In this document: piece after piece, positions 1 through 64,000 of the stretch | Layout: each line of letters opens with the position of its first letter | Position numbering within the stretch: position 1 is the first letter of the stretch | IMG/VR virus record: IMGVR_UViG_3300002835_000007 | Location: 25,748-89,747 of that record | Reading direction: 5' to 3' (one strand) | From: a virus | Length of the DNA: 64,000 bases | The notes under the pieces: generated by a model | Databases searched by the model: none | The model's input: only the letters and a program-made list of their open reading frames with translations | What the model was told of the DNA's origin: nothing | Position numbers and translations under genes: made by a program

Positions 1-1312
1 TGCAATCACACAAGAAGAATTAGATGAAGCATATGAGTACTTAGGTACTAAACATGGTGTATTTGGTCGTGATGATGTGTTTGATAAATCTAAATTCCAA
101 TACATTATAGATGTTCATGGTGGTAAACTACCAGTACGTATTAAAGCAGTACAAGAAGGTACAGTTGTAGGTGTTAAAAACGTTCTTATGACTATTGAGA
201 ACACTGACCCTAATTGTTATTGGTTAACTAACTTTTTAGAAACAATCATGATGCAATTATGGTATCCAATTACGGTTGCAACATTGTCACGTGAAGTTAA
301 GAAAATTGTTATCGAATACTACCAAAAAACATCTGCGTTACCACAACACATTATGGATACAGTTATTGAGTTCGTATTAAACGATTTCGGTTTTAGAGGT
401 GTATCATCAGTACAATCAGCTGGTTACGGTGGTTCAGCACACTTAATTAATTTTATGGGTTCTGACACAACAGTTGCATCAAAACGTATCTGTGAATACT
501 ATAATACTGACACAATATTTGGTTTATCAGTTCCAGCAACTGAACACTCTATCATGACAATGAAAGGTGAAGAAGGTGAAGTTGAAATGATGAGAAGAAC
601 ACTTGAGAAATACCCTACTGGAATTGTAGCGTGTGTATCTGACTCTTACCACATCTTACGTGCATGTTCTGAGAAATGGGGAACTGAGTTACGTGATTTG
701 ATTTTATCAAGACCATCAGAACCTGGAAATCAACTGGTTATTCGTCCAGATAGTGGTCACGTTGTCAACACATTAAAAGAAGTGTTTGCTATATTGTTTG
801 ATAAATTTGGTTACACTGTGAATGATAAAGGGTTCAAATTGTTACCACCACAAGTTCGTGTAATTCAAGGTGATGGTGTAAACATCAATTCAATTCGTGA
901 GATTTACGAAGAATTATACAGATTAGGTATTTCTGCTGAGAACATCGTGTTTGGTATGGGTGGTAAATTGTTACAAGCTGATATTAATAGAGATACACAA
1001 AACTTTGCAACTAAAGCATGTTTCGCTGTCGTAAATGGTGAACAACGTGATTTGGTTAAATCACCAACAGAAGTTGATGAAAATGGTGAATTAAAACCAT
1101 CATTCAAGAAATCTAAACAAGGTCGTTTGAAGTTGGTTAAACACTATACAAATGGTCAATACTACACTGTAACATCATTGGAAGATGGATATGAATCTGC
1201 ACATGATGAATTGAGAACTATTTTTGAAGATGGTAAACTATTGGTTGAAACGAAGTTTGAAGATATTCGTAGTAGAGCTAAAATTTTTAAATTAAACGTA
1301 GAATTAGTATAA
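1..1312 (+). CDS. nadV: nicotinamide phosphoribosyltransferase (NAMPT/NadV), 5' end truncated by window edge
   Basis: The frame is open from nt 2 (AITQEELDEAYEYLGTKHGVFGRDDV...) into the listed 77..1312 ORF. NAMPT-like motifs are present: GFRGVSS...GGSAHLINFMGSDT, IRPDSGH and GMGGKLLQ. About 436 aa are visible of an expected 470-490 aa. Confidence 0.85.
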   Translation, partial: AITQEELDEAYEYLGTKHGVFGRDDVFDKSKFQYIIDVHGGKLPVRIKAVQEGTVVGVKNVLMTIENTDPNCYWLTNFLETIMMQLWYPITVATLSREVKKIVIEYYQKTSALPQHIMDTVIEFVLNDFGFRGVSSVQSAGYGGSAHLINFMGSDTTVASKRICEYYNTDTIFGLSVPATEHSIMTMKGEEGEVEMMRRTLEKYPTGIVACVSDSYHILRACSEKWGTELRDLILSRPSEPGNQLVIRPDSGHVVNTLKEVFAILFDKFGYTVNDKGFKLLPPQVRVIQGDGVNINSIREIYEELYRLGISAENIVFGMGGKLLQADINRDTQNFATKACFAVVNGEQRDLVKSPTEVDENGELKPSFKKSKQGRLKLVKHYTNGQYYTVTSLEDGYESAHDELRTIFEDGKLLVETKFEDIRSRAKIFKLNVELV

Positions 1313-1800
1313 TGACAACAGATAAATTTATATTCTTTTGGGGAGGGACATACAGTCAATGGTGTCCTTCCACATTTGAAATCGGAGGTGTAAAATATAA
1401 TTGCTGCGAGCAATATATGATGGCACAAAAAGCATTATTATTCAATGACATAGAAAGTCACAAGATGATTATGTATGCTACTAGTCCACGTGACCAAAAA
1501 GCATTTGGACGTAGAGTAAAAGGGTTTGACAAAGACAAATGGGAAGCTGTTTGTAGAGAAATCGTTTACGATGCAAACTATGCCAAGTTTACTCAAAACC
1601 CATCTATGATGGCTGAGTTACTGGCAACTGGTGATAGAGAAATTGTAGAAGCTAGTCCAGAGGATAAAATCTGGGGAATTGGATTGCATGAAAACGATGC
1701 TAGAGTTCACGACAAGTCAAAATGGCAAGGAACCAATTGGTTAGGTGAAGCTATCATGCAAGTAAGAGAAAAATTAAGAACTATTAAAATAGAAATGTAA
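1312..1800 (+). CDS. NADAR (YbiA-like, DUF1768) ADP-ribose-processing hydrolase
   Basis: 162 aa with NADAR pattern (FFWG...EQYMMAQKA...DKIWGIG...GTNWLGEAIMQVREKL). The start overlaps the NAMPT stop (TAATG). Confidence 0.8.
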   Translation: MTTDKFIFFWGGTYSQWCPSTFEIGGVKYNCCEQYMMAQKALLFNDIESHKMIMYATSPRDQKAFGRRVKGFDKDKWEAVCREIVYDANYAKFTQNPSMMAELLATGDREIVEASPEDKIWGIGLHENDARVHDKSKWQGTNWLGEAIMQVREKLRTIKIEM

Positions 1801-2258
1801 TGATTAGATACGTAGAAGGCGATTTAGTGAAAATGGCCAAAGAAGGAGAATTCGATGTAATAGCACACGGTTGTAACTGTTTCTGTGCTATGGGTGCTGG
1901 TATTGCACCACAAATTAAAAATGCTTTTCCAGAAGCATATGAGGCTGATTGTGCAACAGTGGCTGGTGATGAATCAAAAATGGGTACTATTACTCATACG
2001 GTTAATTCTACACCGATAGTTGTAAACATTTATTCTCAATATGACACCAAAGGTAGACGTAGTGGTAACATGGATTTAGACTATGATGCTTTACGTTCTG
2101 GTTTAAAAGAGATGAAAGCTAAATTTTCTGGTAAAACAATTGGGTTACCGATGATTGGTGCTGGATTGGCTGGTGGTGATTGGGATATCATTGAGAAAAT
2201 AATTGAAGAAGAAATGATTGGTGAGTATGTAACAATCGTTCAATACGTTCCATGGTAA
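1800..2258 (+). CDS. macro domain protein (ADP-ribose / O-acetyl-ADP-ribose hydrolase family)
   Basis: 152 aa; glycine-rich macro signatures (HGCNCFCAMGAGIAPQI; GLPMIGAGLAGGDWDII). Translationally coupled to the upstream gene (TAATG). Confidence 0.75.
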   Translation: MIRYVEGDLVKMAKEGEFDVIAHGCNCFCAMGAGIAPQIKNAFPEAYEADCATVAGDESKMGTITHTVNSTPIVVNIYSQYDTKGRRSGNMDLDYDALRSGLKEMKAKFSGKTIGLPMIGAGLAGGDWDIIEKIIEEEMIGEYVTIVQYVPW

Positions 2259-2278
2259 TAATCTTTGTTAATAATCCA

Positions 2279-2551
2279 ATGCAAGATGCAAACACTCTTG
2301 AACCGCAATTAATTGATGGTAGAGTAGTTTATTGGACTGTGGTTAGTGAGTGTATGAAATCAAATGAAACATTCAAAGAATGGTTGGTTAGAAAGGAAGA
2401 AAGAATCAATACACATCCTAATTATAGTTCCATTGAAGGTCTTTTAATCTATGACATGCAACCAATTGTGTCTACCCCTTACGAAGGGGTGACACATGGT
2501 GGTATGATTATTAGGTATGCTTTTTTAAAGAAAAAAGAAGAAAACATTTGA
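2279..2551 (+). CDS. hypothetical protein, tandem paralogue of 2582..2839
   Basis: The track ORF 2252..2551 starts inside the macro gene. I chose the ATG at 2279 so the length matches its paralogue. Shared motifs: EGxxIYDxxxxxxxPY...HxGxIxxYxxLxK. Confidence 0.45.
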   Translation: MQDANTLEPQLIDGRVVYWTVVSECMKSNETFKEWLVRKEERINTHPNYSSIEGLLIYDMQPIVSTPYEGVTHGGMIIRYAFLKKKEENI

Positions 2552-2577
2552 TTTTTAATTTATTTTTAGTACATTTG
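2547..2577 (+). promoter_or_regulatory. Bacteroidota-type promoter (-33 TTTG / 19 nt / -7 TACATTTG); -7 box ends 4 nt before ATG 2582 (leaderless candidate)
   Basis: TTTG at 2547-2550 and TACATTTG at 2570-2577. Confidence 0.55.
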
Positions 2578-2581
2578 TAAC

Positions 2582-2839
2582 ATGAAAATAGTTTTTGAAA
2601 ATTTAGAAGAAGCGTTAAAAATACCATCTTCAGCATACACAATTAGAACTGAAACTCTTAAAGTTGAAGAGACTTTATTAGAGTGGATGAATAGAAAGAA
2701 TGAAATGTTATTAAATGACCCTAGATACGCTAACGTTGAAGGTGTTATTTTATATGACGTTGAGTCGTATTTTGATTCACCATACAAAGATAAGGTACAT
2801 AGTGGGTTAATCCTAAAATATAAGTATTTAAGAAAATGA
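2582..2839 (+). CDS. hypothetical protein, tandem paralogue of 2279..2551
   Basis: 85 aa; similar to the preceding ORF (VEGVILYDVESYFDSPYKDKVHSGLILKYKYLRK vs IEGLLIYDMQPIVSTPYEGVTHGGMIIRYAFLKK). The -7 box sits 4 nt upstream of the ATG. Confidence 0.5.
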   Translation: MKIVFENLEEALKIPSSAYTIRTETLKVEETLLEWMNRKNEMLLNDPRYANVEGVILYDVESYFDSPYKDKVHSGLILKYKYLRK

Positions 2840-3309
2840 AAGTAATATTTTTAGATATTGATGGAGTATTAGCAACAACATCTTGTTATGGTAAAGGAAA
2901 AAACAACAAGTGGGGTGCTTATATGTTTGACCAAAAAGCTGTTGTTTATCTCAATTTTATACTTAGTGAGACTGGTGCTGAAATCATTTTATCATCTGAT
3001 TGGCGAAATCAATATACTTTGCATGAAATGCGTGAAATTTTTTGTCATAACGGAGTGTTGAAAGGTCCGATAGGGTTTACACCATCGTTAAAAACATATA
3101 AGGGTGATAATCTTGAAGGTGGTCGTGCTGATGAAATAAATGCATGGTTAGAAATTAACGCATGGAAGAATGATATCAAATGGGTTGCCATTGATGATTT
3201 GAATATGGATGAATGGTTGTACCCTAACTTTGTTCATTGTCCTAATGAACATGAAGGAATCAAAAAACAAAACATAAAAGATAAAATAATACAAATATTA
3301 AATGGATAA
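2836..3309 (+). CDS. HAD-like hydrolase family protein
   Basis: 157 aa; N-terminal HAD motif I (VIFLDIDGVLATT). Start overlaps the upstream stop (ATGA). Confidence 0.5.
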   Translation: MKVIFLDIDGVLATTSCYGKGKNNKWGAYMFDQKAVVYLNFILSETGAEIILSSDWRNQYTLHEMREIFCHNGVLKGPIGFTPSLKTYKGDNLEGGRADEINAWLEINAWKNDIKWVAIDDLNMDEWLYPNFVHCPNEHEGIKKQNIKDKIIQILNG

Positions 3310-3736
3310 TTGGGATAAGAAGTTCATCAAGTTGTGTCAACACATTGCTGAATGGAGCAAGGATAAAAATAAAAAAGTTGGTGCTGTAATAGTTGATAAT
3401 GACAATGTAGTTATATCAATGGGTTATAATGGAATACCAAGAGGTTGTGATGATACTGAAGAGTGTCGTTATGAAAGACCAACAAAATATTTGTTCACAG
3501 AGCATGCTGAACGAAATGCAATATACCATGCAGCAAGACATGGTGTATCATTGAAAGATTGTAAAATGTATGTAACTTTGTTCCCATGTGCTGATTGTGC
3601 AAGAGCAATGATTCAATCTGGAATAACAAAAATAATAGCACCAGAACCAAATTTAGACCACGAAGTATGGGGTGTACACTTCAAGGCTGCGATTCAAATG
3701 ATGGAGGAAGCTAATATCGAAATAATTTTAATTTAA
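3302..3736 (+). CDS. dCMP deaminase (cytidine/deoxycytidylate deaminase family)
   Basis: 144 aa; zinc-binding deaminase motifs HAERNAI...PCADCARAMIQSGI. Confidence 0.85.
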   Translation: MDNWDKKFIKLCQHIAEWSKDKNKKVGAVIVDNDNVVISMGYNGIPRGCDDTEECRYERPTKYLFTEHAERNAIYHAARHGVSLKDCKMYVTLFPCADCARAMIQSGITKIIAPEPNLDHEVWGVHFKAAIQMMEEANIEIILI

Positions 3737-3912
3737 TGGAAACAGTTAAAGTAGGCTTGGCCAATGTTGGTGAAAAATTAATGCCAGTTGATATTGTCAT
3801 CAAATGGATGCCAACTGATATTGTATATGCTGGTGATACAGTGTTTTTTAAAAATGAAAAGTCCTATTATTCAATGAATTATATGGACTTTATGAGAATA
3901 TTTAATTTATAA
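3736..3912 (+). CDS. small hypothetical protein (58 aa, below track threshold)
   Basis: ATG overlaps the dCMP deaminase stop (TAATG). The ORF (METVKVGLANVGEKLMPVDIVIKW...) fills an otherwise empty 180-nt gap. Confidence 0.3.
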   Translation: METVKVGLANVGEKLMPVDIVIKWMPTDIVYAGDTVFFKNEKSYYSMNYMDFMRIFNL

Positions 3913-3915
3913 AAT

Positions 3916-4359
3916 ATGAGTATAGTAAGGTCAATAAAAATTAATCATTATGAACACATGGTTAATAGAAATTGGGATAAAACATATTGGGCGTTTGACA
4001 TCCATGGTACAATCCTAAAACCAAATTACGAGTATGGAAACATACCTAAAGAGTTTTACCCATTTGCTAAAGAAACACTTCAGTTTATTAGCAAGATGGA
4101 AGATGTTGTAATGATTCTTTACACATGTTCACATCCACATGAGATTGAACAATATATTGAGTATTTCAAAGAGAATGATATTCATTTTGATTACATAAAT
4201 GAAAACCCAGAGATAGCTACAAACCTAGAAGGTTATGGTAACTACGATAAAAAACCTTACATGAATGTATTATTTGAAGACAAAGCTGGATTCGATGGTG
4301 ACAGTGATTGGGATAGTGTTTTATGGTTATTAACTAGTAAAAATGGCGAGAATATCTGA
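3916..4359 (+). CDS. hypothetical protein
   Basis: 147 aa ORF; ATG start; co-directional and tightly packed. Confidence 0.5.
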   Translation: MSIVRSIKINHYEHMVNRNWDKTYWAFDIHGTILKPNYEYGNIPKEFYPFAKETLQFISKMEDVVMILYTCSHPHEIEQYIEYFKENDIHFDYINENPEIATNLEGYGNYDKKPYMNVLFEDKAGFDGDSDWDSVLWLLTSKNGENI

Positions 4360-4711
4360 CATACAAAGATACAATAAAGGTAGAAAAGATTTAACTAGGG
4401 ATAATGCCGATTTTGAAACATTAAGGTTTAAAAATGAAAATGGTGATGTTATGGTTATTAAACCACAAGAGGTTAGAGAAGTTTTACATGATTTTATTGA
4501 TAGTGAGATAGGTTTTTTGGGTGATGCAATGAAAACTCAAATAAAAGAAAGATTAGAGTTCAAAATTAAACAAGTTGAAAGAACTTTAATTGAACATTTA
4601 GATGATAAAATAAATAAAATTGCAGAATCAATATTAGAAAAAACTATTGATAGAATAGCAGAAGAAGAAATAAATAGAAGGGTTTTAGAAAAAATTAAAA
4701 AATGTTTATGA
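4343..4711 (+). CDS. hypothetical protein
   Basis: 122 aa ORF; charged helical C-terminus. Confidence 0.45.
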   Translation: MARISDIQRYNKGRKDLTRDNADFETLRFKNENGDVMVIKPQEVREVLHDFIDSEIGFLGDAMKTQIKERLEFKIKQVERTLIEHLDDKINKIAESILEKTIDRIAEEEINRRVLEKIKKCL

Positions 4712-5019
4712 AAAGAAGAAGAAGAATTGGTTTAATTATTTTTGCAATTGTAATTGCAATATTTTTGTTAAGTAGTTGTGCCGACACATCACATGTTAAA
4801 CAATGTTTACCACCAACAGAACACACTTATGGTTTCTGGGGTGGTACATGGCATGGTATGATAACAGTTCCATCATTTATTGGTAGTCTTATTTGGGACG
4901 ATGTTGCTGTATACGCAGTAAATAATAATGGTGGATGGTATGATTTTGGATTTGTAGGTGGATTATTTTTCATGCTAAAATTAGTTGGGATTGGTAATAA
5001 AAAAGTTAAAGAAAAATGA
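4702..5019 (+). CDS. hypothetical membrane protein
   Basis: 105 aa; basic N-terminus followed by hydrophobic segments (IGLIIFAIVIAIFLL; GGLFFMLKLVGI). Confidence 0.45.
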   Translation: MFMKRRRRIGLIIFAIVIAIFLLSSCADTSHVKQCLPPTEHTYGFWGGTWHGMITVPSFIGSLIWDDVAVYAVNNNGGWYDFGFVGGLFFMLKLVGIGNKKVKEK

Positions 5020-5780
5020 AAAAGAAAGTAGTAGTATTTAGTGGTGCTGGATTAGATAGAGAATCTGGTATCTTAACGTTTCGTGACTCTAAAGATGGGT
5101 TATGGAACAATTATAAAGTTGATGAAGTTGCGACAAAAGAAGGATGGTCTAAAAACCGTGAAAAAGTTTTGGCGTTTTACAACGAAAGACGTAGAGAATT
5201 ACCTAGTGTTGAACCAAACGATGCTCACAGAGCATTGGTGCGTTTAGAAGAAGGATATAGTGTATTAAACGTGACGCAAAACGTAACTGATTTGTTAGAA
5301 CGTGCTGGTGCAAGTGATATTATTCATTTACATGGTGAGTTAACCAAAGCAAGAGGTTGCTTCCATAAATCAGAAGGTTTTGACACTAATTACATTGTTA
5401 AAGAAATTGGTTATAACGACATTAACATCGGTGATAAATGTGAACATACTGATTCACAATTAAGACCACATGTTTGTTGGTTTGGTGAATGGCCTTATGA
5501 CACAGATAGAGCTTATGATGAAGTTCCATTTGCAGACATTCTTATCATTGTTGGTACAAGTTTAGAGATAACTTATACGTTATCAATGTTAGGTCAATTA
5601 AGACATAAAGTTTTAAGTGGTGAATGTGAAGTTTATTATGTTGACCCAAATCCATCAACTCACATGGAAGCTTATGGGATTAAACCTAATTACATTAGAA
5701 AAGTTGCTAGTGAAGGGTTAAATGAATTAGTTGACGAATTATTAAAAAGAGAAGAAAATCAAAAAAATATTGCTAATTAA
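5016..5780 (+). CDS. Sir2-family NAD-dependent protein deacylase / ADP-ribosyltransferase (sirtuin)
   Basis: 254 aa; sirtuin Rossmann signature VVFSGAGLDRESGILTFR...GLW, catalytic-region HLHGEL, and Cys pairs for a Zn ribbon. Confidence 0.8.
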   Translation: MKKKVVVFSGAGLDRESGILTFRDSKDGLWNNYKVDEVATKEGWSKNREKVLAFYNERRRELPSVEPNDAHRALVRLEEGYSVLNVTQNVTDLLERAGASDIIHLHGELTKARGCFHKSEGFDTNYIVKEIGYNDINIGDKCEHTDSQLRPHVCWFGEWPYDTDRAYDEVPFADILIIVGTSLEITYTLSMLGQLRHKVLSGECEVYYVDPNPSTHMEAYGIKPNYIRKVASEGLNELVDELLKREENQKNIAN

Positions 5781-5822
5781 TAATTTATTTAGTATATTTG
5801 AATTAATAAAATAAAAATAGAT

Positions 5823-6194
5823 ATGGAATATTACACGTTTGAAGGAGTTATCAAAGAGATTTTTGATACTCAAGAATTTAAAAACAATTTCAAGAAAAGA
5901 GAAGTTGTATTAGAAACAGAAGAGGATTATCCTCAATTAATAAAATTTGAGTTTACCGATGAAAATGGTATTAACAAATTAGATGACCATGCTGCTGGTG
6001 AAAAAGTTAAGATTGCTTTCTTACTAAAAGGTAGTGAATGGCAAGGTAAATATTTTACTAATTTAAGAGGTGTTGCAATTGCTTCATCAGAAGAACCAAC
6101 TTCTACTGATAAACCTAAAAAAGACACTAAGAAAGATGTTTTGTCTTCAATGACAAAAGTTAACAATAACGAAGAAGATGAATTACCATTCTAA
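5823..6194 (+). CDS. hypothetical protein (resembles Bacteroidota DUF3127-type small proteins)
   Basis: 123 aa; FDTQEF...KKREVVLET...WQGKYFTNL pattern. The family assignment is from memory only. Confidence 0.45.
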   Translation: MEYYTFEGVIKEIFDTQEFKNNFKKREVVLETEEDYPQLIKFEFTDENGINKLDDHAAGEKVKIAFLLKGSEWQGKYFTNLRGVAIASSEEPTSTDKPKKDTKKDVLSSMTKVNNNEEDELPF

Positions 6195-6196
6195 TC

Positions 6197-6550
6197 ATGA
6201 GTGTAGTTAAATTTGAATTGAAAGAAGAACACGTAAAGTTGTTAAAATATTTACGTTGGAGTAAATCAAAAGAACTTATTGTTAATATTTCTGATGATGA
6301 AGATTCTGTTCCATTTGGTTTTGATACTATCTATGAAGCAATAGATACAATATTAAACGGTAAACCAGAAGGGTTTGACCCATTTGAAGCAGATGATGTT
6401 ATTGAATATAGTGATGAACAAAAAGCTGAATGGGATAAATTATATGATGAGTTGCCAACAGCATTAGATGTCATATTACATAATCAATCATTTGATTTGG
6501 GGCGTTATAAGACCAAGTATCATGACAGAAACTGGAAAAAGATGAATTAA
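6197..6550 (+). CDS. hypothetical acidic protein
   Basis: 117 aa ORF. Confidence 0.45.
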   Translation: MSVVKFELKEEHVKLLKYLRWSKSKELIVNISDDEDSVPFGFDTIYEAIDTILNGKPEGFDPFEADDVIEYSDEQKAEWDKLYDELPTALDVILHNQSFDLGRYKTKYHDRNWKKMN

Positions 6551-6562
6551 TTTTCATCTTTT

Positions 6563-6594
6563 TTTGTTTATATGAAATATTATTCATACATTTG
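6563..6594 (+). promoter_or_regulatory. Bacteroidota-type promoter (TTTG / 20 nt / TACATTTG)
   Basis: TTTG 6563-6566; TACATTTG 6587-6594; ATG at 6618. Confidence 0.55.
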
Positions 6595-6617
6595 TAGAAA
6601 CTAAAAAATAAATAAAT

Positions 6618-6809
6618 ATGAAAAATGTAAAAAGTTACTGTATCATAAAGAAAGTGGTACAATCAAATGGGAAAACATTAAACGTGCTAATGTTAGATAT
6701 TAACACTGAAGTATTGGAATTCGATAATTTACAAGATGCTGAAAAATTTGCTGCATTGATGACACAAAACTCTGACTCTGGTTGGGAATACATCGTAAAA
6801 GAAATATAA
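6618..6809 (+). CDS. hypothetical protein
   Basis: 63 aa ORF with its own promoter (6563-6594). Confidence 0.4.
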   Translation: MKNVKSYCIIKKVVQSNGKTLNVLMLDINTEVLEFDNLQDAEKFAALMTQNSDSGWEYIVKEI

Positions 6810-6810
6810 T

Positions 6811-7857
6811 ATGAATCAATCGTTATTATTTACCTTAGATGGTAAAACAGAATTGGCTGAAGCCATTATTGACTCTGCTAATTTATTTAGCACGGAACAT
6901 GAAATTAGTTTAGGTTATTTAAACAAACAAAAATTCTCCGATGGTGAGTTATGTGTTGATTTCACTGACTCAGTTAGAGGTAAATCAGTGTTTTTGTTAT
7001 CTAGTCCAAACACATCAGATGCAATCATCAACTTAGCATTGGCTATTGATGCTGCAAAACGTGGTGGTGCTAAAGAGATTATACCTATCTTACCATATTT
7101 CCCATATGCTAGACAAGATAAGAAAGACCAAAGCAGAGGACCAATTGGTGCTAAGGTTATGGCTGAAATTATTGAACAACGTGGTGCAACATCAGTAATC
7201 ACTTTTGATTTACACGCTGACCAGATACAAGGGTTCTTTAATATACCAGTTACACACATTGAAGGTAAGCATGTTTTCGACAGTTACATCAACGATACTA
7301 TCAAAAACTTTACTGGTGGTGAAGTTGTATTGTGTGGACCAGATGCTGGTTCTGGTAAACGTGTTAAACGTATGCGTGACCAAATCAATAAAAGATATGG
7401 TGTTAACCTAAACATTGTCATGATTGACAAAACTAGGAAAAAAGCCAACGTGATTGATGAAATGATTATTATTGGTGATGTTAAAGGTAAACATGTTATC
7501 ATATTGGATGATATGGTTGATACTGCTGGTACGTTATGTAAAGCTGCTGAAGTATTGAAAGATGCTGGTGCGTTGACTGTAAGGGCGATAATTGCACATG
7601 GTGTGTTATCTGGGCCAGCAGTTGAACGAATTGGTGAAAGTAAATTAGCTGAATTAGTAATAAGTGATTCATTACCAATGAAAGATGCTAAAGAATTATG
7701 TCATAAAGAATTTAATGAAACAAAATGTCATCATATTATAAAAGGGTGCGAGAAAACAACTGTTATTAGTGTAGCACAACAAATTGGGATGGGAGTTTCT
7801 GCATCAATCAATAAACTAAGCTACGAAGCATTAAAATCAATTAAAGCAGTATATTAA
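6811..7857 (+). CDS. prs: ribose-phosphate pyrophosphokinase (PRPP synthetase)
   Basis: 348 aa; Prs signatures DLHADQIQGFFNIPVTHI and the PRPP-binding loop IILDDMVDTAGTLCKAAEVLKDAGA. Confidence 0.9.
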   Translation: MNQSLLFTLDGKTELAEAIIDSANLFSTEHEISLGYLNKQKFSDGELCVDFTDSVRGKSVFLLSSPNTSDAIINLALAIDAAKRGGAKEIIPILPYFPYARQDKKDQSRGPIGAKVMAEIIEQRGATSVITFDLHADQIQGFFNIPVTHIEGKHVFDSYINDTIKNFTGGEVVLCGPDAGSGKRVKRMRDQINKRYGVNLNIVMIDKTRKKANVIDEMIIIGDVKGKHVIILDDMVDTAGTLCKAAEVLKDAGALTVRAIIAHGVLSGPAVERIGESKLAELVISDSLPMKDAKELCHKEFNETKCHHIIKGCEKTTVISVAQQIGMGVSASINKLSYEALKSIKAVY

Positions 7858-7988
7858 TGAGTAAAAATAATTTTGACAACACAACGCTATTACAAATAGC
7901 ATTGGTTGGTGGTATTGTAACCCTAGCAGCATTGGGTGTGAATGGTTGGGGTTGGTTAGTTTTCGCACTAGTATTAACATTATAAAAA
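7857..7988 (+). CDS. small hydrophobic protein (43 aa, unannotated in track)
   Basis: ATG overlaps the prs stop (TAATG). MSKNNFDNTTLLQIALVGGIVTLAALGVNGWGWLVFALVLTL has two predicted TM segments. Confidence 0.3.
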
Positions 7989-7996
7989 ATAAAAAT

Positions 7997-8884
7997 ATGT
8001 CACATTTCGCAGTATTAGTTATCGGTGATAACGTTGAAGAACAATTGGCTAAATACGATGAAAGCATTGAAATGCCAAGGTATGTTAAACATACAAAAGA
8101 AGAATTGATTGTTGAAGAAAAACAATCAATTGAAGAGTATAAGAATGGTACTTATGCTCAATATTTAGCAGACCCAGTTAAGTATGCTGAGAATGTTAAT
8201 AATGAAAATCATTTGAAGTATGTATCAGAAGAGTTTCCTAAGAAATTGGAAATGAATGATGAGGAAATTTACCAACAAGCTATCAAATACTATGAAGAAG
8301 AATATTTAGGTCCAGATGGTGAAGTATATTCAACATATAACCCAGATTCTAAATGGGATTGGTATGAAGTAGGTGGTCGTTATGCTGGTCGTATTGCAGT
8401 GAAAGATGGTGTTGAAATTGATGAACCTAATTTCTCATGGGGTTGGCAAGAAGAAGATAAAGAAAAAGTAATTGCTGAAGGTTATAAAACTGATTCAGCA
8501 TACGTTGGAGATATTGATTTCTCTAAAATGCACAGAACTGAAGAAGATTACAATGAAGCTTTGCGTTATTGGGAACTAATTGTTGAAGGTGCTAAACCTA
8601 AAAACGAAGATGAAACAAACCAAGTTAAATGGAATTGGTATAAACCAGAGTATTACACTGAAAGATACAAAGATAAAGAAACGTATGCTAAATGTAATTC
8701 TTCATTCTCTATGTGGGCTGTTGTGAAAGATGGTGTGTGGTATGAGAAAGGTCAAATGGGTTGGTGGGCTATGTCCAATGAAACGCATGATGAAGCTTTG
8801 GATTGGGAAATGAATTTCTATGATAGATTCATCAAAGATTTACCAGAAGATACATTAATCACAGTTGTTGATTGTCACATTTAA
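7997..8884 (+). CDS. hypothetical protein
   Basis: The track ORF starts at a TTG (7946); the first ATG is at 7997 (MSHFAVLVIGDN...). About 295 aa; acidic and Trp-rich. Confidence 0.5.
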   Translation: MSHFAVLVIGDNVEEQLAKYDESIEMPRYVKHTKEELIVEEKQSIEEYKNGTYAQYLADPVKYAENVNNENHLKYVSEEFPKKLEMNDEEIYQQAIKYYEEEYLGPDGEVYSTYNPDSKWDWYEVGGRYAGRIAVKDGVEIDEPNFSWGWQEEDKEKVIAEGYKTDSAYVGDIDFSKMHRTEEDYNEALRYWELIVEGAKPKNEDETNQVKWNWYKPEYYTERYKDKETYAKCNSSFSMWAVVKDGVWYEKGQMGWWAMSNETHDEALDWEMNFYDRFIKDLPEDTLITVVDCHI

Positions 8885-8896
8885 AAAAAAAACATT

Positions 8897-9127
8897 ATGA
8901 GTGAAGAAAAAGAATATAAAGACGAAACATTCGTTTTGAGTGCTGCACAACACAAAAAGTACGATGAATGGAGGAAAGAAAAGAATGAAAAGGATGGGGA
9001 AGTATATGTAGGTGCCATTGGTGGTGCCTACTCCTTTTGTTTCACACCAACTGGATTGGGTGATATGGTAGTTGTTAAGTGTGCTGATGGTACACAATTA
9101 GATTTAACAGAATACGAATATTGGTGA
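8897..9127 (+). CDS. hypothetical protein
   Basis: 76 aa ORF. Confidence 0.4.
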   Translation: MSEEKEYKDETFVLSAAQHKKYDEWRKEKNEKDGEVYVGAIGGAYSFCFTPTGLGDMVVVKCADGTQLDLTEYEYW

Positions 9128-9129
9128 TT

Positions 9130-9672
9130 ATGAATGATAATGAATTATTTTGTGCTTGTGTAAAAGGTAATACACAAGCACAAGGTTTATTATATGAAAA
9201 ATATAATAAACATCTATTTAACATTTGTTTAAGATACCTAGGTAATGAATATGACGCTGATGATTGTCTTCAAGATGGGTTTTTACATATTTTAAACAAG
9301 TTAACTAAAATGGATGCCACAACTAATATTAAATTAAATGGTTGGTTAAGTGTGGTAATGAAAAACTATACATTAGATGTGTTAAGAAAGAAAAAGAATG
9401 AAATGTCATTTGAATCAGTTGAATATTTTACAACTGAAGTAGTTGATGAAGAGGAGTTTATGGTTTCTATTTCGCAAAATACATTATTAGAATTAATAAA
9501 TAATTTATCACCACAATTTAAGAAAGTGTTTGAAATGTATGCTATTGATGAATTACCACATAAAGATATTGCAAAAGAATTAGGTATTAGTGAGAGTACA
9601 TCTAAGACTAATTACCATAGAGCAAGAAAAAAATTAAAAAAAGCTTTATTTCATTTGGATATTATAAATTAA
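9130..9672 (+). CDS. ECF-type RNA polymerase sigma factor (sigma70 regions 2 and 4)
   Basis: Track start 9121 is a TTG; ATG at 9130. Region 2-like segment (LLYEKYNKHLFNICLRYLGNEYDADDCLQDGFLHIL...WLSVVMKNYTLDVLRK) and a region 4 helix-turn-helix (ELPHKDIAKELGISESTSKTNYHRARKKL). Confidence 0.7.
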   Translation: MNDNELFCACVKGNTQAQGLLYEKYNKHLFNICLRYLGNEYDADDCLQDGFLHILNKLTKMDATTNIKLNGWLSVVMKNYTLDVLRKKKNEMSFESVEYFTTEVVDEEEFMVSISQNTLLELINNLSPQFKKVFEMYAIDELPHKDIAKELGISESTSKTNYHRARKKLKKALFHLDIIN

Positions 9673-9701
9673 ATTAGTATTTTAGGGTAAAATATTTAAT
9701 T

Positions 9702-11282
9702 ATGAAATTTAAAGAATTAACGGATGAAGTAATCGAAAAAGCAAGACAAATCTACACTGATAAAAGTATCAGTTGGGACAATAGAATGTCACTGTTAACA
9801 AATTTACTTGGTCGTTCAGAAAGAACTGTTCGCAAATGGTGTTCAGAGAAACTAGGGTTTAAAGAAAAAGCTGAAGTAGAACCAGAACAATACACCCAAG
9901 CAAAAAGCAAAGTGTTTGATAAAGAAAAGAAAAGATTTATCATTACATGGGCCCAAAACAACACTCCAATACATGCTAAATTTCTTAAAAACATTGAGAA
10001 ATATGCTGAATTTATTGAAGCTGACATTCATGTTATTGCTGGACGATATAAAAACCCTACTAGTGTATGGTCTGCTGAACAAGAAAATGAAGAGTTTTGG
10101 GATGAAAGAGTTGTAAAATACTTAGATGCTAACAGACATGATATACACAAATATTTGTCTATATTATCTGATATTAAAATACCACCTACAGCGGTTAACC
10201 CTATGACTGGTATGCAAGCATTAAGTGGTGTCAATTCATGTGTTTTTGGTAGCCCTAAAGTGCAAATGGAGATGATTCCAGTGTTAGATGGTAACGCACC
10301 TAAAATGATGTTAACAACTGGTGCTGTAACGATGCAAAACTATACTGATTCAAAATCTGGTAAAGTTGGTGAGTTCCACCATACATTTGGGTTTGTTGTT
10401 GTTGAAATCAAAGATAATGAAATTTTCTTTGTTAGACAAGTAACTGCTGATGATAAGAATGGTAACTTTTCAGACCTATATTATAGAGTTGAAAATGGGT
10501 TAATCAAACCTATTAAAACAATGGAAGCCATCATATTAGGTGATTTACATTGTGGTCATCATGACATAGATGTGTTGAACACAACAATTAATATGATGTA
10601 TAAAATATTACCTAAACACGTAATATTACATGACGTATTTGATGGAGATTCTATTAGTCATCACCAAATGAAAGACCCATTTGTTCAATATGGTAAAGAA
10701 GTGCAAGGTACTAATGATTTAGGTAAGGAAATCGATGATATGATGGTTATATTAGATAACTTTAAAGAGTTTGAAAATGTAGTTATTGTTCGTTCAAACC
10801 ATGATGACTTTGTTGACCGATGGTTAAAGAATGAAGATTGGAAAAAACAACCTACATTTAAAAACGCACCATTGTATATGGACTTGAGTGCTAGACTTTT
10901 AAGACAATATGCAACTGGTGATGAAGTGATTGGTGTTATTCCAGAATTAATCAAAGAAAGATTCCCTAAGTTTAAAACATTGGGTAGAAGTGCTTCTTAT
11001 AGAGTTAAAGATTGGGAGTTGGGACAGCATGGTGATATTGGTTCTAACGGAAGTAGAGGTTCTTTGTTACAGTTTAGAAAATTGAACACAAAGATTGTAG
11101 TTGGACATTACCATTCTCCAGGTCGTAAAGATGGTGCATTAGCAGTAGGAACTACGACAAGACTTAGAGTTGGGTACAATAATGGACCTAGTACATGGTT
11201 ACAAAGTCACGTTATTATACACAATGATGGTAGAGCACAACATATTAATTTTATTAATGGTGAATTTACAACATTTGGGTAA
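9702..11282 (+). CDS. metallophosphoesterase-domain protein (calcineurin/Mre11-SbcD-like motifs) with an N-terminal HTH-like region
   Basis: 526 aa; motifs in order ILGDLHCGHHD, HDVFDGD, IVRSNHDDF, GHYHSPG in the C-terminal half. The N-terminal roughly 280 aa are unassigned. Confidence 0.55.
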   Translation: MKFKELTDEVIEKARQIYTDKSISWDNRMSLLTNLLGRSERTVRKWCSEKLGFKEKAEVEPEQYTQAKSKVFDKEKKRFIITWAQNNTPIHAKFLKNIEKYAEFIEADIHVIAGRYKNPTSVWSAEQENEEFWDERVVKYLDANRHDIHKYLSILSDIKIPPTAVNPMTGMQALSGVNSCVFGSPKVQMEMIPVLDGNAPKMMLTTGAVTMQNYTDSKSGKVGEFHHTFGFVVVEIKDNEIFFVRQVTADDKNGNFSDLYYRVENGLIKPIKTMEAIILGDLHCGHHDIDVLNTTINMMYKILPKHVILHDVFDGDSISHHQMKDPFVQYGKEVQGTNDLGKEIDDMMVILDNFKEFENVVIVRSNHDDFVDRWLKNEDWKKQPTFKNAPLYMDLSARLLRQYATGDEVIGVIPELIKERFPKFKTLGRSASYRVKDWELGQHGDIGSNGSRGSLLQFRKLNTKIVVGHYHSPGRKDGALAVGTTTRLRVGYNNGPSTWLQSHVIIHNDGRAQHINFINGEFTTFG

Positions 11283-11686
11283 TGAAAAAGAAATTTAAGA
11301 AGTATACAGAACTTACTAACATTAGAAAAAAAGAGTTAAATAAGTTGTTTAAATCTAAAATTGAATTATATGAATGGCAGCATCCAATTAGATGGTGCCA
11401 TAAGTATAGTGTTTCAAAAGAAGAGTGTAAGTTATGGTTGGCAGAATTAATTGCCAACCATGCTAAAACTCCAAAGAACACATTAGATTACGTACAATAC
11501 TGTTTAGGTGCTTGGGGTAAACATTTTGAAATGACTACTCAACAATTCGATGTGATTAAAGAATGTATTGATACTGGTGATGACGCTAAACAAATAGCTT
11601 TCAATGTCTTAAACACCGTTAAGTTTGACCAAATAGAATTAATTAGTACTGATGAACATTATTTTTTAGCTAAAGAATTAAAATAA
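11282..11686 (+). CDS. hypothetical protein
   Basis: 134 aa ORF; start overlaps the upstream stop (TAATG). Confidence 0.45.
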   Translation: MKKKFKKYTELTNIRKKELNKLFKSKIELYEWQHPIRWCHKYSVSKEECKLWLAELIANHAKTPKNTLDYVQYCLGAWGKHFEMTTQQFDVIKECIDTGDDAKQIAFNVLNTVKFDQIELISTDEHYFLAKELK

Positions 11687-11687
11687 T

Positions 11688-12140
11688 ATGATTAAAACAA
11701 TAGCAGCTGGTGTATTTATTATTAATAAAAATAATAAAGTATTGATTTGTCACCCAACAAATCATAAACCAAATACATGGAGCATACCAAAAGGTAAGAT
11801 TGAAGCATTAGAAACTTTTGCTGAAGCTTGTATAAGAGAAACTTTTGAAGAAACAAACATAGATTTATCAGATTATAAAGATAAATTGATTATGTTGGAT
11901 AGTGTGAACTATTCACATAAAAAGAAAATGTTAATTCCTTTTGTTTTATTTGAGAATGATTGTGAGTTATTAGATTTAACTATGGTAACTTTACAATGTA
12001 ACTCAAATGTTCCAGAAGATAGAGGTGGATTTCCAGAAATGGATGGTTATGATTGGGTTACAATTGATGAAGCAAGAAAACTATTACATCCAACACAAGT
12101 TGCATGTTTAGATAAGGTTAAACAATTATTTTCAAGATGA
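11688..12140 (+). CDS. Nudix hydrolase
   Basis: 150 aa; Nudix box GKIEALETFAEACIRETFEETNI fits Gx5Ex7REUxEExGU. Confidence 0.8.
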   Translation: MIKTIAAGVFIINKNNKVLICHPTNHKPNTWSIPKGKIEALETFAEACIRETFEETNIDLSDYKDKLIMLDSVNYSHKKKMLIPFVLFENDCELLDLTMVTLQCNSNVPEDRGGFPEMDGYDWVTIDEARKLLHPTQVACLDKVKQLFSR

Positions 12141-12355
12141 TGAGATTAGATTTACATGGGGTTAAACACCACGAAGTTTCCAGAAAAGTAGATGAATTTA
12201 TCTGGGAAACTATTCAGAAGAAGAAGACACAAGCTGTTATTATAACTGGCAAGTCTACACCAATGAAACAATTAGTTAAAGATTGTTTAAAAGATTATGA
12301 CGCTAAATGTTTTGATTTGTTTGATGGTGGAAGTTTAGTTGTAGATTTATTTTAA
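12137..12355 (+). CDS. Smr-domain protein (small MutS-related nuclease domain)
   Basis: 72 aa; LDLHGVKHHEV...AVIITGKS matches the Smr signature (LDLHG...ITGKG). Confidence 0.55.
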   Translation: MMRLDLHGVKHHEVSRKVDEFIWETIQKKKTQAVIITGKSTPMKQLVKDCLKDYDAKCFDLFDGGSLVVDLF

Positions 12356-12361
12356 AATAAA

Positions 12362-12393
12362 TTTGCAAAATAGAAAAAAAGTTAGTACATTTG
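12362..12393 (+). promoter_or_regulatory. Bacteroidota-type promoter (TTTG / 20 nt / TACATTTG)
   Basis: TTTG 12362-12365; TACATTTG 12386-12393; ATG 12418. Confidence 0.55.
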
Positions 12394-12417
12394 AGTATAT
12401 AATTAAAAAGTAAATAA

Positions 12418-13659
12418 ATGAGTGATGTAAAAAAAGTATGGAATGAAGATGATAGTAGATTATATCTTTCTTTTCCATCAAAAGAATTTGACCTATTAGA
12501 TAATGGTGCTGTTTACAGTATTGGTATTGATGAAATGGGCCGTTTCTTCTTAACGAAGAAAAGTGATGGTTATAAGTTTGATTACAAACTTTATGGTTTG
12601 GAAACAGATTTTGTTAACCGAGTTATTAAAACATACGGTAAAACACAAGGAAACTTGGGTATTTTATTGAATGGTATCAAAGGTACTGGTAAAACAGTTA
12701 GTTCTAAATTGATTGCAACAAAAATCAATTTGCCAATTATCGTAGTTGATAGAAAAATAGATGGTGTTCATACTTTCTTAAACACTATCACACAAGACAT
12801 CACAGTTTTTATTGATGAGTATGAAAAGATTTATGGTGAATCTTCTCAAATGTTAACCATTATGGATGGTGCGTTAAACTCAACATACAGACGTTTGTTT
12901 TTGTTAACTACCAACGAGTTATATGTTGATAGAAACATCATTGAACGTCCAAGTCGTGTACGTTATTTGAAAGTGTTTGGTAATCTTAAACCAGATGTAG
13001 TTGAAGAAATTGTTGATGATATTTTAGAATACACACAATTCAAAAAAGAATGCATTTCATTTATTTCTAGTCTTGAAACAATTACAATTGATATTGTAAA
13101 AGCAGTATTGAATGAAGTAAACATCCATGAAGAAGCTCCGTCTGCATTTGAAAACGTGTTCAACGTTAAGAAAATCAAAGGTAACTACAATGTTAACCTT
13201 GTTGAAGATGGAAGTTTAAGCAAATTGGCTAAAAACGTTAGAGTTTATCCAAAACCAACTTATGCTGATAATTCAATCGGTTACCACTTTGAAATTGATG
13301 GTCAATCAATCGGTATGATTACTAGAATCATTAACTGGACAACTATCGAGGTGTCACCATACACTGATAGAAAAGGTAAACTAGTAGGTTTTGATGAACC
13401 AATTATCTTAAAAATTGAAGATGCTGATACTGTTAACTACGCATACAGCTATGGTTCATTTGATGAGTTTGGTATTCCAACAAATGCAGCAGCAGTATCT
13501 ACAACAAAAGAAGTTTCACCAATTGCTAATAGAATTTTAAAAGCAATTGAAAAATCTGATGAAGAAGAAGATGAATCAGACAATGATGTTGTTGAAATGA
13601 AAGTATCATCTATACCATTAGTTGATGATAGTTTTGAATCTAAAACAATATGTGAATAA
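12418..13659 (+). CDS. AAA+ ATPase family protein
   Basis: 413 aa; Walker A GILLNGIKGTGKT and Walker B-like FIDEYE; acidic C-terminal tail. Confidence 0.6.
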   Translation: MSDVKKVWNEDDSRLYLSFPSKEFDLLDNGAVYSIGIDEMGRFFLTKKSDGYKFDYKLYGLETDFVNRVIKTYGKTQGNLGILLNGIKGTGKTVSSKLIATKINLPIIVVDRKIDGVHTFLNTITQDITVFIDEYEKIYGESSQMLTIMDGALNSTYRRLFLLTTNELYVDRNIIERPSRVRYLKVFGNLKPDVVEEIVDDILEYTQFKKECISFISSLETITIDIVKAVLNEVNIHEEAPSAFENVFNVKKIKGNYNVNLVEDGSLSKLAKNVRVYPKPTYADNSIGYHFEIDGQSIGMITRIINWTTIEVSPYTDRKGKLVGFDEPIILKIEDADTVNYAYSYGSFDEFGIPTNAAAVSTTKEVSPIANRILKAIEKSDEEEDESDNDVVEMKVSSIPLVDDSFESKTICE

Positions 13660-13668
13660 AAAATAAAT

Positions 13669-13689
13669 AAGGGGACAATTGTCCCCTTA
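13669..13689 (+). terminator. hairpin (possible terminator) after AAA ATPase gene
   Basis: Perfect palindrome AAGGGGACAATTGTCCCCTTA, followed by a T-rich tract. Confidence 0.55.
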
Positions 13690-13704
13690 TAAATTTAAAA
13701 TTAA

Positions 13705-14085
13705 ATGACTAATAAAGTTAAAATAAAATTAAAAGACATAGTTCAATCTAAAAAACAGATTCATTGGTCCAAAAAACAATTAAATATGATTGATGGGATT
13801 TCTGATAATTATGATGAGGATATAAGTTTAATATGGGTCACAAAATTTAACGAAATTATTGATGGACATCATAGATATGAAATATTGATTAATAAATTTG
13901 GTGGTGAACATGAGATAACGGTAAGACAATTTAATGTGTCAAAAAAAATATTTAAAACAATAGTTTATATTTTTTTACCATTATCTTTAATTATTTTATT
14001 ACCTTTGTATTTAATTATTGAACGTTTTAAATTTAAAAAATGGCAAAGAAAAAAAGAGAACATAGAATTAATGATGAAATCATAG
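13705..14085 (+). CDS. ParB-like nuclease-domain protein with C-terminal TM anchor
   Basis: 126 aa; DGHHR motif (IIDGHHRYEIL) followed by hydrophobic IVYIFLPLSLIILLPLYLII. Confidence 0.4.
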   Translation: MTNKVKIKLKDIVQSKKQIHWSKKQLNMIDGISDNYDEDISLIWVTKFNEIIDGHHRYEILINKFGGEHEITVRQFNVSKKIFKTIVYIFLPLSLIILLPLYLIIERFKFKKWQRKKENIELMMKS

Positions 14086-14537
14086 CAAGAACTGTAAGAG
14101 TTGATGGTGTTATTATGTCTATTCAAGAAGCATTACATAAAGCTGAACAATCTGAAATGGATTTGGTTTTAATTAATGATAATGCTGAACCTAAAATATG
14201 TCGCATATTAAACTATCAAAAGTTTTTATACGAACAAAAAAGAAAAGACAAAGAAAAGAGTAAATCACTTGAACTTAAAGAAATAAAGTTAGGACCAAAC
14301 ACATCTGAAAATGATTTATCTTATCGTTCTAAACACATTATTGAGTTTTTGGATAAAGGACATAAAGTAAAACTTACTATGCAGTTCAGAGGTCGTGAAA
14401 TGGCCTTTGTTTCCAAAGGTGAGTTGATTATGTTAAAATTGATTGATTCGATTTCAGAACATGGGTTGCCAGAAAGTATGCCAAAGATGGAGGGTAAAAG
14501 AATGCAATGTCTTCTAAAACCAAAAGTTAAGAAATAA
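14040..14537 (+). CDS. infC: translation initiation factor IF-3
   Basis: 165 aa. Colinear with bacterial IF3: N-domain INDEIIARTVRVDG...DLVLIN, linker, and C-domain KEIKLGPNTSENDLSYRSKHIIEFLDKGHKVKLTMQFRGREMAF. Overlaps the previous ORF by 46 nt. Confidence 0.85.
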   Translation: MAKKKREHRINDEIIARTVRVDGVIMSIQEALHKAEQSEMDLVLINDNAEPKICRILNYQKFLYEQKRKDKEKSKSLELKEIKLGPNTSENDLSYRSKHIIEFLDKGHKVKLTMQFRGREMAFVSKGELIMLKLIDSISEHGLPESMPKMEGKRMQCLLKPKVKK

Positions 14538-14573
14538 CCTTGACACTTTAAGAAAAAATACTTATTGTTGTGT

Positions 14574-15212
14574 ATGATTTTATTTATACAACAATATTTG
14601 TCGGAATACTACTATATTAAAACCAGTGAAGTTGGTAATGATGGAATTTATTCCATTATTGATGAAAGACGTATTCCGATACCATTCAATGGTGGCAAAC
14701 TCATAAAAGAGATTGTTACCATTTTTGGTTTAGAAGAAGATGTTTTAAAATCATATATAGAAAGTTGGGCTGTTTCAATAAAACCAGATGTAGATTTGGA
14801 ATTTTATTGGAAAACAACAGAAGACTTATTTGGTTTTCCAATTGCACACCAAATAGCAGCAACCACTATTGCTATGGATTTGGTTGCAGTACAACCGATG
14901 GACGGACCAAGAGGTGAGTTATTATATATGGATTTCCAATATGGTGTTGACACAGCAACTGGTGATTCACAAACAGTTACAGCAACAACTAGAAATGGTC
15001 GTGTTTATAATGAAGAAATATATAGACAGAGTTGGGGTGATATGGTAGCACAATTATCTGAAAACCAACAAAATCATATATTTGGAGAATTAGACCACCC
15101 AACACCAGCTATAAACATAACTGTAAATGATAGAGATGATTCGATAGTGTATAGTGCATTAAATAAATGGAAAGATATTATTGGGATATCTAGTAGAAAA
15201 TTTGGAGAATAG
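14574..15212 (+). CDS. hypothetical protein
   Basis: Track start 14565 is a TTG; ATG at 14574. Contains IAMDLVAVQPMDGPRGELLYMDF, which resembles the T4 gp23/gp24 signature (ICGVQPMNSPTGQVF). The protein is only about 212 aa. Confidence 0.45.
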   Translation: MILFIQQYLSEYYYIKTSEVGNDGIYSIIDERRIPIPFNGGKLIKEIVTIFGLEEDVLKSYIESWAVSIKPDVDLEFYWKTTEDLFGFPIAHQIAATTIAMDLVAVQPMDGPRGELLYMDFQYGVDTATGDSQTVTATTRNGRVYNEEIYRQSWGDMVAQLSENQQNHIFGELDHPTPAINITVNDRDDSIVYSALNKWKDIIGISSRKFGE

Positions 15213-15232
15213 AAAAGTTTTGTGTACATTTG
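15201..15232 (+). promoter_or_regulatory. Bacteroidota-type promoter (TTTG / 20 nt / TACATTTG)
   Basis: TTTG 15201-15204; TACATTTG 15225-15232; ATG 15248. Confidence 0.55.
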
Positions 15233-15247
15233 TAGATATTTACTAAT

Positions 15248-15595
15248 ATGAACGTTATGAATATGTTTAAAAGTAGGAAAGGTAAGATAAAAAGTGTTTT
15301 AGAATATAAACTTGGTAATAAGTTAGATGATAATGATATCAATGACATATTAGAAGTTTTTGATGTGTATCAAAAAGATAATTTAGATAGCATTGATAAA
15401 TTAAAGCGAGATAAAGTTTACGAAACAAAAAGAATTAGTGGTGCATTGAAACAAACAATCAATGCTCATGGACCAATTACTAAACAATTCATTGGTTCAG
15501 CAACCAAAAGGGTTTATGGGTCATTGTTAAACAACGAAAAGAAAGAAAGTTTTATAATAAGATTATGGAAAAAGATATGGAAAAAACAAAAATAG
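15248..15595 (+). CDS. hypothetical basic protein
   Basis: 115 aa ORF with its own promoter (15201-15232). Confidence 0.45.
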   Translation: MNVMNMFKSRKGKIKSVLEYKLGNKLDDNDINDILEVFDVYQKDNLDSIDKLKRDKVYETKRISGALKQTINAHGPITKQFIGSATKRVYGSLLNNEKKESFIIRLWKKIWKKQK

Positions 15596-16095
15596 CAATA
15601 TTTGATTTTGATGGGACATTGGTTAACACACCGATGCCAGATGAAGGTAAAGATTTATACAAAGAAAAGACTGGCAAAGAATGGCCGCATAAAGGTTGGT
15701 GGTCTAAACCAGAATCATTAGACTTAGATGTTTTTGAAATGCCTACAGTTGATGATGTAATTGTTGATTACGTATTAGAAGCAGCAACAAAAGATACAAT
15801 CATTGTTATGTTGACTGGTCGTATGCAAAACTTATCAGATAGTGTTAAAAAAATATTAGATGCACATGGTCTTATGTTTCACGAATACCATTTCAACAGA
15901 GGTGGCAGCACTGAATATGCTAAAATGAATACTATGGATGATTTACTTAATAAATACCCATCAGTTAGAGAAATAAAAATGTGGGATGATAGAGATGAAC
16001 ACATTCCAATCTTCAAAGAATGGGGAGATAAAAAAGTATCATCTGGTAGATTAGACAAGTTTAAAATTAAACATGTTATTCAAAATAGACATTGA
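15565..16095 (+). CDS. HAD-like hydrolase
   Basis: 176 aa; HAD motif I IAIFDFDGTLVNT. Confidence 0.5.
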   Translation: MEKDMEKTKIAIFDFDGTLVNTPMPDEGKDLYKEKTGKEWPHKGWWSKPESLDLDVFEMPTVDDVIVDYVLEAATKDTIIVMLTGRMQNLSDSVKKILDAHGLMFHEYHFNRGGSTEYAKMNTMDDLLNKYPSVREIKMWDDRDEHIPIFKEWGDKKVSSGRLDKFKIKHVIQNRH

Positions 16096-16100
16096 AAATG

Positions 16101-16130
16101 AACCCACTAAGAAATTAGTGGGTTTTTTAT
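16101..16130 (+). terminator. rho-independent terminator
   Basis: AACCCACTAAGAAATTAGTGGGTT followed by TTTTT; the next promoter's -33 box follows immediately. Confidence 0.8.
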
Positions 16131-16161
16131 TTGTAATTTAAGAATATTATACATACATTTG
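16130..16161 (+). promoter_or_regulatory. Bacteroidota-type promoter (TTTG / 20 nt / TACATTTG)
   Basis: TTTG 16130-16133, directly after terminator 16101-16130; TACATTTG 16154-16161; ATG 16183. Confidence 0.55.
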
Positions 16162-16182
16162 TAATAATTAATAATAAGAGTT

Positions 16183-16740
16183 ATGTTAAAAGAAAATTTT
16201 AAAAATAAGTTAATAGAAAGTTTCAATGATAATCAACATGATAATTTAAACGTTGGTGGGTTAATTTCATTTATGGAAAATTCAGATGTTAATTATTATA
16301 TGGCTGATTTGAATGGCCCTATGGGTATGGCAACTATTAATGGTGTTTATATAGATATTAACAATATATTATCTAAATTTGGGTTCCCAATTGGAACAAA
16401 CACTATGCTGCTTTATTTTATCATACTACACGAGACAGCTCATATGAAAAGAATAATTAAATTAGGTAAGGATAAAGTGTTAGAGAAATTATCATTAACA
16501 GACTTTAATGATTTTTTTGAACATATTATTAATGAAGAATTAATTGCTGATAATTATGGTTGTTTAATTTATTATCTTTTAAACAAAAAGAAATATCCTT
16601 CTTATTACACACAGAATTTAGGTGACGCAAAAAATAAAGAAAGATACAAACAAACTGCCAGAGGTTTTTACGGGCAAATACAAAATGATGAGACAAAATA
16701 TAACAAACTTGTCAATAGATTTATAAAAAAAATATATTAA
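16183..16740 (+). CDS. hypothetical protein with HExxH motif (possible metallopeptidase)
   Basis: 185 aa; ILHETAHM. Confidence 0.35.
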   Translation: MLKENFKNKLIESFNDNQHDNLNVGGLISFMENSDVNYYMADLNGPMGMATINGVYIDINNILSKFGFPIGTNTMLLYFIILHETAHMKRIIKLGKDKVLEKLSLTDFNDFFEHIINEELIADNYGCLIYYLLNKKKYPSYYTQNLGDAKNKERYKQTARGFYGQIQNDETKYNKLVNRFIKKIY

Positions 16741-18726
16741 ATGATTAAAATAAATGATATAATAGAAGGGAAGTTAAGTATGAACGCAAGTGGTTCTGCT
16801 TATTTGGTGAGTGAGAATATACCAAAAGATATTTACATACACAAATCTAAAACAAACAAAGCGTTACATTTAGATAAAGTTAAAATAGAGGTAATCCATG
16901 GACAAGGACGTTCTATAGAAGGTAAAGTAATTGAAATTGTAGAACGATTTAGAACAGAATTTGTAGGTACAATACAAATAAGTGAGAAGTTCGCTTTCTT
17001 TGTACCAGATTCAAATAAAATAATAATTGATTTCTTTATACCTTTGAATAAATTAAATGGTGCTATACATGGTCAAAAGGTTGTTGCAGCATTGACTGAA
17101 TGGAAAGAAGACGCTAAGAACCCTAATGGTAAAATAGTTAGAGTTATTGGTAATTCTGGTGAACACGAAACGGAAATACATTCAATCTTAGAAGAATACG
17201 GATTACCTTATGATTTCCCAGATGATGTAATAGCAGAGTCTGAAGCAATATCAGAAGAAATACTACAATCTGAAATAGAGAAACGTATAGATATGCGTGA
17301 TGTGTTGACATTTACCATTGACCCACATGATGCAAAAGATTTTGATGATGCGTTGAGTGTTAGATGGGTTGATGGAGTATTGGAAGTTGGTGTTCATATC
17401 GCTGATGTGGCACACTACATGCGACCAGAAACTGAATTGGATAGAGAAGCGTTTGCTAGAGGAACTAGTGTTTACCTAGTGGATAGATGCGTGCCAATGA
17501 TACCAGAGAAGCTTTCTAACGGACTTTGTTCACTAAGACCACACGAAGATAAGCTTTGCTTTTCAGTGGTGTTTAAAATCGACCAAAATGGACGTGTGAT
17601 GGATGAGTGGTTTGGTAGAACAGTAATACATTCTGACCATAGATTTACATATGAAGAAGCACAATCGATAATTGAGGTAGGTAAACTACCTAAAGATGCT
17701 ATCGCTGAAGGTGAAACCTTAATATTTGAAAAATCTGGGTTAGGTTCTGTTGTTGGATGGGATAAAGCAACCAATTTAGGTAATGCTATATTGGTGTTGG
17801 ATAAATACGCTAAGAAAATGCGTAAGGTAAGATTTAGCAAAGGTTCTATTTCATTTGACAAACATGAAGTTAGGTTCAAGTTAGATGAAAACAACAAACC
17901 AATTGATATTATATTCAAGATTGGTAAGGATTCCAACAAATTGATTGAAGAATACATGTTATTGGCTAACAGACATGTTGCTCAGTTTATTAATCAAAAA
18001 GGTTTACCAATGGTTAACAGAGCTCATGATAAGCCAGATGAAGCTAAATTAGAAAGTCTTAAAGATTTCATTCATCAATTTGGTTATGAGATTAAAGTTG
18101 ACACACCAGAAGAAACAACTAAATCTTTGAATAAGTTGCTGCGTGATGTAAGAGGTACTAGTGAAGAAGAAATGATTACTAATCTTGTAGTTAGAACAAT
18201 GCAGAAAGCTGATTATAGAACAAAGAATATTGGTCACTATGGTTTAGGTTTCAAACATTATGCTCACTTTACAAGTCCAATCAGACGTTATCCAGATGTT
18301 ATTGTACATAGATTGTTAGCGTTGTATTTAGATGATACTAGAAAGACTAACCCTAACATTGCTAAATTAGATGGTAAGTGTACACATTTATCTGAAAGAG
18401 AGAAGAAAGCACAAAAAGCTGAACGTGATAGCATTAAGTTCATGCAATGTGTTTATATGTCAGATAAGGTAGGTAAAGTTTACAAAGGTATGGTAACTAG
18501 TGTTGCTGAATTTGGGTTGTTTATTACTATCGAAGAGAATGGTTGTGATGGGTTAGTTAAATTATCTGACATAATGGGTGACACATTTGTTGCGGATACT
18601 GAAAATTACCGAGTTAAAGGTACTAAAACTGGTGCTTATTTACGTTTGGGGGATGAAGTTCATGTAGTCGTAACGTCTGTTGATATTGAAAAAAAGAACA
18701 TTAATTTATCATTAATTAACCTATAG
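16741..18726 (+). CDS. rnr: RNase R / RNase II-family 3'-5' exoribonuclease
   Basis: 661 aa; N-terminal OB/cold-shock-like region, RNB catalytic domain (DPHDAKDFDDALSV) and a C-terminal S1 domain (KGMVTSVAEFGLFITIEENGCDGLV). Confidence 0.85.
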   Translation: MIKINDIIEGKLSMNASGSAYLVSENIPKDIYIHKSKTNKALHLDKVKIEVIHGQGRSIEGKVIEIVERFRTEFVGTIQISEKFAFFVPDSNKIIIDFFIPLNKLNGAIHGQKVVAALTEWKEDAKNPNGKIVRVIGNSGEHETEIHSILEEYGLPYDFPDDVIAESEAISEEILQSEIEKRIDMRDVLTFTIDPHDAKDFDDALSVRWVDGVLEVGVHIADVAHYMRPETELDREAFARGTSVYLVDRCVPMIPEKLSNGLCSLRPHEDKLCFSVVFKIDQNGRVMDEWFGRTVIHSDHRFTYEEAQSIIEVGKLPKDAIAEGETLIFEKSGLGSVVGWDKATNLGNAILVLDKYAKKMRKVRFSKGSISFDKHEVRFKLDENNKPIDIIFKIGKDSNKLIEEYMLLANRHVAQFINQKGLPMVNRAHDKPDEAKLESLKDFIHQFGYEIKVDTPEETTKSLNKLLRDVRGTSEEEMITNLVVRTMQKADYRTKNIGHYGLGFKHYAHFTSPIRRYPDVIVHRLLALYLDDTRKTNPNIAKLDGKCTHLSEREKKAQKAERDSIKFMQCVYMSDKVGKVYKGMVTSVAEFGLFITIEENGCDGLVKLSDIMGDTFVADTENYRVKGTKTGAYLRLGDEVHVVVTSVDIEKKNINLSLINL

Positions 18727-18764
18727 ACTTTATTTTTTAAGTTTTATTTAGTATATTAGGGATT

Positions 18765-19568
18765 ATGAATGATGTTATATTTATTAATCAATATTTAGAT
18801 AAAAACTATACTGTTATTACTGGCAACCTTGATTATTTAATCAAGGATACTATAGATGATAAATCTATGGGGTTTTTAGATTTTAAAAAAGTTTTTATAA
18901 AAATATTTGGTGATTTTAAGTCAAGTGAAGAATCATCAACATCTATTATCATTTTAAATTCATGGTTTAATAATAAAAAAAGAATTTTAAATAAAAAACT
19001 ATTTGATTTATTTGATGAAGTTGATGATGGTAGTCTGAAAAGTCTTTTCCTATTAAATAAAATAAAAACTGTTTGTGATTCAGATTATAAATATGAATTT
19101 CACCATGATTTTATCACAAATGTGTTTATTGAATATTATAAAGATAAATACATGTTGCATAAATTAGAGAATTATGTTAAGACATTCAATACTGATTTTG
19201 GAAGTGTTAAAATGATGAACGATTTTCAAGATGATTTTATTTTAGAACATGAAAAAATAATATCATTCGCAAAAGAATATCTAAATAATTGGTATAGTGA
19301 AACTGTTATTGGTAGTAAAGTTAAAGATTTACTATCACAATTAGTATTGACACTAGGTTCTAGAAACTGGGTAGTGACTTGGATTGGTCATGGACCATTC
19401 AGCAAAAAAAGATTATTAGAAAAATTCATAAACGAAAGTACATATCATCATGATTACATATTAAATATGTATGACAAATGGTATGGAGATGCAGTTATTG
19501 ACGCATCTGAAAGAGTCATGGGAAGAAATCTAGGTATCTTTTCAAGTGGCAGAATAACATTACAATAA
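18765..19568 (+). CDS. hypothetical protein
   Basis: 267 aa ORF. Confidence 0.45.
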   Translation: MNDVIFINQYLDKNYTVITGNLDYLIKDTIDDKSMGFLDFKKVFIKIFGDFKSSEESSTSIIILNSWFNNKKRILNKKLFDLFDEVDDGSLKSLFLLNKIKTVCDSDYKYEFHHDFITNVFIEYYKDKYMLHKLENYVKTFNTDFGSVKMMNDFQDDFILEHEKIISFAKEYLNNWYSETVIGSKVKDLLSQLVLTLGSRNWVVTWIGHGPFSKKRLLEKFINESTYHHDYILNMYDKWYGDAVIDASERVMGRNLGIFSSGRITLQ

Positions 19569-19577
19569 AACTAAAAT

Positions 19578-19910
19578 ATGAAAACTATTATTAAAAAATT
19601 ATTAATTATAACCTTATCAATAGCATTACTATCATTTGATAATAAATCTGAACATCATTGCAAAGCAACGTGGTATGACACAGCACCACATCCAAGAGTA
19701 CATAGAAGCTATTCAACAGCAGCATTTAACATTTATCCAAGAGGAACATATTTATCAGTAACCAATAAAACCAATGGTAAAGTTGATACTGTTATGATAA
19801 CTGATATTCATGGTAAAGGTATTAACCACATTGATTTAAGTTTGAATTCATTTAAAAAGATTGCAAACCCAAAGGTTGGTGTAATAAACGTTGTAGTTAA
19901 AAAGTTATAA
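19578..19910 (+). CDS. RlpA-like double-psi beta-barrel (DPBB) protein, secreted/lipoprotein-like
   Basis: 110 aa; signal-like N-terminus, then ATWYD...HRSYSTAAFNIYPRGTYLSVTNKTNGKVDTVMITD, typical of the RlpA/3D domain. Confidence 0.55.
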   Translation: MKTIIKKLLIITLSIALLSFDNKSEHHCKATWYDTAPHPRVHRSYSTAAFNIYPRGTYLSVTNKTNGKVDTVMITDIHGKGINHIDLSLNSFKKIANPKVGVINVVVKKL

Positions 19911-19911
19911 A

Positions 19912-20277
19912 ATGAAACATTTTCTAATCGATATCGATGGAACTATATGTGATGATATAAAGAATGAAGATTCACATTTATACATAATAGCAAAGCCGAT
20001 AGAAGGTTCTATTGAACAAATAAATAAATGGTATGATGAAGGTCATACCATTACTTTTTTCACTGCACGTGAAGAAAAAGATAGAGGTCTGACAACATTT
20101 TGGTTAGATAAATATAAAATTAAATACCATGGTCTTATAATGGACAAACCTAGATGCGTCAACGATGATGATGAATACGTTTGGATTGACAACAGACCAG
20201 TTAGAGGTATTACCTATAAAGGTATCTGGGGTAATCTTAAAGAAGTTGTAAAAAAGATTTTAACTTTTGGTGATTAA
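19912..20277 (+). CDS. HAD-like hydrolase (possible nucleotidase)
   Basis: 121 aa; HAD motif I FLIDIDGTICDD. Confidence 0.45.
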   Translation: MKHFLIDIDGTICDDIKNEDSHLYIIAKPIEGSIEQINKWYDEGHTITFFTAREEKDRGLTTFWLDKYKIKYHGLIMDKPRCVNDDDEYVWIDNRPVRGITYKGIWGNLKEVVKKILTFGD

Positions 20278-20280
20278 AAA

Positions 20281-20311
20281 TTGTTTTATTAAAAATTTAT
20301 TCATACATTTG
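20281..20311 (+). promoter_or_regulatory. promoter with -7 TACATTTG and weak -33 (ATTG)
   Basis: TACATTTG 20304-20311; ATG 20332. Confidence 0.45.
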
Positions 20312-20331
20312 TAGAAACTAAATTATATTAT

Positions 20332-20880
20332 ATGAAGTATTCAATTAGAATTAGCGGATATGGTTCTGAGATAACCATAGGTGCCGTTTCAGAAGAAGAA
20401 AAAGCAATCCTTTCAAATACAGAAAAGGACTTACAAGAACTTGTATTTGAAGACCTAGAAGAAGTTTGTGGTTGGAGTGAGATTGATGACCAATTCCATT
20501 GCTTTGGTGCAACAACACCTTTTACAATTACAATTGAAGATGAAGAAGGTAAAGAGTTATATAAAATAGATGAAGAAAATATCTATGAATATGACACAGA
20601 AGAATTCTCATTGGTTGAGAATGAGTATCCAGAAATCGATGCAACACAAGACTTATTGATTTGTTACAGTGGTGAGAAAGGTTCTTTCTTCCTAGGGTAT
20701 GTTGAATTAGAAGGTGAGTTTGACATAACAAAATTAAAAATAGTTTTCTCCGATGTTGAAGTTGGTGATTTTTTCTATTTTGGCGATATCATTTCCAACG
20801 TTCTTTACGATGGTGAGGAATTAGATAACTGGGGTGGTGATACTAGTGGTAAATCATTTGACGTTCTTAAAAATTTTTAA
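20332..20880 (+). CDS. hypothetical acidic protein
   Basis: 182 aa ORF with its own promoter (20281-20311). Confidence 0.45.
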   Translation: MKYSIRISGYGSEITIGAVSEEEKAILSNTEKDLQELVFEDLEEVCGWSEIDDQFHCFGATTPFTITIEDEEGKELYKIDEENIYEYDTEEFSLVENEYPEIDATQDLLICYSGEKGSFFLGYVELEGEFDITKLKIVFSDVEVGDFFYFGDIISNVLYDGEELDNWGGDTSGKSFDVLKNF

Positions 20881-20881
20881 C

Positions 20882-22141
20882 ATGAGTTTATTAGATAGTT
20901 TTAAAAATACTTTTTTGTATTGTGATAAATACAAAACACATTCAGAAGCAGTAATTATTGCTTGTTATTTTAACCCACAAGGTAATCCTTATAGGAAAAT
21001 AGCGTTCAATAAGTTTTATGAATCAATTAAACATTTGAACCATAGAATAATTGAGTGCGTGATTGGTGATGCTGAAGCAGAATTACCAGAGAACAAATAC
21101 ATAAGTAGAGTTCATACATCTAATTTACTTTGGCATAAAGAATCTTTATTGAATAAAATCATATCTGAATTACCTAAGAAGTTTAAATACGTATTTTGGT
21201 TAGACACTGATGTATTGTTCACAAACAAAAAATGGTTAGTTGAAAGTGTTGAATCATTAAAAACTAACAAAATATTACAACCATTTGAATATTGTGTTCA
21301 TTTAGAAAAAGATTTGTATCAACCATTGTTTGATGTGGAAAAAGAAAAGAAATTTGTGGGTAATCCTACAACTAGACATCCAAAGATGTGGAGAAGTTTC
21401 TGTGCAAACCACAATACATCAAAATATATTTCATGTGACACAAACTATGACAAACATGGTCATGTTGGTTTTGCGTGGGGTGCTAGACGTGAAGTGTTAG
21501 ATGAAATGCCATTATACGATAAAGCACTTATAGGTGGTGCTGACCATATTATGGCACATGCTGCCGCTGGACAAATTGGTCACTCATGTATTACAAAAGC
21601 ATTTACTGATGACATTAAAGCAATTAATGATTGGTCTGTGTTGTTTTATAATGTAATCAATGGTGAGATTGGTTATGTTAAAGGTGAGTTGTACCATATT
21701 TGGCACGGTGATTTGGGTAAAAGACAATATTTAAAACGTATTCAAGACTTTACATCAAAAGCTAAAACTATTACTGAACGTGATGAAAATGGTTTGTTTA
21801 TCACAAAGAATGGTGATGATGAATATGTAAAACAATATTTTAATCATCGTGAAGATACAACTGAAGAAACATTAGTTGATGACGAAAGTAAGAATAAAAT
21901 AAGAGAAGAAGTACGCAAAAAACAAGCTCGTAATGTTCTTAGACAACAATACCCAGATGCTGATAATTCATTTATCGAATCTATGATTGTTGGTTATTTG
22001 AGTGATTCAACAATGTTGGGTACAGCAATAGGTGGTGATTTAACTGGTGCTATTATAGGAGACATGTTAAATTCCAATGATGATACTGATAAGTACAGCG
22101 GTGGTGATTTAAGTGAACATAACGAAGAAAACTTTTCATAA
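20882..22141 (+). CDS. hypothetical protein (possible nucleotide-sugar transferase-like, DxD-type LDTDV)
   Basis: Track start 20834 is a GTG inside the previous gene; ATG at 20882 (MSLLDSFKN...). 419 aa. Confidence 0.45.
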   Translation: MSLLDSFKNTFLYCDKYKTHSEAVIIACYFNPQGNPYRKIAFNKFYESIKHLNHRIIECVIGDAEAELPENKYISRVHTSNLLWHKESLLNKIISELPKKFKYVFWLDTDVLFTNKKWLVESVESLKTNKILQPFEYCVHLEKDLYQPLFDVEKEKKFVGNPTTRHPKMWRSFCANHNTSKYISCDTNYDKHGHVGFAWGARREVLDEMPLYDKALIGGADHIMAHAAAGQIGHSCITKAFTDDIKAINDWSVLFYNVINGEIGYVKGELYHIWHGDLGKRQYLKRIQDFTSKAKTITERDENGLFITKNGDDEYVKQYFNHREDTTEETLVDDESKNKIREEVRKKQARNVLRQQYPDADNSFIESMIVGYLSDSTMLGTAIGGDLTGAIIGDMLNSNDDTDKYSGGDLSEHNEENFS

Positions 22142-22144
22142 TAA

Positions 22145-22831
22145 ATGAATATAACATTCATAAGCGATACGCACAATCAACATAATCTTATCCCCAAAGA
22201 CTATTTGTCTGGTGGGGATATGATTATTCATGCTGGTGACATGACATCAAGAGGTGGTGAACATGAAATCGTAGCATTTTTAAATTGGTATAACGAATTA
22301 CCATATACATATAAAATACTGATAGCTGGTAATCATGATTTCTTTTTTGAAAGACCAGATAAAAAGATGATAACAAAACTATTATCCAAATACCCAAACA
22401 TTACTTATCTAAATGATAGTGGTGTTGAGATTGAAGGTATAAAGATTTGGGGTAGTCCAGTGCAACCTTATTTTGGTGGTTGGGCTTTTAATAGAGTTGG
22501 TGAAGAGATAAAGAAACATTGGGATTTGATTCCAAAAGACACAAACATCATTGTAACACATGGACCAATCTTTGGTTATTTGGATATGACGTTGGAAGGT
22601 GTTAGGACTGGTTGCGAGTATCTAAGAGAAATGTTACCAACGTTCACTGATTTAAAAATACATGTGTGTGGTCACATACATGAGCATTATGGTAGACATG
22701 AGTTTGCTGATGGTCAGTTGTTTCTTAACGCTAGTGTATTAAACAGACGTTATGAGATGCAGAATAGACCAATATTTTTAGAATATGGAAATAATTCTTC
22801 GTTAGAACTTGGTTATATTAAAAAAAATTAA
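22145..22831 (+). CDS. metallophosphoesterase (calcineurin-like phosphoesterase)
   Basis: 228 aa; motifs ISDTHNQHN, HAGD, AGNHDFF, VTHGP, GHIHEH. Confidence 0.7.
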   Translation: MNITFISDTHNQHNLIPKDYLSGGDMIIHAGDMTSRGGEHEIVAFLNWYNELPYTYKILIAGNHDFFFERPDKKMITKLLSKYPNITYLNDSGVEIEGIKIWGSPVQPYFGGWAFNRVGEEIKKHWDLIPKDTNIIVTHGPIFGYLDMTLEGVRTGCEYLREMLPTFTDLKIHVCGHIHEHYGRHEFADGQLFLNASVLNRRYEMQNRPIFLEYGNNSSLELGYIKKN

Positions 22832-22839
22832 TACATTTG
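22809..22839 (+). promoter_or_regulatory. promoter with -7 TACATTTG and weak -33 (CTTG)
   Basis: TACATTTG 22832-22839; ATG 22855. Confidence 0.45.
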
Positions 22840-22854
22840 TAAAAATAAATTATT

Positions 22855-23145
22855 ATGATGAATAACAAATACAAAGGGTTGCCTAGTGTTGTTCTATTGA
22901 ACTCTGAAGGTGACATACTAAAAGCATTTAAAACCGAACAAGGGTTTATGATTATGGACGAATATAAAGAAATCATTGCAACATTGAATCAAGATGAGTT
23001 GTTTGATTTTACACGTGGTAAATTAACACTTACAAACTCTAAGGATGAGTTCTTTGACTATACAACATTTTCTGGTGACATGAAACCAAATTTAAAGATG
23101 TTAGACGAGTTCATAGGAATAGATACTAATGGTTTAACTTATTAA
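22855..23145 (+). CDS. hypothetical protein
   Basis: 96 aa ORF. Confidence 0.45.
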   Translation: MMNNKYKGLPSVVLLNSEGDILKAFKTEQGFMIMDEYKEIIATLNQDELFDFTRGKLTLTNSKDEFFDYTTFSGDMKPNLKMLDEFIGIDTNGLTY

Positions 23146-23155
23146 AAATAGAATA

Positions 23156-23506
23156 ATGAAACAAAGAAGAAAAGCAATTGAAGGAAAATTGATAGGTGAG
23201 AGCAAGACCTCGCCTGGTTATTTTAAATACCAATTCACTATCTTAGAGTTAGATGGTACTACACATGAAATACCAGCATATGGTAAAGATATGGAAGATG
23301 CATTAGAACGTCTTGTATGGGTAGAAAGAACTGAAAAGAAACCATTCAACATTATGGTTATCACAGCATTGCTAACTATTATAGTCGTACCATCAATCAT
23401 TGCAGCGTTGACAAGTAATCCAGTTTGGGTATTGGGTGCATTAGGGTTGGCAATACTTTATGGTATTGTTATGGTAAGAGTTGATAAATACTTTAATAAG
23501 AAATAA
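23156..23506 (+). CDS. hypothetical membrane protein
   Basis: 116 aa; C-terminal TM helices. Confidence 0.45.
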   Translation: MKQRRKAIEGKLIGESKTSPGYFKYQFTILELDGTTHEIPAYGKDMEDALERLVWVERTEKKPFNIMVITALLTIIVVPSIIAALTSNPVWVLGALGLAILYGIVMVRVDKYFNKK

Positions 23507-23507
23507 T

Positions 23508-23705
23508 ATGTTTGACGGGTTAGCTACTTTACTTTTCGTAGGATTGGTATCCTTTGGTTTGTTGCTTATGGTAGGAGGGTATTTTTTGATTAATTATTTT
23601 TTTATAGAAGACACATATGAAGTATCAACACCCATAAAACCACAAATAAAATTGGTAACAGACGGAAAGACCGTTGACACCGTTTACGTATATAAATTTA
23701 ATTAA
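23508..23705 (+). CDS. small membrane protein
   Basis: Track start 23481 is a TTG; ATG at 23508 (MFDGLATLLFVGLVSFGLLLMVGGYFLI...). Confidence 0.4.
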   Translation: MFDGLATLLFVGLVSFGLLLMVGGYFLINYFFIEDTYEVSTPIKPQIKLVTDGKTVDTVYVYKFN

Positions 23706-23706
23706 G

Positions 23707-23901
23707 ATGAAATTAAGTAATAAAGTTTCGATTTGGGTATATTTCCTTGCTATGATTGCTGGTGTTTTTAATGCGTACCTATCTTATAAAGAAGGCAACG
23801 GTGATGCTGCATTCGCATGGATGGTATCAGCTGGTTTAGCTGGTGGTGCACTGGGTGCACATTTAGAAATTAAAGAAAATAAAGAAAACTATGACAAGTA
23901 G
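23707..23901 (+). CDS. small membrane protein
   Basis: Track start 23674 is a TTG; ATG at 23707 (MKLSNKVSIWVYFLAMIAG...). Confidence 0.4.
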   Translation: MKLSNKVSIWVYFLAMIAGVFNAYLSYKEGNGDAAFAWMVSAGLAGGALGAHLEIKENKENYDK

Positions 23902-24130
23902 AGATTTTGCATTCTGGTTGCAAGGCTTCTTTGAAGTTGCAAACCCAAGTACTATCGGCTCAAAAGAAACTGAATCGATTAAGAATCATTTAGCGTTAGT
24001 ATTTAAACATGAAATAGACCCAAGCATGGGTGATGAAAAACATCAGCAAATATTGAATGAAATTCATACTCCTAATAAATTTGATGGTTATTTAAGACCA
24101 CCTAATGAAGATGGTGTAATGCGTTGCTAA
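23891..24130 (+). CDS. hypothetical protein
   Basis: 79 aa ORF. Confidence 0.4.
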   Translation: MTSRDFAFWLQGFFEVANPSTIGSKETESIKNHLALVFKHEIDPSMGDEKHQQILNEIHTPNKFDGYLRPPNEDGVMRC

Positions 24131-24131
24131 T

Positions 24132-24326
24132 ATGGATAAGGTTGAAGTTATTGGATGTGAGGGTAAGATTTTTACACCTCACATCTTTTTAGATAGATTG
24201 GATACTAACATTACTAAAGGTGATTGGGTTGTATATTACGATGTTTTATATAAGTTTGATGATTCTTTCTTTTTGAGTAGACCAATAGTTGATTATAAAC
24301 AATTAATTAAAGTTAAATATGAGTGA
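24132..24326 (+). CDS. hypothetical protein
   Basis: 64 aa ORF. Confidence 0.35.
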   Translation: MDKVEVIGCEGKIFTPHIFLDRLDTNITKGDWVVYYDVLYKFDDSFFLSRPIVDYKQLIKVKYE

Positions 24327-24501
24327 ATTTCAAGTACACAATACTGCCGAATGTTCCGATGGACCAAAGTCTGGTGGTATAGTTTTAAAAGAATTTATCA
24401 TACGTTGGGATTACAACGGTGATGGAAAGATATTAGTTACATTGAATAATGAAAATGATAAACTAATACAAAGTATTGAACATGTAAAATCAAAAGCATA
24501 A
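24319..24501 (+). CDS. hypothetical protein
   Basis: 60 aa ORF. Confidence 0.35.
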   Translation: MSEFQVHNTAECSDGPKSGGIVLKEFIIRWDYNGDGKILVTLNNENDKLIQSIEHVKSKA

Positions 24502-25547
24502 TGGGAATCTGGGGTTTAATTGGAATGATAAGCGGTGCATTGGTATCAATATGGGCTGCATTTAAATTTATTATTGGTCAAAGTTTTAGATTAGATGATA
24601 ATCTTAGTAAGAATGTGCTGCCAATAGTACAAGGGTTAAAGTATAAGTTTGAGTTGAATAATGAAATTTCAATCAACAAAAGATACCCTAGCACATATAG
24701 TGCTTTTGCTTTCTTGGGTGGTATACCAATATACTTTACTAGAACTGAAAGGTTGTTAACTGCTGGTTGGCAATCAAAAGAATTAATTTCTGAAGTATAT
24801 TATTTCAGATGGCATCGTAAAAAGATTGAGAAAGTAATCAAAGATATTGCTGTTAATAAGAAACACACAAACGTTATGGCACTTATGCCATGGGGTTCTG
24901 ACAAGTTAGGTCAGATGACTAGGGAAAGTAACCCTAAAGTTTATATAGATGATAAACAATACAAGGATATTGAAAAGGATATTGAAGGTATCTTGGAAAG
25001 AAAGTCTGGTAAAACAAGTGCTTTATTACACGGAAAACCTGGTACTGGTAAGACAAGACTAATAAAATATCTGTCTTTGAAGTATGATTTACCTATATAT
25101 TCAATATTTTTGAATCCAGAGTACAATAACTTTGATATTTTAAGTATGTTTGCTGATGTACCAGAGAGATGTATTGTATTATTTGAAGATTTTGATAACT
25201 ATTTTAACAAAAGAGAATGCATAATGAAACATAATGAAGTTAAATTTACGTTCGATGTGTTACTTTCTGTGTTGGATGGCGTTTATAATGAATACAACCA
25301 AGTGTTTTTCGCTATGACATGCAACGATATTGAAAAAATAGATGATTCTTTGAAAGATAGACCATCAAGATTCAAGTTTGTAAGAGAAATTACTGGCCCA
25401 TCATACGCAAAACGATTAGAAATATTAGATGGGGATATAGAATTAGCCGAATTAACTGAAGGTTTAACTACTGATAAGGTATTCTTCGCTAAATCAATGT
25501 CTGGTTTATATAAAAATACTGAAATATTAGATAAAATAAAGGTATGA
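24501..25547 (+). CDS. AAA+ ATPase (BCS1-like) with N-terminal TM segment
   Basis: 348 aa; Walker A LLHGKPGTGKT and Walker B VLFEDFD; hydrophobic N-terminus. Confidence 0.65.
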   Translation: MGIWGLIGMISGALVSIWAAFKFIIGQSFRLDDNLSKNVLPIVQGLKYKFELNNEISINKRYPSTYSAFAFLGGIPIYFTRTERLLTAGWQSKELISEVYYFRWHRKKIEKVIKDIAVNKKHTNVMALMPWGSDKLGQMTRESNPKVYIDDKQYKDIEKDIEGILERKSGKTSALLHGKPGTGKTRLIKYLSLKYDLPIYSIFLNPEYNNFDILSMFADVPERCIVLFEDFDNYFNKRECIMKHNEVKFTFDVLLSVLDGVYNEYNQVFFAMTCNDIEKIDDSLKDRPSRFKFVREITGPSYAKRLEILDGDIELAELTEGLTTDKVFFAKSMSGLYKNTEILDKIKV

Positions 25548-25741
25548 AGATATTGAAAATAGAAGACCACAACTATAAAATCATCTATATAAACAATAAT
25601 GAAGTTTATAATGTGTATAGAAGATTAAGCAGCACTGGATGGGAAAAGTTTTCAGTTAATAGAAACAAATGGTACGCTGTTGAAGATAAAACAGATGTAC
25701 AAGAATTAGAAAAAGCATATGAAAATAGTAGCATTGGGTGA
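25544..25741 (+). CDS. hypothetical protein
   Basis: 65 aa ORF. Confidence 0.35.
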   Translation: MKILKIEDHNYKIIYINNNEVYNVYRRLSSTGWEKFSVNRNKWYAVEDKTDVQELEKAYENSSIG

Positions 25742-26423
25742 TACCCACGGAAGAGATAAATGGAAAGATATTGTAGCGAAAGAACTAGAATCTAGTGATA
25801 GGATAGTTTTTATTGGTGATTACTTTGATACACATGATGACGTTACACCAGAACAACAATTATCTAACTTCAATGAGATAATTGAATTCAAGAAAGCAAA
25901 CATAGATAAGGTTATCCTTTTAATAGGTAACCATGACTTCCATTATTTAAGTGGCATTAACGAAAGTTATTCTGGTTTTCAGTATGGTTGGTCTAAACAA
26001 TTTAATGAAGTTTTAGAGTCTGCATTAGCTGACGGGTTGATGCAGATGTGTTATGTATATGATAAGTATGTATTCACGCATGCTGGTGTTACCAACACAT
26101 GGTGTGTAACTTATAGTGTAAACAGATTACCTAACAAGATAGAAGATTCCATCAACAATTTGTTTAAAACTAATAAGTATGCGTTTTATTTCCAAATGGG
26201 TGAGAACTATAGTCAAAGTGGTAATGATGTAACGCAGTCACCTATATGGGTAAGAATTCCATCATTGTTCAGAGATGGAGTGGATGACTTTACGTTTGTA
26301 GTTGGTCATAGCACACTTAAAGAGCTGACTATCACTGATAGATTAATTGGTATTGACACATTGGGTGTGACTGGAGAATACTTAGTTATTAACAACGAAA
26401 AAATTACGGCAGAAATGCCGTAA
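25719..26423 (+). CDS. PPP-family Ser/Thr protein phosphatase (lambda-phosphatase-like metallophosphatase)
   Basis: 234 aa; GDTHGR, GDYFD and GNHDFHY motifs. Confidence 0.7.
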   Translation: MKIVALGDTHGRDKWKDIVAKELESSDRIVFIGDYFDTHDDVTPEQQLSNFNEIIEFKKANIDKVILLIGNHDFHYLSGINESYSGFQYGWSKQFNEVLESALADGLMQMCYVYDKYVFTHAGVTNTWCVTYSVNRLPNKIEDSINNLFKTNKYAFYFQMGENYSQSGNDVTQSPIWVRIPSLFRDGVDDFTFVVGHSTLKELTITDRLIGIDTLGVTGEYLVINNEKITAEMP

Positions 26424-26427
26424 AAAA

Positions 26428-26459
26428 TTTGTTTTAATCATTTTAATCTATTACATTTG
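26428..26459 (+). promoter_or_regulatory. Bacteroidota-type promoter (TTTG / 20 nt / TACATTTG); -7 box ends 4 nt before ATG 26464
   Basis: TTTG 26428-26431; TACATTTG 26452-26459. Confidence 0.55.
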
Positions 26460-26463
26460 CACT

Positions 26464-26670
26464 ATGGAAGAAAAAGATGAGATAGAATTATTACTAAAAA
26501 CACAATCGTTAGATATTGAAACCTTACGTAGGTTAAAATGTAGGTGTTTAAGTTTACGTGAATATGAATTAGCAGCAAAAATAATATTTGAGGAACGAAG
26601 GCTAAATGTTAGTAGATTAGAGAAGTTAGGACTAAATATAAAATCAAATGAAAACGATAGTAAAAAATAA
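26464..26670 (+). CDS. hypothetical protein
   Basis: 68 aa ORF; -7 box ends 4 nt before the ATG. Confidence 0.4.
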   Translation: MEEKDEIELLLKTQSLDIETLRRLKCRCLSLREYELAAKIIFEERRLNVSRLEKLGLNIKSNENDSKK

Positions 26671-27088
26671 GCGTGGGTACTATGAGTACACCATATTGGA
26701 GAAGTATGTTGCTGGAATCAAATTACAAGGTTCAGAAGTTAAATCTATTCGTTCTGGAAAGGTATCGATAGTTGAAGCATATTGTTTTATTGCCAACGAT
26801 GAAATCTTTATCAAAGGTATGCACATCGCAGAACACAAAGAGGGTGGTAAACATAACAACCACATACCAATTAGGGATAGAAAACTCCTTATGAATAAGA
26901 AAGAAATTGTTAAATTAAAACAACAAATTTCACAAAAAGGCTTGACTATTGTACCGTTAGAGGTTATATTAACTAATATTGGATTCATAAAGTTAGAGTT
27001 AGGTTTAGCCAAAGGTAAAAACTTACATGACAAAAGGGAGACAATAAAAGAAAAGGATTTAAAAAGAGAATTAGAACGTAATTTATAA
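26648..27088 (+). CDS. smpB: SsrA-binding protein SmpB
   Basis: 146 aa; colinear with bacterial SmpB (KNKRGYYEYTILEKYVAGIKLQGSEVKSIRSGKVSI...IPIRDRKLLMNKKEI...KLELGLAKGKNLHDKRETIKE). Confidence 0.9.
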   Translation: MKTIVKNKRGYYEYTILEKYVAGIKLQGSEVKSIRSGKVSIVEAYCFIANDEIFIKGMHIAEHKEGGKHNNHIPIRDRKLLMNKKEIVKLKQQISQKGLTIVPLEVILTNIGFIKLELGLAKGKNLHDKRETIKEKDLKRELERNL

Positions 27089-27110
27089 AAGTAAACTAAA
27101 AATAGAGAGT

Positions 27111-27971
27111 ATGAAACAAATTAAAATCGTAACAACAATTGCTAACATTGATGAAAATTCACTTAAATTTTATTTAAGAGATATCTATCAAGCAAAACCA
27201 TTCACAGTTGAAGAAGAATATGAATGTGCGTTAAGAGCACATAATGGTGATGAAAACGCTAGAGCTGAATTAATTTACCGAAACCTAAGATTTGTTGTTA
27301 CAGTTGCTAAACAATATTTAACTACAAATTTACATCTTGCTGATTTAATAAATGAGGGTAACATTGGATTGATATTGGCTGCCGATAGATTCCAACCAGA
27401 AAGAAATCTAAAGTTTATCTCTTATGCTGTTTGGTGGGTTAGAAAACTTATCGTTGAGTATATTGGTAAGAACGGTAAAATGATTAGATTACCATTCAAC
27501 AAAGTTCAATCAATGATTAAACTTAATAAAGTTTTATCTGAATTAGAACAAAAGAATGGTTACCATGTTAACGAATATGAAGCAGCAATCGAAACTAATG
27601 ATGAATCATTTAAATTGTTAGGTGAAATCAATTCAGTTAGAATGTTATCAATGGATAATCCATTGAGTGATGATGGTGATGGTTTAACGTTACATGAACT
27701 AATTAATGACCCAACAGCACAAACAACAGATTATTTAACAGTTAACTCTGATTTTAAAAGAGAAGTTAGAGAAAGTTTAAATATACTTAAACCTAATGAG
27801 AAAATAATAATTGAAGCTTTATTTGGTTTAGATGGTGGTGAACCTAAAACCTTAAAAGAGGTTAGTGAAATTGTTTTATTAACAAGAGAAAGAGTTAGAC
27901 AAATCAAAGAGAAATGTTTAATAAAACTCAGAGATAACAAAAAAATAATGGCAGCATATACTGATATTTAA
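27111..27971 (+). CDS. sigma70-family RNA polymerase sigma factor (SigA/RpoD-like)
   Basis: 286 aa; region 2 LRFVVTVAKQY...DLINEGNIGLILAADRFQPERNLKFISYAVWWVRKLI and a region 4 HTH (TLKEVSEIVLLTRERVRQIKEKCL). Confidence 0.85.
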   Translation: MKQIKIVTTIANIDENSLKFYLRDIYQAKPFTVEEEYECALRAHNGDENARAELIYRNLRFVVTVAKQYLTTNLHLADLINEGNIGLILAADRFQPERNLKFISYAVWWVRKLIVEYIGKNGKMIRLPFNKVQSMIKLNKVLSELEQKNGYHVNEYEAAIETNDESFKLLGEINSVRMLSMDNPLSDDGDGLTLHELINDPTAQTTDYLTVNSDFKREVRESLNILKPNEKIIIEALFGLDGGEPKTLKEVSEIVLLTRERVRQIKEKCLIKLRDNKKIMAAYTDI

Positions 27972-28318
27972 TGAAACAAATTGTTTTAAAATACTTAAAT
28001 GAAAATTATCTTATGACCCTTTCAACTTATGTTTCTTATAAGTTGAAGGACAAACATAAGAACGAAGATGTTTCATTAAAAGAGGTTTTAATTCAAATAG
28101 AAACCATTTTCGCATTAAATGAAGAAGAGCAGCGAATAATATTTGATGAATGGGCTGATTCAAAATCAGTTGAGTTAAATAACATCATTGTTGAAATTCA
28201 AGAAAAAATATACAGATTAACTGGTAAAGAAATATCTATTAACCCATCAGAAATGAATGGGTTAATAGATACACCAGATAATTTGGATAATTTCATTAGA
28301 AATTATATAGTTTTATAG
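27971..28318 (+). CDS. hypothetical protein
   Basis: 115 aa ORF; start overlaps the sigma factor stop. Confidence 0.45.
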   Translation: MKQIVLKYLNENYLMTLSTYVSYKLKDKHKNEDVSLKEVLIQIETIFALNEEEQRIIFDEWADSKSVELNNIIVEIQEKIYRLTGKEISINPSEMNGLIDTPDNLDNFIRNYIVL

Positions 28319-28347
28319 TTTTTGTAATATTTATAATAAAAAGAACT

Positions 28348-28731
28348 ATGAACAAGGAAGATATAAAAAAAATACTTAGAGAATCTATTTTTAGTTTAGG
28401 TGAAGCTGAAGAGCAATCACAAGGTGGTGATGATAAAGAAGTAGGACCTAAGAAAAAGAAAAAATTGGATGCTCAAGCTGTTGAGATTAAAAACAATGTC
28501 GGTCCAGGCAAGCCACTAAAATACACTCAAGTGTTAAGAGCTGCAAAGATTATAAAACCTGGTGATAGTGAAACTGATGTTGATACAAAGGTTAGTTTAT
28601 ACAGAAAAAAAATATTAAATAAGAGTGAAAAAATTGAAGGTAGTAAAGTAACTAGAAGTTTAAATCCTAAAGAAGCTGATAGTATTTACAAGGTAATTAA
28701 AAACCCAACTGCATTTAAAACTGCTGGTTAA
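28348..28731 (+). CDS. hypothetical basic protein
   Basis: 127 aa ORF followed by a strong terminator. Confidence 0.45.
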   Translation: MNKEDIKKILRESIFSLGEAEEQSQGGDDKEVGPKKKKKLDAQAVEIKNNVGPGKPLKYTQVLRAAKIIKPGDSETDVDTKVSLYRKKILNKSEKIEGSKVTRSLNPKEADSIYKVIKNPTAFKTAG

Positions 28732-28752
28732 TTATTAACCAGCAGTTTTTTT
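28719..28752 (+). terminator. rho-independent terminator
   Basis: AAACTGCTGGTTAATTATTAACCAGCAGTTTTTTT; the stem includes the stop codon of 28348..28731. Confidence 0.85.
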
Positions 28753-28772
28753 GTAAAAAAAATTAAAAAATA

Positions 28773-28804
28773 TTTGTTTTATTCTAGGTTTATCCATACA
28801 TTTG
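28773..28804 (+). promoter_or_regulatory. Bacteroidota-type promoter (TTTG / 20 nt / TACATTTG)
   Basis: TTTG 28773-28776; TACATTTG 28797-28804; ATG 28831. Confidence 0.55.
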
Positions 28805-28830
28805 TCATATAAATATTAAAACTAAAAGAT

Positions 28831-29484
28831 ATGGCAACTGAAATCAAGAAAATAGCAGAATTAGATTTTTCATCAACAATAACATTAGGTGTTATTGATA
28901 GAGATGAAGTCCTAAAAGAAATCTTTACAGATGAAATCAAATTACCTTTCTCAGTTTTATATAAACTATCAGAAGAAGGTCAGTTAAATGAACGCACACT
29001 TGAATTACTAACTGAAATCTTTGAAGGGTTAATCCTAACCAAAAAAGATTTGATTGACAAATACCTTAGAATCGCTAAAGCCAGCGACATAAATATTAGT
29101 TACCATAGAGAAGTCGAAATAGAGGTCGAAGAACCTAATTTAGAGGAAGAGGAAGAAGATAAAGTGGTTGTACCAACCATTGAGTCGCCAAAGCCAAAAA
29201 AGTCCGTTAAAAAGGAGAAAACTGGTAAAGAATTACCAAAGTGGTATGGTAAAGACAAAATCAACAAAGACATAGAAAGACAAGGTGGTAAACCAACCTC
29301 AGTGCAACGTGCAATGCTTAAATTAAACGATTTAAAGAACCTTTATTTTAATTTGAATACAAGGGGTATCAAAGATATGTTAGCTGATTCTAATACGTTA
29401 TCTGATGAAGATTGTCGTAAGATTGCTGCTGCTGTCACTACATTTGAAAGACAAATGGAAGATATTTTAAAAAATAAAAAATAA
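28831..29484 (+). CDS. hypothetical protein
   Basis: 217 aa ORF with its own promoter (28773-28804). Confidence 0.45.
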   Translation: MATEIKKIAELDFSSTITLGVIDRDEVLKEIFTDEIKLPFSVLYKLSEEGQLNERTLELLTEIFEGLILTKKDLIDKYLRIAKASDINISYHREVEIEVEEPNLEEEEEDKVVVPTIESPKPKKSVKKEKTGKELPKWYGKDKINKDIERQGGKPTSVQRAMLKLNDLKNLYFNLNTRGIKDMLADSNTLSDEDCRKIAAAVTTFERQMEDILKNKK

Positions 29485-29496
29485 TTTCATTGAAAG

Positions 29497-29528
29497 TTTG
29501 TATAATTAAAATATTATTTATACATTTG
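29497..29528 (+). promoter_or_regulatory. Bacteroidota-type promoter (TTTG / 20 nt / TACATTTG)
   Basis: TTTG 29497-29500; TACATTTG 29521-29528; ATG 29555. Confidence 0.55.
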
Positions 29529-29554
29529 TAATATAAATTTAAAAACCAGGAATT

Positions 29555-29788
29555 ATGTCAAATTCATTAAAAACACCAAAAGAGATGACGAGTGATATTT
29601 TATCATCGTTAAGAGACGAAAACAACCCATTAGCTATATTGATTGAGAGCTATTTGGAGAAATGCATCAAAGACCACGTTAGAGCTGCTAAAAACGAGTT
29701 AAAAGTTGGTATTTTACCTTTAATTGAAAACGAAAATGGTGAGTCTGTTATTTACGATGTTAAAACATTAAGTGAATTACTTGATTAA
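29555..29788 (+). CDS. hypothetical protein
   Basis: 77 aa ORF with its own promoter. Confidence 0.4.
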   Translation: MSNSLKTPKEMTSDILSSLRDENNPLAILIESYLEKCIKDHVRAAKNELKVGILPLIENENGESVIYDVKTLSELLD

Positions 29789-29840
29789 AAAATTTGTTTT
29801 TGTCAAAAAAAATCCGTACCTTTATTAAAAATTAATTATA

Positions 29841-30125
29841 ATGGATAAAATAAATAAAAAATTATTTGATTTAAATCAAGTTTATATGAAATTTTCACAT
29901 GGTGAAATTTGGAATAACTTAATCAAATTAAGAAACACTAGATTAGCATTTAATGAAATAATTAATGAAACTAATGATATTTTAGAGAAAAAAATATTAA
30001 AAGAACAATTAATTTATGTTATTAAAAACATAAGAACATTTGAAGATGCATTACTTTGTCATGAAACAAAGTTTACTGAAAAAAGAACATCGTTAGGTGA
30101 ATTAGGAATATTCATATTAAATTAA
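29841..30125 (+). CDS. hypothetical protein
   Basis: 94 aa ORF. Confidence 0.4.
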   Translation: MDKINKKLFDLNQVYMKFSHGEIWNNLIKLRNTRLAFNEIINETNDILEKKILKEQLIYVIKNIRTFEDALLCHETKFTEKRTSLGELGIFILN

Positions 30126-30132
30126 ATCAATC

Positions 30133-30552
30133 ATGAAAGGAATAAATTTTGTGCTACTTAATATATTAGCATTTACTGGTGGAATTATTGTTTCATCTAT
30201 TTTAATAACTAAATCAAATAGTTGGGTGTATACATCACCTATATTTTTAACAGCGTTAATTATTTTAATTATTAATTTAATTAAAACCAAACGTAGTGTT
30301 GCTAAAATAAACAACATAGAAAAAGTGAGAATTGAATATAATCAAAATGATGGTAATTTTCATTTCAATGATATAACTAATATTAAATTAGGTGTTGGTT
30401 ATAAATTAGTATGTCCAAATGTTAACTTAGATAAAGCAATTGAGTTTACTCATCATTTATCAAATAAGTTTGACGCATTCAACAGTGGTAATAAGCCTTA
30501 CCCAACATATTCAACAGTTTTAAAAGAATTTAATGATTTTGTTAGAAAATAA
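30133..30552 (+). CDS. hypothetical membrane protein
   Basis: 139 aa; two N-terminal TM helices. Confidence 0.45.
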   Translation: MKGINFVLLNILAFTGGIIVSSILITKSNSWVYTSPIFLTALIILIINLIKTKRSVAKINNIEKVRIEYNQNDGNFHFNDITNIKLGVGYKLVCPNVNLDKAIEFTHHLSNKFDAFNSGNKPYPTYSTVLKEFNDFVRK

Positions 30553-30630
30553 TAGTTTATTAAAATTATCATTTAGTTAATTATTAACTTAAAAACAAAA
30601 ATAATTTAATATTTATATATAAAAGAAACT

Positions 30631-31131
30631 ATGAGCGAAGATATAAGAAAAATGATTGATAAAGTTAAGAACTTTAAACAATTTGTAAATGAAAATTTAG
30701 AATTAACAAAATTCATAAATCTAAGTGAAAATGACATTGAAACCATGATTGATAAACATACAGAATTAGATGAATATCAATTTGATAATTCTAAAAATGC
30801 ATTATTAAATTTACAAAAAGTTTTAAAAACAAATACTAATCTTAAATTATATAGAGTTTTATCTGTAGCAAATATAGATGATATTAATACTAATGAACTT
30901 GGTAATCACTACACATTATCGTTGGATAATTTAGATGATGTCACTTTATTTGATATAGGTATTAATAAAGATGATAAATTATATTCTGTAGAAATAACTT
31001 CACCAATTAATAATATTGATGTTGAAGAAACTATAGATGCTAATATAAATTATCCTTTTGAACAAGAAATTTTTTTAAAAAGTTATGATAATATTAAAAT
31101 AATAACTGTATCACCATTTAAAAATGTTTAA
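30631..31131 (+). CDS. hypothetical protein
   Basis: 166 aa ORF. Confidence 0.45.
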   Translation: MSEDIRKMIDKVKNFKQFVNENLELTKFINLSENDIETMIDKHTELDEYQFDNSKNALLNLQKVLKTNTNLKLYRVLSVANIDDINTNELGNHYTLSLDNLDDVTLFDIGINKDDKLYSVEITSPINNIDVEETIDANINYPFEQEIFLKSYDNIKIITVSPFKNV

Positions 31132-31239
31132 AAGTTAATGAATAATTTATTTTAGATAAAATTGAAATTTGTCCATTTTAAATTAGGAATATCTAAATAA
31201 GATTCTTACATTTGTCAAATCTAATTAAAACTTTATATC

Positions 31240-31545
31240 ATGTCAAGAAAGAAAAAAACATTTGATGTATTAGCATTTAAAGAATACGTCAACATTCAAC
31301 TAGCAAGAACTGATGAACATGCAACAGAAGACTTTAAATGTGGTTTGTCTGTCGCTTTGGGAGAAGTGTTGCATCGTACTGGTAACTATAATGGGTTTAC
31401 CCATTTGTATTGGAACGAAATTGGTTGGCAAGAGTGGAGAACTATTGGTAAAGAAACCGAAGTTTGGGAAGAAAAGAAATTGTTTATCTACGGAACACCA
31501 GACAGCAAATATAAAGGAAGTAGATACGCTTTAAGATATTATTAA
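31240..31545 (+). CDS. hypothetical protein
   Basis: 101 aa ORF. Confidence 0.45.
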   Translation: MSRKKKTFDVLAFKEYVNIQLARTDEHATEDFKCGLSVALGEVLHRTGNYNGFTHLYWNEIGWQEWRTIGKETEVWEEKKLFIYGTPDSKYKGSRYALRYY

Positions 31546-31618
31546 TGATAATAGGGGACGCTGAAAACCTAGACAGAGTAGGCAAATAATAAAAGTTAAA
31601 TAAAAAAAAAAGAAAAAA

Positions 31619-32401
31619 ATGAGAAAAGTTTTAGGATTAGTAATGTTAGTAGTTGTATTAGCATCATGTTCAAGAGTGGAACCAAATTATGAAGGTATCC
31701 TTATGGAAAATTATGGTAGAAATGGAAAGTCTGATTTCCATATTGTTACTGGTAAACAATGGACAATGGCTCCAGGTACGCAATTGTATCAAGTGCCTAT
31801 GTTTGAGGCAAGTGGTGATGCAGAAGCTGTTAATATTAGTGCTTTGGATGCTGGTCAGTTCTCTGTAGACCCAGTTTATCAATACCAACCATTACGAGGA
31901 AAAGGTATTGACATCGTGTTCAACTATAAACACTTGGGTGTTGATGAACCAGAAGTTATGTTGAATAATGTTGAAGCAAGTATTTTAAATCGATTAGTAG
32001 TTAATGCATATAGAGAAGAAGCACGTAATTATACTACTGATAGTCTTATGACAAACTTGAATAAATTTGAAGCTCAAGTACAAGCAAGACTTAAACGTGA
32101 GTTTGCTGAGAAATATTTTGATTTGAATGAAGTTACATCTGGGTTAACACCTCCAGAGTCTATGAGAAAAGCTATCGAAACTCGTAACAACGCAATTCAA
32201 GAAGCTAACACAGTTCAGAATGAGTTAAGAGTATCTAAGATGAAGTTAGAGAAAGCAAAGATTGACGCTGAAGCAAACAAAATACGTTCAGTTGGTTTGA
32301 CTAAGGAAGTGTTAACTAAACAATGGATTGAAGCAGTTCGTTATTCTAAGAACAAAGTTATTATCACTGATGGTAAAACACCAATGATTTATAATAACTA
32401 A
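31619..32401 (+). CDS. putative lipoprotein
   Basis: 260 aa; lipoprotein signal peptide with lipobox (LVMLVVVLASCS). Confidence 0.5.
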   Translation: MRKVLGLVMLVVVLASCSRVEPNYEGILMENYGRNGKSDFHIVTGKQWTMAPGTQLYQVPMFEASGDAEAVNISALDAGQFSVDPVYQYQPLRGKGIDIVFNYKHLGVDEPEVMLNNVEASILNRLVVNAYREEARNYTTDSLMTNLNKFEAQVQARLKREFAEKYFDLNEVTSGLTPPESMRKAIETRNNAIQEANTVQNELRVSKMKLEKAKIDAEANKIRSVGLTKEVLTKQWIEAVRYSKNKVIITDGKTPMIYNN

Positions 32402-32577
32402 TGAGAAATACCATAACAAAAATGCTAGGATTTATACTTATGAACCTAGCATTTGTTTGGATTCATAGAGTATGTTTCCAATTCGAACCAATCATGGCTT
32501 TAATAAGTGTATTAATACACATATTAATATTAATTTATTTCCCTTACAAAGGATTAAAACCAAAAGAGGATTAATTT
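32401..32577 (+). CDS. small hydrophobic protein (58 aa, below track threshold)
   Basis: ATG overlaps the previous stop (TAATG). MRNTITKMLGFILMNLAFVWIHRVCF...; followed by terminator 32564-32592. Confidence 0.3.
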
Positions 32578-32592
32578 CCTCTTTTTTTTTTT
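32564..32592 (+). terminator. rho-independent terminator
   Basis: AAGAGGATTAATTTCCTCTT followed by T10. Confidence 0.85.
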
Positions 32593-32600
32593 ACAAAAAG

Positions 32601-32632
32601 TTTGCATAATTAAAAAACATTAACTACATTTG
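32601..32632 (+). promoter_or_regulatory. Bacteroidota-type promoter (TTTG / 20 nt / TACATTTG)
   Basis: Follows terminator 32564-32592; TTTG 32601-32604; TACATTTG 32625-32632; ATG 32656. Confidence 0.55.
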
Positions 32633-32655
32633 TATTATAAATAAAAATAATAGTT

Positions 32656-32883
32656 ATGGAAACAACATTTAACAACAGAGTATTGAATAATGACATTAGA
32701 GAACTTATGTCTAATTTAGAGAATTTTGAATTCTCAGTAGGTAAAGTTAGCGGCAACTCAATTGAAGTATACGATAAAAGTAATCAATCACAAGGTAGTT
32801 ATGTTTATAATAAAAACATTAAACACAGAGATGAAGATTATAATACTTTATTAGAAGTTATCGAAAATAATTTGGTTAATTAA
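32656..32883 (+). CDS. hypothetical protein
   Basis: 75 aa ORF. Confidence 0.4.
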   Translation: METTFNNRVLNNDIRELMSNLENFEFSVGKVSGNSIEVYDKSNQSQGSYVYNKNIKHRDEDYNTLLEVIENNLVN

Positions 32884-32902
32884 AAAATTTTACATACATT
32901 TG
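32871..32902 (+). promoter_or_regulatory. Bacteroidota-type promoter; -7 box ends 4 nt before ATG 32907 (leaderless candidate)
   Basis: TTTG 32871-32874; TACATTTG 32895-32902. Confidence 0.55.
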
Positions 32903-32906
32903 TACT

Positions 32907-33377
32907 ATGAATATATTTGTTTTAGATACCGACCCAAGAACATGTGCTGTTTATCACAATGACAAGCACGTTGTTAAAATGATACTTGAGACAGCACAGT
33001 TATTATGTGGTGTACATCATGCGACTGATAGTCAATATGACATACCATACAAGTTATCACATAAAAATCATCCATGTGCTATTTGGGCTCGTGAGTGTTA
33101 TGAGAATTACATTTGGTTATGTGATTTAGGTTTAGAATTGTGTGCTGAATACACATATCGTTATGGTAAACGTCACAAATCAGAAGACATCATTGAATGG
33201 TGCTTGCTGCATAAACCAAACATACCAGAGAAAGGTGATATTACACCATTTGCATTGGCAATGCCAGACGAATGCAAGGTAGGTGATGCAGTTGCATCAT
33301 ACAGAGCATACTATATGGTAGAGAAACGTGGGTTTGCTGTATGGAAGAATAGAGAAGTACCACAATGGTTTAATTAA
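32907..33377 (+). CDS. hypothetical protein
   Basis: 156 aa; Cys/His-rich; -7 box ends 4 nt before the ATG. Confidence 0.45.
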   Translation: MNIFVLDTDPRTCAVYHNDKHVVKMILETAQLLCGVHHATDSQYDIPYKLSHKNHPCAIWARECYENYIWLCDLGLELCAEYTYRYGKRHKSEDIIEWCLLHKPNIPEKGDITPFALAMPDECKVGDAVASYRAYYMVEKRGFAVWKNREVPQWFN

Positions 33378-33387
33378 AAATAGAATA

Positions 33388-33582
33388 ATGAATGATATAT
33401 TTTACGTTATTTTTATTGCATTGTTCACATTATTGGGTGCTTGGTATGCACCTAAAATGACATTGGCAATGTATTTGTTTGGTATTGGTTTAACTCCAAT
33501 AGCTATTGTTGTTATGATTATGAGTCTTATGACTGAAATAACAATAAAATTTGATAAAAAAGATTTGGATAATCTAAATTAA
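33388..33582 (+). CDS. small membrane protein
   Basis: The track ORF 33328 starts inside the previous gene; ATG at 33388 (MNDIFYVIFIALFTLLGAWY...). Confidence 0.4.
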   Translation: MNDIFYVIFIALFTLLGAWYAPKMTLAMYLFGIGLTPIAIVVMIMSLMTEITIKFDKKDLDNLN

Positions 33583-33621
33583 TTTTATACCTTTGTATTA
33601 TAAATTTTAAAACTAAAAAAA

Positions 33622-33942
33622 ATGGAAGCGAAAATTTTTAAATTCGAAAAAGAAAAGAATAATAAATGGTACATTGTGTTACCAGAATGGCAAGGCGACA
33701 AAGAAGAACTAGAAATGGTTGCTGGTGCTGACAAATTGTTAGATATCTTATCTAACAAAACAAACGAAGTTGATGTTAAGTTTGGTGCAGAACCATTTGA
33801 TGGTTGCAACACATTAACGCATGATAGCAACGGTAACTATTTGAACGATGCTGAACATGGACCTAACAAGGTTTGGTTATGCCACGTTACTAAGTTCGTT
33901 TTTGGTGATTACCCAGATAACATTTATTACTCTAAAAACTAA
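33622..33942 (+). CDS. hypothetical protein
   Basis: 106 aa ORF. Confidence 0.45.
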   Translation: MEAKIFKFEKEKNNKWYIVLPEWQGDKEELEMVAGADKLLDILSNKTNEVDVKFGAEPFDGCNTLTHDSNGNYLNDAEHGPNKVWLCHVTKFVFGDYPDNIYYSKN

Positions 33943-33946
33943 AATT

Positions 33947-34117
33947 ATGAAAAAATATCTAATTAGTTCGTTTGTTTGGTACCTTATTTTATCTTTTGGT
34001 ATGTTTGTAATCTGGTTGTTAACTGGTATAACTGGTCTTATTTTAATCAGAGTTATTGTGTCATTGATACTAGGTTATTTTAAACCAATACAAAATTTAA
34101 ATTTACCTTTTAAATAA
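33947..34117 (+). CDS. small membrane protein (56 aa)
   Basis: Track ORF 33848..34117 lies almost entirely inside the previous gene in another frame. I started at the ATG at 33947, just after the upstream stop (MKKYLISSFVWYLILSF...). Confidence 0.35.
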   Translation: MKKYLISSFVWYLILSFGMFVIWLLTGITGLILIRVIVSLILGYFKPIQNLNLPFK

Positions 34118-34118
34118 A

Positions 34119-34370
34119 ATGGAAAAATATAGAATTATATCAGAGAATCCTAGTGATGTAACAAAAACTGAATGGTTCATTCAACGCAAAAAGTTTTGGG
34201 GTTGGAGAACTATTGAAGTAAATGAAAACAATAGGTCAACAGAATTATCTTTTGGTTCATTGGGTGAAGCTGAATTCTATATGTATAAAAATTATTTCAG
34301 AGATGGGTGGGTTTATCAACCAACACCTAACGAATATCGGTATGAACGTAACACTTATTATGGTTATTAA
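34119..34370 (+). CDS. hypothetical protein
   Basis: 83 aa ORF. Confidence 0.4.
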   Translation: MEKYRIISENPSDVTKTEWFIQRKKFWGWRTIEVNENNRSTELSFGSLGEAEFYMYKNYFRDGWVYQPTPNEYRYERNTYYGY

Positions 34371-34372
34371 TT

Positions 34373-34666
34373 ATGAAGACATTAAACGTAAACGGTAGAG
34401 AATTTCAATATGAAGTTGAAACTTATATGGGGGAGTTTGGTACTTTCGAAGAAACTGTATTTTATGAGGGTTTTAAAACTTATAGTAGAAAGAGATATTT
34501 TTTATTTGGTGATATGATAACCATATCAAAACCAATATGGGTTTTTACTATCCATTGTAATATTGAAAGTGAAGGATATACTAAATCTGAAATCAAAGAA
34601 AAAATAGATAGACAGATACAATTGTTGGAACGTAAAAAACAAATAGAAAATGGAGAAATCATTTAA
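34373..34666 (+). CDS. hypothetical protein
   Basis: 97 aa ORF. Confidence 0.4.
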   Translation: MKTLNVNGREFQYEVETYMGEFGTFEETVFYEGFKTYSRKRYFLFGDMITISKPIWVFTIHCNIESEGYTKSEIKEKIDRQIQLLERKKQIENGEII

Positions 34667-34943
34667 CTTTGAAACACTGGAAGAACGTTATTTAAAACAA
34701 ATGGCTAACTCCATTACAGTTTCAGTGGAAGACTTAACAGACAACGAAAGAACTCTTATAAGAGAATCTTTTGATTTGTTTGAAGCAAAATTGGAAGAGA
34801 TTAAAACGCTGCAAGATGATGTTAAACGTTTGTCAATTGATTTAGCTAACATCAAAGTGATGCATGAGGATGCTTATAAACCTAGACATAAAGATGATTA
34901 TGATGATAGTACATTTGATTCACACGACTTAGATTATAAATAA
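34650..34943 (+). CDS. hypothetical acidic protein
   Basis: 97 aa ORF. Confidence 0.4.
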   Translation: MEKSFNFETLEERYLKQMANSITVSVEDLTDNERTLIRESFDLFEAKLEEIKTLQDDVKRLSIDLANIKVMHEDAYKPRHKDDYDDSTFDSHDLDYK

Positions 34944-34944
34944 T

Positions 34945-35262
34945 ATGGAAAATTTTAAAGAAGAAAATTTTTTTGAAAGAATATCTAATTCATTTAAAAA
35001 GAAATTAGTATTAAAAATAGGTCAATTAGGTGTTTATCACGATAAGTTAGCGTTTTACACTGAGAACGATGGGTCTGATGTCATTAAGCATAATATTTAT
35101 GTAAAGATAAAGATTGTGGAGGTATACGACCAACTGGTTGAAATTGAAGTATTGGATTTTACTATATCAGATTCAGCTAGTCAAGACATAATAAACTTAG
35201 TTAAAAACAACATGCCTAAATATGTTAATCCAAGAATAGTTAGGTGGCAAAAATTAGATTAA
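34945..35262 (+). CDS. hypothetical protein
   Basis: 105 aa ORF. Confidence 0.4.
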   Translation: MENFKEENFFERISNSFKKKLVLKIGQLGVYHDKLAFYTENDGSDVIKHNIYVKIKIVEVYDQLVEIEVLDFTISDSASQDIINLVKNNMPKYVNPRIVRWQKLD

Positions 35263-35348
35263 TATGGTAGCAATTGGCATTATAACATTGATTGGTTTCT
35301 CATTGGTAGCATGGTGGATTATTGATGGTGAACGTAAACTTAGAAAAA

Positions 35349-35651
35349 ATGATTAACTGGGAACATTATGAATTCAATGATGAACAAGAAGTTCAGATTA
35401 TTGATGGAGATAAAACTTTTACATTGAAAGTTAAACTAATCGAATATGAATGGTCGCTGCACAGAGAACCTTATCTTGCAGACTTAAAGGTTATTGATAC
35501 TACCAATGAAGAAGAATATCCATTAGAAAGCATAATGCGTTTGCCAATAGAAACAAAAGATTATGTTAATTTCTTATTGTTTGCACCAACTGATAAAGCA
35601 CCTGGACGTGAGTTAAAAAGAAAAGGTAACATTACATTGTTAAACTTATGA
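35349..35651 (+). CDS. hypothetical protein
   Basis: Track start 35322 is a TTG. The ATG at 35349 follows a 31-aa TM mini-ORF (35264..35359). Confidence 0.4.
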   Translation: MINWEHYEFNDEQEVQIIDGDKTFTLKVKLIEYEWSLHREPYLADLKVIDTTNEEEYPLESIMRLPIETKDYVNFLLFAPTDKAPGRELKRKGNITLLNL

Positions 35652-35998
35652 TTAAACAAGAAGCAACTTACTATGATAACTATAACATTAAAACATCTTC
35701 AGAATATAATGAAGGTGTTTTAGTTGCTTATGCAAAATACAACGAGAAAGGTAATGTAATCTTAAATAATGTTATTGATGAATACGAAGAAAGATTTGAG
35801 TATGATAAGAAAAATAGATTGGTAAGATGGTCTTGTATTTATTCTACAAAAGAAAATTCATGGAAAACATTTTCTTATTCAAAAGATAAAATGACAATTC
35901 TACATAGAAGGATAGGAAACCCACCAGTTATACATAAAATGGTATTTGGACCAGAAGAAAACGGTATGCGAGATATGATTTCTGAAAAATTTCTATAA
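35648..35998 (+). CDS. hypothetical protein, member of a 3-copy paralogue family (MORN/YwqK-like repeats?)
   Basis: 116 aa; the N-terminus MIKQEATYYDNYNIK... is shared with 38627..39271 and 50953..51330. Confidence 0.45.
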   Translation: MIKQEATYYDNYNIKTSSEYNEGVLVAYAKYNEKGNVILNNVIDEYEERFEYDKKNRLVRWSCIYSTKENSWKTFSYSKDKMTILHRRIGNPPVIHKMVFGPEENGMRDMISEKFL

Positions 35999-36003
35999 TT
36001 TTA

Positions 36004-36035
36004 TTTGGTGGATTAAAAAAGAATTTGTACATTTG
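36004..36035 (+). promoter_or_regulatory. Bacteroidota-type promoter (TTTG / 20 nt / TACATTTG)
   Basis: TTTG 36004-36007; TACATTTG 36028-36035; ATG 36052. Confidence 0.55.
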
Positions 36036-36051
36036 TTAAAAATAAAACAAT

Positions 36052-36420
36052 ATGAAAAAGGTTTCAATTAAAACTGGTATGTTAGCCACAGATTTAGGTT
36101 ATCGTGACTCTAATGATATGTGGTTGTTTAAAACAGAAAAGGGTAGTTTGTATGGTACTAACACTAGAGGTGGTATCAGTGGCAAAGAAAAGACATTCAA
36201 ACAACCTACTCAAACTGAATTACAATCATGGTTAAGAAAGAAAGGTATCGATGTATATGCTATCCCAACAACTTATGAAGGTGATAAGACATATGCAGCA
36301 GTGTTGCATACTGGAGATAAAATGGAGTATGTTAAGACTGGTGTTAAATCATATGAAAAAGCAATTGAGTTAGGTTTGAAGGACGCATTACTAATCTTAA
36401 AACAAAAGAAAAATGGATAA
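36052..36420 (+). CDS. hypothetical protein
   Basis: 122 aa ORF with its own promoter. Confidence 0.45.
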   Translation: MKKVSIKTGMLATDLGYRDSNDMWLFKTEKGSLYGTNTRGGISGKEKTFKQPTQTELQSWLRKKGIDVYAIPTTYEGDKTYAAVLHTGDKMEYVKTGVKSYEKAIELGLKDALLILKQKKNG

Positions 36421-36634
36421 TAGTAGAAGAATAGTATTTGTTGTGATTTTTATAGTGGCAGTACTCACGTTACTTGGTATTGTTAGTAAATCACATAGAC
36501 AGAATAATATTGTAATCAGAACAGCAACACAAGAATTTATTGTTAATGATTATTATCAAGATGAAAATTGTATTGAGTTTAATTATGATGGTGAATTGAG
36601 AACCATTTGTGGTGACTACGAAATAATAGAATGA
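36413..36634 (+). CDS. small membrane protein
   Basis: 73 aa; N-terminal TM helix. Confidence 0.4.
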   Translation: MDNSRRIVFVVIFIVAVLTLLGIVSKSHRQNNIVIRTATQEFIVNDYYQDENCIEFNYDGELRTICGDYEIIE

Positions 36635-36855
36635 GTAGGTGTGATGAATGGAATGGGACATATGGTCACATTGCTAATTACCTTATAGACAAAAAAGGTA
36701 TGCCAGATAGAAAAGCATTTGCTGCCGCTAAAACATTGGTGTATAAATACACTGATTCAGTTAAGTTCAAAGGTTCTTTCAGCGACAGAGTTATGTATGT
36801 CAGAAAGAATTATAGTAGTTTTATGAATTATTTAAATAATAATTTGGTTGTTTAA
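36631..36855 (+). CDS. hypothetical protein
   Basis: 74 aa ORF. Confidence 0.4.
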   Translation: MSRCDEWNGTYGHIANYLIDKKGMPDRKAFAAAKTLVYKYTDSVKFKGSFSDRVMYVRKNYSSFMNYLNNNLVV

Positions 36856-36874
36856 ATTATTATTAGTACATTTG
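36843..36874 (+). promoter_or_regulatory. Bacteroidota-type promoter; -7 box ends 4 nt before ATG 36879 (leaderless candidate)
   Basis: TTTG 36843-36846; TACATTTG 36867-36874. Confidence 0.55.
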
Positions 36875-36878
36875 TTTT

Positions 36879-37211
36879 ATGAAAAGATTTATAATTTTAT
36901 TGTTTTTAATTTCAACGAATTTTTCTTTTACTCAAGTATCAAAAGGAAAAATAATTGACAGCGTATATTCTTATGTTAAAATAACAAAGATTGATGAAGG
37001 TAAGTATACTAAAATCGAAGGTATAGGAAAATACAAAGACAAAGATATCACAGTTTACAATAATTGGTATGAACCACTTTGGCCAATATACAGTTTAAGT
37101 GTAGGAATATATATTTATCGTAAGATTTATATTGTAAAAGAAACAAAAAATGGTAAAACGATAAAATTTGGAAGAACTAATTATATTGATTTTATAGTTC
37201 CAGCAGAATAA
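36879..37211 (+). CDS. secreted hypothetical protein
   Basis: 110 aa; N-terminal signal peptide (MKRFIILLFLISTNFSF). The -7 box ends 4 nt before the ATG. Confidence 0.45.
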   Translation: MKRFIILLFLISTNFSFTQVSKGKIIDSVYSYVKITKIDEGKYTKIEGIGKYKDKDITVYNNWYEPLWPIYSLSVGIYIYRKIYIVKETKNGKTIKFGRTNYIDFIVPAE

Positions 37212-37226
37212 TTAAAAATAAATTTT

Positions 37227-37748
37227 ATGAAGTTAACATTATTAATGATATTACTATCATTCACATTATTTGGTCAAGATTCTATTGAAGTTGTAGAAAG
37301 AACTTATTTAGATAAAAACACATTAACTTTTAGTGATTTTAAAGGTTGTGACTCTAATCAAACAATTAGAGTTGTTTATGATTATGATATATCAACTGCT
37401 GTTTCTTCTATTTTATCTGAAAGATATAAAAAATTTGAAGTCTTTCATGAAGATATCGTTGAAGGTAACTATTATTTTATTAAACGAGCAGCAATTGATT
37501 CTAATAAAAATGTTTTAGCTATAAACATATTCTCAAATGGTCTTGAAGATTTTATTCAATACGTTATATGTAATGTTGAAAGCGATAATGAAATCATGAC
37601 TGATTTGCTAAGACGCAGAACAAAAAAGATTTATGTTAATTACTTTCAAGTGATATCGAAAAACAATGAGCAAAGTGAGTTTGTTGCTGTTACTATTGAA
37701 AGAAGAATGTCAATAGAAAAGTATTTACTGTTTAATAAAAAAGAATGA
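37227..37748 (+). CDS. secreted hypothetical protein
   Basis: 173 aa; signal peptide (MKLTLLMILLSFTLFGQ). Confidence 0.45.
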   Translation: MKLTLLMILLSFTLFGQDSIEVVERTYLDKNTLTFSDFKGCDSNQTIRVVYDYDISTAVSSILSERYKKFEVFHEDIVEGNYYFIKRAAIDSNKNVLAINIFSNGLEDFIQYVICNVESDNEIMTDLLRRRTKKIYVNYFQVISKNNEQSEFVAVTIERRMSIEKYLLFNKKE

Positions 37749-37948
37749 ATATGATATTAGTTTGGACACTTAGAATTATAACTTTTATATTAGGTATAGT
37801 ACCTCTTATATTAGCAATACCAGCTGGATTGTTATATGTAATCTCAGAAGGTTTAGAGGATTATCTTTACTTTAAGGAGATTAAAGATAAAGATAGATTT
37901 CAAAAAGAAATGTTAGATAACATAAAAGAAAAATCAAAAAACCTATGA
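37745..37948 (+). CDS. small membrane protein
   Basis: 67 aa with a TM helix. Confidence 0.4.
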   Translation: MNMILVWTLRIITFILGIVPLILAIPAGLLYVISEGLEDYLYFKEIKDKDRFQKEMLDNIKEKSKNL

Positions 37949-38622
37949 AGTGGTTAATTGTGTTTTTATTATTGGTTAGTTTTAAAAGTGTTGGTCAGAC
38001 TTATAATTTGAGCAACACTTTAGGTTTTAACTATACCGATAATCAAGTTAAAGCTTATTCTGGTTCTTTCATTTCATCTAATGGTTATGAAAAAAAATGG
38101 TTTTCTATTAATAATTCATTGAATGAAAACATTACATACGTAGGTAAAATAACACAACATGAATTCGCTAATAAACTAACGTTGGCTTTATCACAAGGAA
38201 AACATAGTGCGTTCATTAACTATCAGACAAACTATTCGTTGACCAGAAATTTAAACATGGATAACTTATTAGGGATTGGTTATGGCAGACGTGATTCTAT
38301 TGGTTCATTTAAAATAAGATATTCATATGGTGTGTTGTATCAAAAGATAAACAATACTGGTGCAACATATCTTAGACATTCAGTTAGGTTGAAGTTAAAT
38401 CACACTATAAATAAGTTTACACTATCTTCTGAATACTACTACCAACCATATATTATGAATATTAGAAACACAACACTATATGGTACTACTACTATTAGTT
38501 ACAAACTTAAATACATTTCAATTAGTATTGTTGACGTATTGAATGTTTTTACCATATCTAATATTAAAACAATTCACTCCTTATCCATAGGTTTAAGTTA
38601 TCAAACAAATTTTACAAAATAG
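37945..38622 (+). CDS. secreted beta-rich protein (possible outer-membrane beta-barrel)
   Basis: 225 aa; signal peptide (MKWLIVFLLLVSFKSVGQ), alternating amphipathic Tyr/Ser/Thr-rich segments, and an aromatic C-terminus. Confidence 0.4.
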   Translation: MKWLIVFLLLVSFKSVGQTYNLSNTLGFNYTDNQVKAYSGSFISSNGYEKKWFSINNSLNENITYVGKITQHEFANKLTLALSQGKHSAFINYQTNYSLTRNLNMDNLLGIGYGRRDSIGSFKIRYSYGVLYQKINNTGATYLRHSVRLKLNHTINKFTLSSEYYYQPYIMNIRNTTLYGTTTISYKLKYISISIVDVLNVFTISNIKTIHSLSIGLSYQTNFTK

Positions 38623-38626
38623 CGTT

Positions 38627-39271
38627 ATGATTAAACAAGAATGTACTTTTTATCCAGAAACTTATAACATAAAAAGTTATAAAGAGTTTAATGATGATAA
38701 TCTTATTGTTCATACGGAATACGATGAAGATAACAATAAGGTTTACATGGAATTTAACTACCCAGATAAACCAACTGAATGGATGAGAAGAAAATTTAAA
38801 GAAGGTACTAAAAACGAAAATGGTGAAATAGTATTTTATGAGGATAATAAAGGTATATTCAAACATGTCTATTATGAAAAAGATGTTAGAATATCTGTTA
38901 AAAATGGTTTTGATACTATCAATAGACTTAATTACACTAAGAGAATTGAAACCGTAGATGTAAGTATCAATGGCGAAGATTTAAATATTAAATTTCAAGC
39001 AATACTTGAAATAGATAAAGATTATTTATTTTATACTAATAGATATGAGCACCACTCTACTTATATGTCAATAGAGTACAATAGTGGTTATTTTGAAGAA
39101 ATATATTATAAAGACTTACATAATAATAAAACAATAATACATTCTGATTTATTATATGACTTATTTAATTATAAATGGATATTGGATAAGTATAGAATTG
39201 TTCTGCATTCTAACAATTATAGAAAAGATAATTATTTTTCTAGAGAAAATAACCGATTGTACTTGTATTAA
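38627..39271 (+). CDS. hypothetical protein, paralogue of 35648..35998 and 50953..51330
   Basis: 214 aa; MIKQECTFYPETYNIKSYKEFNDDNLIV... Confidence 0.45.
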   Translation: MIKQECTFYPETYNIKSYKEFNDDNLIVHTEYDEDNNKVYMEFNYPDKPTEWMRRKFKEGTKNENGEIVFYEDNKGIFKHVYYEKDVRISVKNGFDTINRLNYTKRIETVDVSINGEDLNIKFQAILEIDKDYLFYTNRYEHHSTYMSIEYNSGYFEEIYYKDLHNNKTIIHSDLLYDLFNYKWILDKYRIVLHSNNYRKDNYFSRENNRLYLY

Positions 39272-39310
39272 TTACTATTATTTTGTACATTTGTAGAAAC
39301 AATTAAAAAT

Positions 39311-39538
39311 ATGGAATCATTTAACCAATACATGAAAGACTTTTTACTTATGCAGCAAAAAGCAATGGGGTTTATGTATGAAAATACACCAACTCCAGTA
39401 TCGATTACAAAAGATTTTGATAAATTCGTTAAAAACAGCATAGAGTTTCATCTTGCTGCACAAGATTATCACAAATCAATAGTTAAAATGTTAGAATCTA
39501 TGAAAAATATATCTGACATTTACAAAATAAAACCTTAA
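39311..39538 (+). CDS. hypothetical protein
   Basis: 75 aa ORF with its own promoter. Confidence 0.4.
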   Translation: MESFNQYMKDFLLMQQKAMGFMYENTPTPVSITKDFDKFVKNSIEFHLAAQDYHKSIVKMLESMKNISDIYKIKP

Positions 39539-39549
39539 TACTTAGTATC

Positions 39550-39945
39550 ATGTTAGAAATATTACTTATGGATGATGAACTCACTAGCAGAATAGCTAGG
39601 CTCATCATACACGCAGAAGCAAATCCGTTTGATTTTGACACAATGAAACATGCGTCTGAAAACAGATTACCTATTATACCAGAAGGTTGTGATGATTTTG
39701 AAATATTATTACCATTAGATATTAGAGTTGTCTATACAGTGGAAGAACATCCAAAAGGTGTTTGTAAACACATATCTATATCACAAGATATGGACAGCCC
39801 AAGTAATGGTAATTTGTTAGTTATTTTAAATCATTTTGGGTTTAATACTAATTTAAAAGATAGCAAAGCTTATGCTTACATTGAAAACTGTATTGTTAAT
39901 GGTGTGAAGTGTAAAGCAGTTAATGTAATTGAAAACTTATATTAA
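39550..39945 (+). CDS. hypothetical protein
   Basis: 131 aa ORF. Confidence 0.45.
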   Translation: MLEILLMDDELTSRIARLIIHAEANPFDFDTMKHASENRLPIIPEGCDDFEILLPLDIRVVYTVEEHPKGVCKHISISQDMDSPSNGNLLVILNHFGFNTNLKDSKAYAYIENCIVNGVKCKAVNVIENLY

Positions 39946-39946
39946 T

Positions 39947-40504
39947 ATGGATGATATATTAAAAGAAATTTATAATTTTTCTAGTCAAAAATGTATTAAT
40001 AATACGTTATTCGATTATGGTATTGTTGGGAGTGAAGGGTATGGCGAAACTGGGTATAAATCTTTTAATATAATCATTGATAACTATAAAGAATATTTTA
40101 ATGAAGATACCGTTTTTTATGATTTAGGTTCTGGTTTGGGGAAATTAGTTTTCCATGTAGGAATCATGTGCAATGCTAAAAAATCATGCGGCATTGAATA
40201 TAGTGAAAGACGATATCAACATTCAATTAATACTTTAAACCAATATAAGTTTGATAATATAAGTTTTATTAATGACAATTTTATAAACGTTGATATATCT
40301 GATGCGACAGTAATTTATTTAGATAACACTTTGTTTCCAACACATATTGATGAACAAATTTATAATAAAATACCTAAAGATTGTATTGTATTTTCAAGAA
40401 AAATGTTTAAGCAATCAAAATTAAATGGTGAATTAATCAGAAAAAGAATAGCAGCAATTACTGAATATTGTACTATTGATGTTTACACAATGATAAAAAA
40501 ATAA
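39947..40504 (+). CDS. class I SAM-dependent methyltransferase-like protein
   Basis: Track start 39929 is a TTG; ATG at 39947. SAM motif I VFYDLGSGLGKLV. Confidence 0.5.
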   Translation: MDDILKEIYNFSSQKCINNTLFDYGIVGSEGYGETGYKSFNIIIDNYKEYFNEDTVFYDLGSGLGKLVFHVGIMCNAKKSCGIEYSERRYQHSINTLNQYKFDNISFINDNFINVDISDATVIYLDNTLFPTHIDEQIYNKIPKDCIVFSRKMFKQSKLNGELIRKRIAAITEYCTIDVYTMIKK

Positions 40505-40505
40505 T

Positions 40506-40670
40506 ATGAAACAACCTTGTAAATTTGACCATAATGGTGAATGTTTAATTTGTGATAATTGGATTAGTGATTGTGCCTATATTCGTATGCTGAATAAAGA
40601 TTACAAATACGAAACAAAAGAAGAATTAGAAGAAATGTTTAAAGATGAATTAGATGAAGAGAGTTTATGA
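40506..40670 (+). CDS. small Cys-containing protein (54 aa, below track threshold)
   Basis: MKQPCKFDHNGECLICDNWISDCAY...; fills the gap between 40504 and the next gene and overlaps the 40654 ORF by 17 nt. Confidence 0.3.
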   Translation: MKQPCKFDHNGECLICDNWISDCAYIRMLNKDYKYETKEELEEMFKDELDEESL

Positions 40671-41163
40671 ATATTTCAGTACTTATAAAACTGAAGACAC
40701 TTTAAAAAGACATGGCAGAGTAACACAACTTGATATTGATTTTATAGATAGTTTAGAATTAATTGACTTACACTACGATGGAGAAAAATATACTTGGAAA
40801 GATGAAGCAACAAACATATATAGTACGACTATAATTGTTTGCACCGAAGATGAGTTAAATAGAATAAAACAAATTGATTTTAACTTACATCATGATGCAG
40901 AAGGATATTCAAAAGTATCTGAAGTTACTGAAGAAGTATTGATGGGAATATATAATTACGATAAGTTTGGTTTTGCCAGAGAAAACGTAATGATTATGCT
41001 GCATGGTTGGAGAAAGATTTATCTAGAAGAAGATGATGTGTTGGATAAAATAAGCAGATATGGTGCTGACTCATTAACACAACAAGAAAAAGATTTTTTG
41101 GAAACTGGTGTATTAAATAATCCTTTTTTATACGAAATTATTGAAGATGATTTGGAAGATTAA
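40654..41163 (+). CDS. hypothetical protein
   Basis: 169 aa ORF. Confidence 0.45.
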   Translation: MKRVYEYFSTYKTEDTLKRHGRVTQLDIDFIDSLELIDLHYDGEKYTWKDEATNIYSTTIIVCTEDELNRIKQIDFNLHHDAEGYSKVSEVTEEVLMGIYNYDKFGFARENVMIMLHGWRKIYLEEDDVLDKISRYGADSLTQQEKDFLETGVLNNPFLYEIIEDDLED

Positions 41164-41182
41164 AATATTCTTCTTACATTTG
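41151..41182 (+). promoter_or_regulatory. Bacteroidota-type promoter (TTTG / 20 nt / TACATTTG)
   Basis: TTTG 41151-41154; TACATTTG 41175-41182; ATG 41202. Confidence 0.55.
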
Positions 41183-41201
41183 TAATATAAATTTAAAAAC
41201 T

Positions 41202-41417
41202 ATGGGAATAATAATTTTTGCAGCATTGATAATAACAATAGTTAATATCTTTAATACTAAAGAACTAACAGATGTTTTAAGTGAAACTATGTTTGATAAT
41301 AAAACATTTTATAGAATATGTCTTATACCTCCAATCGGTCTTATCACATATTGTATATTTATTATACTAATACTTATAGTGTCTTTAGTAGAAACCATTA
41401 TAAATATTTGGAAGTAA
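41202..41417 (+). CDS. small membrane protein
   Basis: 71 aa; two TM helices. Confidence 0.4.
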   Translation: MGIIIFAALIITIVNIFNTKELTDVLSETMFDNKTFYRICLIPPIGLITYCIFIILILIVSLVETIINIWK

Positions 41418-41532
41418 TATGAAACATAAAATATATGGTATAATAGGTGACATCCTAATTATAACTGGCGGCATCATGATTGGTATCGGACTTATTTCTG
41501 TGATAATGCTTTGGAAGATTAAATAAAACTGT

Positions 41533-42162
41533 ATGAAACTACTAAAAGACAATAACGAATATAGTCTTATCAATATTGATAGATTTTTAGTTGCAACCAC
41601 AGATAAAACTATATTAAAAACATCACCAGAGAAGTACAAACTTTCCAAAACTCAATGCGATGAAATCTTTGAGTTTGTTGATATTGAAAAACTAGGTGAA
41701 GAACTGGCATGGAAAATATCAAACAAAACCAATCATGGGTTATCAAGGTTTAATATAATTAGGTCGTCATTTATCAATGGCTACCATAATTGTCAAGAAG
41801 TGCAAGGGTTTAAATTTAAAGCCTCTGACATGATTGAATTTGCTGCTTGGATGAACAAGTTAACTCCAGCTCAAAAAGTCTCTGTATGGTCAAAAAATGG
41901 TGAGCATAAAGGGTTGTTCACAATGGATGAAGAACAACTATTTGAAAAATGGTTGCATGAAAAAAGCGAGATAAGAGTTAAGTATGAATTAGACTTGGAT
42001 GCACCTTGTCCTACATGTGGTGAATCAGAAAATCTACATGGTAACTATGATTATGCTCAGAAAGATAGACCATTAATAGAAACATTGTGTAACGAATGTG
42101 GAAACATATATGCTACACCATTGTTAGATAAAAACGGATGTATAACATTGATAAAACTATGA
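41533..42162 (+). CDS. hypothetical protein with C-terminal Cys4 zinc-ribbon-like motif
   Basis: 209 aa; CPTCGES...CNECGN. Confidence 0.45.
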   Translation: MKLLKDNNEYSLINIDRFLVATTDKTILKTSPEKYKLSKTQCDEIFEFVDIEKLGEELAWKISNKTNHGLSRFNIIRSSFINGYHNCQEVQGFKFKASDMIEFAAWMNKLTPAQKVSVWSKNGEHKGLFTMDEEQLFEKWLHEKSEIRVKYELDLDAPCPTCGESENLHGNYDYAQKDRPLIETLCNECGNIYATPLLDKNGCITLIKL

Positions 42163-42434
42163 GTACTAATAAACGTGTAAAAGAAACTTTTGATAAGTTG
42201 GGTAAAGATTTGATTATATCTAAACAAGGGTGTGATACAAAGAAGATGTTGGAAGATATAAAAAACAAAGTAGAAATCAAAAAAGCTGTCGGTGAAATAA
42301 TTGATATGTTAACAGAAGATTCTATAATGGTTGATGCATGGTGGACTGATTTAACCGATGAACAAGAACAAGAAATTTATGGTAAATTGGAAGAAATAAT
42401 CACCAGAAGATTTGGTAAAATAAAAAATTATTAG
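42159..42434 (+). CDS. hypothetical protein
   Basis: Track start 42138 is inside the upstream gene. I prefer the ATG at 42159, which overlaps the upstream stop (ATGA). The start is uncertain. Confidence 0.4.
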   Translation: MSTNKRVKETFDKLGKDLIISKQGCDTKKMLEDIKNKVEIKKAVGEIIDMLTEDSIMVDAWWTDLTDEQEQEIYGKLEEIITRRFGKIKNY

Positions 42435-42457
42435 TACATTTATAAAAAATAAATATT

Positions 42458-42637
42458 ATGACAATAGAAATGGAAGAAGGGTTTGAATTAACCCAAGAGA
42501 TTAAAGATATGGCTAGAGGCTATGACGCATACTATAGGTATATTGATAACTATGGTCAGATGAAAGACGCTGAATACGAAAATGAGAGAATAATGAAAAC
42601 ATTAAGACCTCTAGGTGTCAAACGTATAACTCAATAA
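42458..42637 (+). CDS. small hypothetical protein (59 aa, below track threshold)
   Basis: Preceded by a TACATTTA promoter-like box at 42435-42442. MTIEMEEGFELTQEIKDMARGYDAYY... Confidence 0.3.
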   Translation: MTIEMEEGFELTQEIKDMARGYDAYYRYIDNYGQMKDAEYENERIMKTLRPLGVKRITQ

Positions 42638-42640
42638 GTC

Positions 42641-42877
42641 ATGACACCAGAAGAAGCAGATAAGCTCAATTTAGAAGCAGCATTAGAAAATGGAGATGCT
42701 TTAGCTTTTCCATTTATTTCTAAATATGAAAGCCAAGAAGGTTTAACTAAAAGAGAATATATGGCAACTCAATTAATGTCTGGTTTGCTATCACATGGAC
42801 ATGATACTAGAACTGCTCTTGAGTATTCGGTAAAATCCGTTGATTTATTATTAGTTGAATTAAATAAAAATAAATAA
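42641..42877 (+). CDS. hypothetical protein
   Basis: 78 aa ORF. Confidence 0.4.
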   Translation: MTPEEADKLNLEAALENGDALAFPFISKYESQEGLTKREYMATQLMSGLLSHGHDTRTALEYSVKSVDLLLVELNKNK

Positions 42878-43027
42878 GATAGATGATAACTTATACTGAA
42901 GAAGATTTAATGAAAGCTATTAATCTTGCACAAGAACCAATCACTATGAAAGATAAAATTTGGGGGTTGCATAATGTGTATAGAACTATAGGTGAAATTA
43001 TTGAACAGATTAATTTAGAAAAAGAAA

Positions 43028-43492
43028 ATGAAGAAAATTGAATTAAATAATAGAACAATAGAAAATAAACAACTATATAATTTCTTTATGGTTGACCTTT
43101 TAATTGATGGCGAAACTATTGATACTGGCAACGCACCTAACGGTTCTTATTACTTCTGGAAAGACCTAGAAGAAGCAAGTCAAAAAGCTATGAAACGTCT
43201 TGAAGATAACAATGATGAAAAAATGAAAAGAACATTTCATGTTGGTGGGCTGCAATCAATTATGTTAACCAAAGAACAACGAGACACACAATTCAAAAAC
43301 TTTATGGTTAAACGCTATGATAACTTAGATATTGATAAATTAACTGGTATTATTAATCATGCAATCGATTCAATTGAACTGAAGGGACCAACTAATGGTG
43401 AACATCCAAATCCATTCCTTAAATTTAAATTGACAGATGATTTTATAAAAACAATCATTGCTAACGTTGTTTCAGAATATATTAAAGAATAA
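43028..43492 (+). CDS. hypothetical protein
   Basis: 154 aa ORF. Confidence 0.45.
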   Translation: MKKIELNNRTIENKQLYNFFMVDLLIDGETIDTGNAPNGSYYFWKDLEEASQKAMKRLEDNNDEKMKRTFHVGGLQSIMLTKEQRDTQFKNFMVKRYDNLDIDKLTGIINHAIDSIELKGPTNGEHPNPFLKFKLTDDFIKTIIANVVSEYIKE

Positions 43493-43494
43493 CT

Positions 43495-43677
43495 ATGATT
43501 ACATTAACTATCTTGTGTATCCTATACACATTCTTCGCTTTTAGAAGATTTAAAACTATTTATGGTACTTATGATATTTTTCATAAACCACCAAAAGTTT
43601 GGACGATTGCTTTGGTTTTGACAACTGCTTGGTCAATAAGTTCTGGTATTGTTTTTTGTTTAATTTATTTACCATAA
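43495..43677 (+). CDS. small membrane protein
   Basis: 60 aa; two TM helices; ends at the bidirectional terminator. Confidence 0.4.
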   Translation: MITLTILCILYTFFAFRRFKTIYGTYDIFHKPPKVWTIALVLTTAWSISSGIVFCLIYLP

Positions 43678-43710
43678 AAAAAAGTGGAGACTTAATCTCC
43701 ACTTTTTTTT
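43675..43710. terminator. bidirectional rho-independent terminator between convergent transcription units
   Basis: A8-GTGGAGACTTAATCTCCAC-T8; A-run on one side and T-run on the other; sits between the plus gene ending 43677 and the minus gene ending 43712. Confidence 0.9.
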
Positions 43711-43711
43711 A

Positions 43712-45151
43712 TTAGTTTAATTCAAATGGTTGGTTGCCAAAGGTCAATTCGACACCACCAATTCCATGTTTTAAATTCAGACCTAAAGATGATGAGTTTA
43801 TGTTTCTTATAATTTCGGTTGCATCTTCTTGGCTAACGCCAGTGATTGCAATTGTATCATTTGTTGGGTTATTAATCGTTACTTTATCTCTAATTTGACT
43901 AGACATTAATGCTTTATATAAATTAGGCAATTTGAAATATAAGTTTGAGTTTGTATTTATTTTAATTTTTAATACTTGATTACGTCTAGCTTCTTCAGCT
44001 CTTTGTCTAGCTTCTTCCTCTTCTCTTTCTATACGTCTTGCTTCTTCTCGTTCAGCTCTTTTTCTAGCCTCTTCTTCATCAGCAATTCTTTTTTCCTCTT
44101 TAGATTCTTCAGCTCTAAGTTTGTCATAAATACCAGATTCACTATAATATTTGAATTTAACAAAGTTCTTTAATAAAGGGTTTGTTGCAATTTGTTCATC
44201 ATAAGTTCTATTATATAGATTTTCCCTCATGGTACCTTCTCTTGCATCTATATCACGTGGATTTCTTTCTGCATTTCTAACTAAGTTTTCAGCATAAGTT
44301 GGTTCTCTGAAAACTTTATCACGTAATTTTGTTAAAATTCCTTTTGCGATATCATCTTCTAATGGATTTTCTACACCTAATGCTGCTATTTCTCGTTTTA
44401 CTTTTTCAGTTAAATTTCTTAATTTAAAATTATCATCAAACATACTTAAAAAAACAAATTCTGCTTTTGGACGCATACTTTGAAGTAAATCTCTTTTATC
44501 ACTATATTGACTTTGTTCATCATTAGTCATTTCATATTCACCGTATATGATATAATCTCTAAGTTTCTCGTAATAACTAGTTAATGTTTTTAAAATTCTT
44601 ACATAGTCTTTAACTTCTCTTTCAGCTAATTTACGGTCTGTAATTAAACGGTTTAATCTGTTGAAAGCTTCTTTTCTATCTCTATCGTTATCATCAGTTA
44701 TAGGTGATGAATATAACATAATAAGACGTTTACCATCATTATGTTTTTCATTAATAAATTCATTTATTGCATCACGATTAGTTGCCATTATTCTTGCAGC
44801 TTGACCACCATTTAAAGTAGGGTACATAGTAATATTAGGTCCATTAATACTAAAACTAATTTCTAAAGCATAATCGTTTTCACCCATATATTCGATACCA
44901 ACATCAGTTAATTTACCATCATGTTGAAAAGAATATCTTTCTTTAAGATATATTTTTAAAAATACATTTAATAAACCATATTGTTCTGTTTTTATTTCAT
45001 ATTTAACAGTTCTATAATCATCGCCTTCATGTGCAATAGTATAAGGTGCTGCTTGACCGATTTCTGTCATTAACATTCTTTCAAAAATGAAATATTGCTC
45101 CAACCTCAAATTAGCTTCACGTATATTTTTCTTTTTATCAAATCTTCTCAT
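43712..45151 (-). CDS. paralogue family protein, long form (479 aa) with ER/K-rich single-helix segment
   Basis: Minus-strand ORF. N-terminus MRRFDKKKNIREANLRLEQ is shared with three neighbours. Conserved core (GQAARIMATNRDAINEF...KRLIMLYSSPITDD), a C-terminal module (RENLYNRTYDEQIATNPLLKNFVKFK...SGIYDKL), then EEARKRAEREEARRIEREEEEARQRAEEARR. Confidence 0.7.
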   Translation of the reverse strand: MRRFDKKKNIREANLRLEQYFIFERMLMTEIGQAAPYTIAHEGDDYRTVKYEIKTEQYGLLNVFLKIYLKERYSFQHDGKLTDVGIEYMGENDYALEISFSINGPNITMYPTLNGGQAARIMATNRDAINEFINEKHNDGKRLIMLYSSPITDDNDRDRKEAFNRLNRLITDRKLAEREVKDYVRILKTLTSYYEKLRDYIIYGEYEMTNDEQSQYSDKRDLLQSMRPKAEFVFLSMFDDNFKLRNLTEKVKREIAALGVENPLEDDIAKGILTKLRDKVFREPTYAENLVRNAERNPRDIDAREGTMRENLYNRTYDEQIATNPLLKNFVKFKYYSESGIYDKLRAEESKEEKRIADEEEARKRAEREEARRIEREEEEARQRAEEARRNQVLKIKINTNSNLYFKLPNLYKALMSSQIRDKVTINNPTNDTIAITGVSQEDATEIIRNINSSSLGLNLKHGIGGVELTFGNQPFELN

Positions 45152-45170
45152 TGTTTTATATTAGTTTAAA

Positions 45171-46166
45171 TTAATTTATTTCTTCAATATTTTTTATTGT
45201 TTTATTATCATAATAAACAATAGCTTTATATGCCTTAAATAAATCATAACCAGTTTTCTCATTAAAATATTGAAAAAAGTTTTTAGCCTCAGTTGCTGTT
45301 ACAGATTTTAATAGGTATTCCATATATTCAATACTACCTTGTTGTTTAGGCTCTAATTTACCTTTTTGTACAAAGAAACTATCTTTATCTTCATCGAACA
45401 TTTTTATAAATGCATTGTAGAAATCTTCATCATCCAAATCCATTGAACCACGTTTTATCACGTGAATCATTAAATTTGCTTTTTTCTCATAATTTTTCAT
45501 TTCATCAGATAACAAATCAACATTAAAGATACCAGAAAGACTACGTATTCTAAATTTTTTAAAGTTATTCATTATTTTTGACCTTTTAATTTCAATATCA
45601 TAATATAAATTATAAAGTTTTTCTCTTAAATCAGTTTCTTTTTTACCACCAGTTACTGGATATGAATAAACCACTACTAATCTTTTACCTTCTTGAATAG
45701 TTTTTTCTACCACTTCTAAAATTGCTGCTCTTACAGTTGCCATAATAGAAAAAACTTTGTTAGTATTTAATTCTGGGAAAGAAACGTTACCACTTTCATC
45801 TTTAAAAACTCCAAATGAAATATAAACACCAAAGATATCATCTGGTAAATTTTCACCTTCAAAACCTAATTCTCTAATTAATGATTCAAAATCTGGGTCA
45901 AAACCAGAATACAAACTCTTTGCTTTAATACTAATAGATACAAACATGTTCCACTCTGTTGATGGGTCTTCATCAGTTATCTCATTTTCATCTTTTGGTA
46001 CTTTAAAACCAACTCTATGACCCATACTGCCCCAATCACTTACCACTTCATATGGATACCCTTTTGAATCTGCGATTTCATTCAAGGTTATCATTTCAAA
46101 TAAACGGTCTTGTTCCAATCTTAAATTGGCTTCATGTATAATTTTCTTTTTATCAAATCTTCTCAT
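45171..46166 (-). CDS. paralogue family protein, short form (331 aa)
   Basis: MRRFDKKKIIHEANLRLEQ...; core KVFSIMATVRAAILEVVEKTIQEGKRLVVVYSYPVTGG; module REKLYNLYYDIEIKRSKIMNNFKKF...SGIFNVDLL. Confidence 0.7.
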   Translation of the reverse strand: MRRFDKKKIIHEANLRLEQDRLFEMITLNEIADSKGYPYEVVSDWGSMGHRVGFKVPKDENEITDEDPSTEWNMFVSISIKAKSLYSGFDPDFESLIRELGFEGENLPDDIFGVYISFGVFKDESGNVSFPELNTNKVFSIMATVRAAILEVVEKTIQEGKRLVVVYSYPVTGGKKETDLREKLYNLYYDIEIKRSKIMNNFKKFRIRSLSGIFNVDLLSDEMKNYEKKANLMIHVIKRGSMDLDDEDFYNAFIKMFDEDKDSFFVQKGKLEPKQQGSIEYMEYLLKSVTATEAKNFFQYFNEKTGYDLFKAYKAIVYYDNKTIKNIEEIN

Positions 46167-46172
46167 ATTGTT

Positions 46173-47168
46173 TTAATTATTTAAATAAGGGTCATTTACA
46201 TCAGAAATAATTTTATTACCATGTTTTATTTCAACTCCATTATTAACATCACTTTTAAGTTCTGCATTAAATTTTTCTCTAAATTTATTTAAAAATGTTT
46301 TAACACTTTCTTTTGATAACATTCTTATACTAGAATAGATGTATGTTCTACCATTAACTTCAGAAAAGTTTACATTCAAATTTGGATAAGTATTGTTATC
46401 ATTTAACACATCTAAATATTTCCAAAATTTATTATATAATTCTTCATCACCATCTTTAAAAATTGTAACTTCAAAAGGTTTTGAATCCAATGTTTTAACA
46501 TTAGCATGAACACTATCATTAGGTTTTAATAAATCAGCATTATAAATCCCACTATACCCCCCATAATTGAATTTTTTGAATCGACTTAATATTTTTGACC
46601 TTTTAATTTCCATATCGAAATATGTATTATAAAGTTTTTCTCTTAAATAACCATCTTTACCACCAGATAATGGATATGACCATATTATTAATAATTGTTT
46701 ATTATCAGCAAGTTGTCTCAAAATAAATTCATTAATTGCTGCTTTTACAGTTCCCATAATAGACAAAACTCTTCTACCTTTTAATTCTGGGTAATGCGTA
46801 GTATCATATTCATCAATCACACCAAATGATACTTCAATACCAAATATGTTATTTGGTAAATTGTTAAACGTTTCAGTATCGTTATCGATTATTCTAAGTA
46901 TAAAGTTTTCAAGACCTAATTTATTTCTACCATCAACACTTATATACATATTCCATTCTGTTGACGGGTCTATAGCAGTTATCTCATTTTCATCTTTTGG
47001 TACTTTAAAACTTACTTTATATCCATTAGAACCCCAATCTTTTAATATTTCATATGGATATCCTTTTGAATCTGCGATTTCATTTAAGTCTATCATTTCA
47101 AATAAACGGTTAGCTTCTAATCTCAAGTTAGCTTCAAATATATTTTTCTTTTTATCAAATTTTCTCAT
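46173..47168 (-). CDS. paralogue family protein, short form (331 aa)
   Basis: MRKFDKKKNIFEANLRLEA...; core RVLSIMGTVKAAINEFILRQLADNKQLLIIWSYPLSGG; module REKLYNTYFDMEIKRSKILSRFKKF...SGIYNADLL. Confidence 0.7.
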   Translation of the reverse strand: MRKFDKKKNIFEANLRLEANRLFEMIDLNEIADSKGYPYEILKDWGSNGYKVSFKVPKDENEITAIDPSTEWNMYISVDGRNKLGLENFILRIIDNDTETFNNLPNNIFGIEVSFGVIDEYDTTHYPELKGRRVLSIMGTVKAAINEFILRQLADNKQLLIIWSYPLSGGKDGYLREKLYNTYFDMEIKRSKILSRFKKFNYGGYSGIYNADLLKPNDSVHANVKTLDSKPFEVTIFKDGDEELYNKFWKYLDVLNDNNTYPNLNVNFSEVNGRTYIYSSIRMLSKESVKTFLNKFREKFNAELKSDVNNGVEIKHGNKIISDVNDPYLNN

Positions 47169-47177
47169 TGTTTTATT

Positions 47178-48617
47178 TTAATTATTTGGAACGTCAAATG
47201 GTTGACCCCCATAAGTTATTTCTACATGGTCTTGACCATTATTAAAGTCAGAGTTTAAAGCTGCTCTTATTTCTCTAACTATGCTTTCAGCAACATTTCT
47301 ATCAATATCTTTTATCTCTATAGAATTACCAATAGTACTTAAAAGATGGTTTAAAGATGGACGATTCCTCTTTAAACTATTTAAAACACTAATTAATCTA
47401 CTGTTATCTGAATTTAAATCATATAAACTAGATTGTTCACCTATTTTAATTATTAACTTTTGAGCGTTTAATGCATTTGTTATATCGGCATCAATTTCTG
47501 CATTAGTCTTTACTGGTTTGTCTTCACCAACAGCTTTAAGATAATCATAGATACCTATCTCACCACCTTTCTTGAATTTCACAAAGTTTTTTAATAATGA
47601 GTTTGACGCAATTTGTTCATCAAAATATTTATTGTATAAACGTTCTCTCATAGAACTTTCATCTGCTGGTAAAGCTGTTGATGATACTGGAGCGTTAGCA
47701 ACTAAATTTTGAATATAATCTACATCGGTTGAATCTATTTTATCACGTAAAAAACGTAATACTGAAAAATAAGTTTTAATGTTAATAATATCTTCATTGT
47801 CACCCTCTTGAGTTTGTGTTGCAGCTTCTCTTTTTGCTTGTTTTAGTAAATTATCTAAATTATATTGTTTATCATATAAACATAACAAGATTCCTTTTTT
47901 TGAACCAGCAATATTAAGATTATTAATAAAAGTCTGAGTATTATTCTCATATTTTTCACTTTCATCACCAGTCATTTTAGGACGATATTCACCGTCAATT
48001 AATATTGCTCTAAAAATAATTTCATAATAATAATCCAATAATTTTTGAATTTTAACATAATTTCTAACCTCTCTTTCAGAAACTGGTCTATTATTCGAAA
48101 CATAACCTTTTAAAGTGTCTATAGCCCTTTCTCTAGCCTTATCATTATTATCTTCAACTGGAGATGAAAATACCATAATTAGACGATAACCTTTAGCTGC
48201 CATCTCATCAATATATTCACTAGTAGCTTTAGTGTTTGTCGCCATGATTTGTGCTGCTTGAGAGTTTATTGTACCGTAAGTACTAATATTACTCTTTTCA
48301 GTTGTTTTAACACCAAAACTAATACCAATACAATAATCTTTTTCATCCATTTCTTCAATACCAACACGGTCAAATCTATATTCTAGTCTGTTAAAATCAC
48401 TTTTAAAATATTTAGAAATAGTTAATTCCATAGTTACTAAACCATATTGTTCTGTTTTTATTTCATATCTAACGTTTCTATAACCGTCATCTTCATATGA
48501 AATAGTATAAGGTGCTGCTTCACCAATTTCTGTCATTAACATTCTTTCAAAAACAAATTCTTGCTCTAATCTCAAATTGGCTTCACGTATAATCTTCTTT
48601 TTGTCAAATCTTCTCAT
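47178..48617 (-). CDS. paralogue family protein, long form (479 aa)
   Basis: MRRFDKKKIIREANLRLEQEFVFERMLMTEIGEAAPYTI... is near-identical at the 5' nucleotide level to 43712..45151. Core SQAAQIMATNTKATSEY...YRLIMVFSSPVEDN; module RERLYNKYFDEQIASNSLLKNFVKFK...IGIYDYL. Confidence 0.7.
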   Translation of the reverse strand: MRRFDKKKIIREANLRLEQEFVFERMLMTEIGEAAPYTISYEDDGYRNVRYEIKTEQYGLVTMELTISKYFKSDFNRLEYRFDRVGIEEMDEKDYCIGISFGVKTTEKSNISTYGTINSQAAQIMATNTKATSEYIDEMAAKGYRLIMVFSSPVEDNNDKARERAIDTLKGYVSNNRPVSEREVRNYVKIQKLLDYYYEIIFRAILIDGEYRPKMTGDESEKYENNTQTFINNLNIAGSKKGILLCLYDKQYNLDNLLKQAKREAATQTQEGDNEDIINIKTYFSVLRFLRDKIDSTDVDYIQNLVANAPVSSTALPADESSMRERLYNKYFDEQIASNSLLKNFVKFKKGGEIGIYDYLKAVGEDKPVKTNAEIDADITNALNAQKLIIKIGEQSSLYDLNSDNSRLISVLNSLKRNRPSLNHLLSTIGNSIEIKDIDRNVAESIVREIRAALNSDFNNGQDHVEITYGGQPFDVPNN

Positions 48618-48730
48618 TAATAAATTATTTATTTATAAATATAACAAATTATTGTATAAATGGAATATTATTTGTAAATTTGTATCATTAAATTAATATT
48701 TATGACGCAAGAAGAATATAAAGAATTAGT

Positions 48731-48988
48731 ATGGGAAAGATATTAACAGCAGAAGAGTTTTTAATCATTAATGATGATAAAGATTTTAGATTATCAATGT
48801 CGGGTAGATATGTTTCTGAAATGATGATTGCATTTGCTAAAGTTCATGTAGAAGCTGCATTGAAAGAAGCAAGTGAGAATGCTGAAACAGAGGAAGGAAT
48901 AGGTAATCCTTATGACCCAAACGACATATATTATGTAGTAGATAAAGATTCAATCTTAAATAGTTACCCATTAACTAATATAAAATAG
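48731..48988 (+). CDS. hypothetical protein
   Basis: 85 aa ORF; divergent from the minus-strand cassette. Confidence 0.45.
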   Translation: MGKILTAEEFLIINDDKDFRLSMSGRYVSEMMIAFAKVHVEAALKEASENAETEEGIGNPYDPNDIYYVVDKDSILNSYPLTNIK

Positions 48989-49055
48989 TATGGAATATAC
49001 AGAGAAATATACCCCATGGGAATTGAAAGAATTATTGAAAAATGGTAAACTTTAA

Positions 49056-49087
49056 TTTGTTTTATTAAAATATTATTCATACATTTG
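49056..49087 (+). promoter_or_regulatory. Bacteroidota-type promoter (TTTG / 20 nt / TACATTTG)
   Basis: TTTG 49056-49059; TACATTTG 49080-49087; first downstream ATG at 49109. Confidence 0.55.
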
Positions 49088-49108
49088 TATTATAAAATAA
49101 CCAATGAT

Positions 49109-49519
49109 ATGGAAAAATTCGTAACATACGAACAAGCACTAGCACTAAAAGAAATTGGGTATGATAAATACTCATGGTTTGGTATGGAATACTCACTATA
49201 CAAAGCAGATGGTAAACATACTTTCTATGCTAATGGTATTGGTGATGAAACTTATATCTCTGCACCACTTAAATCAGAAGTTATGAATTGGTTTGAAACC
49301 GAACATCAGTTATTTGGCGACATACATACTGATTGTACAACTGAACCTAAGTTTTGTTATGTTGTTAATAAATTCTTTGGCTATCCAAATGATTTAACAG
49401 AAAAAGAATGGCGATGGGAACTTGGAAACTATTCTGTTTTATATAGAACAAGAGAACAAGCACAAAATGAACTTATAGATTATCTAATCGATATTGTTAA
49501 ATATAATTTGGATAAGTAA
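49109..49519 (+). CDS. hypothetical protein
   Basis: Track start 49085 is a TTG inside the -7 promoter box; the first ATG is at 49109 (MEKFVTYEQALALKEIGYDK...). Confidence 0.45.
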   Translation: MEKFVTYEQALALKEIGYDKYSWFGMEYSLYKADGKHTFYANGIGDETYISAPLKSEVMNWFETEHQLFGDIHTDCTTEPKFCYVVNKFFGYPNDLTEKEWRWELGNYSVLYRTREQAQNELIDYLIDIVKYNLDK

Positions 49520-49538
49520 AATATTATTCATACATTTG
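49507..49538 (+). promoter_or_regulatory. Bacteroidota-type promoter (TTTG / 20 nt / TACATTTG)
   Basis: TTTG 49507-49510; TACATTTG 49531-49538; ATG 49558. The block ATATTATTCATACATTTGTATTATAAAAT is shared with 49060-49095. Confidence 0.55.
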
Positions 49539-49557
49539 TATTATAAAATTAAAAGAT

Positions 49558-49860
49558 ATGATGTTAACTTTAAATAAAATAACAGAAAGAATCACTTTAA
49601 TAGTAGAACAATTAAGAGCAACAGATTGGAGAGATGCTATTCCACATTATGAATATGATTTAGCAAAAAGTTTGGAAGCTCAATTGATAATGTTTACTGC
49701 TGGATTTAAAGCATGTCAAGATGCTGTTATATTTGAAGCAAATCATGTGCTTGACCCAGAAACAGAAATCGAAGTTCCCAAACAATGGGAACAATATTTT
49801 GAAAAGGAACAAAAAGAATACCAAGAGTATTTAAGACTTAAAGCAAAATACGAAAAGTAA
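49558..49860 (+). CDS. hypothetical protein
   Basis: 100 aa ORF with its own promoter (49507-49538). Confidence 0.45.
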   Translation: MMLTLNKITERITLIVEQLRATDWRDAIPHYEYDLAKSLEAQLIMFTAGFKACQDAVIFEANHVLDPETEIEVPKQWEQYFEKEQKEYQEYLRLKAKYEK

Positions 49861-49901
49861 AATGTAAAATATTTAAACACTCATTAAAATACTATAACTA
49901 A

Positions 49902-50069
49902 TGTATAAACTACCTATATCAGAATTAAAGCAGATTAAAAACTCTTTAATTCAAACAAATAATTCTTTAATTGAATGTGAAGAAATATTAAAAAATTATA
50001 AGGTCGTTGATTTGATAAAAGAAAATCAACGATTAATAGAGTTACTAACAACTAAATATTACATATGAA
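49902..50069 (+). CDS. small hypothetical protein (55 aa, below track threshold)
   Basis: MYKLPISELKQIKNSLIQTNNSLIECEEILKNYKVVDLIKENQRLIELL... fills a 200-nt gap; the stop overlaps the next ATG (ATGA). Confidence 0.3.
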
Positions 50070-50289
50070 AACATTTAAAAGAAAATACCGAATAGTTAAA
50101 GATGACTATTTAGGATATGAAGTTCAATCACGTATATGGTGGTTTCCTTTCTGGTTGCAATGTAGAAGTAGTATAGGTGCTGCAAATACACACCCTACAA
50201 TTGAAAAGGCTAAAGAATTTATTTATAGACGAGTTAATGGACTCCACACACGTGTGGTAATGGAATACAATCCTCATTTAGAAAAGTAA
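50065..50289 (+). CDS. hypothetical protein
   Basis: 74 aa ORF. Confidence 0.4.
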   Translation: MKTFKRKYRIVKDDYLGYEVQSRIWWFPFWLQCRSSIGAANTHPTIEKAKEFIYRRVNGLHTRVVMEYNPHLEK

Positions 50290-50293
50290 TAGT

Positions 50294-50539
50294 ATGGAAA
50301 ATAATAACATTATAGGTGCAATCTTTGGGATGATTATTGTTGGTTGTTTATTTACACTTATTGGTGTTGATATACATAAAGACTTAACAGTAATCGATAC
50401 TCGTGTGCAAACAATTGATGGCAAAACATATGATTGTACCGAAGCACATGCACATAATAATGGTATGACGTATATAAGAAAACCTTATTATATGCAAATA
50501 CCAACAAAAACTGTTAAACTAATTAAAAGATTAGATTGA
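50294..50539 (+). CDS. small membrane protein
   Basis: 81 aa; N-terminal TM helix. Confidence 0.4.
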   Translation: MENNNIIGAIFGMIIVGCLFTLIGVDIHKDLTVIDTRVQTIDGKTYDCTEAHAHNNGMTYIRKPYYMQIPTKTVKLIKRLD

Positions 50540-50540
50540 T

Positions 50541-50777
50541 ATGAAAAAAGAAACATTAGAAGAAGCTGCTGAAAGACATGACGCAGATAGAGATTCATTT
50601 ATTGCTGGTGCTAAATACATGACTGAAAGAATGTATTCAGAAGAAGAAGTAAGAGCTATGATTGAGAAAGCATTGACTCATAATGATTATAATTTTTGTG
50701 GGTCATTGGTTACAGCACAAGGTGAAATAAGAACTGCCAATTTTGGAATCTGGTTTGAAGAAAATAAAAAGAAATAA
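50541..50777 (+). CDS. hypothetical protein
   Basis: 78 aa ORF. Confidence 0.4.
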   Translation: MKKETLEEAAERHDADRDSFIAGAKYMTERMYSEEEVRAMIEKALTHNDYNFCGSLVTAQGEIRTANFGIWFEENKKK

Positions 50778-50778
50778 G

Positions 50779-50949
50779 ATGAGACATGTTAAATTTACTT
50801 TTCACGATGATGAAATAAAAGAAGGCGTAATCGTTGAAGATGTACACTTCGCTGGTGGGTATAAAGTAATACACGAAAACTGCATCCTAGCACTACACCT
50901 AGTTACAATAATAGAAGAACAAACATCTCAACCCAAAGAAGAAGAATAA
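50779..50949 (+). CDS. small hypothetical protein (56 aa)
   Basis: Track start 50743 is a TTG; ATG at 50779 (MRHVKFTFHDDEIKEG...). Confidence 0.35.
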   Translation: MRHVKFTFHDDEIKEGVIVEDVHFAGGYKVIHENCILALHLVTIIEEQTSQPKEEE

Positions 50950-50952
50950 TCA

Positions 50953-51330
50953 ATGTATAGACAAGAAACAATACTATATAAAGATACATACAATATACAC
51001 ATAACAAAAGACTATGTAGATAATATCCTTATAGAAGAAATTCACTATAATAGAAACAATAGAATAATATATAAGAACAATATTGAATGTGAAGTAAAAT
51101 ATTTCTATGATGTAAATGTAAAATATGAACTACAGTTATCTAAAAATATTAAACAAGAAAATATCTTACGTAAAATAACACAAGATACAAAAAACTTTGG
51201 TAGTGAAAAACATTATATAATAAATGATAACACTTGTACATATTTCTGTACAATGAATAATCATGACGCAATAAAATACATAAAAGAATATATAAAAACA
51301 TATATACTAAAATCTAACAATCTTATATGA
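50953..51330 (+). CDS. hypothetical protein, paralogue of 35648..35998 and 38627..39271
   Basis: 125 aa; MYRQETILYKDTYNIHITKDYVDNILIEEIHYN... Confidence 0.45.
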   Translation: MYRQETILYKDTYNIHITKDYVDNILIEEIHYNRNNRIIYKNNIECEVKYFYDVNVKYELQLSKNIKQENILRKITQDTKNFGSEKHYIINDNTCTYFCTMNNHDAIKYIKEYIKTYILKSNNLI

Positions 51331-51557
51331 ATAATAACGCAAATAAGTATATAAGAAAAAAGTTTAAAGTATTCTTTGGCAATATGAAATCACCCACAAT
51401 GTACGCAGAACTTAATAACGGAAAATATACAAAAACATTCCAGAATGAACATGGTAATATAGTGTCAGATTTTATTACCATAGAAGAATATGCAGCAGCA
51501 CTAGGGCATATCCTCCTAAGAGAAAATGGCTACAAATACTTTGAGAATAAAACATAA
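51327..51557 (+). CDS. hypothetical protein
   Basis: 76 aa ORF; last gene before the 1-kb non-coding region. Confidence 0.4.
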   Translation: MNNNANKYIRKKFKVFFGNMKSPTMYAELNNGKYTKTFQNEHGNIVSDFITIEEYAAALGHILLRENGYKYFENKT

Positions 51558-52270
51558 CTATACTATGTCACATGTATACATACATAACAATTTTTATATG
51601 ACAATACTAATATCATCATATAACTTATACGATAATTTAATAGTAATATAACACCAGTGTACCACATACCCATATACTGTGGGGAACGTAGTTCCCATCA
51701 AGTACAACTTGTACAGATTTCTGTACAAGGTATGGATATGACGTACTTATTTGTACCTACATTAGCACGCAAATATTATGTGGCGATTTTGAGCCAAAAA
51801 ACGGGTTTTTGTGGTAAAAAGTGGTAAATAGTGTAAGTAAATGGTACAAAGAATTAGTAAATGGCGTTTTTTACCTAAAAATAGGGTATGGACATAGATT
51901 TTCCATAGGGGAAAATAAGTTAAAGAAACCTTTATGCCCTTTAAAAACACGCAACCACTTTTTCAGCCGAAATTTACGGACACAATGTTTCACGTGGAAC
52001 ATTACCACAAAAACGTGCATAGTAAGTCAGCCCAGCCCAGTAAAAATATTGGCACAAGTTATTGCCCCTACTTAAAAAAGTAAGGGTATAAATTTATGCA
52101 CCAAATCTCGTGGAAAGGGTGTGCAAATATAATATGTCAAATTTCACTTTGTCATAAGCGTTAAAATTAATATTTAAATTTCAGTATACAAATGTAAGCA
52201 TAATATTTTAATCTACCAAACTTTTTTGCAATTTATAATCATTCTAAATAAGGGTTGTTAAAAAAAGTTT
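51558..52270. other. ~1-kb non-coding region with palindromes and iteron-like direct repeats (candidate replication origin / regulatory hub)
   Basis: No convincing ORF. Perfect palindromes GTACAACTTGTAC (~51702) and TGTACACGTGTACA (~52425). TGGGGAACGTAGTTCCCA inverted repeat. Direct repeats GTGGTAAAAA / GTGGTAAATA / GTAAGTAAATGGTAC / AGTAAATGGCG (51800-51870). Repeated GGTATGGAYAT. Locally higher GC than the flanks. Confidence 0.5.
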
Positions 52271-52360
52271 AGGGTAGGTTGGAGTCTACTCTTCTGAAAC
52301 TTGTTAAGTCAGCACGTATCTCTTTCAAACCTACAATACAAATGTAGGTATAATAAATTT
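52271..52360 (+). repeat. ~90-bp intergenic repeat, copy A (GGTTGGAGTCTACTCTTC...GCACGTATC...CTACAATACAAATGTAG..ATAATAAATT)
   Basis: Shares the GGAGTCTACTCTT core, a CACGTAT motif, the palindrome CCTACAATACAAATGTAGG and an ATAATAAATT box with copies at 53786, 54991 and 59546. Confidence 0.65.
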
Positions 52361-52469
52361 AATATCCTAATAAAAAAAATTTTTTTATTAATTATTTTTT
52401 TATTATATTACACACGCACATATGTACACGTGTACATTTATAGAATAGTGGTATTAAAATTTTTTTTAA

Positions 52470-52540
52470 TTATTTTTTATAAAGTAGTAGGATATTAAAA
52501 AAGTTTATATATCTTTGTAGGGTATTAATCAATTAAAACA
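52470..52540 (+). promoter_or_regulatory. promoter of a distinct class: upstream GTAGTAGGATATTAAAAAAG, -7 TATCTTTG, downstream GTATTAATCAATTAAAAC
   Basis: -7 box TATCTTTG at 52509-52516 with no -33 TTTG. The same extended pattern occurs at 53295-53355, 53930-53985 and 60385-60445. Confidence 0.45.
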
Positions 52541-52547
52541 ATTACAT

Positions 52548-53264
52548 ATGAGTTTGGTATTTAAACACAAAGACACTATTCAAGTTGTTACGTTAGCAAC
52601 AACAAAGAATGACAAAATTGAATCTAATAAGAAACGTAAGATAGTACAAACGTACACGTTTTCTTATAAGCAATTTGAGTTAGTTAAGAAACGTTTTGAA
52701 ACGAATGAAGCAATTGGCATGAAAAACTTTTTTAGTAACGCAGATAGCAATTGTTTGGATTGTCCTTTCAATTCTTATGGCAAATGTTATACACATAAAT
52801 TTAATCAATACGTTGGTTTTATTTCATCTTTAAAAAGTGTATTTAGAAAGTTTGGTAGTATAGACAATATACCTAACTTTGATATTTCAATGTTAGACAA
52901 AGTTACCAAAATGAGCAAAGGTACTTATGTACGTTTCGGAACGTATGGTGAACCAAGTTTGCACCCAATTGAATTAATTCGTTCTATGGTAAAAGTATGC
53001 GACAATTGGACGGGTTATACGCACCAATGGAATAAAACTAATTTAGGTGATTATTTTATGGCAAGTACGCATACAACAAGTGAGCAACAAAGTGCTGAAA
53101 TTTTAGGTTATAGGTCGTTTGTAGCAACTGAAAATAAGTTAGGGTATGTTGGTTGCCCAGCGAGTAAAGAAATGGGTTATAAGTCGAGTTGTAGTGCTTG
53201 TAATTTATGTAGTGGAAAGTTAGGAACTAAAACAAATAAAAGTATAGAAATTATCCTACATTAA
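52548..53264 (+). CDS. hypothetical Cys-rich protein
   Basis: 238 aa; several CxxC pairs (CLDCP...CSACNLCSG). Confidence 0.45.
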   Translation: MSLVFKHKDTIQVVTLATTKNDKIESNKKRKIVQTYTFSYKQFELVKKRFETNEAIGMKNFFSNADSNCLDCPFNSYGKCYTHKFNQYVGFISSLKSVFRKFGSIDNIPNFDISMLDKVTKMSKGTYVRFGTYGEPSLHPIELIRSMVKVCDNWTGYTHQWNKTNLGDYFMASTHTTSEQQSAEILGYRSFVATENKLGYVGCPASKEMGYKSSCSACNLCSGKLGTKTNKSIEIILH

Positions 53265-53294
53265 TGTAGGGTAATTTTTTTTAAAACTTTTTAT

Positions 53295-53355
53295 ATAAAG
53301 TAGTAGGAAATTAAAAAAGAATGTTTATATTTGTAATGTATTAATCAATTAAATA
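53295..53355 (+). promoter_or_regulatory. promoter, GGAAATTAAAAAA / TATATTTG / GTATTAATCAAT class
   Basis: AGTAGGAAATTAAAAAAG 53301-53318; TATATTTG 53326-53333; GTATTAATCAATTAAAT downstream; ATG 53365. Confidence 0.45.
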
Positions 53356-53364
53356 AAATAAATT

Positions 53365-53724
53365 ATGGGACGTTATTATTCGGGTGACATTGAAGGAAAG
53401 TTTTGGTTTGCACTACAATCTTCGGATTGTGCAGATAGGTTTGGTGTAAGTGGACAACAACCAAACATATTAGAGTACTATTACGAAGAAAGTGATTTAG
53501 AAGGTGTGGAAGAAGAAATTGCTAATATTGAGCAAAGTTTGGGTGAACAAATAAAAGTCATAGAAGACTTTTTTAGAACAAACAATGGTTACAATGATAG
53601 TATGTTGGCAGAGGCAAATATTACCACAAGTGAATTAAGTGATTACGCAGATTTATGTTTGGGTATACAAATAAGGGATTGTATAAAAGAAAATGGTGCT
53701 TGTCGTTTTGACGCAGAATGTTAA
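53365..53724 (+). CDS. hypothetical acidic protein
   Basis: 119 aa ORF followed by terminator 53733-53765. Confidence 0.45.
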   Translation: MGRYYSGDIEGKFWFALQSSDCADRFGVSGQQPNILEYYYEESDLEGVEEEIANIEQSLGEQIKVIEDFFRTNNGYNDSMLAEANITTSELSDYADLCLGIQIRDCIKENGACRFDAEC

Positions 53725-53732
53725 AAAATTAT

Positions 53733-53765
53733 CCCCTACTAAAATAGTAGGGGTTTTTGTTTTTA
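53733..53765 (+). terminator. rho-independent terminator
   Basis: CCCCTACTAAAATAGTAGGGG followed by TTTTT. Confidence 0.85.
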
Positions 53766-53785
53766 ATTTTTATTTTTTTTATATG

Positions 53786-53880
53786 GACGTGACGGAGTCT
53801 AGTCTTCCATTCCCACGGCACGTATCGATTATCAATCATCTACAATACAAATGTAGAAATAATAAATTAGATATGCAAGA
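53786..53880 (+). repeat. ~90-bp intergenic repeat, copy B
   Basis: GACGGAGTCTAGTCTTCCATTCCCACGGCACGTATCG...TCTACAATACAAATGTAGAAATAATAAATT; follows terminator 53733-53765. Confidence 0.65.
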
Positions 53881-53933
53881 AAAAAGTGATTAAAAATAAA
53901 AATAATTTTTTTTTCATTATTTTATATAAAAAG

Positions 53934-53985
53934 TTTGGAAATTAAAAAAAAAGCGTTACATTTGTAATGTATTAATAATCTAAAA
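53934..53985 (+). promoter_or_regulatory. promoter, TTTGGAAATTAAAAAAAAG / TACATTTG / GTATTAATAATC class
   Basis: TTTG 53934-53937; TACATTTG 53957-53964; ATG 53996. Confidence 0.5.
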
Positions 53986-53995
53986 AACAAATAAG

Positions 53996-54880
53996 ATGAA
54001 CACACAAGAAAAAGTACAAGAAATTTTAAAGTCTAATGGATTAGATTTTACAATTGAAAAAGCACCTATGATGGCTTTAAATTCTAATGGTATCTATGTA
54101 CCAAGTGAGTATTTCGGTTTGATTAATTCAAGCACGAATGAAGTGATTAACACCGTAAAAGAGGGTTATACGGTATCTCAAAACGAAGAGGTTGTTGAGT
54201 TGGTTATGCGTGGAATTGAACCTTTCGGAAACGATATTCAAGTTACCAAAGGTGGTGCGTTGAATGGTGGACGCAAAGTGTTTTTACAACTTGCTATCAA
54301 TGGTGACGGCAAAGTTAATGGTGACACTATTAAGAAGTATATTACTATCGTGGATAGTAATGACGGCAGTACGGGTCTATCGGTAGGTATTGGTGATTTA
54401 ACTATGAGTTGCAGTAACCAATTTTTTAAGTTCTACAAAAGTGGACAATCTAAATTTCGTCATACGGCAAGTTTGGAACGTAGAATCAAAGAAATTCCTT
54501 TCCTTATTGAAACGGCTTTATCTGAATCATTAAGACAAATTGAAATCTACAATCAATTTGCAAGTACGCAAGTTTCACGTGATTTGGCACACAAAATGGT
54601 TAAACACTTATTAGGGTTTGACAAAGTGTATACAAGTGTAAAAGACTTGTCAGATAAGTCTACACGTAGTATAAACAAAATGGATGCTTTATACAACGCT
54701 ATTGAACGTGAAATGAATAGCAAAGGTGACACGTTGTGGGGTTTACATAGTGGAATTACATATTACACTACACACGAATTGTCAGCACCAAAACGTGACA
54801 ATGGTAAAGTTGAAACTTTGTTACAAGGAACGGGTTACAATATGAACCAAGCAAGTTTGGAATTTGCTTTAAATTACTAA
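53996..54880 (+). CDS. hypothetical protein (possibly DUF932 / phage-plasmid TIGR03299-like)
   Basis: 294 aa; N-terminal LKSNGLDFTIEKAPMMA...; the family call is from memory only. Confidence 0.4.
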   Translation: MNTQEKVQEILKSNGLDFTIEKAPMMALNSNGIYVPSEYFGLINSSTNEVINTVKEGYTVSQNEEVVELVMRGIEPFGNDIQVTKGGALNGGRKVFLQLAINGDGKVNGDTIKKYITIVDSNDGSTGLSVGIGDLTMSCSNQFFKFYKSGQSKFRHTASLERRIKEIPFLIETALSESLRQIEIYNQFASTQVSRDLAHKMVKHLLGFDKVYTSVKDLSDKSTRSINKMDALYNAIEREMNSKGDTLWGLHSGITYYTTHELSAPKRDNGKVETLLQGTGYNMNQASLEFALNY

Positions 54881-54888
54881 CAAAGTTA

Positions 54889-54913
54889 CAAGGGGGTTAT
54901 CAACACCCCCTTG
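54889..54913 (+). terminator. hairpin (probable terminator)
   Basis: CAAGGGGGTTATCAACACCCCCTTG immediately after the stop of 53996..54880. Confidence 0.6.
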
Positions 54914-54990
54914 TAAATAACTTTATTTGCAAAGGTCGAATTTATTTTGTACCTTTGCAAATTTTTTTCTTATATGGTAAAAAAAATATA

Positions 54991-55078
54991 AGGTAGGTTG
55001 GAGTCTACTCTTTCAAGATTTCCCTCGACCCGTTTCGGTTATCACCACCAACAAAACAAAGGTAGGGATAATATATTT
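54991..55078 (+). repeat. ~90-bp intergenic repeat, copy C (more diverged)
   Basis: AGGTAGGTTGGAGTCTACTCTTTC...CCCGTTTCGG...AACAAAGGTAGGGATAATATATTT; follows hairpin 54889-54913. Confidence 0.55.
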
Positions 55079-55130
55079 AAAAAACAAACTTTTGTTGCAT
55101 AAAAAAAAATAATTATTTTCTCACAAAATA

Positions 55131-55161
55131 GTTGCAGAATTAAAAATAATGTTTATCTTTG
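55131..55161 (+). promoter_or_regulatory. promoter (-7 TATCTTTG 55154-55161, weak -33 GTTG)
   Basis: GCAGAATTAAAAATAATG upstream element; ATG 55186. Confidence 0.45.
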
Positions 55162-55185
55162 TAGGGAACAATAAAACAAAACACA

Positions 55186-55725
55186 ATGAAAAATTTAAAT
55201 GACGTAAGATTAATGGCAGAAACATTAATGACAAAACAATTCACGTTTAACACGTACCATGGGGTTTATACATTGAGTGGTGAACAATTAGGTTATACGT
55301 TTAAGTTTGATAGTGCAAAACGTAGATTTGGTTGCTGTAGTTATGGTAAAAAAACTATTGGTTTATCTATGCCACTATGTAATGAAAATTTAGATAAAAT
55401 AGACACAAAGATTACTGACACTATGTTGCACGAATTGGCACACGCATTTTGTGTTCACGTGTATGGTGTAAGGGACGGAAGAGGTCATGGGTACAATTGG
55501 CAACATATTGCAAAACAAATTGGTTGTGACGCTAAAAGATGTTTTAGTAGTGATAGTGTTAATTTACCTAAATCAAAATATACTTTGTTATGTGAGAGTT
55601 GTGGTAAAGAAACACCAAAACACAAAGTGATTAGAAAGACTTATGCTTGTGCTAAATGTTGTGATGAACATAACAACGGAAAATTCAGTTATGATTATCA
55701 ATTAAAATTAGTTACGAATTATTAA
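55186..55725 (+). CDS. SprT-like zinc metalloprotease-domain protein with C-terminal zinc ribbon
   Basis: 179 aa; HExxH in an SprT context (TMLHELAHAFCVHVYG...GHGYNWQ) and CESCGKE...CAKCC. Confidence 0.55.
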   Translation: MKNLNDVRLMAETLMTKQFTFNTYHGVYTLSGEQLGYTFKFDSAKRRFGCCSYGKKTIGLSMPLCNENLDKIDTKITDTMLHELAHAFCVHVYGVRDGRGHGYNWQHIAKQIGCDAKRCFSSDSVNLPKSKYTLLCESCGKETPKHKVIRKTYACAKCCDEHNNGKFSYDYQLKLVTNY

Positions 55726-55763
55726 AAAAGATTTGCATAAGTGAAAACTTATGCTTATCTTTG
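55725..55763 (+). repeat. 40-bp repeated promoter element, copy 1: AAAAAGATTTG-[GCATAAGTGAAAACTTATGC]-TTATCTTTG
   Basis: -33 TTTG 55732-55735; perfect 7-bp-stem hairpin 55735-55754 inside the 20-nt spacer; -7 TATCTTTG 55756-55763. Identical copies at 58855-58894 and 60115-60155. Confidence 0.7.
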
Positions 55764-55785
55764 ATTAAACAAAACAATAAAAGTT

Positions 55786-56016
55786 ATGAAAGATTTATTT
55801 GAAACACCAGAGTTGATACCAAACGAAGTACAAGCAATATTGGAATCATTTGATGAGGATAGTGGAAACACCTATTTTGAGTTAGATAGGATATTGAGTG
55901 AGATAGAACCATTGGGTTATACCTTTGATTACTATTTGGACGCAGAACCATATGGGTTAAGACCTATGGGTATGGAATTGGAAGAGTTAGAGGGTTGGGA
56001 ACATATTAATGATTAA
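55786..56016 (+). CDS. hypothetical acidic protein
   Basis: 76 aa ORF; promoter with a hairpin-containing spacer upstream. Confidence 0.4.
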   Translation: MKDLFETPELIPNEVQAILESFDEDSGNTYFELDRILSEIEPLGYTFDYYLDAEPYGLRPMGMELEELEGWEHIND

Positions 56017-56278
56017 TGTTATGAAAATAGTTAAAAGTTGTTTACGTAGTACTGACGATATAAAATACGAGAGGGTATTAGAAACAAGTACACACATTTA
56101 TTTTTATCCAATGGGCGACCACAAAGATAAAAAATTATTTGCTAAAAAACATAATAGGGTTATGAATCTAATTGCCGAGGGTGATTATGTTGATAATGAG
56201 ATAATGGAAATTTTTGCAAGTGGGAATTATAGTTGGGTAAGTAAGAAATTTGAAAATAAATTTGGAAAATTGAAATAG
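56009..56278 (+). CDS. hypothetical protein
   Basis: 89 aa ORF. Confidence 0.4.
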   Translation: MINVMKIVKSCLRSTDDIKYERVLETSTHIYFYPMGDHKDKKLFAKKHNRVMNLIAEGDYVDNEIMEIFASGNYSWVSKKFENKFGKLK

Positions 56279-56292
56279 TTTATTTATCTTTG
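56260..56292 (+). promoter_or_regulatory. Bacteroidota-type promoter (TTTG / 21 nt / TATCTTTG)
   Basis: TTTG 56260-56263; TATCTTTG 56285-56292; ATG 56317. Confidence 0.5.
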
Positions 56293-56316
56293 TTGAAACA
56301 ATTAAAAACAAATATT

Positions 56317-57156
56317 ATGAGAAATGAATTTAACAATTTAGTAGAAACTTTAAAACGTTGGGACTTGTATCAAATAGGTGATGAAGTTGATATGGCGTTG
56401 ACAGATTTGTCTGATAAGATAGCAGAAGTTGAAAAACGTATTGAATGTGTTAAACGTACTAATGTTGATAGTCACGAGATACTATTTACTAATCAAGTTA
56501 AATTGGAAGAAAGTATTGGGTATGATAATGTAGAGATACTACAAAGAAGTGTTACTGATATTAACATTGCATTAGATTTAACCATTAATGAACCAATAGA
56601 GTGTAATTGGTATGGTTTATTCGAAGAACCAAAAGAAGAAATAGAGGATAAATTTAAACCTAGAAGTGTAGCAGAATATGTTGCAACATTACCCAAGGAA
56701 GAACCAAAGGTATTAATACCAAAAGATAGTATTGTTGAGTGGAAAGAAACAAGACAATATTATAGTGTTAATGGTGGTGCTAAAGCGAGAGTAACCGAAG
56801 ACTATACAACGGAACACGAAAGTAACGATAATTGTGTTAAAGTTGAATGGTTGGATGAAAAAGCAAATAACCAACAAAATGGTGGCTATTTTAGAGATAT
56901 GTTTAAAGAAGACTTTGAGTTACCAAGTGTACCAACTTTTTTATGTTATTCAGATGATAACCATAATATTGTAAAAGACATTATTGCGAAGTTAAAAGTA
57001 ATTGATGTTGACGGAGAAACTATGCAGTATATCTTAAAGGAAGTTGGTATGGAAGACCAAATGTTAAGGCAACTAATAATGAGTAGTACTGAAAGTAATA
57101 CAAAAGATTTGTTGGAAGAGAAACGAATTTTGAGTAACCAAGGTAAATTAGTTTAA
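56317..57156 (+). CDS. hypothetical protein
   Basis: Track start 56290 is a TTG inside the -7 box; ATG at 56317 (MRNEFNNLVETLKRW...). Confidence 0.45.
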   Translation: MRNEFNNLVETLKRWDLYQIGDEVDMALTDLSDKIAEVEKRIECVKRTNVDSHEILFTNQVKLEESIGYDNVEILQRSVTDINIALDLTINEPIECNWYGLFEEPKEEIEDKFKPRSVAEYVATLPKEEPKVLIPKDSIVEWKETRQYYSVNGGAKARVTEDYTTEHESNDNCVKVEWLDEKANNQQNGGYFRDMFKEDFELPSVPTFLCYSDDNHNIVKDIIAKLKVIDVDGETMQYILKEVGMEDQMLRQLIMSSTESNTKDLLEEKRILSNQGKLV

Positions 57157-57169
57157 AATAAAATTAAAA

Positions 57170-57216
57170 AGATTGGATGAATGTTATTGTTTATCCAATC
57201 TTTATTCTTATATTTG
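57170..57216 (+). promoter_or_regulatory. hairpin (AGATTGGAT...ATCCAATCT) followed by -7 TATATTTG
   Basis: 9-bp stem 57170-57178/57193-57201; TATATTTG 57209-57216; preceded by AAAAAGATTGG. Confidence 0.45.
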
Positions 57217-57246
57217 TTAAACAAACCAATTAAAACTTTAGAACCT

Positions 57247-57441
57247 ATGGATTATAGTATGTATTTATTTAGCAACCTTATCAAATTTTATGACAAGGAA
57301 TTTGCTGACGCTTGTTATGACGAGCAATGGGATGATTTGCCAAGTTTATATGATGAGTATGACAAAAGCAAATTCAATGTTGACACCAAAGGTGAATACG
57401 AATGTATGGAAAATTTCTTAAAAGATAAGTACAACAAATAA
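57247..57441 (+). CDS. small acidic protein
   Basis: Track start 57181 is inside a hairpin; ATG at 57247 (MDYSMYLFSNLIKFYDKEF...). Confidence 0.35.
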   Translation: MDYSMYLFSNLIKFYDKEFADACYDEQWDDLPSLYDEYDKSKFNVDTKGEYECMENFLKDKYNK

Positions 57442-57444
57442 TTT

Positions 57445-57495
57445 AATAATAATCCAATTTATATTTGGTAGATTGGATTATTATTCTTATATTTG
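57445..57495 (+). repeat. hairpin-promoter element, copy 1 (AATAATCCAAT-TTATATTTGGTAG-ATTGGATTATT + TATATTTG)
   Basis: 11-bp stem 57448-57458/57472-57482 with the -33 TTTG (57465-57468) in the loop; -7 at 57488-57495. Near-identical copy at 61908-61958. Confidence 0.65.
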
Positions 57496-57517
57496 TTAAA
57501 CATTAAAAATAAAGATT

Positions 57518-57955
57518 ATGGGAAGTTTTAGTTGGAACAAAGCAGATGAATTAACGAACACTGAAAATGTTGCTTATGGTACACCTTTTAAATTCTTAAT
57601 ACCAAAAGAATTTGGTGGTGGGTTTATCAAAGATTACTATCAAGATTATGGTGAACTAGGAACAAAAGAAATTAGTGGTGAACCTAAATACGATATGTAT
57701 GAACTATTAGCATTTTGGAACAATGCAGAGGATTTGAAATTTGAGGGTGAATATCCATTGATGAAACAAATTGATGAACATACTGATTACAATAGAAGTA
57801 AAGGTATTGACATTGGTTGTTACGATGAACAAATATTAAAACTTAAATACCCTTTAAAATTAGTTTCAGCTTCATTCAAAGGTACGTATGAAGATTTGGA
57901 GACTTGTAGTTTAGGTGACCCCGACCAAGGGTTTTTTCCAAGAAGAAGAAATTAA
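57518..57955 (+). CDS. hypothetical protein
   Basis: 145 aa ORF. Confidence 0.45.
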   Translation: MGSFSWNKADELTNTENVAYGTPFKFLIPKEFGGGFIKDYYQDYGELGTKEISGEPKYDMYELLAFWNNAEDLKFEGEYPLMKQIDEHTDYNRSKGIDIGCYDEQILKLKYPLKLVSASFKGTYEDLETCSLGDPDQGFFPRRRN

Positions 57956-57969
57956 AAATAATTTAAAAA

Positions 57970-58015
57970 TAACCTATCAAATATTTGGTAGGTTATTTTA
58001 TTTTTACTATATTTG
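57970..58015 (+). promoter_or_regulatory. hairpin with -33 in loop (TAACCTA-TCAAATATTTGG-TAGGTTA) + -7 TATATTTG
   Basis: TTTG 57985-57988; TATATTTG 58008-58015; ATG 58039. Confidence 0.5.
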
Positions 58016-58038
58016 TATTGTAATCAAAAACAAACATT

Positions 58039-58455
58039 ATGAAAACTAAAAGAGAATTAGCAGAAAAACAAATTGAGTTACAAAACAGAGTTAATGCAGT
58101 AGCAAGTATTAATATTGTAACGTGTGGAAATTGTGGTAGTGTATTATTACACGATAGAATGGATTCTGAAATTGAATGTGCGTGTTGCAAGTCAGTAATG
58201 GATTTATCTGATTGTCCCGATTTATGGTATGAGGGTTGCCAAAATAATAGTGAGTTTGACGAAGAAGAAATCTTAACAAAACAAATTAGTGTTGAAGACG
58301 TTGTAAGGGTTGCTATGGATTTAAAAATGAATCCGAGTATTGCAGAGATTAACGAAGTATTAAAATACTACGATAGTGAAGCAGAGGAAGACAAAACGGC
58401 AACGTGGGAATTGATTGTGGAGAACTTATTGTATAATTGTGTTGCACCAAAATAA
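58039..58455 (+). CDS. hypothetical protein with Cys4 zinc-ribbon motif
   Basis: 138 aa; CGNCGS...CACC. Confidence 0.45.
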   Translation: MKTKRELAEKQIELQNRVNAVASINIVTCGNCGSVLLHDRMDSEIECACCKSVMDLSDCPDLWYEGCQNNSEFDEEEILTKQISVEDVVRVAMDLKMNPSIAEINEVLKYYDSEAEEDKTATWELIVENLLYNCVAPK

Positions 58456-58477
58456 TTTAAAATAAAATAACAAAAGA

Positions 58478-58509
58478 TTTGGATAATCGAAATATTATCC
58501 TTATCTTTG
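58478..58509 (+). promoter_or_regulatory. promoter AAAAGATTTG-[GGATAATCGAAATATTATCC]-TTATCTTTG
   Basis: TTTG 58478-58481; 7-bp-stem hairpin 58481-58500 in the spacer; TATCTTTG 58502-58509; ATG 58537. Confidence 0.5.
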
Positions 58510-58536
58510 TTTCACAAACAAATTAAAACTAATATT

Positions 58537-58845
58537 ATGAATGACATCGCAAAATTAAAAAGTTTAATATCTGAAGTTAAAGATATTGATAGACCAAAGT
58601 TTGACAGAGTATACAATGAAGTACTTTTTCCAAGAATGGTTAACGTGGCAGAAAAATGGAAAAAAAATGAATTGTCCATTGGTAGTTATCAAAATGATGA
58701 TACACACAACAAAGTAGTTGGTGAATTATTTGATGATAGCAATCTACAAAGATTGGTTGAAACCAAAATGAAACCTTACCTTGAAGAAAAAGGATTCAAA
58801 GTTGTTATTTGCAGTCCGAGTTATTATGTTTATATTCGTTGGTAA
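58537..58845 (+). CDS. hypothetical protein
   Basis: Track start 58507 is a TTG inside the -7 box; ATG at 58537 (MNDIAKLKSLISEV...). Confidence 0.4.
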   Translation: MNDIAKLKSLISEVKDIDRPKFDRVYNEVLFPRMVNVAEKWKKNELSIGSYQNDDTHNKVVGELFDDSNLQRLVETKMKPYLEEKGFKVVICSPSYYVYIRW

Positions 58846-58854
58846 AATAAATTA

Positions 58855-58894
58855 AAAAAAGATTTGCATAAGTGAAAACTTATGCTTATCTTTG
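58855..58894 (+). repeat. 40-bp repeated promoter element, copy 2
   Basis: AAAAAAAGATTTGCATAAGTGAAAACTTATGCTTATCTTTG; -33 58863-58866; hairpin 58866-58885; -7 58887-58894. Confidence 0.7.
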
Positions 58895-58920
58895 TTTCAC
58901 AAACAAAAACAATAAGAGTT

Positions 58921-59184
58921 ATGGCAACAATGACAAAGACAGAATTTTTCGCAAAGTATGGTGGTGGATTGGTAGTGGCAGAAGAGGATAGTGTAGAATA
59001 TGGTGACTATCTTTTTTTACACCCCGAAGAAATTGATAGGGTGAAAGAATTTGATACGGAAGAGTATCAAGTTGTATCGGTACACGAAACCGAGGACGGA
59101 GAAGACATCGTTGATATGGGCGACATTGACTATGGTACACAACCATACAAATATGGTTATTTTGTAATTGAAAAAGGAATTTAG
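58921..59184 (+). CDS. small acidic protein
   Basis: Track start 58882 is inside the repeated hairpin; ATG at 58921 (MATMTKTEFFAKYGG...). Confidence 0.4.
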   Translation: MATMTKTEFFAKYGGGLVVAEEDSVEYGDYLFLHPEEIDRVKEFDTEEYQVVSVHETEDGEDIVDMGDIDYGTQPYKYGYFVIEKGI

Positions 59185-59187
59185 ATT

Positions 59188-59514
59188 ATGACACCAAGTG
59201 AAGTAAGAAACAAGTTAGAACTATTAGGGTTAATAGTGAATAACAAAGCAGTATCTTTTACAAAGTTTAAGAGTATTGCAGACGCACACCAATATGGTAG
59301 CAGAGGGAATAAAATCTACATAGTATTTTATGGACACCCAAAAGAAAATATGTTTGCGTTTTATCCCCCACAAACGACTAAAAAAGAGTCTATGGATATA
59401 GCATACCAATATTATCTTACAATGGTTGAGAACGCAGATATAAACGAATTTACCTATGGTAACGTTTGTTGGACTGATAGGGGTTATCCATTAAACTATC
59501 GCAAAGTGGGGTGA
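59188..59514 (+). CDS. hypothetical protein
   Basis: 108 aa ORF; the stop lies inside the terminator hairpin. Confidence 0.45.
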   Translation: MTPSEVRNKLELLGLIVNNKAVSFTKFKSIADAHQYGSRGNKIYIVFYGHPKENMFAFYPPQTTKKESMDIAYQYYLTMVENADINEFTYGNVCWTDRGYPLNYRKVG

Positions 59515-59527
59515 CCCACTTTTTTTG
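59505..59527 (+). terminator. rho-independent terminator
   Basis: GTGGGGTGACCCAC followed by TTTTTTT; overlaps the stop codon. Confidence 0.8.
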
Positions 59528-59545
59528 TGCGTGTAAAAAAATAAA

Positions 59546-59636
59546 AGGCACGTTGGAGTCTACTCTTCCATTCCCACGGCACGTCTAACTTGACAATACA
59601 AAGATTGCAATAATAATTGACATATGCAAGTAAAAT
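59546..59636 (+). repeat. ~90-bp intergenic repeat, copy D
   Basis: GGCACGTTGGAGTCTACTCTTCCATTCCCACGGCACGTCT...GACAATACAAAGATTGCAATAATAATTGACATATGCAAG; follows terminator 59505-59527. The tail TATGCAAG is shared with copy B. Confidence 0.65.
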
Positions 59637-59673
59637 AGCAAAAAAAATAATTTTATTTTTTTTTAATAAAAGT

Positions 59674-59704
59674 GTTGTGGGAATGGAAATAATTACTATC
59701 TTTG
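59674..59704 (+). promoter_or_regulatory. promoter (-7 TATCTTTG 59697-59704; weak -33 GTTG; upstream GGGAATGGAAATAAT)
   Basis: ATG at 59729. Confidence 0.45.
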
Positions 59705-59728
59705 TAGAGAACAATTAAACAAACGATT

Positions 59729-60106
59729 ATGAAACGAATTAAAGTTAGATTCAATTTAGGTAGAGGTAAGAACTTTATGAAATGGAAAGTTCAATACCCT
59801 AATGGTGAAGTTGAATATTATGACCCTACAAGCACTCAATTGGTGATGGTGAATTGTCAGTTAGGCAACCATAAGAAAGTCGCTGAAAAGATTTATAATG
59901 GGGGTGAAAAAGTTGTGTGTGCGTGGGTATTGTGTGAATCAATTGTGATTAACACAAATAAGTTTTTACAACTTGATACCTATTGTCATAGAATTAAATA
60001 CAATCCAAGGGTGCAACCAAATTGGTTGTTAAATGGTGAAGTAGTGGATAATCAAAAGTATGAACAAATTGGTAGTGTTGATTTTGGTTTATATAAAATA
60101 ATATAA
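59729..60106 (+). CDS. hypothetical protein
   Basis: 125 aa ORF. Confidence 0.45.
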   Translation: MKRIKVRFNLGRGKNFMKWKVQYPNGEVEYYDPTSTQLVMVNCQLGNHKKVAEKIYNGGEKVVCAWVLCESIVINTNKFLQLDTYCHRIKYNPRVQPNWLLNGEVVDNQKYEQIGSVDFGLYKII

Positions 60107-60114
60107 AACATTTT

Positions 60115-60155
60115 TAAAAAAGATTTGCATAAGTGAAAACTTATGCTTATCTTTG
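60115..60155 (+). repeat. 40-bp repeated promoter element, copy 3
   Basis: AAAAAAGATTTGCATAAGTGAAAACTTATGCTTATCTTTG; -33 60124-60127; hairpin 60127-60146; -7 60148-60155; ATG 60178. Confidence 0.7.
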
Positions 60156-60177
60156 ATAAACATTAAAACAAAACATT

Positions 60178-60390
60178 ATGAGTGAAGAAAAAGTTTATTT
60201 AGGACAAATTGAAAAAGGGTTAACAAAAGTAAAAGTATATTACAATCCGAATGGTTACGTAATTGACATTTACTTTAATGGTAGAATCCAAGCAGAGTGT
60301 GAGTTATTAGATGACGACCACGTATGGAGAGAATTGAAAGAAAGAGGTTTTAAAAAATCTTTTATAAAAGTTATAATTTCTATGTTATAA
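60178..60390 (+). CDS. hypothetical protein
   Basis: 70 aa ORF. Confidence 0.4.
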   Translation: MSEEKVYLGQIEKGLTKVKVYYNPNGYVIDIYFNGRIQAECELLDDDHVWRELKERGFKKSFIKVIISML

Positions 60391-60391
60391 A

Positions 60392-60445
60392 TTTGGAATT
60401 AACAAAAATAGTAATTATATTTGTAGTGTATTAATCAATAAAAAT
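60392..60445 (+). promoter_or_regulatory. promoter ATTTGGAATTAACAAAAATAG / TATATTTG / GTATTAATCAATAAAAAT class
   Basis: TTTG 60392-60395; TATATTTG 60416-60423; ATG 60454. Confidence 0.5.
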
Positions 60446-60453
60446 AAATAGTT

Positions 60454-61293
60454 ATGCCAAACTGGATTACAAACAACGTAAGAATCATTGCTGATGAAAC
60501 TTTATTAGCAAAGATTAGAGAAGAAGTAAAAGGAACACCATATAGTAATGGTGAAGACAAAGAATTTGATTTTAATCAAATTGCACCAATACCAACTGAA
60601 TTGGTAGGTACAACAAGTCCTTGTCGCATTATTACACAAGAGGAATACGATATACAAGAGGAACGTATTACCAAAGGTGAATTAACGGAAAGTGAAGTAC
60701 GTTTTGGAGTATCGAGAGGTATTACAAAAGAAATGCACGATGATTTTATTGAACGATTTGGTTATGCTGATTGGTATGGGTGGCAAATTAGTAATTGGGG
60801 TACAAAGTGGAACGCAAGTGATGTGTATTGGAGTGATGATAATGAGAGTGTAAGTTTTAATACTGCGTGGAGTACACCTTTCAACTTATTTTTAAAACTA
60901 TCTGAAAAATATCCCGAAGCACGTATTGAAGTTGAATATGCTGATGAAGACTTTGGTTACAATGTAGGAACTTATACTTTGGTAGGTGGAGTTGAAATTG
61001 AAGAAAATGTACCCGAAGGTGGCACACGTGAAGCATACGAAATGGCTCTTAATATTCAAGGTGGTGAAGACTATTATTTAGGTGATGATTTTTGTGATGT
61101 AGATGAAGACGAGGAATTATCAAAGTTTACAAATTCAATGATTGAAATTGCATACGATAGAGATTATATGCCAACCGAGGATTGTGGCTATGCAAGGAAT
61201 GTGTTGGAACGATTTAAAGAGATTGCGTTGGCAAATGAAAACTTTGAGTTGGTTGCAACAATACAAAAGGAATTAGAAAAAGTAGAAAAATAA
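60454..61293 (+). CDS. hypothetical acidic protein
   Basis: 279 aa; MPNWITNNV...; strongly acidic. Confidence 0.45.
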   Translation: MPNWITNNVRIIADETLLAKIREEVKGTPYSNGEDKEFDFNQIAPIPTELVGTTSPCRIITQEEYDIQEERITKGELTESEVRFGVSRGITKEMHDDFIERFGYADWYGWQISNWGTKWNASDVYWSDDNESVSFNTAWSTPFNLFLKLSEKYPEARIEVEYADEDFGYNVGTYTLVGGVEIEENVPEGGTREAYEMALNIQGGEDYYLGDDFCDVDEDEELSKFTNSMIEIAYDRDYMPTEDCGYARNVLERFKEIALANENFELVATIQKELEKVEK

Positions 61294-61300
61294 TTTAAAA

Positions 61301-61346
61301 TAATGGCACTATCATTTGGTAGTGTCATTTCTTTTTACTATCTTTG
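61301..61346 (+). promoter_or_regulatory. hairpin with -33 in loop (AATGGCACTA-TCATTTGG-TAGTGTCATT, one G:T pair) + -7 TATCTTTG
   Basis: TTTG 61315-61318; TATCTTTG 61339-61346; ATG 61372. Confidence 0.5.
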
Positions 61347-61371
61347 TTATAACAAATAAAACATAGAACTT

Positions 61372-61611
61372 ATGACAAACGGAGATTTAAACTTTGACAT
61401 TGATAAAATCAAATGGAATCAAGAATCAATTGAGAATGATATAACTAAAATGGCTATATCAAAAGAAGAGGATTTTAATTTAGATTTTCCTTATCTTATT
61501 GATGTGGAAGATACAAGTTACTCTTATGCTACGGAAGAAGAACGAGATAATGACTATGAAGAATTGTGTAAAATTTTAACAAAAAATACTCAAAAATATT
61601 TTTATAATTGA
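61372..61611 (+). CDS. hypothetical acidic protein
   Basis: 79 aa ORF. Confidence 0.4.
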   Translation: MTNGDLNFDIDKIKWNQESIENDITKMAISKEEDFNLDFPYLIDVEDTSYSYATEEERDNDYEELCKILTKNTQKYFYN

Positions 61612-61652
61612 AATATTATACTTATCTTTGTTAAAACAAAACAATAGAACTT

Positions 61653-61901
61653 ATGAGCAAGCCAAGATTTTTTCAAGCAGTATTAAAAGAAGTAAAAGGA
61701 AATGTGTTAGACCACGTTTACCCTTATTTGAAAGGTGCAGACCAATTAACATTAGAAGAACGTATGGGTAGTTTTAACGCTAATTGTCCAGAGTGTGATT
61801 GTAATAGTTGGATTTTATTACCAAAAGAAAGTGTAGCAGTTACACAAGGTGGGAAACCATATTGTGAGTGTATGAATTGTGGGTTAATGACGCACCTATA
61901 A
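61653..61901 (+). CDS. small zinc-ribbon protein
   Basis: 82 aa; CPECDC...CECMNCG. Confidence 0.4.
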   Translation: MSKPRFFQAVLKEVKGNVLDHVYPYLKGADQLTLEERMGSFNANCPECDCNSWILLPKESVAVTQGGKPYCECMNCGLMTHL

Positions 61902-61907
61902 AATTAT

Positions 61908-61958
61908 TAAAATAATCCAATTTATATTTGGTAGATTGGATTATTATTCTTATCTTTG
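61908..61958 (+). repeat. hairpin-promoter element, copy 2 (near-identical to 57445-57495)
   Basis: AATAATCCAATTTATATTTGGTAGATTGGATTATTATTCTTATCTTTG; -33 61927-61930; -7 61951-61958; ATG 61982. Confidence 0.65.
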
Positions 61959-61981
61959 TTAAAACAATAAAATAAAACAAT

Positions 61982-62494
61982 ATGAAAATCGAATTGAAAA
62001 ACTTAAAAGTTAATGTAGCGTTTAGTGAAGAAACAACTTGTTTTATTGCTGACGTATTTGTAAACGGAAAGAAAGTTGCACACGCTAAAAATGACGGACG
62101 TGGTGGTTGCACCGACTATTATCCTTATGAGGGGCAAAGAGAGTTGTTAAAACAAGCAGAATTATTTTGCAAAGGGTTACCAAAACGAGAATTTACCTTT
62201 GGAGATAAAACACACGAGTTTGACCAAACATTAGAAAGCGTTATTGATGATTTAGTATTTGCCAAAGAAAAAGAAAAAGAGCAAAAAAAGATTGATAAAT
62301 TATGTGAAAACCATATTGTTTGGGGTAAACCTAACGGATATAGTTATAAACAAATTTCATTCAAGGGCAATCCTAAATTTGCAGAGATTAAAAAATCTAT
62401 TACGGGACAAAAATCGTTGGAAAGATTAATTGACCGAGTAAAAGGGGAATTGAAAGTTGGGGAAATTATTTTCAATAAAAATTTGGAATTGTAA
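61982..62494 (+). CDS. hypothetical protein
   Basis: 170 aa ORF. Confidence 0.45.
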   Translation: MKIELKNLKVNVAFSEETTCFIADVFVNGKKVAHAKNDGRGGCTDYYPYEGQRELLKQAELFCKGLPKREFTFGDKTHEFDQTLESVIDDLVFAKEKEKEQKKIDKLCENHIVWGKPNGYSYKQISFKGNPKFAEIKKSITGQKSLERLIDRVKGELKVGEIIFNKNLEL

Positions 62495-62513
62495 TTTCTA
62501 ATTATTATCTTTG
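62482..62513 (+). promoter_or_regulatory. Bacteroidota-type promoter (TTTG / 20 nt / TATCTTTG)
   Basis: TTTG 62482-62485; TATCTTTG 62506-62513; ATG 62542. Confidence 0.5.
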
Positions 62514-62541
62514 ATATTATAAATCAATTAAAACAAATATT

Positions 62542-62835
62542 ATGAACGTAGAAGAAGCAAAAGCAGTATTGAAAGCAAATGGTTACTTTGTAGATAACCT
62601 TTGGCACGTGGAAGACGTTAAGTCTAAATTCAATTGTGATGATGATGAAGCACAATACATTTTGGAGCAGTCTTTGACCAATGAAGCAACAATGGAGCAG
62701 ATTTGGTTTAGTATTGATGAATTTGGAGAAATGGAAAATTTAAAACAAGTAAATGACGATGAAGAAGACCGAAAATTTGTTGATGAAAATTTGGAAGAGT
62801 TTAAAAAAATTGCAGAGCAATTAAAAAAGAAATAA
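62542..62835 (+). CDS. hypothetical acidic protein
   Basis: 97 aa ORF. Confidence 0.4.
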   Translation: MNVEEAKAVLKANGYFVDNLWHVEDVKSKFNCDDDEAQYILEQSLTNEATMEQIWFSIDEFGEMENLKQVNDDEEDRKFVDENLEEFKKIAEQLKKK

Positions 62836-62839
62836 AAAT

Positions 62840-62884
62840 ATATCCCATATTATTTGGTAGTATGGGATATTATTCTTATCTTTG
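62840..62884 (+). promoter_or_regulatory. hairpin with -33 in loop (ATATCCCATA-TTATTTGGTAG-TATGGGATAT) + -7 TATCTTTG
   Basis: 10-bp stem 62840-62849/62861-62870; TTTG 62853-62856; -7 62877-62884; first ATG downstream at 62910. Confidence 0.5.
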
Positions 62885-62909
62885 TATTATAAATAAAACA
62901 ACAAACATT

Positions 62910-63173
62910 ATGAAAACTTTAAAAATTAAAACGGCAGATTTTATCAATTGGATGTATAATAGTGGTGCAGACCAAGACCAAGAGGATATGGCGTTAAACT
63001 TAGGTTATAGAATCATTGAGGGATTATTAGACGGAGGTATAACAATTATGCCACAAGAAATTTTAGATGAGTGTAATCAAGATATTATACCTTTGAGTAT
63101 TGTTATAGGGTACGAAAATTCTGATGAGGAAATTGGTGAAGTATTTGATGACTATGAAGTTGAACTAATCTAA
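62910..63173 (+). CDS. hypothetical acidic protein
   Basis: Track start 62862 is inside a hairpin; ATG at 62910 (MKTLKIKTADFINW...). Confidence 0.4.
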   Translation: MKTLKIKTADFINWMYNSGADQDQEDMALNLGYRIIEGLLDGGITIMPQEILDECNQDIIPLSIVIGYENSDEEIGEVFDDYEVELI

Positions 63174-63182
63174 TCAAACGTT

Positions 63183-63470
63183 ATGAAAGCAGAAATCAAA
63201 ATTAGCAGCAGTTATGGGTTTGACCATAATTGGACACTAGAAGTATCAACACCTAAAAAGACTAAAAGTTTTTATTTAGGACAAGATGTTAAGTTTTGTA
63301 ATAGAGTGTTGGGAATGGAACCAAGTTATATTATAGAGCAAATTGGTACACGTGAAATTGACCAAGGGACTATAGGGAATAAAAAGTTAGCAGAATTCAT
63401 TTGCAAGCGTTTAAATGTAAACGGACGAACAATGACTAGTATTGAACCATGGGGTTTGTGTGCACAATAA
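63183..63470 (+). CDS. hypothetical protein
   Basis: 95 aa ORF. Confidence 0.4.
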   Translation: MKAEIKISSSYGFDHNWTLEVSTPKKTKSFYLGQDVKFCNRVLGMEPSYIIEQIGTREIDQGTIGNKKLAEFICKRLNVNGRTMTSIEPWGLCAQ

Positions 63471-63496
63471 AATATTAACTATAAAACTAAATCAAA

Positions 63497-63700
63497 ATGG
63501 GAATCGAAGAATTATGTATACGAAAAATAGAAAGTGGTATTAGAGCATTAAAATTCAAAAGTAAAAAACCAAGTGAGTTGAATCTTTCTCAATACTTTGA
63601 AAAACTTAAAAAAACAAATGAGGGTATGCACGATGACTTATTTGAAAAGTATCGTGGAGCATTAAAAATTTATAAAGAAAGTTTCGAAAACGTTTGGTAG
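63497..63700 (+). CDS. hypothetical protein
   Basis: 67 aa ORF. Confidence 0.4.
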   Translation: MGIEELCIRKIESGIRALKFKSKKPSELNLSQYFEKLKKTNEGMHDDLFEKYRGALKIYKESFENVW

Positions 63701-63724
63701 ATTAAAAAAAGAATAGTACATTTG
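63693..63724 (+). promoter_or_regulatory. Bacteroidota-type promoter (TTTG / 20 nt / TACATTTG)
   Basis: TTTG 63693-63696; TACATTTG 63717-63724; ATG 63750. Confidence 0.55.
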
Positions 63725-63749
63725 TAGAAACAACTAAACAATACAAGTT

Positions 63750-63956
63750 ATGAAAGTAAAAGATTTAATTAAACAATTAGAAAAAATTGAAAACCAAGAC
63801 GCTGAAATAAATTTATTAGGCAACATTGGACACCCCGAAGACGAAGACACCGATATGTATTTTAACTTTTTGGAACTTTGGGATGATGGTGAAGAAAGCA
63901 TTACATTATTTGTTGGGTTAACACCCGAAAATAATAAAGAAACTATTTGCGAGTAG
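63750..63956 (+). CDS. hypothetical acidic protein
   Basis: 68 aa ORF with its own promoter (63693-63724). Confidence 0.4.
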   Translation: MKVKDLIKQLEKIENQDAEINLLGNIGHPEDEDTDMYFNFLELWDDGEESITLFVGLTPENNKETICE

Positions 63957-64000
63957 TGTTTGTTTTGATTGATGGGAGAATGGGTGGTAGCAATACCACT

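Follow-up and report, generated by a model that had tools for sequence, protein, structure and literature searches.

From our profile, motif, structure and gene-neighbourhood comparisons, we consider it probable that an uncultured jumbo phage carries an island for NAD+ salvage and ADP-ribose handling of which this region holds the larger part, and that the core of the island is a NARP2-type pathway of canonical enzymes with its own PRPP synthetase (Prs). This conclusion is drawn from the combination of a canonical Nampt, a canonical Prs and a NadM-Nudix gene lying upstream. The window, i.e. the whole 64-kb stretch of DNA analysed, is matched by JGI metagenome contigs and by viral contigs of IMG/VR, and an identical Prs is present on a contig of at least 205,931 bases. 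The GC content is low, at approximately 30%; this and the contig matches are compatible with the kind of jumbo phage for which NAD+-salvage islands have been published. A Flavobacterium-like bacterium is a possible host.

Open reading frames and Pfam searches placed NAMPT, NADAR, macro-domain, CobB-like Sir2 and PRPP synthetase genes tightly packed on the plus strand of positions 1-7857, and a Nudix hydrolase gene at 11688, as an earlier note on this DNA had described (Table 1). Genes 5' of position 1 lie outside the window proper and were read from L002, a sister contig of the same phage (8 mismatches in 11,800 bases), on which the 5' edge of the island lies approximately 1.6 kb upstream of the window start. 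The gene order is NadM-Nudix, SLOG (YAcAr), Nampt, NADAR, macro, two small paralogues, HAD phosphatase, dCMP deaminase, four small ORFs, Sir2, three small ORFs and Prs. Genes overlap or are separated by at most 68 bases at the junctions; the NADAR start overlaps the NAMPT stop, and the macro start overlaps the NADAR stop. A scan of the window found no terminator-like sites on the plus strand before position 9008, and we infer co-transcription of the island. Promoter matches were below chance expectation and thus uninformative.

Table 1. Genes of the island and nearby features, with positions in the window.
Feature	Position	Strand	Evidence
NadM-Nudix, 329 aa	ends 645 bases upstream of position 1 (same-phage contig L002)		profile and structure matches
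Nicotinamide phosphoribosyltransferase (Nampt/NadV type)	2..1312	+	Pfam PF04095 2.7e-41, plus end of NAMPT_N
NADAR-domain ADP-ribosyl glycohydrolase, YbiA-like, stand-alone	1312..1800	+	Pfam NADAR 7.2e-54
Small macro-domain protein, TARG1/DarG-macro/BT1257 group	1800..2258	+	Pfam Macro 2.3e-9
HAD phosphatase, 'Swiss army knife RNA repair' type	2836..3309	+	Pfam HAD_SAK_2 1.5e-26
dCMP/cytidine deaminase	3302..3736	+	Pfam dCMP_cyt_deam_1 7.3e-27
Second HAD-type phosphatase candidate (weak)	3916..4359	+	NCBIfam BT0820-family HAD phosphatase 4.7e-8, under cutoff
CobB-like class III sirtuin	5016..5780	+	Pfam SIR2 8.5e-37
Class I ribose-phosphate pyrophosphokinase (PRPP synthetase)	6811..7857	+	Pribosyltran_N 1.8e-31, Pribosyl_synth 2.7e-18
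Stand-alone Nudix hydrolase, 150 aa	11688..12140	+	Pfam NUDIX 1.4e-16

The NAMPT reading frame is cut by the window start, with the C-terminal 436 of its 539 residues inside and 103 missing; on the same-phage contig, the gene starts 308 bases upstream. Mammalian NAMPT structures match the window portion at 1.5e-101, and the full-length protein scores 539.9 bits on NCBIfam NF006629 (cutoff 405). In an alignment to mammalian NAMPT, the catalytic residues F193, R196, D219, H247, R311, D313, G353/D354, G383/G384 and R392 (human numbering) are all kept inside the window, as the earlier note's assignment presupposed, while D16 and Y18 fall in the portion upstream. The loop GMGGKLLQADINRD is of the Nampt type and similar to GMGGGLLQQLDRD of KVP40 NadV; the corresponding Namat loops read GSFTYQYNTRD (SPbetaL1) and GSYTYQYLTRD (Sf14), and the Namat adenine-clamp motif GS[FY]x[FY]x[FY]xTRD (PMC12774641) is absent from the window NAMPT. 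The protein is 39% identical to KVP40 NadV (301 bits) versus 35% to SPbetaL1 Namat (240 bits).

The Prs scores 307 bits on NCBIfam NF002320 (cutoff 297) and 268 on TIGR01251 (cutoff 113), and human PRPS1 matches it at 4.4e-64. It has the canonical ribose-5-phosphate loop DDMVDTAGT, the flexible loop KTRKKANV and a retained C-terminal module, as well as a Cys/His-rich C-terminal insertion of approximately 20 aa. In contrast, Adps enzymes are without the C-terminal a11-a12 module, and their PP loop is remodelled (PMC13586617). The phage protein is 38-42% identical to cellular Prs versus 22-25% to Adps, and a neighbour-joining tree groups it with cellular Prs, apart from Adps, in 100/100 bootstraps. 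NCBIfam scores and motifs for both proteins, together with the tree for Prs, agree in supporting the sequence-based assignment of the phage NAMPT and Prs as canonical enzymes, in line with the parallel to NARP2 drawn in the earlier note.

That note had seen no NMNAT domain in the window and had supposed that the adenylyltransferase might lie outside it. Both points were borne out: a Pfam search of the concatenated ORFs of at least 45 aa found no NMNAT (CTP_transf_like) domain in the 64-kb window, and a search beyond it found the NadM-Nudix gene, directly followed on the same-phage contigs by the SLOG gene and then NAMPT. The profile of the protein matches F. tularensis NadM-Nudix (3.5e-16) and its Synechocystis counterpart (1.1e-9) over both domains in the same order, and the top six matches of the predicted structure (pLDDT 81.9) are the same six F. 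tularensis and Synechocystis NadM-Nudix chains (E 2e-18 to 2e-15). The SGTEVR motif and the Nudix REFKEE are conserved, and the Nudix box contains a one-residue insertion. The HxGH motif of NadM reads HEGQ, a replacement of the last His by Gln that also occurs in 22 of the 103 homologues scored. This His matters in related nucleotidyltransferases, and the predicted adenylyltransferase activity is therefore not assured. The fused Nudix domain would be of the ADP-ribose pyrophosphatase type, judging by its distant solved relatives. A tblastn search of a phage collection with NadM-Nudix returned only 5 records, of which four are genomes of large uncultured phages and one is Tunturiibacter phage Tunturi_5 (309 kb); KVP40 was not among them.

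The arrangement is conserved in related phages. In 76 of 80 IMG/VR viral loci with this NadM-Nudix, a NAMPT-family gene follows it on the same strand, and the motifs recovered from these genes were all Nampt-type or divergent, with no Namat motif among them. Sir2 (25 of the 80 loci), Macro (23), NADAR (21), HAD_SAK_2 phosphatase (18, its position retained across related islands) and SLOG (14) recur as neighbours, and of the 60 loci whose flanks extend over 9 kb or more, 18 (30%) have a canonical Prs. The longest contigs in the lists of Prs and of NadM homologues have lengths in common (304260, 350439, 363897 and 359159 bases).

The NADAR protein scores 163.6 bits on TIGR02464 (cutoff 73.7), has intact EQY..K and D.IWGIG motifs, and matches the NADAR structure PDB 8bau (8.6e-16) and YbiA (1.9e-9). 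Structure matches of the macro protein are BT1257 (PDB 2fg1, 1.7e-12), OARD1/TARG1 (5e-5) and, at the N-terminus only, yeast Poa1p (7e-6); the macro part of the NCBIfam DarG model matches at 9.1e-13, under its cutoff. This protein is approximately 51% identical to one that occurs in 2,996 phage records, frequently under the label 'phosphatase'. The second HAD candidate is matched by phrog_1238 at 3e-13. E. coli CobB structures match the Sir2 at 3.7e-40; its catalytic HLHG and acyl-binding Y..R are intact, and its QNID motif reads QNVTD, with QNV[D/S/T]D in relatives. The cluster of NADAR, macro and sirtuin genes, called an unusual concentration in the earlier note, is real, but their clustering with NadV/NadM is a published feature of jumbo phages (PMC9503650) rather than an oddity. 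The 150-aa Nudix hydrolase, also counted there in the NAD set, is present but probably stands outside the NAD pathway: its closest solved relatives are Dcp2-type decapping enzymes (2e-7), with generic MutT/RppH matches as well, and the Smr gene that follows (12137-12355) begins before the Nudix stop codon ends.

In the proposed pathway, Nampt would convert nicotinamide and PRPP to NMN, which the NadM domain would adenylate to NAD+, while the fused Nudix domain would cleave ADP-ribose (ADPR) to AMP and ribose-5-phosphate (R5P), and the phage's own Prs would turn R5P into PRPP. The whole loop would thus run from ADPR through R5P, PRPP and NMN to NAD+. ADP-ribose in DNA adducts, or in phosphorylated and acylated derivatives, would be freed or tidied by NADAR and macro, perhaps together with SLOG and the HAD phosphatases, and Sir2 would consume NAD+ and yield nicotinamide and O-acyl-ADPR. 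We infer these specificities and the flux through the loop, as well as a role in counter-defence.

NARP2, i.e. Nampt plus Nmnat, represented by NadV and NatV of Vibrio phage KVP40 (Osterman et al. 2024), overcomes Thoeris and DSR2 at the cost of PRPP consumption (10.1101/2024.02.11.579819). As in NARP2, the island pairs a Nampt-clade enzyme, with a loop of the KVP40 NadV type, with a bifunctional NMNAT-Nudix protein, is predicted to run through NMN, and has no Adps. Unlike in KVP40, the NadM-Nudix belongs to a divergent family with HEGQ for HxGH, the two core genes lie side by side, with SLOG, NADAR and macro on their flanks, and a canonical Prs is added within the same island, whereas by the published count no Adps/Prs homologue occurs in phages with this Nampt clade (10.1101/2024.02.11.579819). 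The same domain set (NadM/NadV/NADAR/SLOG/Macro) occurs in the jumbo-phage neighbourhoods of Iyer, Burroughs, Anantharaman and Aravind 2022 (PMC9503650), where NADAR is co-located with NadM and NadV, and SLOG, Macro and Nudix are over-represented among large phages. The term PRPP is absent from the text of that survey, so that PRPP supply forms no part of its network, whereas the island has Prs. The survey favours soluble ADPR derivatives as substrates of NADAR and macro; later experiments, however, demonstrate that a phage NADAR is able to counter DarT, with AdfN counteracting DarTG1 (PMC11257639).

It is also conceivable, though we think it unlikely, that the island is a general metabolic booster rather than a counter-defence system, providing NAD+ and PRPP for replication and for the phage's own NAD+ consumers (Sir2, possibly a ligase or ADP-ribosyltransferases elsewhere). 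Prs would then mainly feed nucleotide synthesis. It lies 5.5 kb from Nampt and adjoins nucleotide-metabolism genes; the dCMP deaminase is such a neighbour and not an NAD enzyme, and a DHFR gene lies upstream in L002. In the huge phages LR756502 and LR756504, Prs is hundreds of kb away from Nampt. In the reading that we favour, too, Prs may serve general nucleotide synthesis, given this spacing, its neighbours and its presence in only 30% of related loci. An APRT-like PRPP user occurs within the islands of relatives, NARP2 increases NAD+ also without a defence system (10.1101/2024.02.11.579819), and 'NAD-jumbo phages' or 'NAD-salvage islands' have been interpreted likewise (PMC11662467, PMC13573597). 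This reading is, however, compatible with counter-defence, for which the experimental success of KVP40 NARP2 against Thoeris and DSR2, the published anti-DarT roles of NADAR and of DarG-like macro proteins (PMC13309987), and an Acb1-like anti-CBASS gene near the island in relatives all speak.

Less probable still is an NAD+-dependent RNA-repair module, in which Sir2, acting like KptA, would strip 2'-phosphates from cleaved tRNA, the ADPR-phosphate formed as a by-product would be handled by macro and a HAD of the Swiss-army-knife type, and spent NAD+ would be made good by the salvage genes. Iyer et al. predicted an RNA-repair clade for most phage sirtuins, and one conserved neighbourhood pairs Sir2 with the same HAD type (PMC9503650). 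Besides HAD_SAK_2, the window encodes a HAD_SAK_1 protein (15565-16095, Pfam) and many genes for RNA and translation rescue (RNase R-like, SmpB, IF3), and relatives have an upstream 2H phosphoesterase and tRNA-modification genes. The sirtuin clade is, however, a prediction, the Sir2 resembles a CobB-type deacylase with its acyl-carboxylate-binding Y..R intact, and a Pfam search of the window found no RNA ligase, KptA or 2H gene.

Like NARP1 and NARP1-AP (Adps, Namat, macro-domain Adpp), the NARP2-type loop would, if it runs, make NAD+ from ADPR, nicotinamide and ATP. A macro-domain gene accompanies the pathway here, as in NARP1-AP; a phage macro-domain ADPR-1''-phosphatase extends NARP1 (10.64898/2026.01.28.702374). 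Unlike in NARP1, the enzymes are others and the intermediates would be R5P, PRPP and NMN rather than ADPR-PP. The earlier note left unconsidered that NARP1 is the usual identity of phage pairs of this kind. Although NARP1, with Adps and Namat making NAD+ directly from ADPR and nicotinamide and needing no NMNAT, accounts for most Prs-like and NAMPT-like pairs in cultured phages (859 phages, 79% of phage Namat/Nampt homologues) and the window itself has no NMNAT, we reject this identity as highly improbable on the Nampt-type loop, the canonical Prs loop and C-terminal module, and the tree split from Adps: neither of NARP1's two defining sequence features was found in the island proteins, both enzymes exceed the NCBIfam cutoffs of their canonical families, NadM-Nudix stands beside Nampt, and Prs and NAMPT are 5.5 kb apart, whereas 97% of Adps genes have Namat as a close neighbour.

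Similar NAD+-salvage islands have been published for jumbo phages, and the present NARP2-type island with its own Prs is therefore a good example rather than a new type of system. As the Nudix domain and Prs would close the loop, the phage could rebuild NAD+ from the two compounds that NAD+-depleting defences produce, ADPR and nicotinamide, without draining host PRPP.

All genes in positions 1-14,000 of the window lie on the plus strand, with junctions that overlap or almost abut. An earlier note had described here a gene set of NAMPT, NADAR, macro, Sir2, PRPP synthetase (Prs) and Nudix, each member of which was confirmed by Pfam. The inclusion of the 150-aa Nudix protein in the NAD+ pathway was not upheld: the gene is present, but its product resembles a decapping or MutT-type enzyme and it is coupled to an Smr gene. 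As the ADP-ribose (ADPR) pyrophosphatase of the pathway it was rejected, and the Nudix domain of the NadM fusion described below was preferred. A comparison of ten unassigned island ORFs with PHROGs yielded no connection to NAD. The two small paralogous ORFs beside the macro gene have no Pfam or PHROG family; relatives have similarly sized ORFs at this place. Little could be learned from a scan for promoters and terminators, which gave 62 promoter-like sites compared to 70.8 expected by chance. Megablast of window positions 1-8000 against 50,697 phage records gave no match; the phage is without a close cultured relative in that collection.

Features of the NAD+ island, its relatives and the rest of the window (window coordinates, except where contig L002, of the same phage, or the related contigs L007, L008 and L028 are named)
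Feature	Position	Strand	Remark
'Nudix' protein (NadM-Nudix), 329 aa	L002 7056-8045		Ends 645 bases before window position 1
YAcAr/SLOG protein, 112 aa	L002, upstream of window		Pfam 1.2e-16
NAMPT, full length 539 aa	L002, starting upstream of window		
NAMPT-family protein	2-1312	+	Pfam; 5' end truncated by window start
NADAR	1312-1800	+	Pfam
Macro domain	1800-2258	+	Pfam
Two small paralogous ORFs	2252-2551, 2582-2839	+	Directly 3' of macro gene
HAD phosphatase	2836-3309	+	'Swiss army knife RNA repair' type
dCMP deaminase	3302-3736	+	
Second HAD candidate	3916-4359	+	Weak
Sir2	5016-5780	+	Pfam
PRPP synthetase (Prs)	6811-7857	+	Pfam
Prs C-terminal insertion, ~20 aa	7690-7760		Cys/His-rich
DUF3127 and small family-less ORFs			Interspersed among named island genes
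Two phage sigma factors	9121-9672, 27111-27971		One ECF-like, one sigma-70-like with region 1.2
phrog_1745 protein, 526 aa	9702-11282		'DNA transfer protein'
Nudix, 150 aa	11688-12140	+	Pfam
IF3, RNase R/II-like exoribonuclease, SmpB	14040-14537, 16741-18726, 26648-27088		Translation/RNA surveillance
Pyrimidine-dimer glycosylase	32907-33377		DenV-like
Methyltransferase	39929-40504		DOT1-like
Four paralogous genes	43712-48617	-	479, 331, 331 and 479 aa
Adenine phosphoribosyltransferase-like gene	L007 13114-13905, L008 15374-15904, L028 ~12857		Between NADAR and macro
2H phosphoesterase, Acb1-like	L007 1655-2209, L008 4186-4746		Anti-CBASS type

A simple gene call was made for the whole window, and all ORFs of at least 45 aa were joined end to end for a Pfam scan, which detected no cytidylyltransferase-like (NMNAT) domain in the 64 kb. 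This agrees with the earlier note, which had seen no NMNAT in the window and proposed that the adenylyltransferase lies outside it or that the pathway is wired differently. The first of these proposals proved correct. An exact look-up placed the NADAR protein on 18 contigs. Contig L002 (JGI 3300043775) overlaps the window from L002 position 8690 and represents the same phage, because only 8 mismatches occur in 11,800 bases; it carries a gene for a NadM-Nudix protein upstream of the window. Judging from its sequence, the missing ADENYLYLTRANSFERASE is probably encoded by this NadM-Nudix gene just outside the window.

Among solved structures, the 329-aa protein matches bifunctional NMN adenylyltransferase/ADP-ribose pyrophosphatases; the order of the two domains is the same, and both align collinearly with 2qjt and 2qjo. 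With a profile built from 14 homologues, the Francisella enzyme (2qjt; 3.5e-16), the Synechocystis enzyme (1.1e-9) and an archaeal NMNAT (3.3e-6) were retrieved, and the JGI label for family members is 'bifunctional NMN adenylyltransferase/nudix hydrolase'. When a homologue with 94% identity was modelled with AlphaFold2 (pLDDT 81.9), these NadM-Nudix structures made up the six best PDB matches (E 2e-18 to 2e-15). The TM-scores in this fold search were low, as might be expected if the modelled NadM and Nudix domains are oriented differently to each other. The motifs SGTEVR (ISSTxxR motif) and REFKEE (Nudix box REUxEE) are conserved. The HxGH motif calls for some reserve, as it reads LHEGQ (HEGQ) in this phage. 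Of 103 homologues scored, all have the first His of HxGH, and 81 also have the last; in the other 22, this phage among them, Gln takes its place. Because its scores fall below the NCBIfam equivalog cutoffs, we regard the protein as a divergent member of the family. In a tblastn search at E 1e-5 it did not reach NatV of Vibrio phage KVP40, and the link between the two proteins rests on solved relatives in common.

Phage gene pairs annotated as 'Prs' and 'NAMPT' usually represent NARP1 (Osterman et al., 10.1101/2024.02.11.579819). In that pathway Adps pyrophosphorylates ADP-ribose, Namat couples the ADPR-PP with nicotinamide, and NMNAT is dispensable (10.1101/2024.02.11.579819). Since NARP1 would account for the absence of NMNAT from the window, it was tested with the published discriminators. 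[quoted passage not shown] The aligned active-site loop of the window NAMPT, GMGGKLLQADINRD, is of the Nampt type found in the human enzyme and in KVP40 NadV (GMGGGLLQQLDRD), and the clamp motif is absent from this protein and from every loop recovered in the related IMG/VR loci. Namat (240 bits) is more distant from the protein than are mammalian NAMPT (1.5e-101) and KVP40 NadV (301 bits), and the score with the NCBIfam equivalog model of the NadV family lies above the cutoff (NF006629; 539.9 bits, cutoff 405). All NAMPT catalytic residues, on which the earlier interpretation depended, are kept in the alignment, including the autophosphorylated His.

The Prs is likewise of the canonical type. 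Adps has a remodelled PP loop and has lost the C-terminal a11-a12 module (PMC13586617); the window Prs has a canonical DDMVDTAGT loop, a KTRKKANV flexible loop and the C-terminal module. It shows the features of class I ribose-phosphate pyrophosphokinases (DDxxDTxGT, flexible loop, the His of DLHA, a score above the family cutoff) and exceeds two NCBIfam Prs cutoffs. Identity to Prs from human, Listeria, Acinetobacter and cyanophage is 38-42%, compared to 22-25% for four Adps-type proteins. In a neighbour-joining tree, a placement that the earlier note had called for, the Prs was split from the Adps group in 100/100 bootstraps. Furthermore, 97% of Adps genes are immediate neighbours of Namat (10.1101/2024.02.11.579819), whereas here 14 ORFs separate the NAMPT stop from the Prs start, 5.5 kb further downstream. 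None of the NARP1 hallmarks examined in the window phage (clamp, Adps features, gene adjacency) was thus found, and with the tree split NARP1 is excluded on sequence grounds for the NAMPT/Prs pair of the window. With >120 clusters at >=63% identity, the lineage of the Prs is a phage one, on contigs equal in size to those on the NadM-Nudix list. An identical Prs is encoded on a contig of at least 205,931 bases. Its Cys/His-rich C-terminal insertion (CHKEFNETKCHHIIKGC) is absent in 327-aa relatives and partly conserved in others.

We have shown that the island encodes proteins with the sequence features of a canonical Nampt, a canonical Prs and a NadM-Nudix fusion. Nampt would convert nicotinamide and PRPP to NMN, and NadM would form NAD+ from NMN and ATP. 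Together these steps would constitute NARP2, which overcomes Thoeris and DSR2 experimentally (10.1101/2024.02.11.579819). The fused Nudix domain, of the ADPR pyrophosphatase type, would cleave ADPR to AMP and ribose-5-phosphate, the latter a substrate from which Prs would make PRPP; the starting materials would then be ADPR and nicotinamide, as in NARP1. A drain on host PRPP is the cost of NARP2 (Osterman et al., 10.1101/2024.02.11.579819), and the supply from an own Prs would lift it. The canonical enzymes and the upstream NadM-Nudix lend support to the interpretation in the earlier note of a NARP2-like pathway in which phage Prs feeds NAMPT.

For the accessory proteins of the island there are precedents in the literature. 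The NADAR protein contains the domain and two conserved motifs, and resembles stand-alone YbiA-like NADARs rather than T4 gp30.3. Phage NADARs counteract DarTG1 (PMC11257639); the anti-DarT NADAR AdfN is defined by a NADAR fold with catalytic residues and by the removal of ADP-ribose from guanine in DNA. The macro protein matches Poa1p over residues 2-50 only (7e-6) and the DarG model at 9.1e-13, far under its cutoff, and is predicted to belong to the TARG1/DarG/BT1257 group. Its family occurs in 2,996 phage records, irrespective of NAD genes. DarG2-like macro proteins protect chimalliviruses (PMC13309987), and NARP1 extended by a macro-domain ADPR-1''-phosphatase acts against RES-type NADases (10.64898/2026.01.28.702374). 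The Sir2 protein resembles CobB. Of the class III sirtuin motifs it has the catalytic His, GAG and the acyl pocket Y..R, but QNVTD stands in place of QNID, and it scores under the NCBIfam cutoffs. For most phage sirtuins, which sometimes adjoin the HAD type found here, a role in RNA repair has been predicted (Iyer et al., PMC9503650). It is possible, if rather doubtful, that the island is a self-contained 'strip and recycle' counter-defence module, in which NADAR and the DarG-like macro protein would strip ADP-ribose placed on phage DNA by host defences, the macro protein would also tidy ADPR-1''-phosphate or O-acyl-ADPR, and the freed ADPR, together with ADPR from NAD+-depleting effectors, would be returned to NAD+ via Nudix, Prs, Nampt and NadM. 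Such a route would be equivalent to NARP1, independently assembled from housekeeping-type enzymes, and would avoid the PRPP drain of NARP2.

The gene order NadM-Nudix, (SLOG), NAMPT, NADAR, (APRT-like), macro, HAD, dCMP deaminase and, further on, Sir2 is retained in relatives, on contigs of 200-372 kb. We surveyed 80 IMG/VR loci encoding this NadM-Nudix family (34-100% identity); in 76 of them a gene of the NAMPT family follows downstream in the same orientation. The NAMPT active-site loops recovered were of the Nampt type or, in 11 loci, of a divergent type; none was of the Namat type. Among the 60 loci with >=9 kb downstream, 58 have a NAMPT-family gene and 18 a Prs. Where the Prs loop was readable, the DD..DT core was found in 17/17 and DDxxDTxGT in 16/17. 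Accessory genes in the 80 loci were Sir2 (25), macro (23), NADAR (21) and SLOG (14). Nampt also adjoins NadM-Nudix in the huge phages LR756502 and LR756504, where hundreds of kb separate this pair from Prs and Sir2. The partner of NadM-Nudix in the 11 divergent loci (L023-L027, L031, L035, L036, L043, L044 and L086), encoded just downstream of it, is a phosphoribosyltransferase that shares only 22-27% identity with Nampt and has a GQGGGLRNxLKRDN loop.

The APRT-like gene of the related contigs L007, L008 and L028 is absent from the window phage. It could be a second PRPP user in the islands of these relatives, with AMP rebuilt from adenine. The 263-aa 'Pribosyltran' gene beside NADAR on L007 was considered as an Adps and rejected, as it is APRT-like with only P-loop-level similarity to Prs/Adps. 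The Acb1-like genes of L007 and L008 precede the NAD island by a few kb, and tRNA-modification and tRNA-synthetase-like genes are also found upstream of it on these contigs.

Outside the island, the window encodes sigma factors, proteins for translation and RNA surveillance, a DOT1-like methyltransferase and a DenV-like glycosylase; no tRNA or tmRNA genes were detected in it. The C-terminal half of the phrog_1745 protein is metallophosphoesterase-like. The only substantial minus-strand block of the window, at which the GC skew flips, comprises four paralogues that all start with MRRFDKKK...ANLRLE and have no Pfam family.

Jumbo-phage neighbourhoods with NadM, NadV, NADAR, SLOG and macro were described in 2022 (PMC9503650), 'NAD-jumbo phages' in 2024 (PMC11662467), and, in 2026, 'NAD-salvage islands' of Flavobacterium jumbophages, ~10 kb in length and containing NAMPT and an NMNAT-Nudix gene (PMC13573597). 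Compared by description, the window fits the last of these, and its island exemplifies, in a well-characterised form, an island type already known. The canonical Prs is the single element not found discussed in these three publications, whose texts contain none of the terms for it. As in NARP2, the window phage has the PRPP-type active-site entrance of the Nampt clade and a Nmnat homologue in the same phage (on L002, outside the window). In the published count, no Adps/Prs homologue occurs in phages that have this Nampt clade (10.1101/2024.02.11.579819). NARP2 with its own PRPP supply, fed by ADPR, would be a plausible extension of the known island type on the basis of the genes encoded.

In this case the two published phage NAD+ pathways can be separated by sequence alone despite identical Pfam labels, and the gene that decides the pathway call sits just beyond the window edge. 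The phage-encoded canonical Prs (18/60 loci with enough flank) points to a recurring extension of NARP2. It would answer the weakness of that pathway, its use of host PRPP, and with the fused ADPR pyrophosphatase would make ADPR usable as a substrate.

Follow-up and report, generated by a model that had tools for sequence, protein, structure and literature searches.

Among the main means by which bacteria resist phages are ADP-ribosylation and NAD+ depletion; on the phage side, NADARs (AdfN) and macrodomains (AdfM) have hitherto been characterised singly. AdfN-Bas60 (bas60_0111 of Escherichia phage PaulScherrer) neutralises DarT1 and DarTG1 in vivo (Johannesman et al. 2025, PMC11825919). Every tested NADAR subtype cleaves guanine-linked ADP-ribose (G-ADPr) and none cleaves T-ADPr; YbiA-type NADARs and that of T4 cleave G-ADPr in vitro, but gave no protection from DarT1 in vivo (PMC11125620). 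On the macrodomain side, PhiKZ gp104 (AdfM) counters DarTG2 and is imported into the phage nucleus (Morgan et al. 2026, PMC13309987), while SCO6735 hydrolyses both T-ADPr and Glu-ADPr and can rescue cells from DarT, Gln85 being essential and Lys34 important for the activity on DNA; macrodomains of the TARG1 class also deacylate O-acetyl-ADPr (Hlousek-Kasun et al. 2022, PMC9411070). DarG1 and DarG2, too, are members of the NADAR and macrodomain superfamilies; the former reverses the ADP-ribosylation of guanine, and the latter, that of thymine.

Co-occurrence of NADAR and Macro genes in phages, NADAR-Macro fusions, and NadV/NadM neighbourhoods have been described earlier (Iyer, Burroughs, Anantharaman, Aravind 2022, PMC9503650), and RyDEP inside the NARP1 operon feeds ADPr into NAD+ synthesis (PMC13232231). 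The islands described by Iyer et al. have the same gene repertoire and linkage as the one studied here; that work favoured soluble ADPr derivatives as substrates and contained no macrodomain subclass, residue-level analysis, or experiments.

The window, i.e., the whole 64,000-nucleotide stretch of viral DNA analysed here, carries a Bas60-type NADAR adjoining a SCO6735-type macrodomain in an NAD+-rebuilding island, with the following features.

1..1312, plus strand: 3' part of the NAMPT gene (NadV-type nicotinamide phosphoribosyltransferase), running off the window start
1312..1800, plus strand: predicted NADAR ADP-ribosyl N-glycohydrolase, stand-alone, 162 aa (Pfam NADAR, TIGR02464, fold)
1798..1802, plus strand: TAATG junction, the NADAR stop overlapping the macrodomain start (read from the sequence)
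1800..2258, plus strand: single-domain macrodomain protein of the ALC1/TARG1-like class, 152 aa (Pfam Macro, PDB, Foldseek)
2252-2551, plus strand: small ORF of 99 aa, overlapping the macrodomain stop, no Pfam or PHROG match
2582-2839, plus strand: small ORF of 85 aa, no Pfam or PHROG match
2836..3309, plus strand: HAD_SAK_2 phosphatase-like protein (Pfam PF18143, 1.5e-26), a syntenic island member in relatives
5016..5780, plus strand: CobB-like Sir2, a class III sirtuin-type deacylase (Pfam SIR2, 8.5e-37)
6811..7857, plus strand: ribose-phosphate diphosphokinase, Prs (NF002320, 307 bits vs 297; TIGR01251, 268 vs 113)

The sequence-only reading had proposed adjoining, translationally coupled NADAR and macrodomain genes directly after NAMPT, with a Sir2 gene nearby. 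Both ORFs are present at 1312-1800 and 1800-2258, both domain calls are right, the position directly 3' of NAMPT is borne out by a TAATG overlap, and the Sir2 neighbour is also right. By direct reading, the NAMPT stop TAA overlaps the NADAR ATG in GTATAATGACA at 1306-1316, and the macrodomain ATG is overlapped by the NADAR stop in ATGTAATGATT at 1795-1805; the TAATG between NAMPT and NADAR (1310-1314) is identical to that between NADAR and the macrodomain gene. The macrodomain stop likewise overlaps the following ORF, whose ATG is at 2252. Such stop/start overlaps are common in the window (37 out of 122 co-directional junctions, and 10 out of the first 15). The overlap at the NADAR–macrodomain junction is thus real, yet it represents the general packing style of the gene block and is not distinctive, which is what the proposed translational coupling comes down to.

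The NADAR ORF matches Pfam NADAR (PF08719) with E 7e-54 and 182.9 bits (cutoff 35.1); the profile match begins at residue 12, and the protein has no N-terminal extension. It also scores 163.6 bits against TIGR02464 (riboflavin intermediates N-glycosidase), above the cutoff of 73.7. A search of the AF2 model (pLDDT 95.4) with Foldseek yields 8BAU (TM 0.87) and 2B3W (TM 0.81), with no further match below E 1; the modelled fold is a YbiA-like helical core flanked by small beta-sheets. Catalytic E33, K40, E113, D118, and W121 are present, and E33, K40, R67, W77, D118, and W121 align with catalytic and ADPr-contacting residues of PnNADAR. The reference catalytic Glu/Lys are E43/K50 in PnNADAR and E36/K43 in T4 AdfN; their counterparts E33 and K40, on which the sequence-only reading had made its proposal depend, are found in 61 out of 61 aligned sequences, the key residues being kept in 60 of these 61. 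Hence, no catalytic residue is missing from the NADAR.

Among the characterised NADARs, the nearest is AdfN-Bas60, 37% identical over the full length (E 3e-30), whereas T4 AdfN shows no BLAST similarity to the window NADAR. Both AdfN-Bas60 and the window protein are stand-alone phage NADARs that lack the DarG1 N-terminal extension and share the E/K/E113-type Glu/D residues. The gene of AdfN-Bas60, however, follows an FtsH-like protease, with no macrodomain or NAD+ synthesis genes beside it, and its anti-DarT1 activity has been demonstrated by experiment, while that of the window NADAR is putative. DarG1 differs more, with its N-terminal extension, Asp (D171 in E. coli C7) as the third catalytic residue instead of Glu113, and adjacency to DarT1 rather than to NAMPT and a macrodomain gene. 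YbiA from E. coli has the same fold (TM 0.81), Glu at the subfamily-defining position, and a TIGR02464 score above the cutoff, but is only 32% identical, and the window NADAR has no riboflavin gene context. By homology, the NADAR is predicted to hydrolyse guanine-linked ADP-ribose. The guanine modification had been attributed to DarT2, which is wrong: guanine is modified by DarT1, and thymidine by DarT2 (PMC11543638).

The macrodomain ORF matches Pfam Macro with E 2e-9 and 37.7 bits (cutoff 22) and PHROG 335 with E 2e-57. Its best sequence match in PDB is Bt_1257 (2FG1, E 1.7e-12), followed by 5E3B (1.2e-8), 5M31 (4e-7), and 4J5R (5e-5). The AF2 model has pLDDT 88.3, dipping to 67 in the mobile loop; its best 20 Foldseek matches in PDB are all TARG1, DarG, Bt_1257, Poa1p, or SCO6735, with MacroD and viral macrodomains ranking below the ALC1/TARG1-class matches.

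The motifs comprise H23, N26, Q80, a basic mobile loop (K84, R86, R87), and the phosphate loop G120-x-G122-LAGG. Q80 shares an alignment column with Q85 of SCO6735, Gln of Bt_1257, K80 of DarG, and Lys of gp104; it is invariant in 38 homologues and replaced by Met in two loci (L014 and L029). The SCO6735/Bt_1257 subclass is distinguished by a mobile loop about five residues longer than in DarG and TARG1, and that of the window protein is as long as the loop of Bt_1257 and, in the alignment, exceeds those of DarG and gp104 by six residues. The protein belongs to this subclass of the TARG1-like macrodomains, sharing with SCO6735 and Bt_1257 Gln at the position of DarG K80 and TARG1 K84, the long basic loop, and the H-x-x-N and GxGLAGG motifs. 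The other residues probed in SCO6735 are H24, N27, K34, K89, and G126/G128, of which the window protein retains H23, N26, K84, G120, and G122, with A33 replacing K34. On the other hand, the identity is only about 27%, Lys34 of SCO6735 corresponds to Ala33, and SCO6735 is a cellular gene of a DNA-damage regulon, while the window gene is phage-borne and lies in an NAD+ island.

An assignment to the DarG type, as suggested from the sequence, is not borne out: the protein scores 48 bits against the NCBIfam DarG equivalog (cutoff 250), its match to PADLOC DarG is weak (E 1e-14) and covers the macrodomain part only, and, unlike DarG2, it has no C-terminal DarT-binding domain, no catalytic Lys80, and no adjacent DarT2. 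As for the catalytic residues, they are present, with Gln80 in the place of the catalytic Lys of DarG and TARG1. PhiKZ gp104 is also a small stand-alone phage macrodomain of the same structural class, its conserved N23 corresponding to N26 here; it differs in having the "FPTK" catalytic lysine and a short loop instead of Gln and a long loop.

These relatives bring up a dedicated anti-DarTG pair, maintained by DarTG selection, in which the NADAR would act as AdfN against DarT1, and the macrodomain, as an AdfM-like protein against DarT2. AdfN-Bas60 is active without other phage factors; SCO6735, the subclass prototype, removes T-ADPr and rescues from DarT toxicity; PhiKZ AdfM is a stand-alone phage macrodomain that defeats DarTG2; the basic mobile loop resembles that of DNA-active SCO6735; and the patchy presence, absence, and decay of the genes among near-identical phages (see below) is typical of counter-defence genes. 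We consider this reading possible, though we doubt it rather than favour it, since the macrodomain lacks the "FPTK" lysine motif of DarG and AdfM and is far below the DarG family cutoffs, the phage pairs track NAD+ synthesis genes, and the nearest cellular pairs reside in NAD-salvage operons under an NrtR-like regulator and not with toxins or in defence islands. Moreover, some NADARs with intact residues fail to protect in vivo, and because YbiA-type and T4 NADARs are among those, residue conservation is no guarantee of a role on DNA. The suggested counter-measure to ADP-ribosylating toxins has experimental precedent in the relatives (PMC11825919, PMC13309987, PMC9411070), while its context proved to be NAD+ salvage and not DarT-like toxins; no window ORF of at least 120 aa matches Pfam profiles of ART, DarT, or KptA.

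The NAD+ context is extensive. The upstream NAMPT scores 469 bits against NCBIfam NF006629 (cutoff 405; profile positions 80-463), matches Pfam NAPRTase with E 2e-41, and is 41.8% identical to NadV of KVP40. The window start removes about 130 of its N-terminal residues; a related phage locus (L001), whose genes are 90-100% identical to those of the window, carries the complete version of 539 aa, which includes the NAMPT_N domain. The conserved order of the island is NadM-like NMNAT/Nudix, YAcAr SLOG, NAMPT, NADAR, macrodomain, Sir2, and Prs; the NadM-like gene (2QJO match) is located two genes upstream of NAMPT in L001, outside the window. The island is of the NARP2 type, as it combines NAMPT and NMNAT in one phage, the NMNAT being seen in L001. 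Prs retains its 3'-terminal position in the islands of relatives and presumably supplies PRPP for NAMPT. Sir2 matches PDB 1S5P/6RXJ (E 4e-40, with the HG motif aligned) and is an NAD+ consumer and a potential source of O-acyl-ADP-ribose and nicotinamide. The two small ORFs downstream of the macrodomain gene are paralogous (36% identity, E 3e-20), and the first of them follows the macrodomain gene in four relatives (L001, L007, L009, L010).

The HAD_SAK_2 protein of the island bears on RNA-repair clean-up, with the macrodomain acting as a Poa1p-like ADPr-1''-phosphate phosphatase after KptA/Tpt1, and the NADAR, on related ADPr derivatives. HAD_SAK_2 and HAD_SAK_1 "RNA repair" phosphatase domains, RNase R, and SmpB are encoded in the window, Thg1 is carried by one relative, PHROG 335 is annotated as "phosphatase," and Poa1p is among the structural matches. 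Still, Poa1p ranks below TARG1, DarG, and Bt_1257, the sequence affinity is to SCO6735/Bt_1257, and KptA/Tpt1, 2H phosphoesterase, and RNA ligase were not found in any ORF of at least 120 aa, making this role scarcely probable.

The YAcAr SLOG gene and the Nudix fusion just upstream in the island may point to another type of substrate, small ADPr-derived immune signals or toxins, whose degradation would feed linear ADPr into NAD+ regeneration. The candidates are cADPR isomers, His-ADPR, ADPr-1''-phosphate, and ADPr>P, as proposed by Iyer et al., who argue that Macro, NADAR, SLOG, and Nudix divide the work on soluble ADPr derivatives among themselves (PMC9503650), and the RyDEP cassette in the NARP1 operon does so for 2'cADPR and 3'cADPR (PMC13232231). 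The NADAR gene behaves as a cassette precisely gained or lost beside NAMPT, and the macrodomain weakly matches ThsA_Macro, a signal-binding family (E 0.008). This match is below the cutoff (16 vs 25 bits), however; cleavage of a Thoeris-type signal is not known for any NADAR or ALC1-like macrodomain, and the characterised activities of the closest relatives are all on macromolecular adducts or O-acyl-ADPr, hence we regard such degradation as unlikely. We also give little credence to its extension to NARP2-type islands, with the pair as the front end of signal-to-NAD+ recycling and not of DNA repair or anti-DarT defence. There, the NADAR would cut N-glycosidic bonds, and the macrodomain, O-linked or acyl bonds in ADPr immune messengers (e.g., His-ADPR, cADPR isomers, ADPr-1''P) or toxins, yielding, together with SLOG, linear ADPr, which the NadM Nudix domain, Prs, NAMPT, and NMNAT would convert to NAD+. 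This would be analogous to RyDEP with NARP1, and the same logic may apply to an NrtR-controlled operon of Bacteroidales.

The order of NADAR followed by the macrodomain gene recurs on 21 metagenomic viral contigs, and the pair is also present in cultured Bacillus phage FADO (fado_35 and fado_33). A macrodomain gene is next to NADAR in 16 out of 20 NADAR-seeded viral loci with at least 63% NADAR identity, compared to two out of 44 below this level. In other lineages (L036, L052), the neighbours of the pair are divergent NAMPT-like or Prs-like genes. Homologues of the window macrodomain occur in only 5.5% of phage records; given this rarity, the recurrence in viral contigs, FADO, and Bacteroidales shows that the adjacency is more than chance.

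The Bacteroidales operon, chromosomal and carried by two genomes (L101, L102), comprises pncA-like, pncB, NADAR, macrodomain, nadE, and nrtR-like regulator genes, with 48-51% and 54-59% identity to the window in the NADAR and the macrodomain, respectively. It shares with the phage island a phosphoribosyltransferase, NADAR, and an ALC1-like macrodomain in this order, the NADAR and macrodomain genes again overlapping. It differs in using the Preiss-Handler route (PncA, PncB, NadE) with a Nudix-type regulator, instead of NAMPT, NMNAT/Nudix, and Prs in the phage.

The pair is subject to gain and loss. NADAR is precisely absent in three loci (L007, L014, L005) and disrupted in a fourth (L051), and the macrodomain gene has an internal deletion in L026. 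Because NAMPT joins the macrodomain gene through a single TAATG in L007, NADAR is gained or lost as a precise cassette. Since both genes are dispensable in close relatives, the pair is not core to NAD+ synthesis, and their separate loss fits two parallel accessory activities.

This distribution also bears on a purely housekeeping function, in which the macrodomain would deacylate O-acyl-ADPr from Sir2 (5016-5780), and the NADAR would be a YbiA-like N-glycosidase for damaged metabolites. The CobB-like Sir2 lies in the same co-directional block, deacylation of O-acetyl-ADPr is known for the TARG1 class (PMC9411070), the NADAR passes TIGR02464, and homologues are named "O-acetyl-ADP-ribose deacetylase" and "ribA/ribD-fused protein" by JGI. 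However, the macrodomain is found without Sir2 in the recovered flanks of L013/L039, L014, and L036, and NADAR with Sir2 but without the macrodomain in L040 and L084. No riboflavin genes are present in the window, the related phage loci, or the Bacteroidales operons. In addition, one Bacteroidales operon (L102 only) already has a separate MacroD/YmdB-type deacetylase gene, between the macrodomain gene and nadE; an ALC1-like and a MacroD/YmdB-type macrodomain in one operon implies different jobs. We find housekeeping alone quite improbable, though the macrodomain may still process O-acetyl-ADPr from Sir2, the alternative offered by the sequence-only reading.

The explanation that we prefer, with about an even chance of being correct, is that the pair encodes two independent, catalytically competent ADPr hydrolases for complementary bonds, tied to NAD+ regeneration in a NARP2-type island. 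The module runs phosphoribosyltransferase, NADAR, macrodomain, and is linked to NAD+ salvage in Bacteroidales cells as well. The NADAR would cleave N-glycosidic ADPr–base adducts, the characterised relatives acting on guanine and some on cytosine, in DNA and RNA. The macrodomain would take ADPr off acidic side chains as well as off thymine in ssDNA, and might also deacylate O-acyl-ADPr. Both would undo attachments made by NAD+-consuming enzymes, for which host DarT1/DarT2-like toxins, sirtuins, and the phage's own Sir2 are candidates, and would free ADPr. Anti-DarT activity is a plausible output of the pair. Ala33 in place of Lys34 of SCO6735 and the TIGR02464 score of the NADAR above the cutoff count against the explanation.

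In this scheme, both parts of a cleaved NAD+ molecule would be recovered by the island: ADPr would be split into AMP and ribose-5-phosphate by the Nudix domain of the NadM-like enzyme, PRPP would come from Prs, and NAMPT would combine it with nicotinamide into NMN, from which NMNAT would form NAD+. The analysis itself shows what the domains are, how they fold, which catalytic residues they have, and in what conserved order the genes lie. We infer this loop and the timing of expression, as well as the substrates, from relatives and gene context; in particular, we infer the link from Nudix to Prs, because NARP2 starts from PRPP and not from ADPr (Osterman et al.).

What is found here extends a known type of phage arrangement by one member and some context, and establishes no new principle. 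The occurrence of the pair in cultured FADO, the pncB-to-nadE operon of Bacteroidales, and near-identical phages missing either gene make the proposal testable. If both proteins act on DNA, one two-gene module would erase guanine- and thymine-linked ADP-ribosylation, and the recovery of ADPr would be coupled to NAD+ resynthesis.

The NADAR and macrodomain (macro) open reading frames (ORFs) described in the sequence-only reading are both present in the window, and their Pfam identities hold. The pair and its neighbors are:

1-1312, plus strand: NAMPT (NCBIfam NF006629, 469 bits vs. a cutoff of 405), its 5′ part cut off by the window start
1312-1800, plus strand: NADAR ORF, 162 aa (Pfam NADAR, E 7e-54)
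1800-2258, plus strand: macro ORF, 152 aa (Pfam Macro, E 2e-9; PHROG 335, E 2e-57)
2252-2551 and 2582-2839, plus strand: two small paralogous ORFs (36% identical, E 3e-20) directly 3′ of the macro gene, matching no Pfam or PHROG family

The NAMPT stop codon and the NADAR ATG share the sequence TAATG at 1310-1314, a second TAATG at 1798-1802 joins the NADAR stop to the macro ATG in the same way, and the macro stop overlaps the ATG (2252) of the following 99-aa ORF. The overlaps from which translational coupling of the pair had been proposed are thus real, but nothing about them is pair-specific: 37 out of 122 co-directional junctions in the window overlap, among them 10 out of the first 15, and as overlaps are the rule in this gene block, coupling is uninformative about the NADAR–macro pair. 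No promoter excess was seen in positions 1-9000 by the sigma-70 consensus scan (40 sites vs. 46.7 expected, an uninformative result), the terminator scan found no plus-strand terminator in the same interval, and the Rfam scan of the pair region yielded no match.

The AF2 model of the NADAR protein (pLDDT 95.4) superposes on Phytophthora NADAR (8BAU, TM 0.87) and Escherichia coli YbiA (2B3W, TM 0.81), and on no other structure. In the alignment, residues E33, K40, R67, W77, E113, D118, and W121 correspond, respectively, to E43, K50, R79, W89, E125, D130, and W133 of 8BAU, which contact ADP-ribose (ADPr) or are catalytic. E33 and K40 are invariant in 61 aligned sequences, and position 113 is Glu in all of them but T4 AdfN, which has His. 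Unlike DarG1, which has an N-terminal extension of its own, the window NADAR has no such extension. Its nearest experimentally characterized relative is AdfN-Bas60 (bas60_0111; 37% identity, E 3e-30), a phage protein that neutralizes DarT1 and, with no need of other phage factors, lets phages grow again on DarTG1 hosts; it is inactive against DarTG2 (PMC11825919). Scores to PnNADAR (70 bits) and YbiA (60 bits) are lower, and T4 AdfN is undetectable by BLAST with the window NADAR. G-ADPr is cleaved by every NADAR subtype tested, T-ADPr by none, yet in YbiA and T4 NADAR this activity does not protect cells from DarT1 (PMC11125620). C-ADPr is also cleaved, by both NADAR-type and YbiA-type enzymes. 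By analogy, the window NADAR would remove ADPr linked to G or C bases. The guanine adduct had been labeled as the DarT2 modification, which is wrong, guanine being the target of DarT1, and thymine, of DarT2 (PMC11543638).

A PDB sequence search with the macro protein retrieved Bt_1257 (2FG1/2AFC, E 1.7e-12), SCO6735 (5E3B), Thermus aquaticus DarG (5M31), Poa1p, and TARG1, and the top 20 PDB matches of its AF2 model (pLDDT 88.3) all belong to the ALC1/TARG1-like class. In the multiple alignment, Q80 shares a column with Gln85 of SCO6735, Gln of Bt_1257, Lys80 of DarG, and Lys of gp104, the PhiKZ macrodomain, and the loop after Q80 matches that of Bt_1257 in length, exceeding those of DarG and gp104 by six residues. 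In the SCO6735 subclass, the TARG1/DarG lysine gives way to Gln85, an essential residue, and the mobile loop is five residues longer and bears DNA-binding lysines (PMC9411070). Residues H23, N26, K84 (corresponding to SCO6735 K89), G120, and G122 are retained, and SCO6735 K34 is replaced by Ala33.

A HMMER pairwise alignment equated K84 with the catalytic K80 of DarG; we rejected this, because the multiple alignment places Q80 there and K84 at SCO6735 K89, the published structural alignment agrees with Q80, and across 38 close homologs Q80 is invariant, whereas K84 varies. Membership in DarG itself was also rejected: PADLOC and NCBIfam DarG models match weakly (NCBIfam, 48 bits vs. the equivalog cutoff of 250), and the window macro lacks the DarT-binding domain of DarG. 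Hence, the proposed DarG type is not borne out, and the macrodomain is SCO6735-type. SCO6735 strips T-ADPr off ssDNA and Glu-linked ADPr off protein, and it rescues cells from DarT (PMC9411070); by analogy, the window macro would remove T-linked and acidic-residue-linked ADPr, and perhaps takes acyl groups off O-acyl-ADPr. The pair thus comprises two hydrolase folds, both intact and conserved at the active site, and the catalytic residues on which the earlier proposal of ADPr removal depends are present in both (e.g., E33/K40 in NADAR and Q80 in macro).

The pair lies in a gene island whose order is conserved in related phages: AAA ATPase, NadM-like NMNAT/Nudix (match to 2QJO, E 2.8e-8; L001:5056-6042 in a related viral locus), YAcAr SLOG, NAMPT, NADAR, macro, the 99-aa ORF, HAD_SAK_2, dCMP deaminase, HAD-like, CobB-like Sir2, DUF3127, and Prs, the last being in the window

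6811-7857, plus strand: Prs-family kinase (NCBIfam), about 15 genes 3′ of NAMPT

which, by its NCBIfam scores, looks like a true PRPP synthetase. NAMPT and NMNAT constitute the NAD+ reconstitution pathway NARP2 (Osterman et al.), and the island unites it (NAMPT plus NMNAT/Nudix) with the Prs-family kinase; Osterman et al. reported no phage combining NARP1 with NARP2. The occurrence of RyDEP within a NARP1 operon (PMC13232231) is a precedent for the pair degrading ADPr-based immune signals, which we nevertheless regard as improbable.

Among 64 NADAR-seeded viral loci, macro is directly 3′ of NADAR in 16 out of the 20 whose NADAR is 63% or more identical, compared with two out of 44 more distant ones. 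In two loci of other lineages (L036, L052), the genes beside the pair are divergent and NAMPT-like or Prs-like. In Bacillus phage FADO, which is in culture, NADAR (41% identical) is followed by a 97-aa gene and then macro (33% identical, with the Gln kept); phapecoctaviruses and their relatives have both genes 20-70 kb apart, and no macro gene occurs within 5 kb of NADAR in Staphylococcus Kayvirus MCE-2014 and Bacillus phage WH1. Iyer et al. (2022; PMC9503650) had already described phages in which NADAR and Macro co-occur, along with fused NADAR–Macro proteins, SLOG associations, and neighborhoods with NadV and NadM.

The nearest cellular macro homologs, found by a macro-alignment scan of 185,579 species genomes, belong to two genomes of Bacteroidales, one lying on a 6.7-Mb contig. 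In both, NADAR (48-51% identical) is directly 5′ of macro (54-59% identical), with a 17-nt overlap in one (L102), and the operon comprises PncA-like nicotinamidase, PncB (2IM5, E 1e-73), NADAR, macro, NadE, and an NrtR-family Nudix regulator (5BS6, 3GZ5). Thus, the order phosphoribosyltransferase–NADAR–macro is cellular and tied to NAD salvage. In L102, but not in the other operon (L101), the ALC1-like macro is immediately followed by a MacroD/YmdB-type macro (4IQY, E 3e-46; 5426-5968), and this addition of a MacroD-type deacetylase suggests that the role of the ALC1-like protein differs from plain O-acetyl-ADPr deacetylation. That the pair serves the phage's own Sir2, encoded in the same island, seems to us highly unlikely.

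The pairing is hence found repeatedly, both in Bacteroidales and in phages whose hosts are unrelated, and is consistently linked to NAD+ synthesis genes and not to ADP-ribosyltransferase toxins. Neither Bacteroidales operon has a toxin gene next to the pair, and no window ORF of at least 120 aa encodes an ADP-ribosyltransferase, DarT, KptA/Tpt1, or RNA ligase. A module that specifically targets DarTG1 and DarTG2, to which the activities of AdfN-Bas60 and SCO6735 would be suited, is therefore a minority reading, doubtful but worth keeping in mind, and clean-up of RNA-repair by-products has a very slim chance.

Each gene has been gained, lost, or has decayed separately. In L007 and L008 (macro 93% identical), NAMPT joins macro through a single TAATG and NADAR is absent, hence a precise cassette gain or loss of NADAR; it is also absent from L014 and L005. 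The 2252-2551 ORF accompanies macro even in relatives without NADAR. In L051, NADAR lacks residues about 24-74, and with them E33 and K40; in L026, residues 83-126 of macro (the mobile and phosphate loops) are deleted in frame. In both loci, an extra 123-aa ORF (6489-6860 in L026, where it has no Pfam or PHROG match) is inserted exactly between NADAR and macro, again with a TAATG overlap. As either gene may be kept without its partner, these data favor accessory activities that run in parallel over a single pathway in which both steps are obligatory.

Two macro homologs (L014:6001-6465 and L029:6483-7151) have Met at the otherwise invariant Gln80 position, which could mean altered specificity or activity loss. 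The sub-clade L029-L032 and L088 (e.g., L031:6480-7151) has longer macro proteins of 221-223 aa, whose genes overlap the NADAR stop and whose N-terminal extension of about 70 aa has no Pfam or PHROG match.

The window (G+C about 30%) is a host-takeover region of a large phage, and also codes for a T5 A1-like protein, a second Nudix, phosphoesterases, and a DenV-like glycosylase. By megablast, positions 1-8000 matched none of 50,697 deposited phage records, leaving the window with no close relative there, and the relatives were found by protein search; near-identical metagenomic contigs come from JGI lake-type samples (NADAR 98% identical), and a related IMG/VR contig is 246.8 kb long. Other features are:

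9121-9672 and 27111-27971: two sigma factors: an ECF-like one and a sigma-70-like one that has region 1.2
14040-14537: IF-3
16741-18726: RNase R/II-like RNB+S1 exoribonuclease, 661 aa
26648-27088: SmpB (178 bits)
31551-31584: DUF805b RNA motif, the sole Rfam match at gathering score in the window (35.8 vs. 35.6 bits), just 5′ of a Band 7/SPFH gene (31619-32401)
43712-48617, minus strand: four paralogous ORFs in tandem (479, 331, 331, and 479 aa), the sole opposite-strand block of the window

IF-3, the RNase R-like protein, and SmpB look like a phage ribosome-rescue and translation-control set; neither ARAGORN nor Rfam found tmRNA in the window. No Shine-Dalgarno-like sequence precedes the window genes inspected, which, with the sigma factors and the Bacteroidales affinities of macro and NADAR, hints at a Bacteroidota host. 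In the tandem block, the outer ORFs are 40% and the inner ones 45% identical, and at least three have the N-terminal motif R-[RK]-FDKKK-x-I-x-EANLRLE, which the first inner ORF, not compared with the outer pair, has too; the three searched, that is, all but 46173-47168, match neither Pfam nor PHROG.

Taking all this into account, the gene pair of the sequence-only reading is confirmed and its interpretation stands in part, without the DarT2 label for guanine and the DarG type. We give about even chances to the pair being broad erasers of ADPr conjugates joined to an NAD+ regeneration island: NADAR and macro would reverse ADP-ribosylation damage, including that of DarT type, and their reactions would free ADPr, which may be returned to NAD+ via the Nudix domain, Prs, NAMPT, and NMNAT. 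Phage NAD+–ADPr islands with NADAR and Macro are a known kind of system, to which the window pair belongs; new here are the macro subclass assignment, the link between NADAR and AdfN-Bas60, the finding that each gene is gained, lost, and degraded in cassette-like fashion, the pncB–NADAR–macro–nadE operon of cells, and a homologous pair in FADO, a phage in culture.
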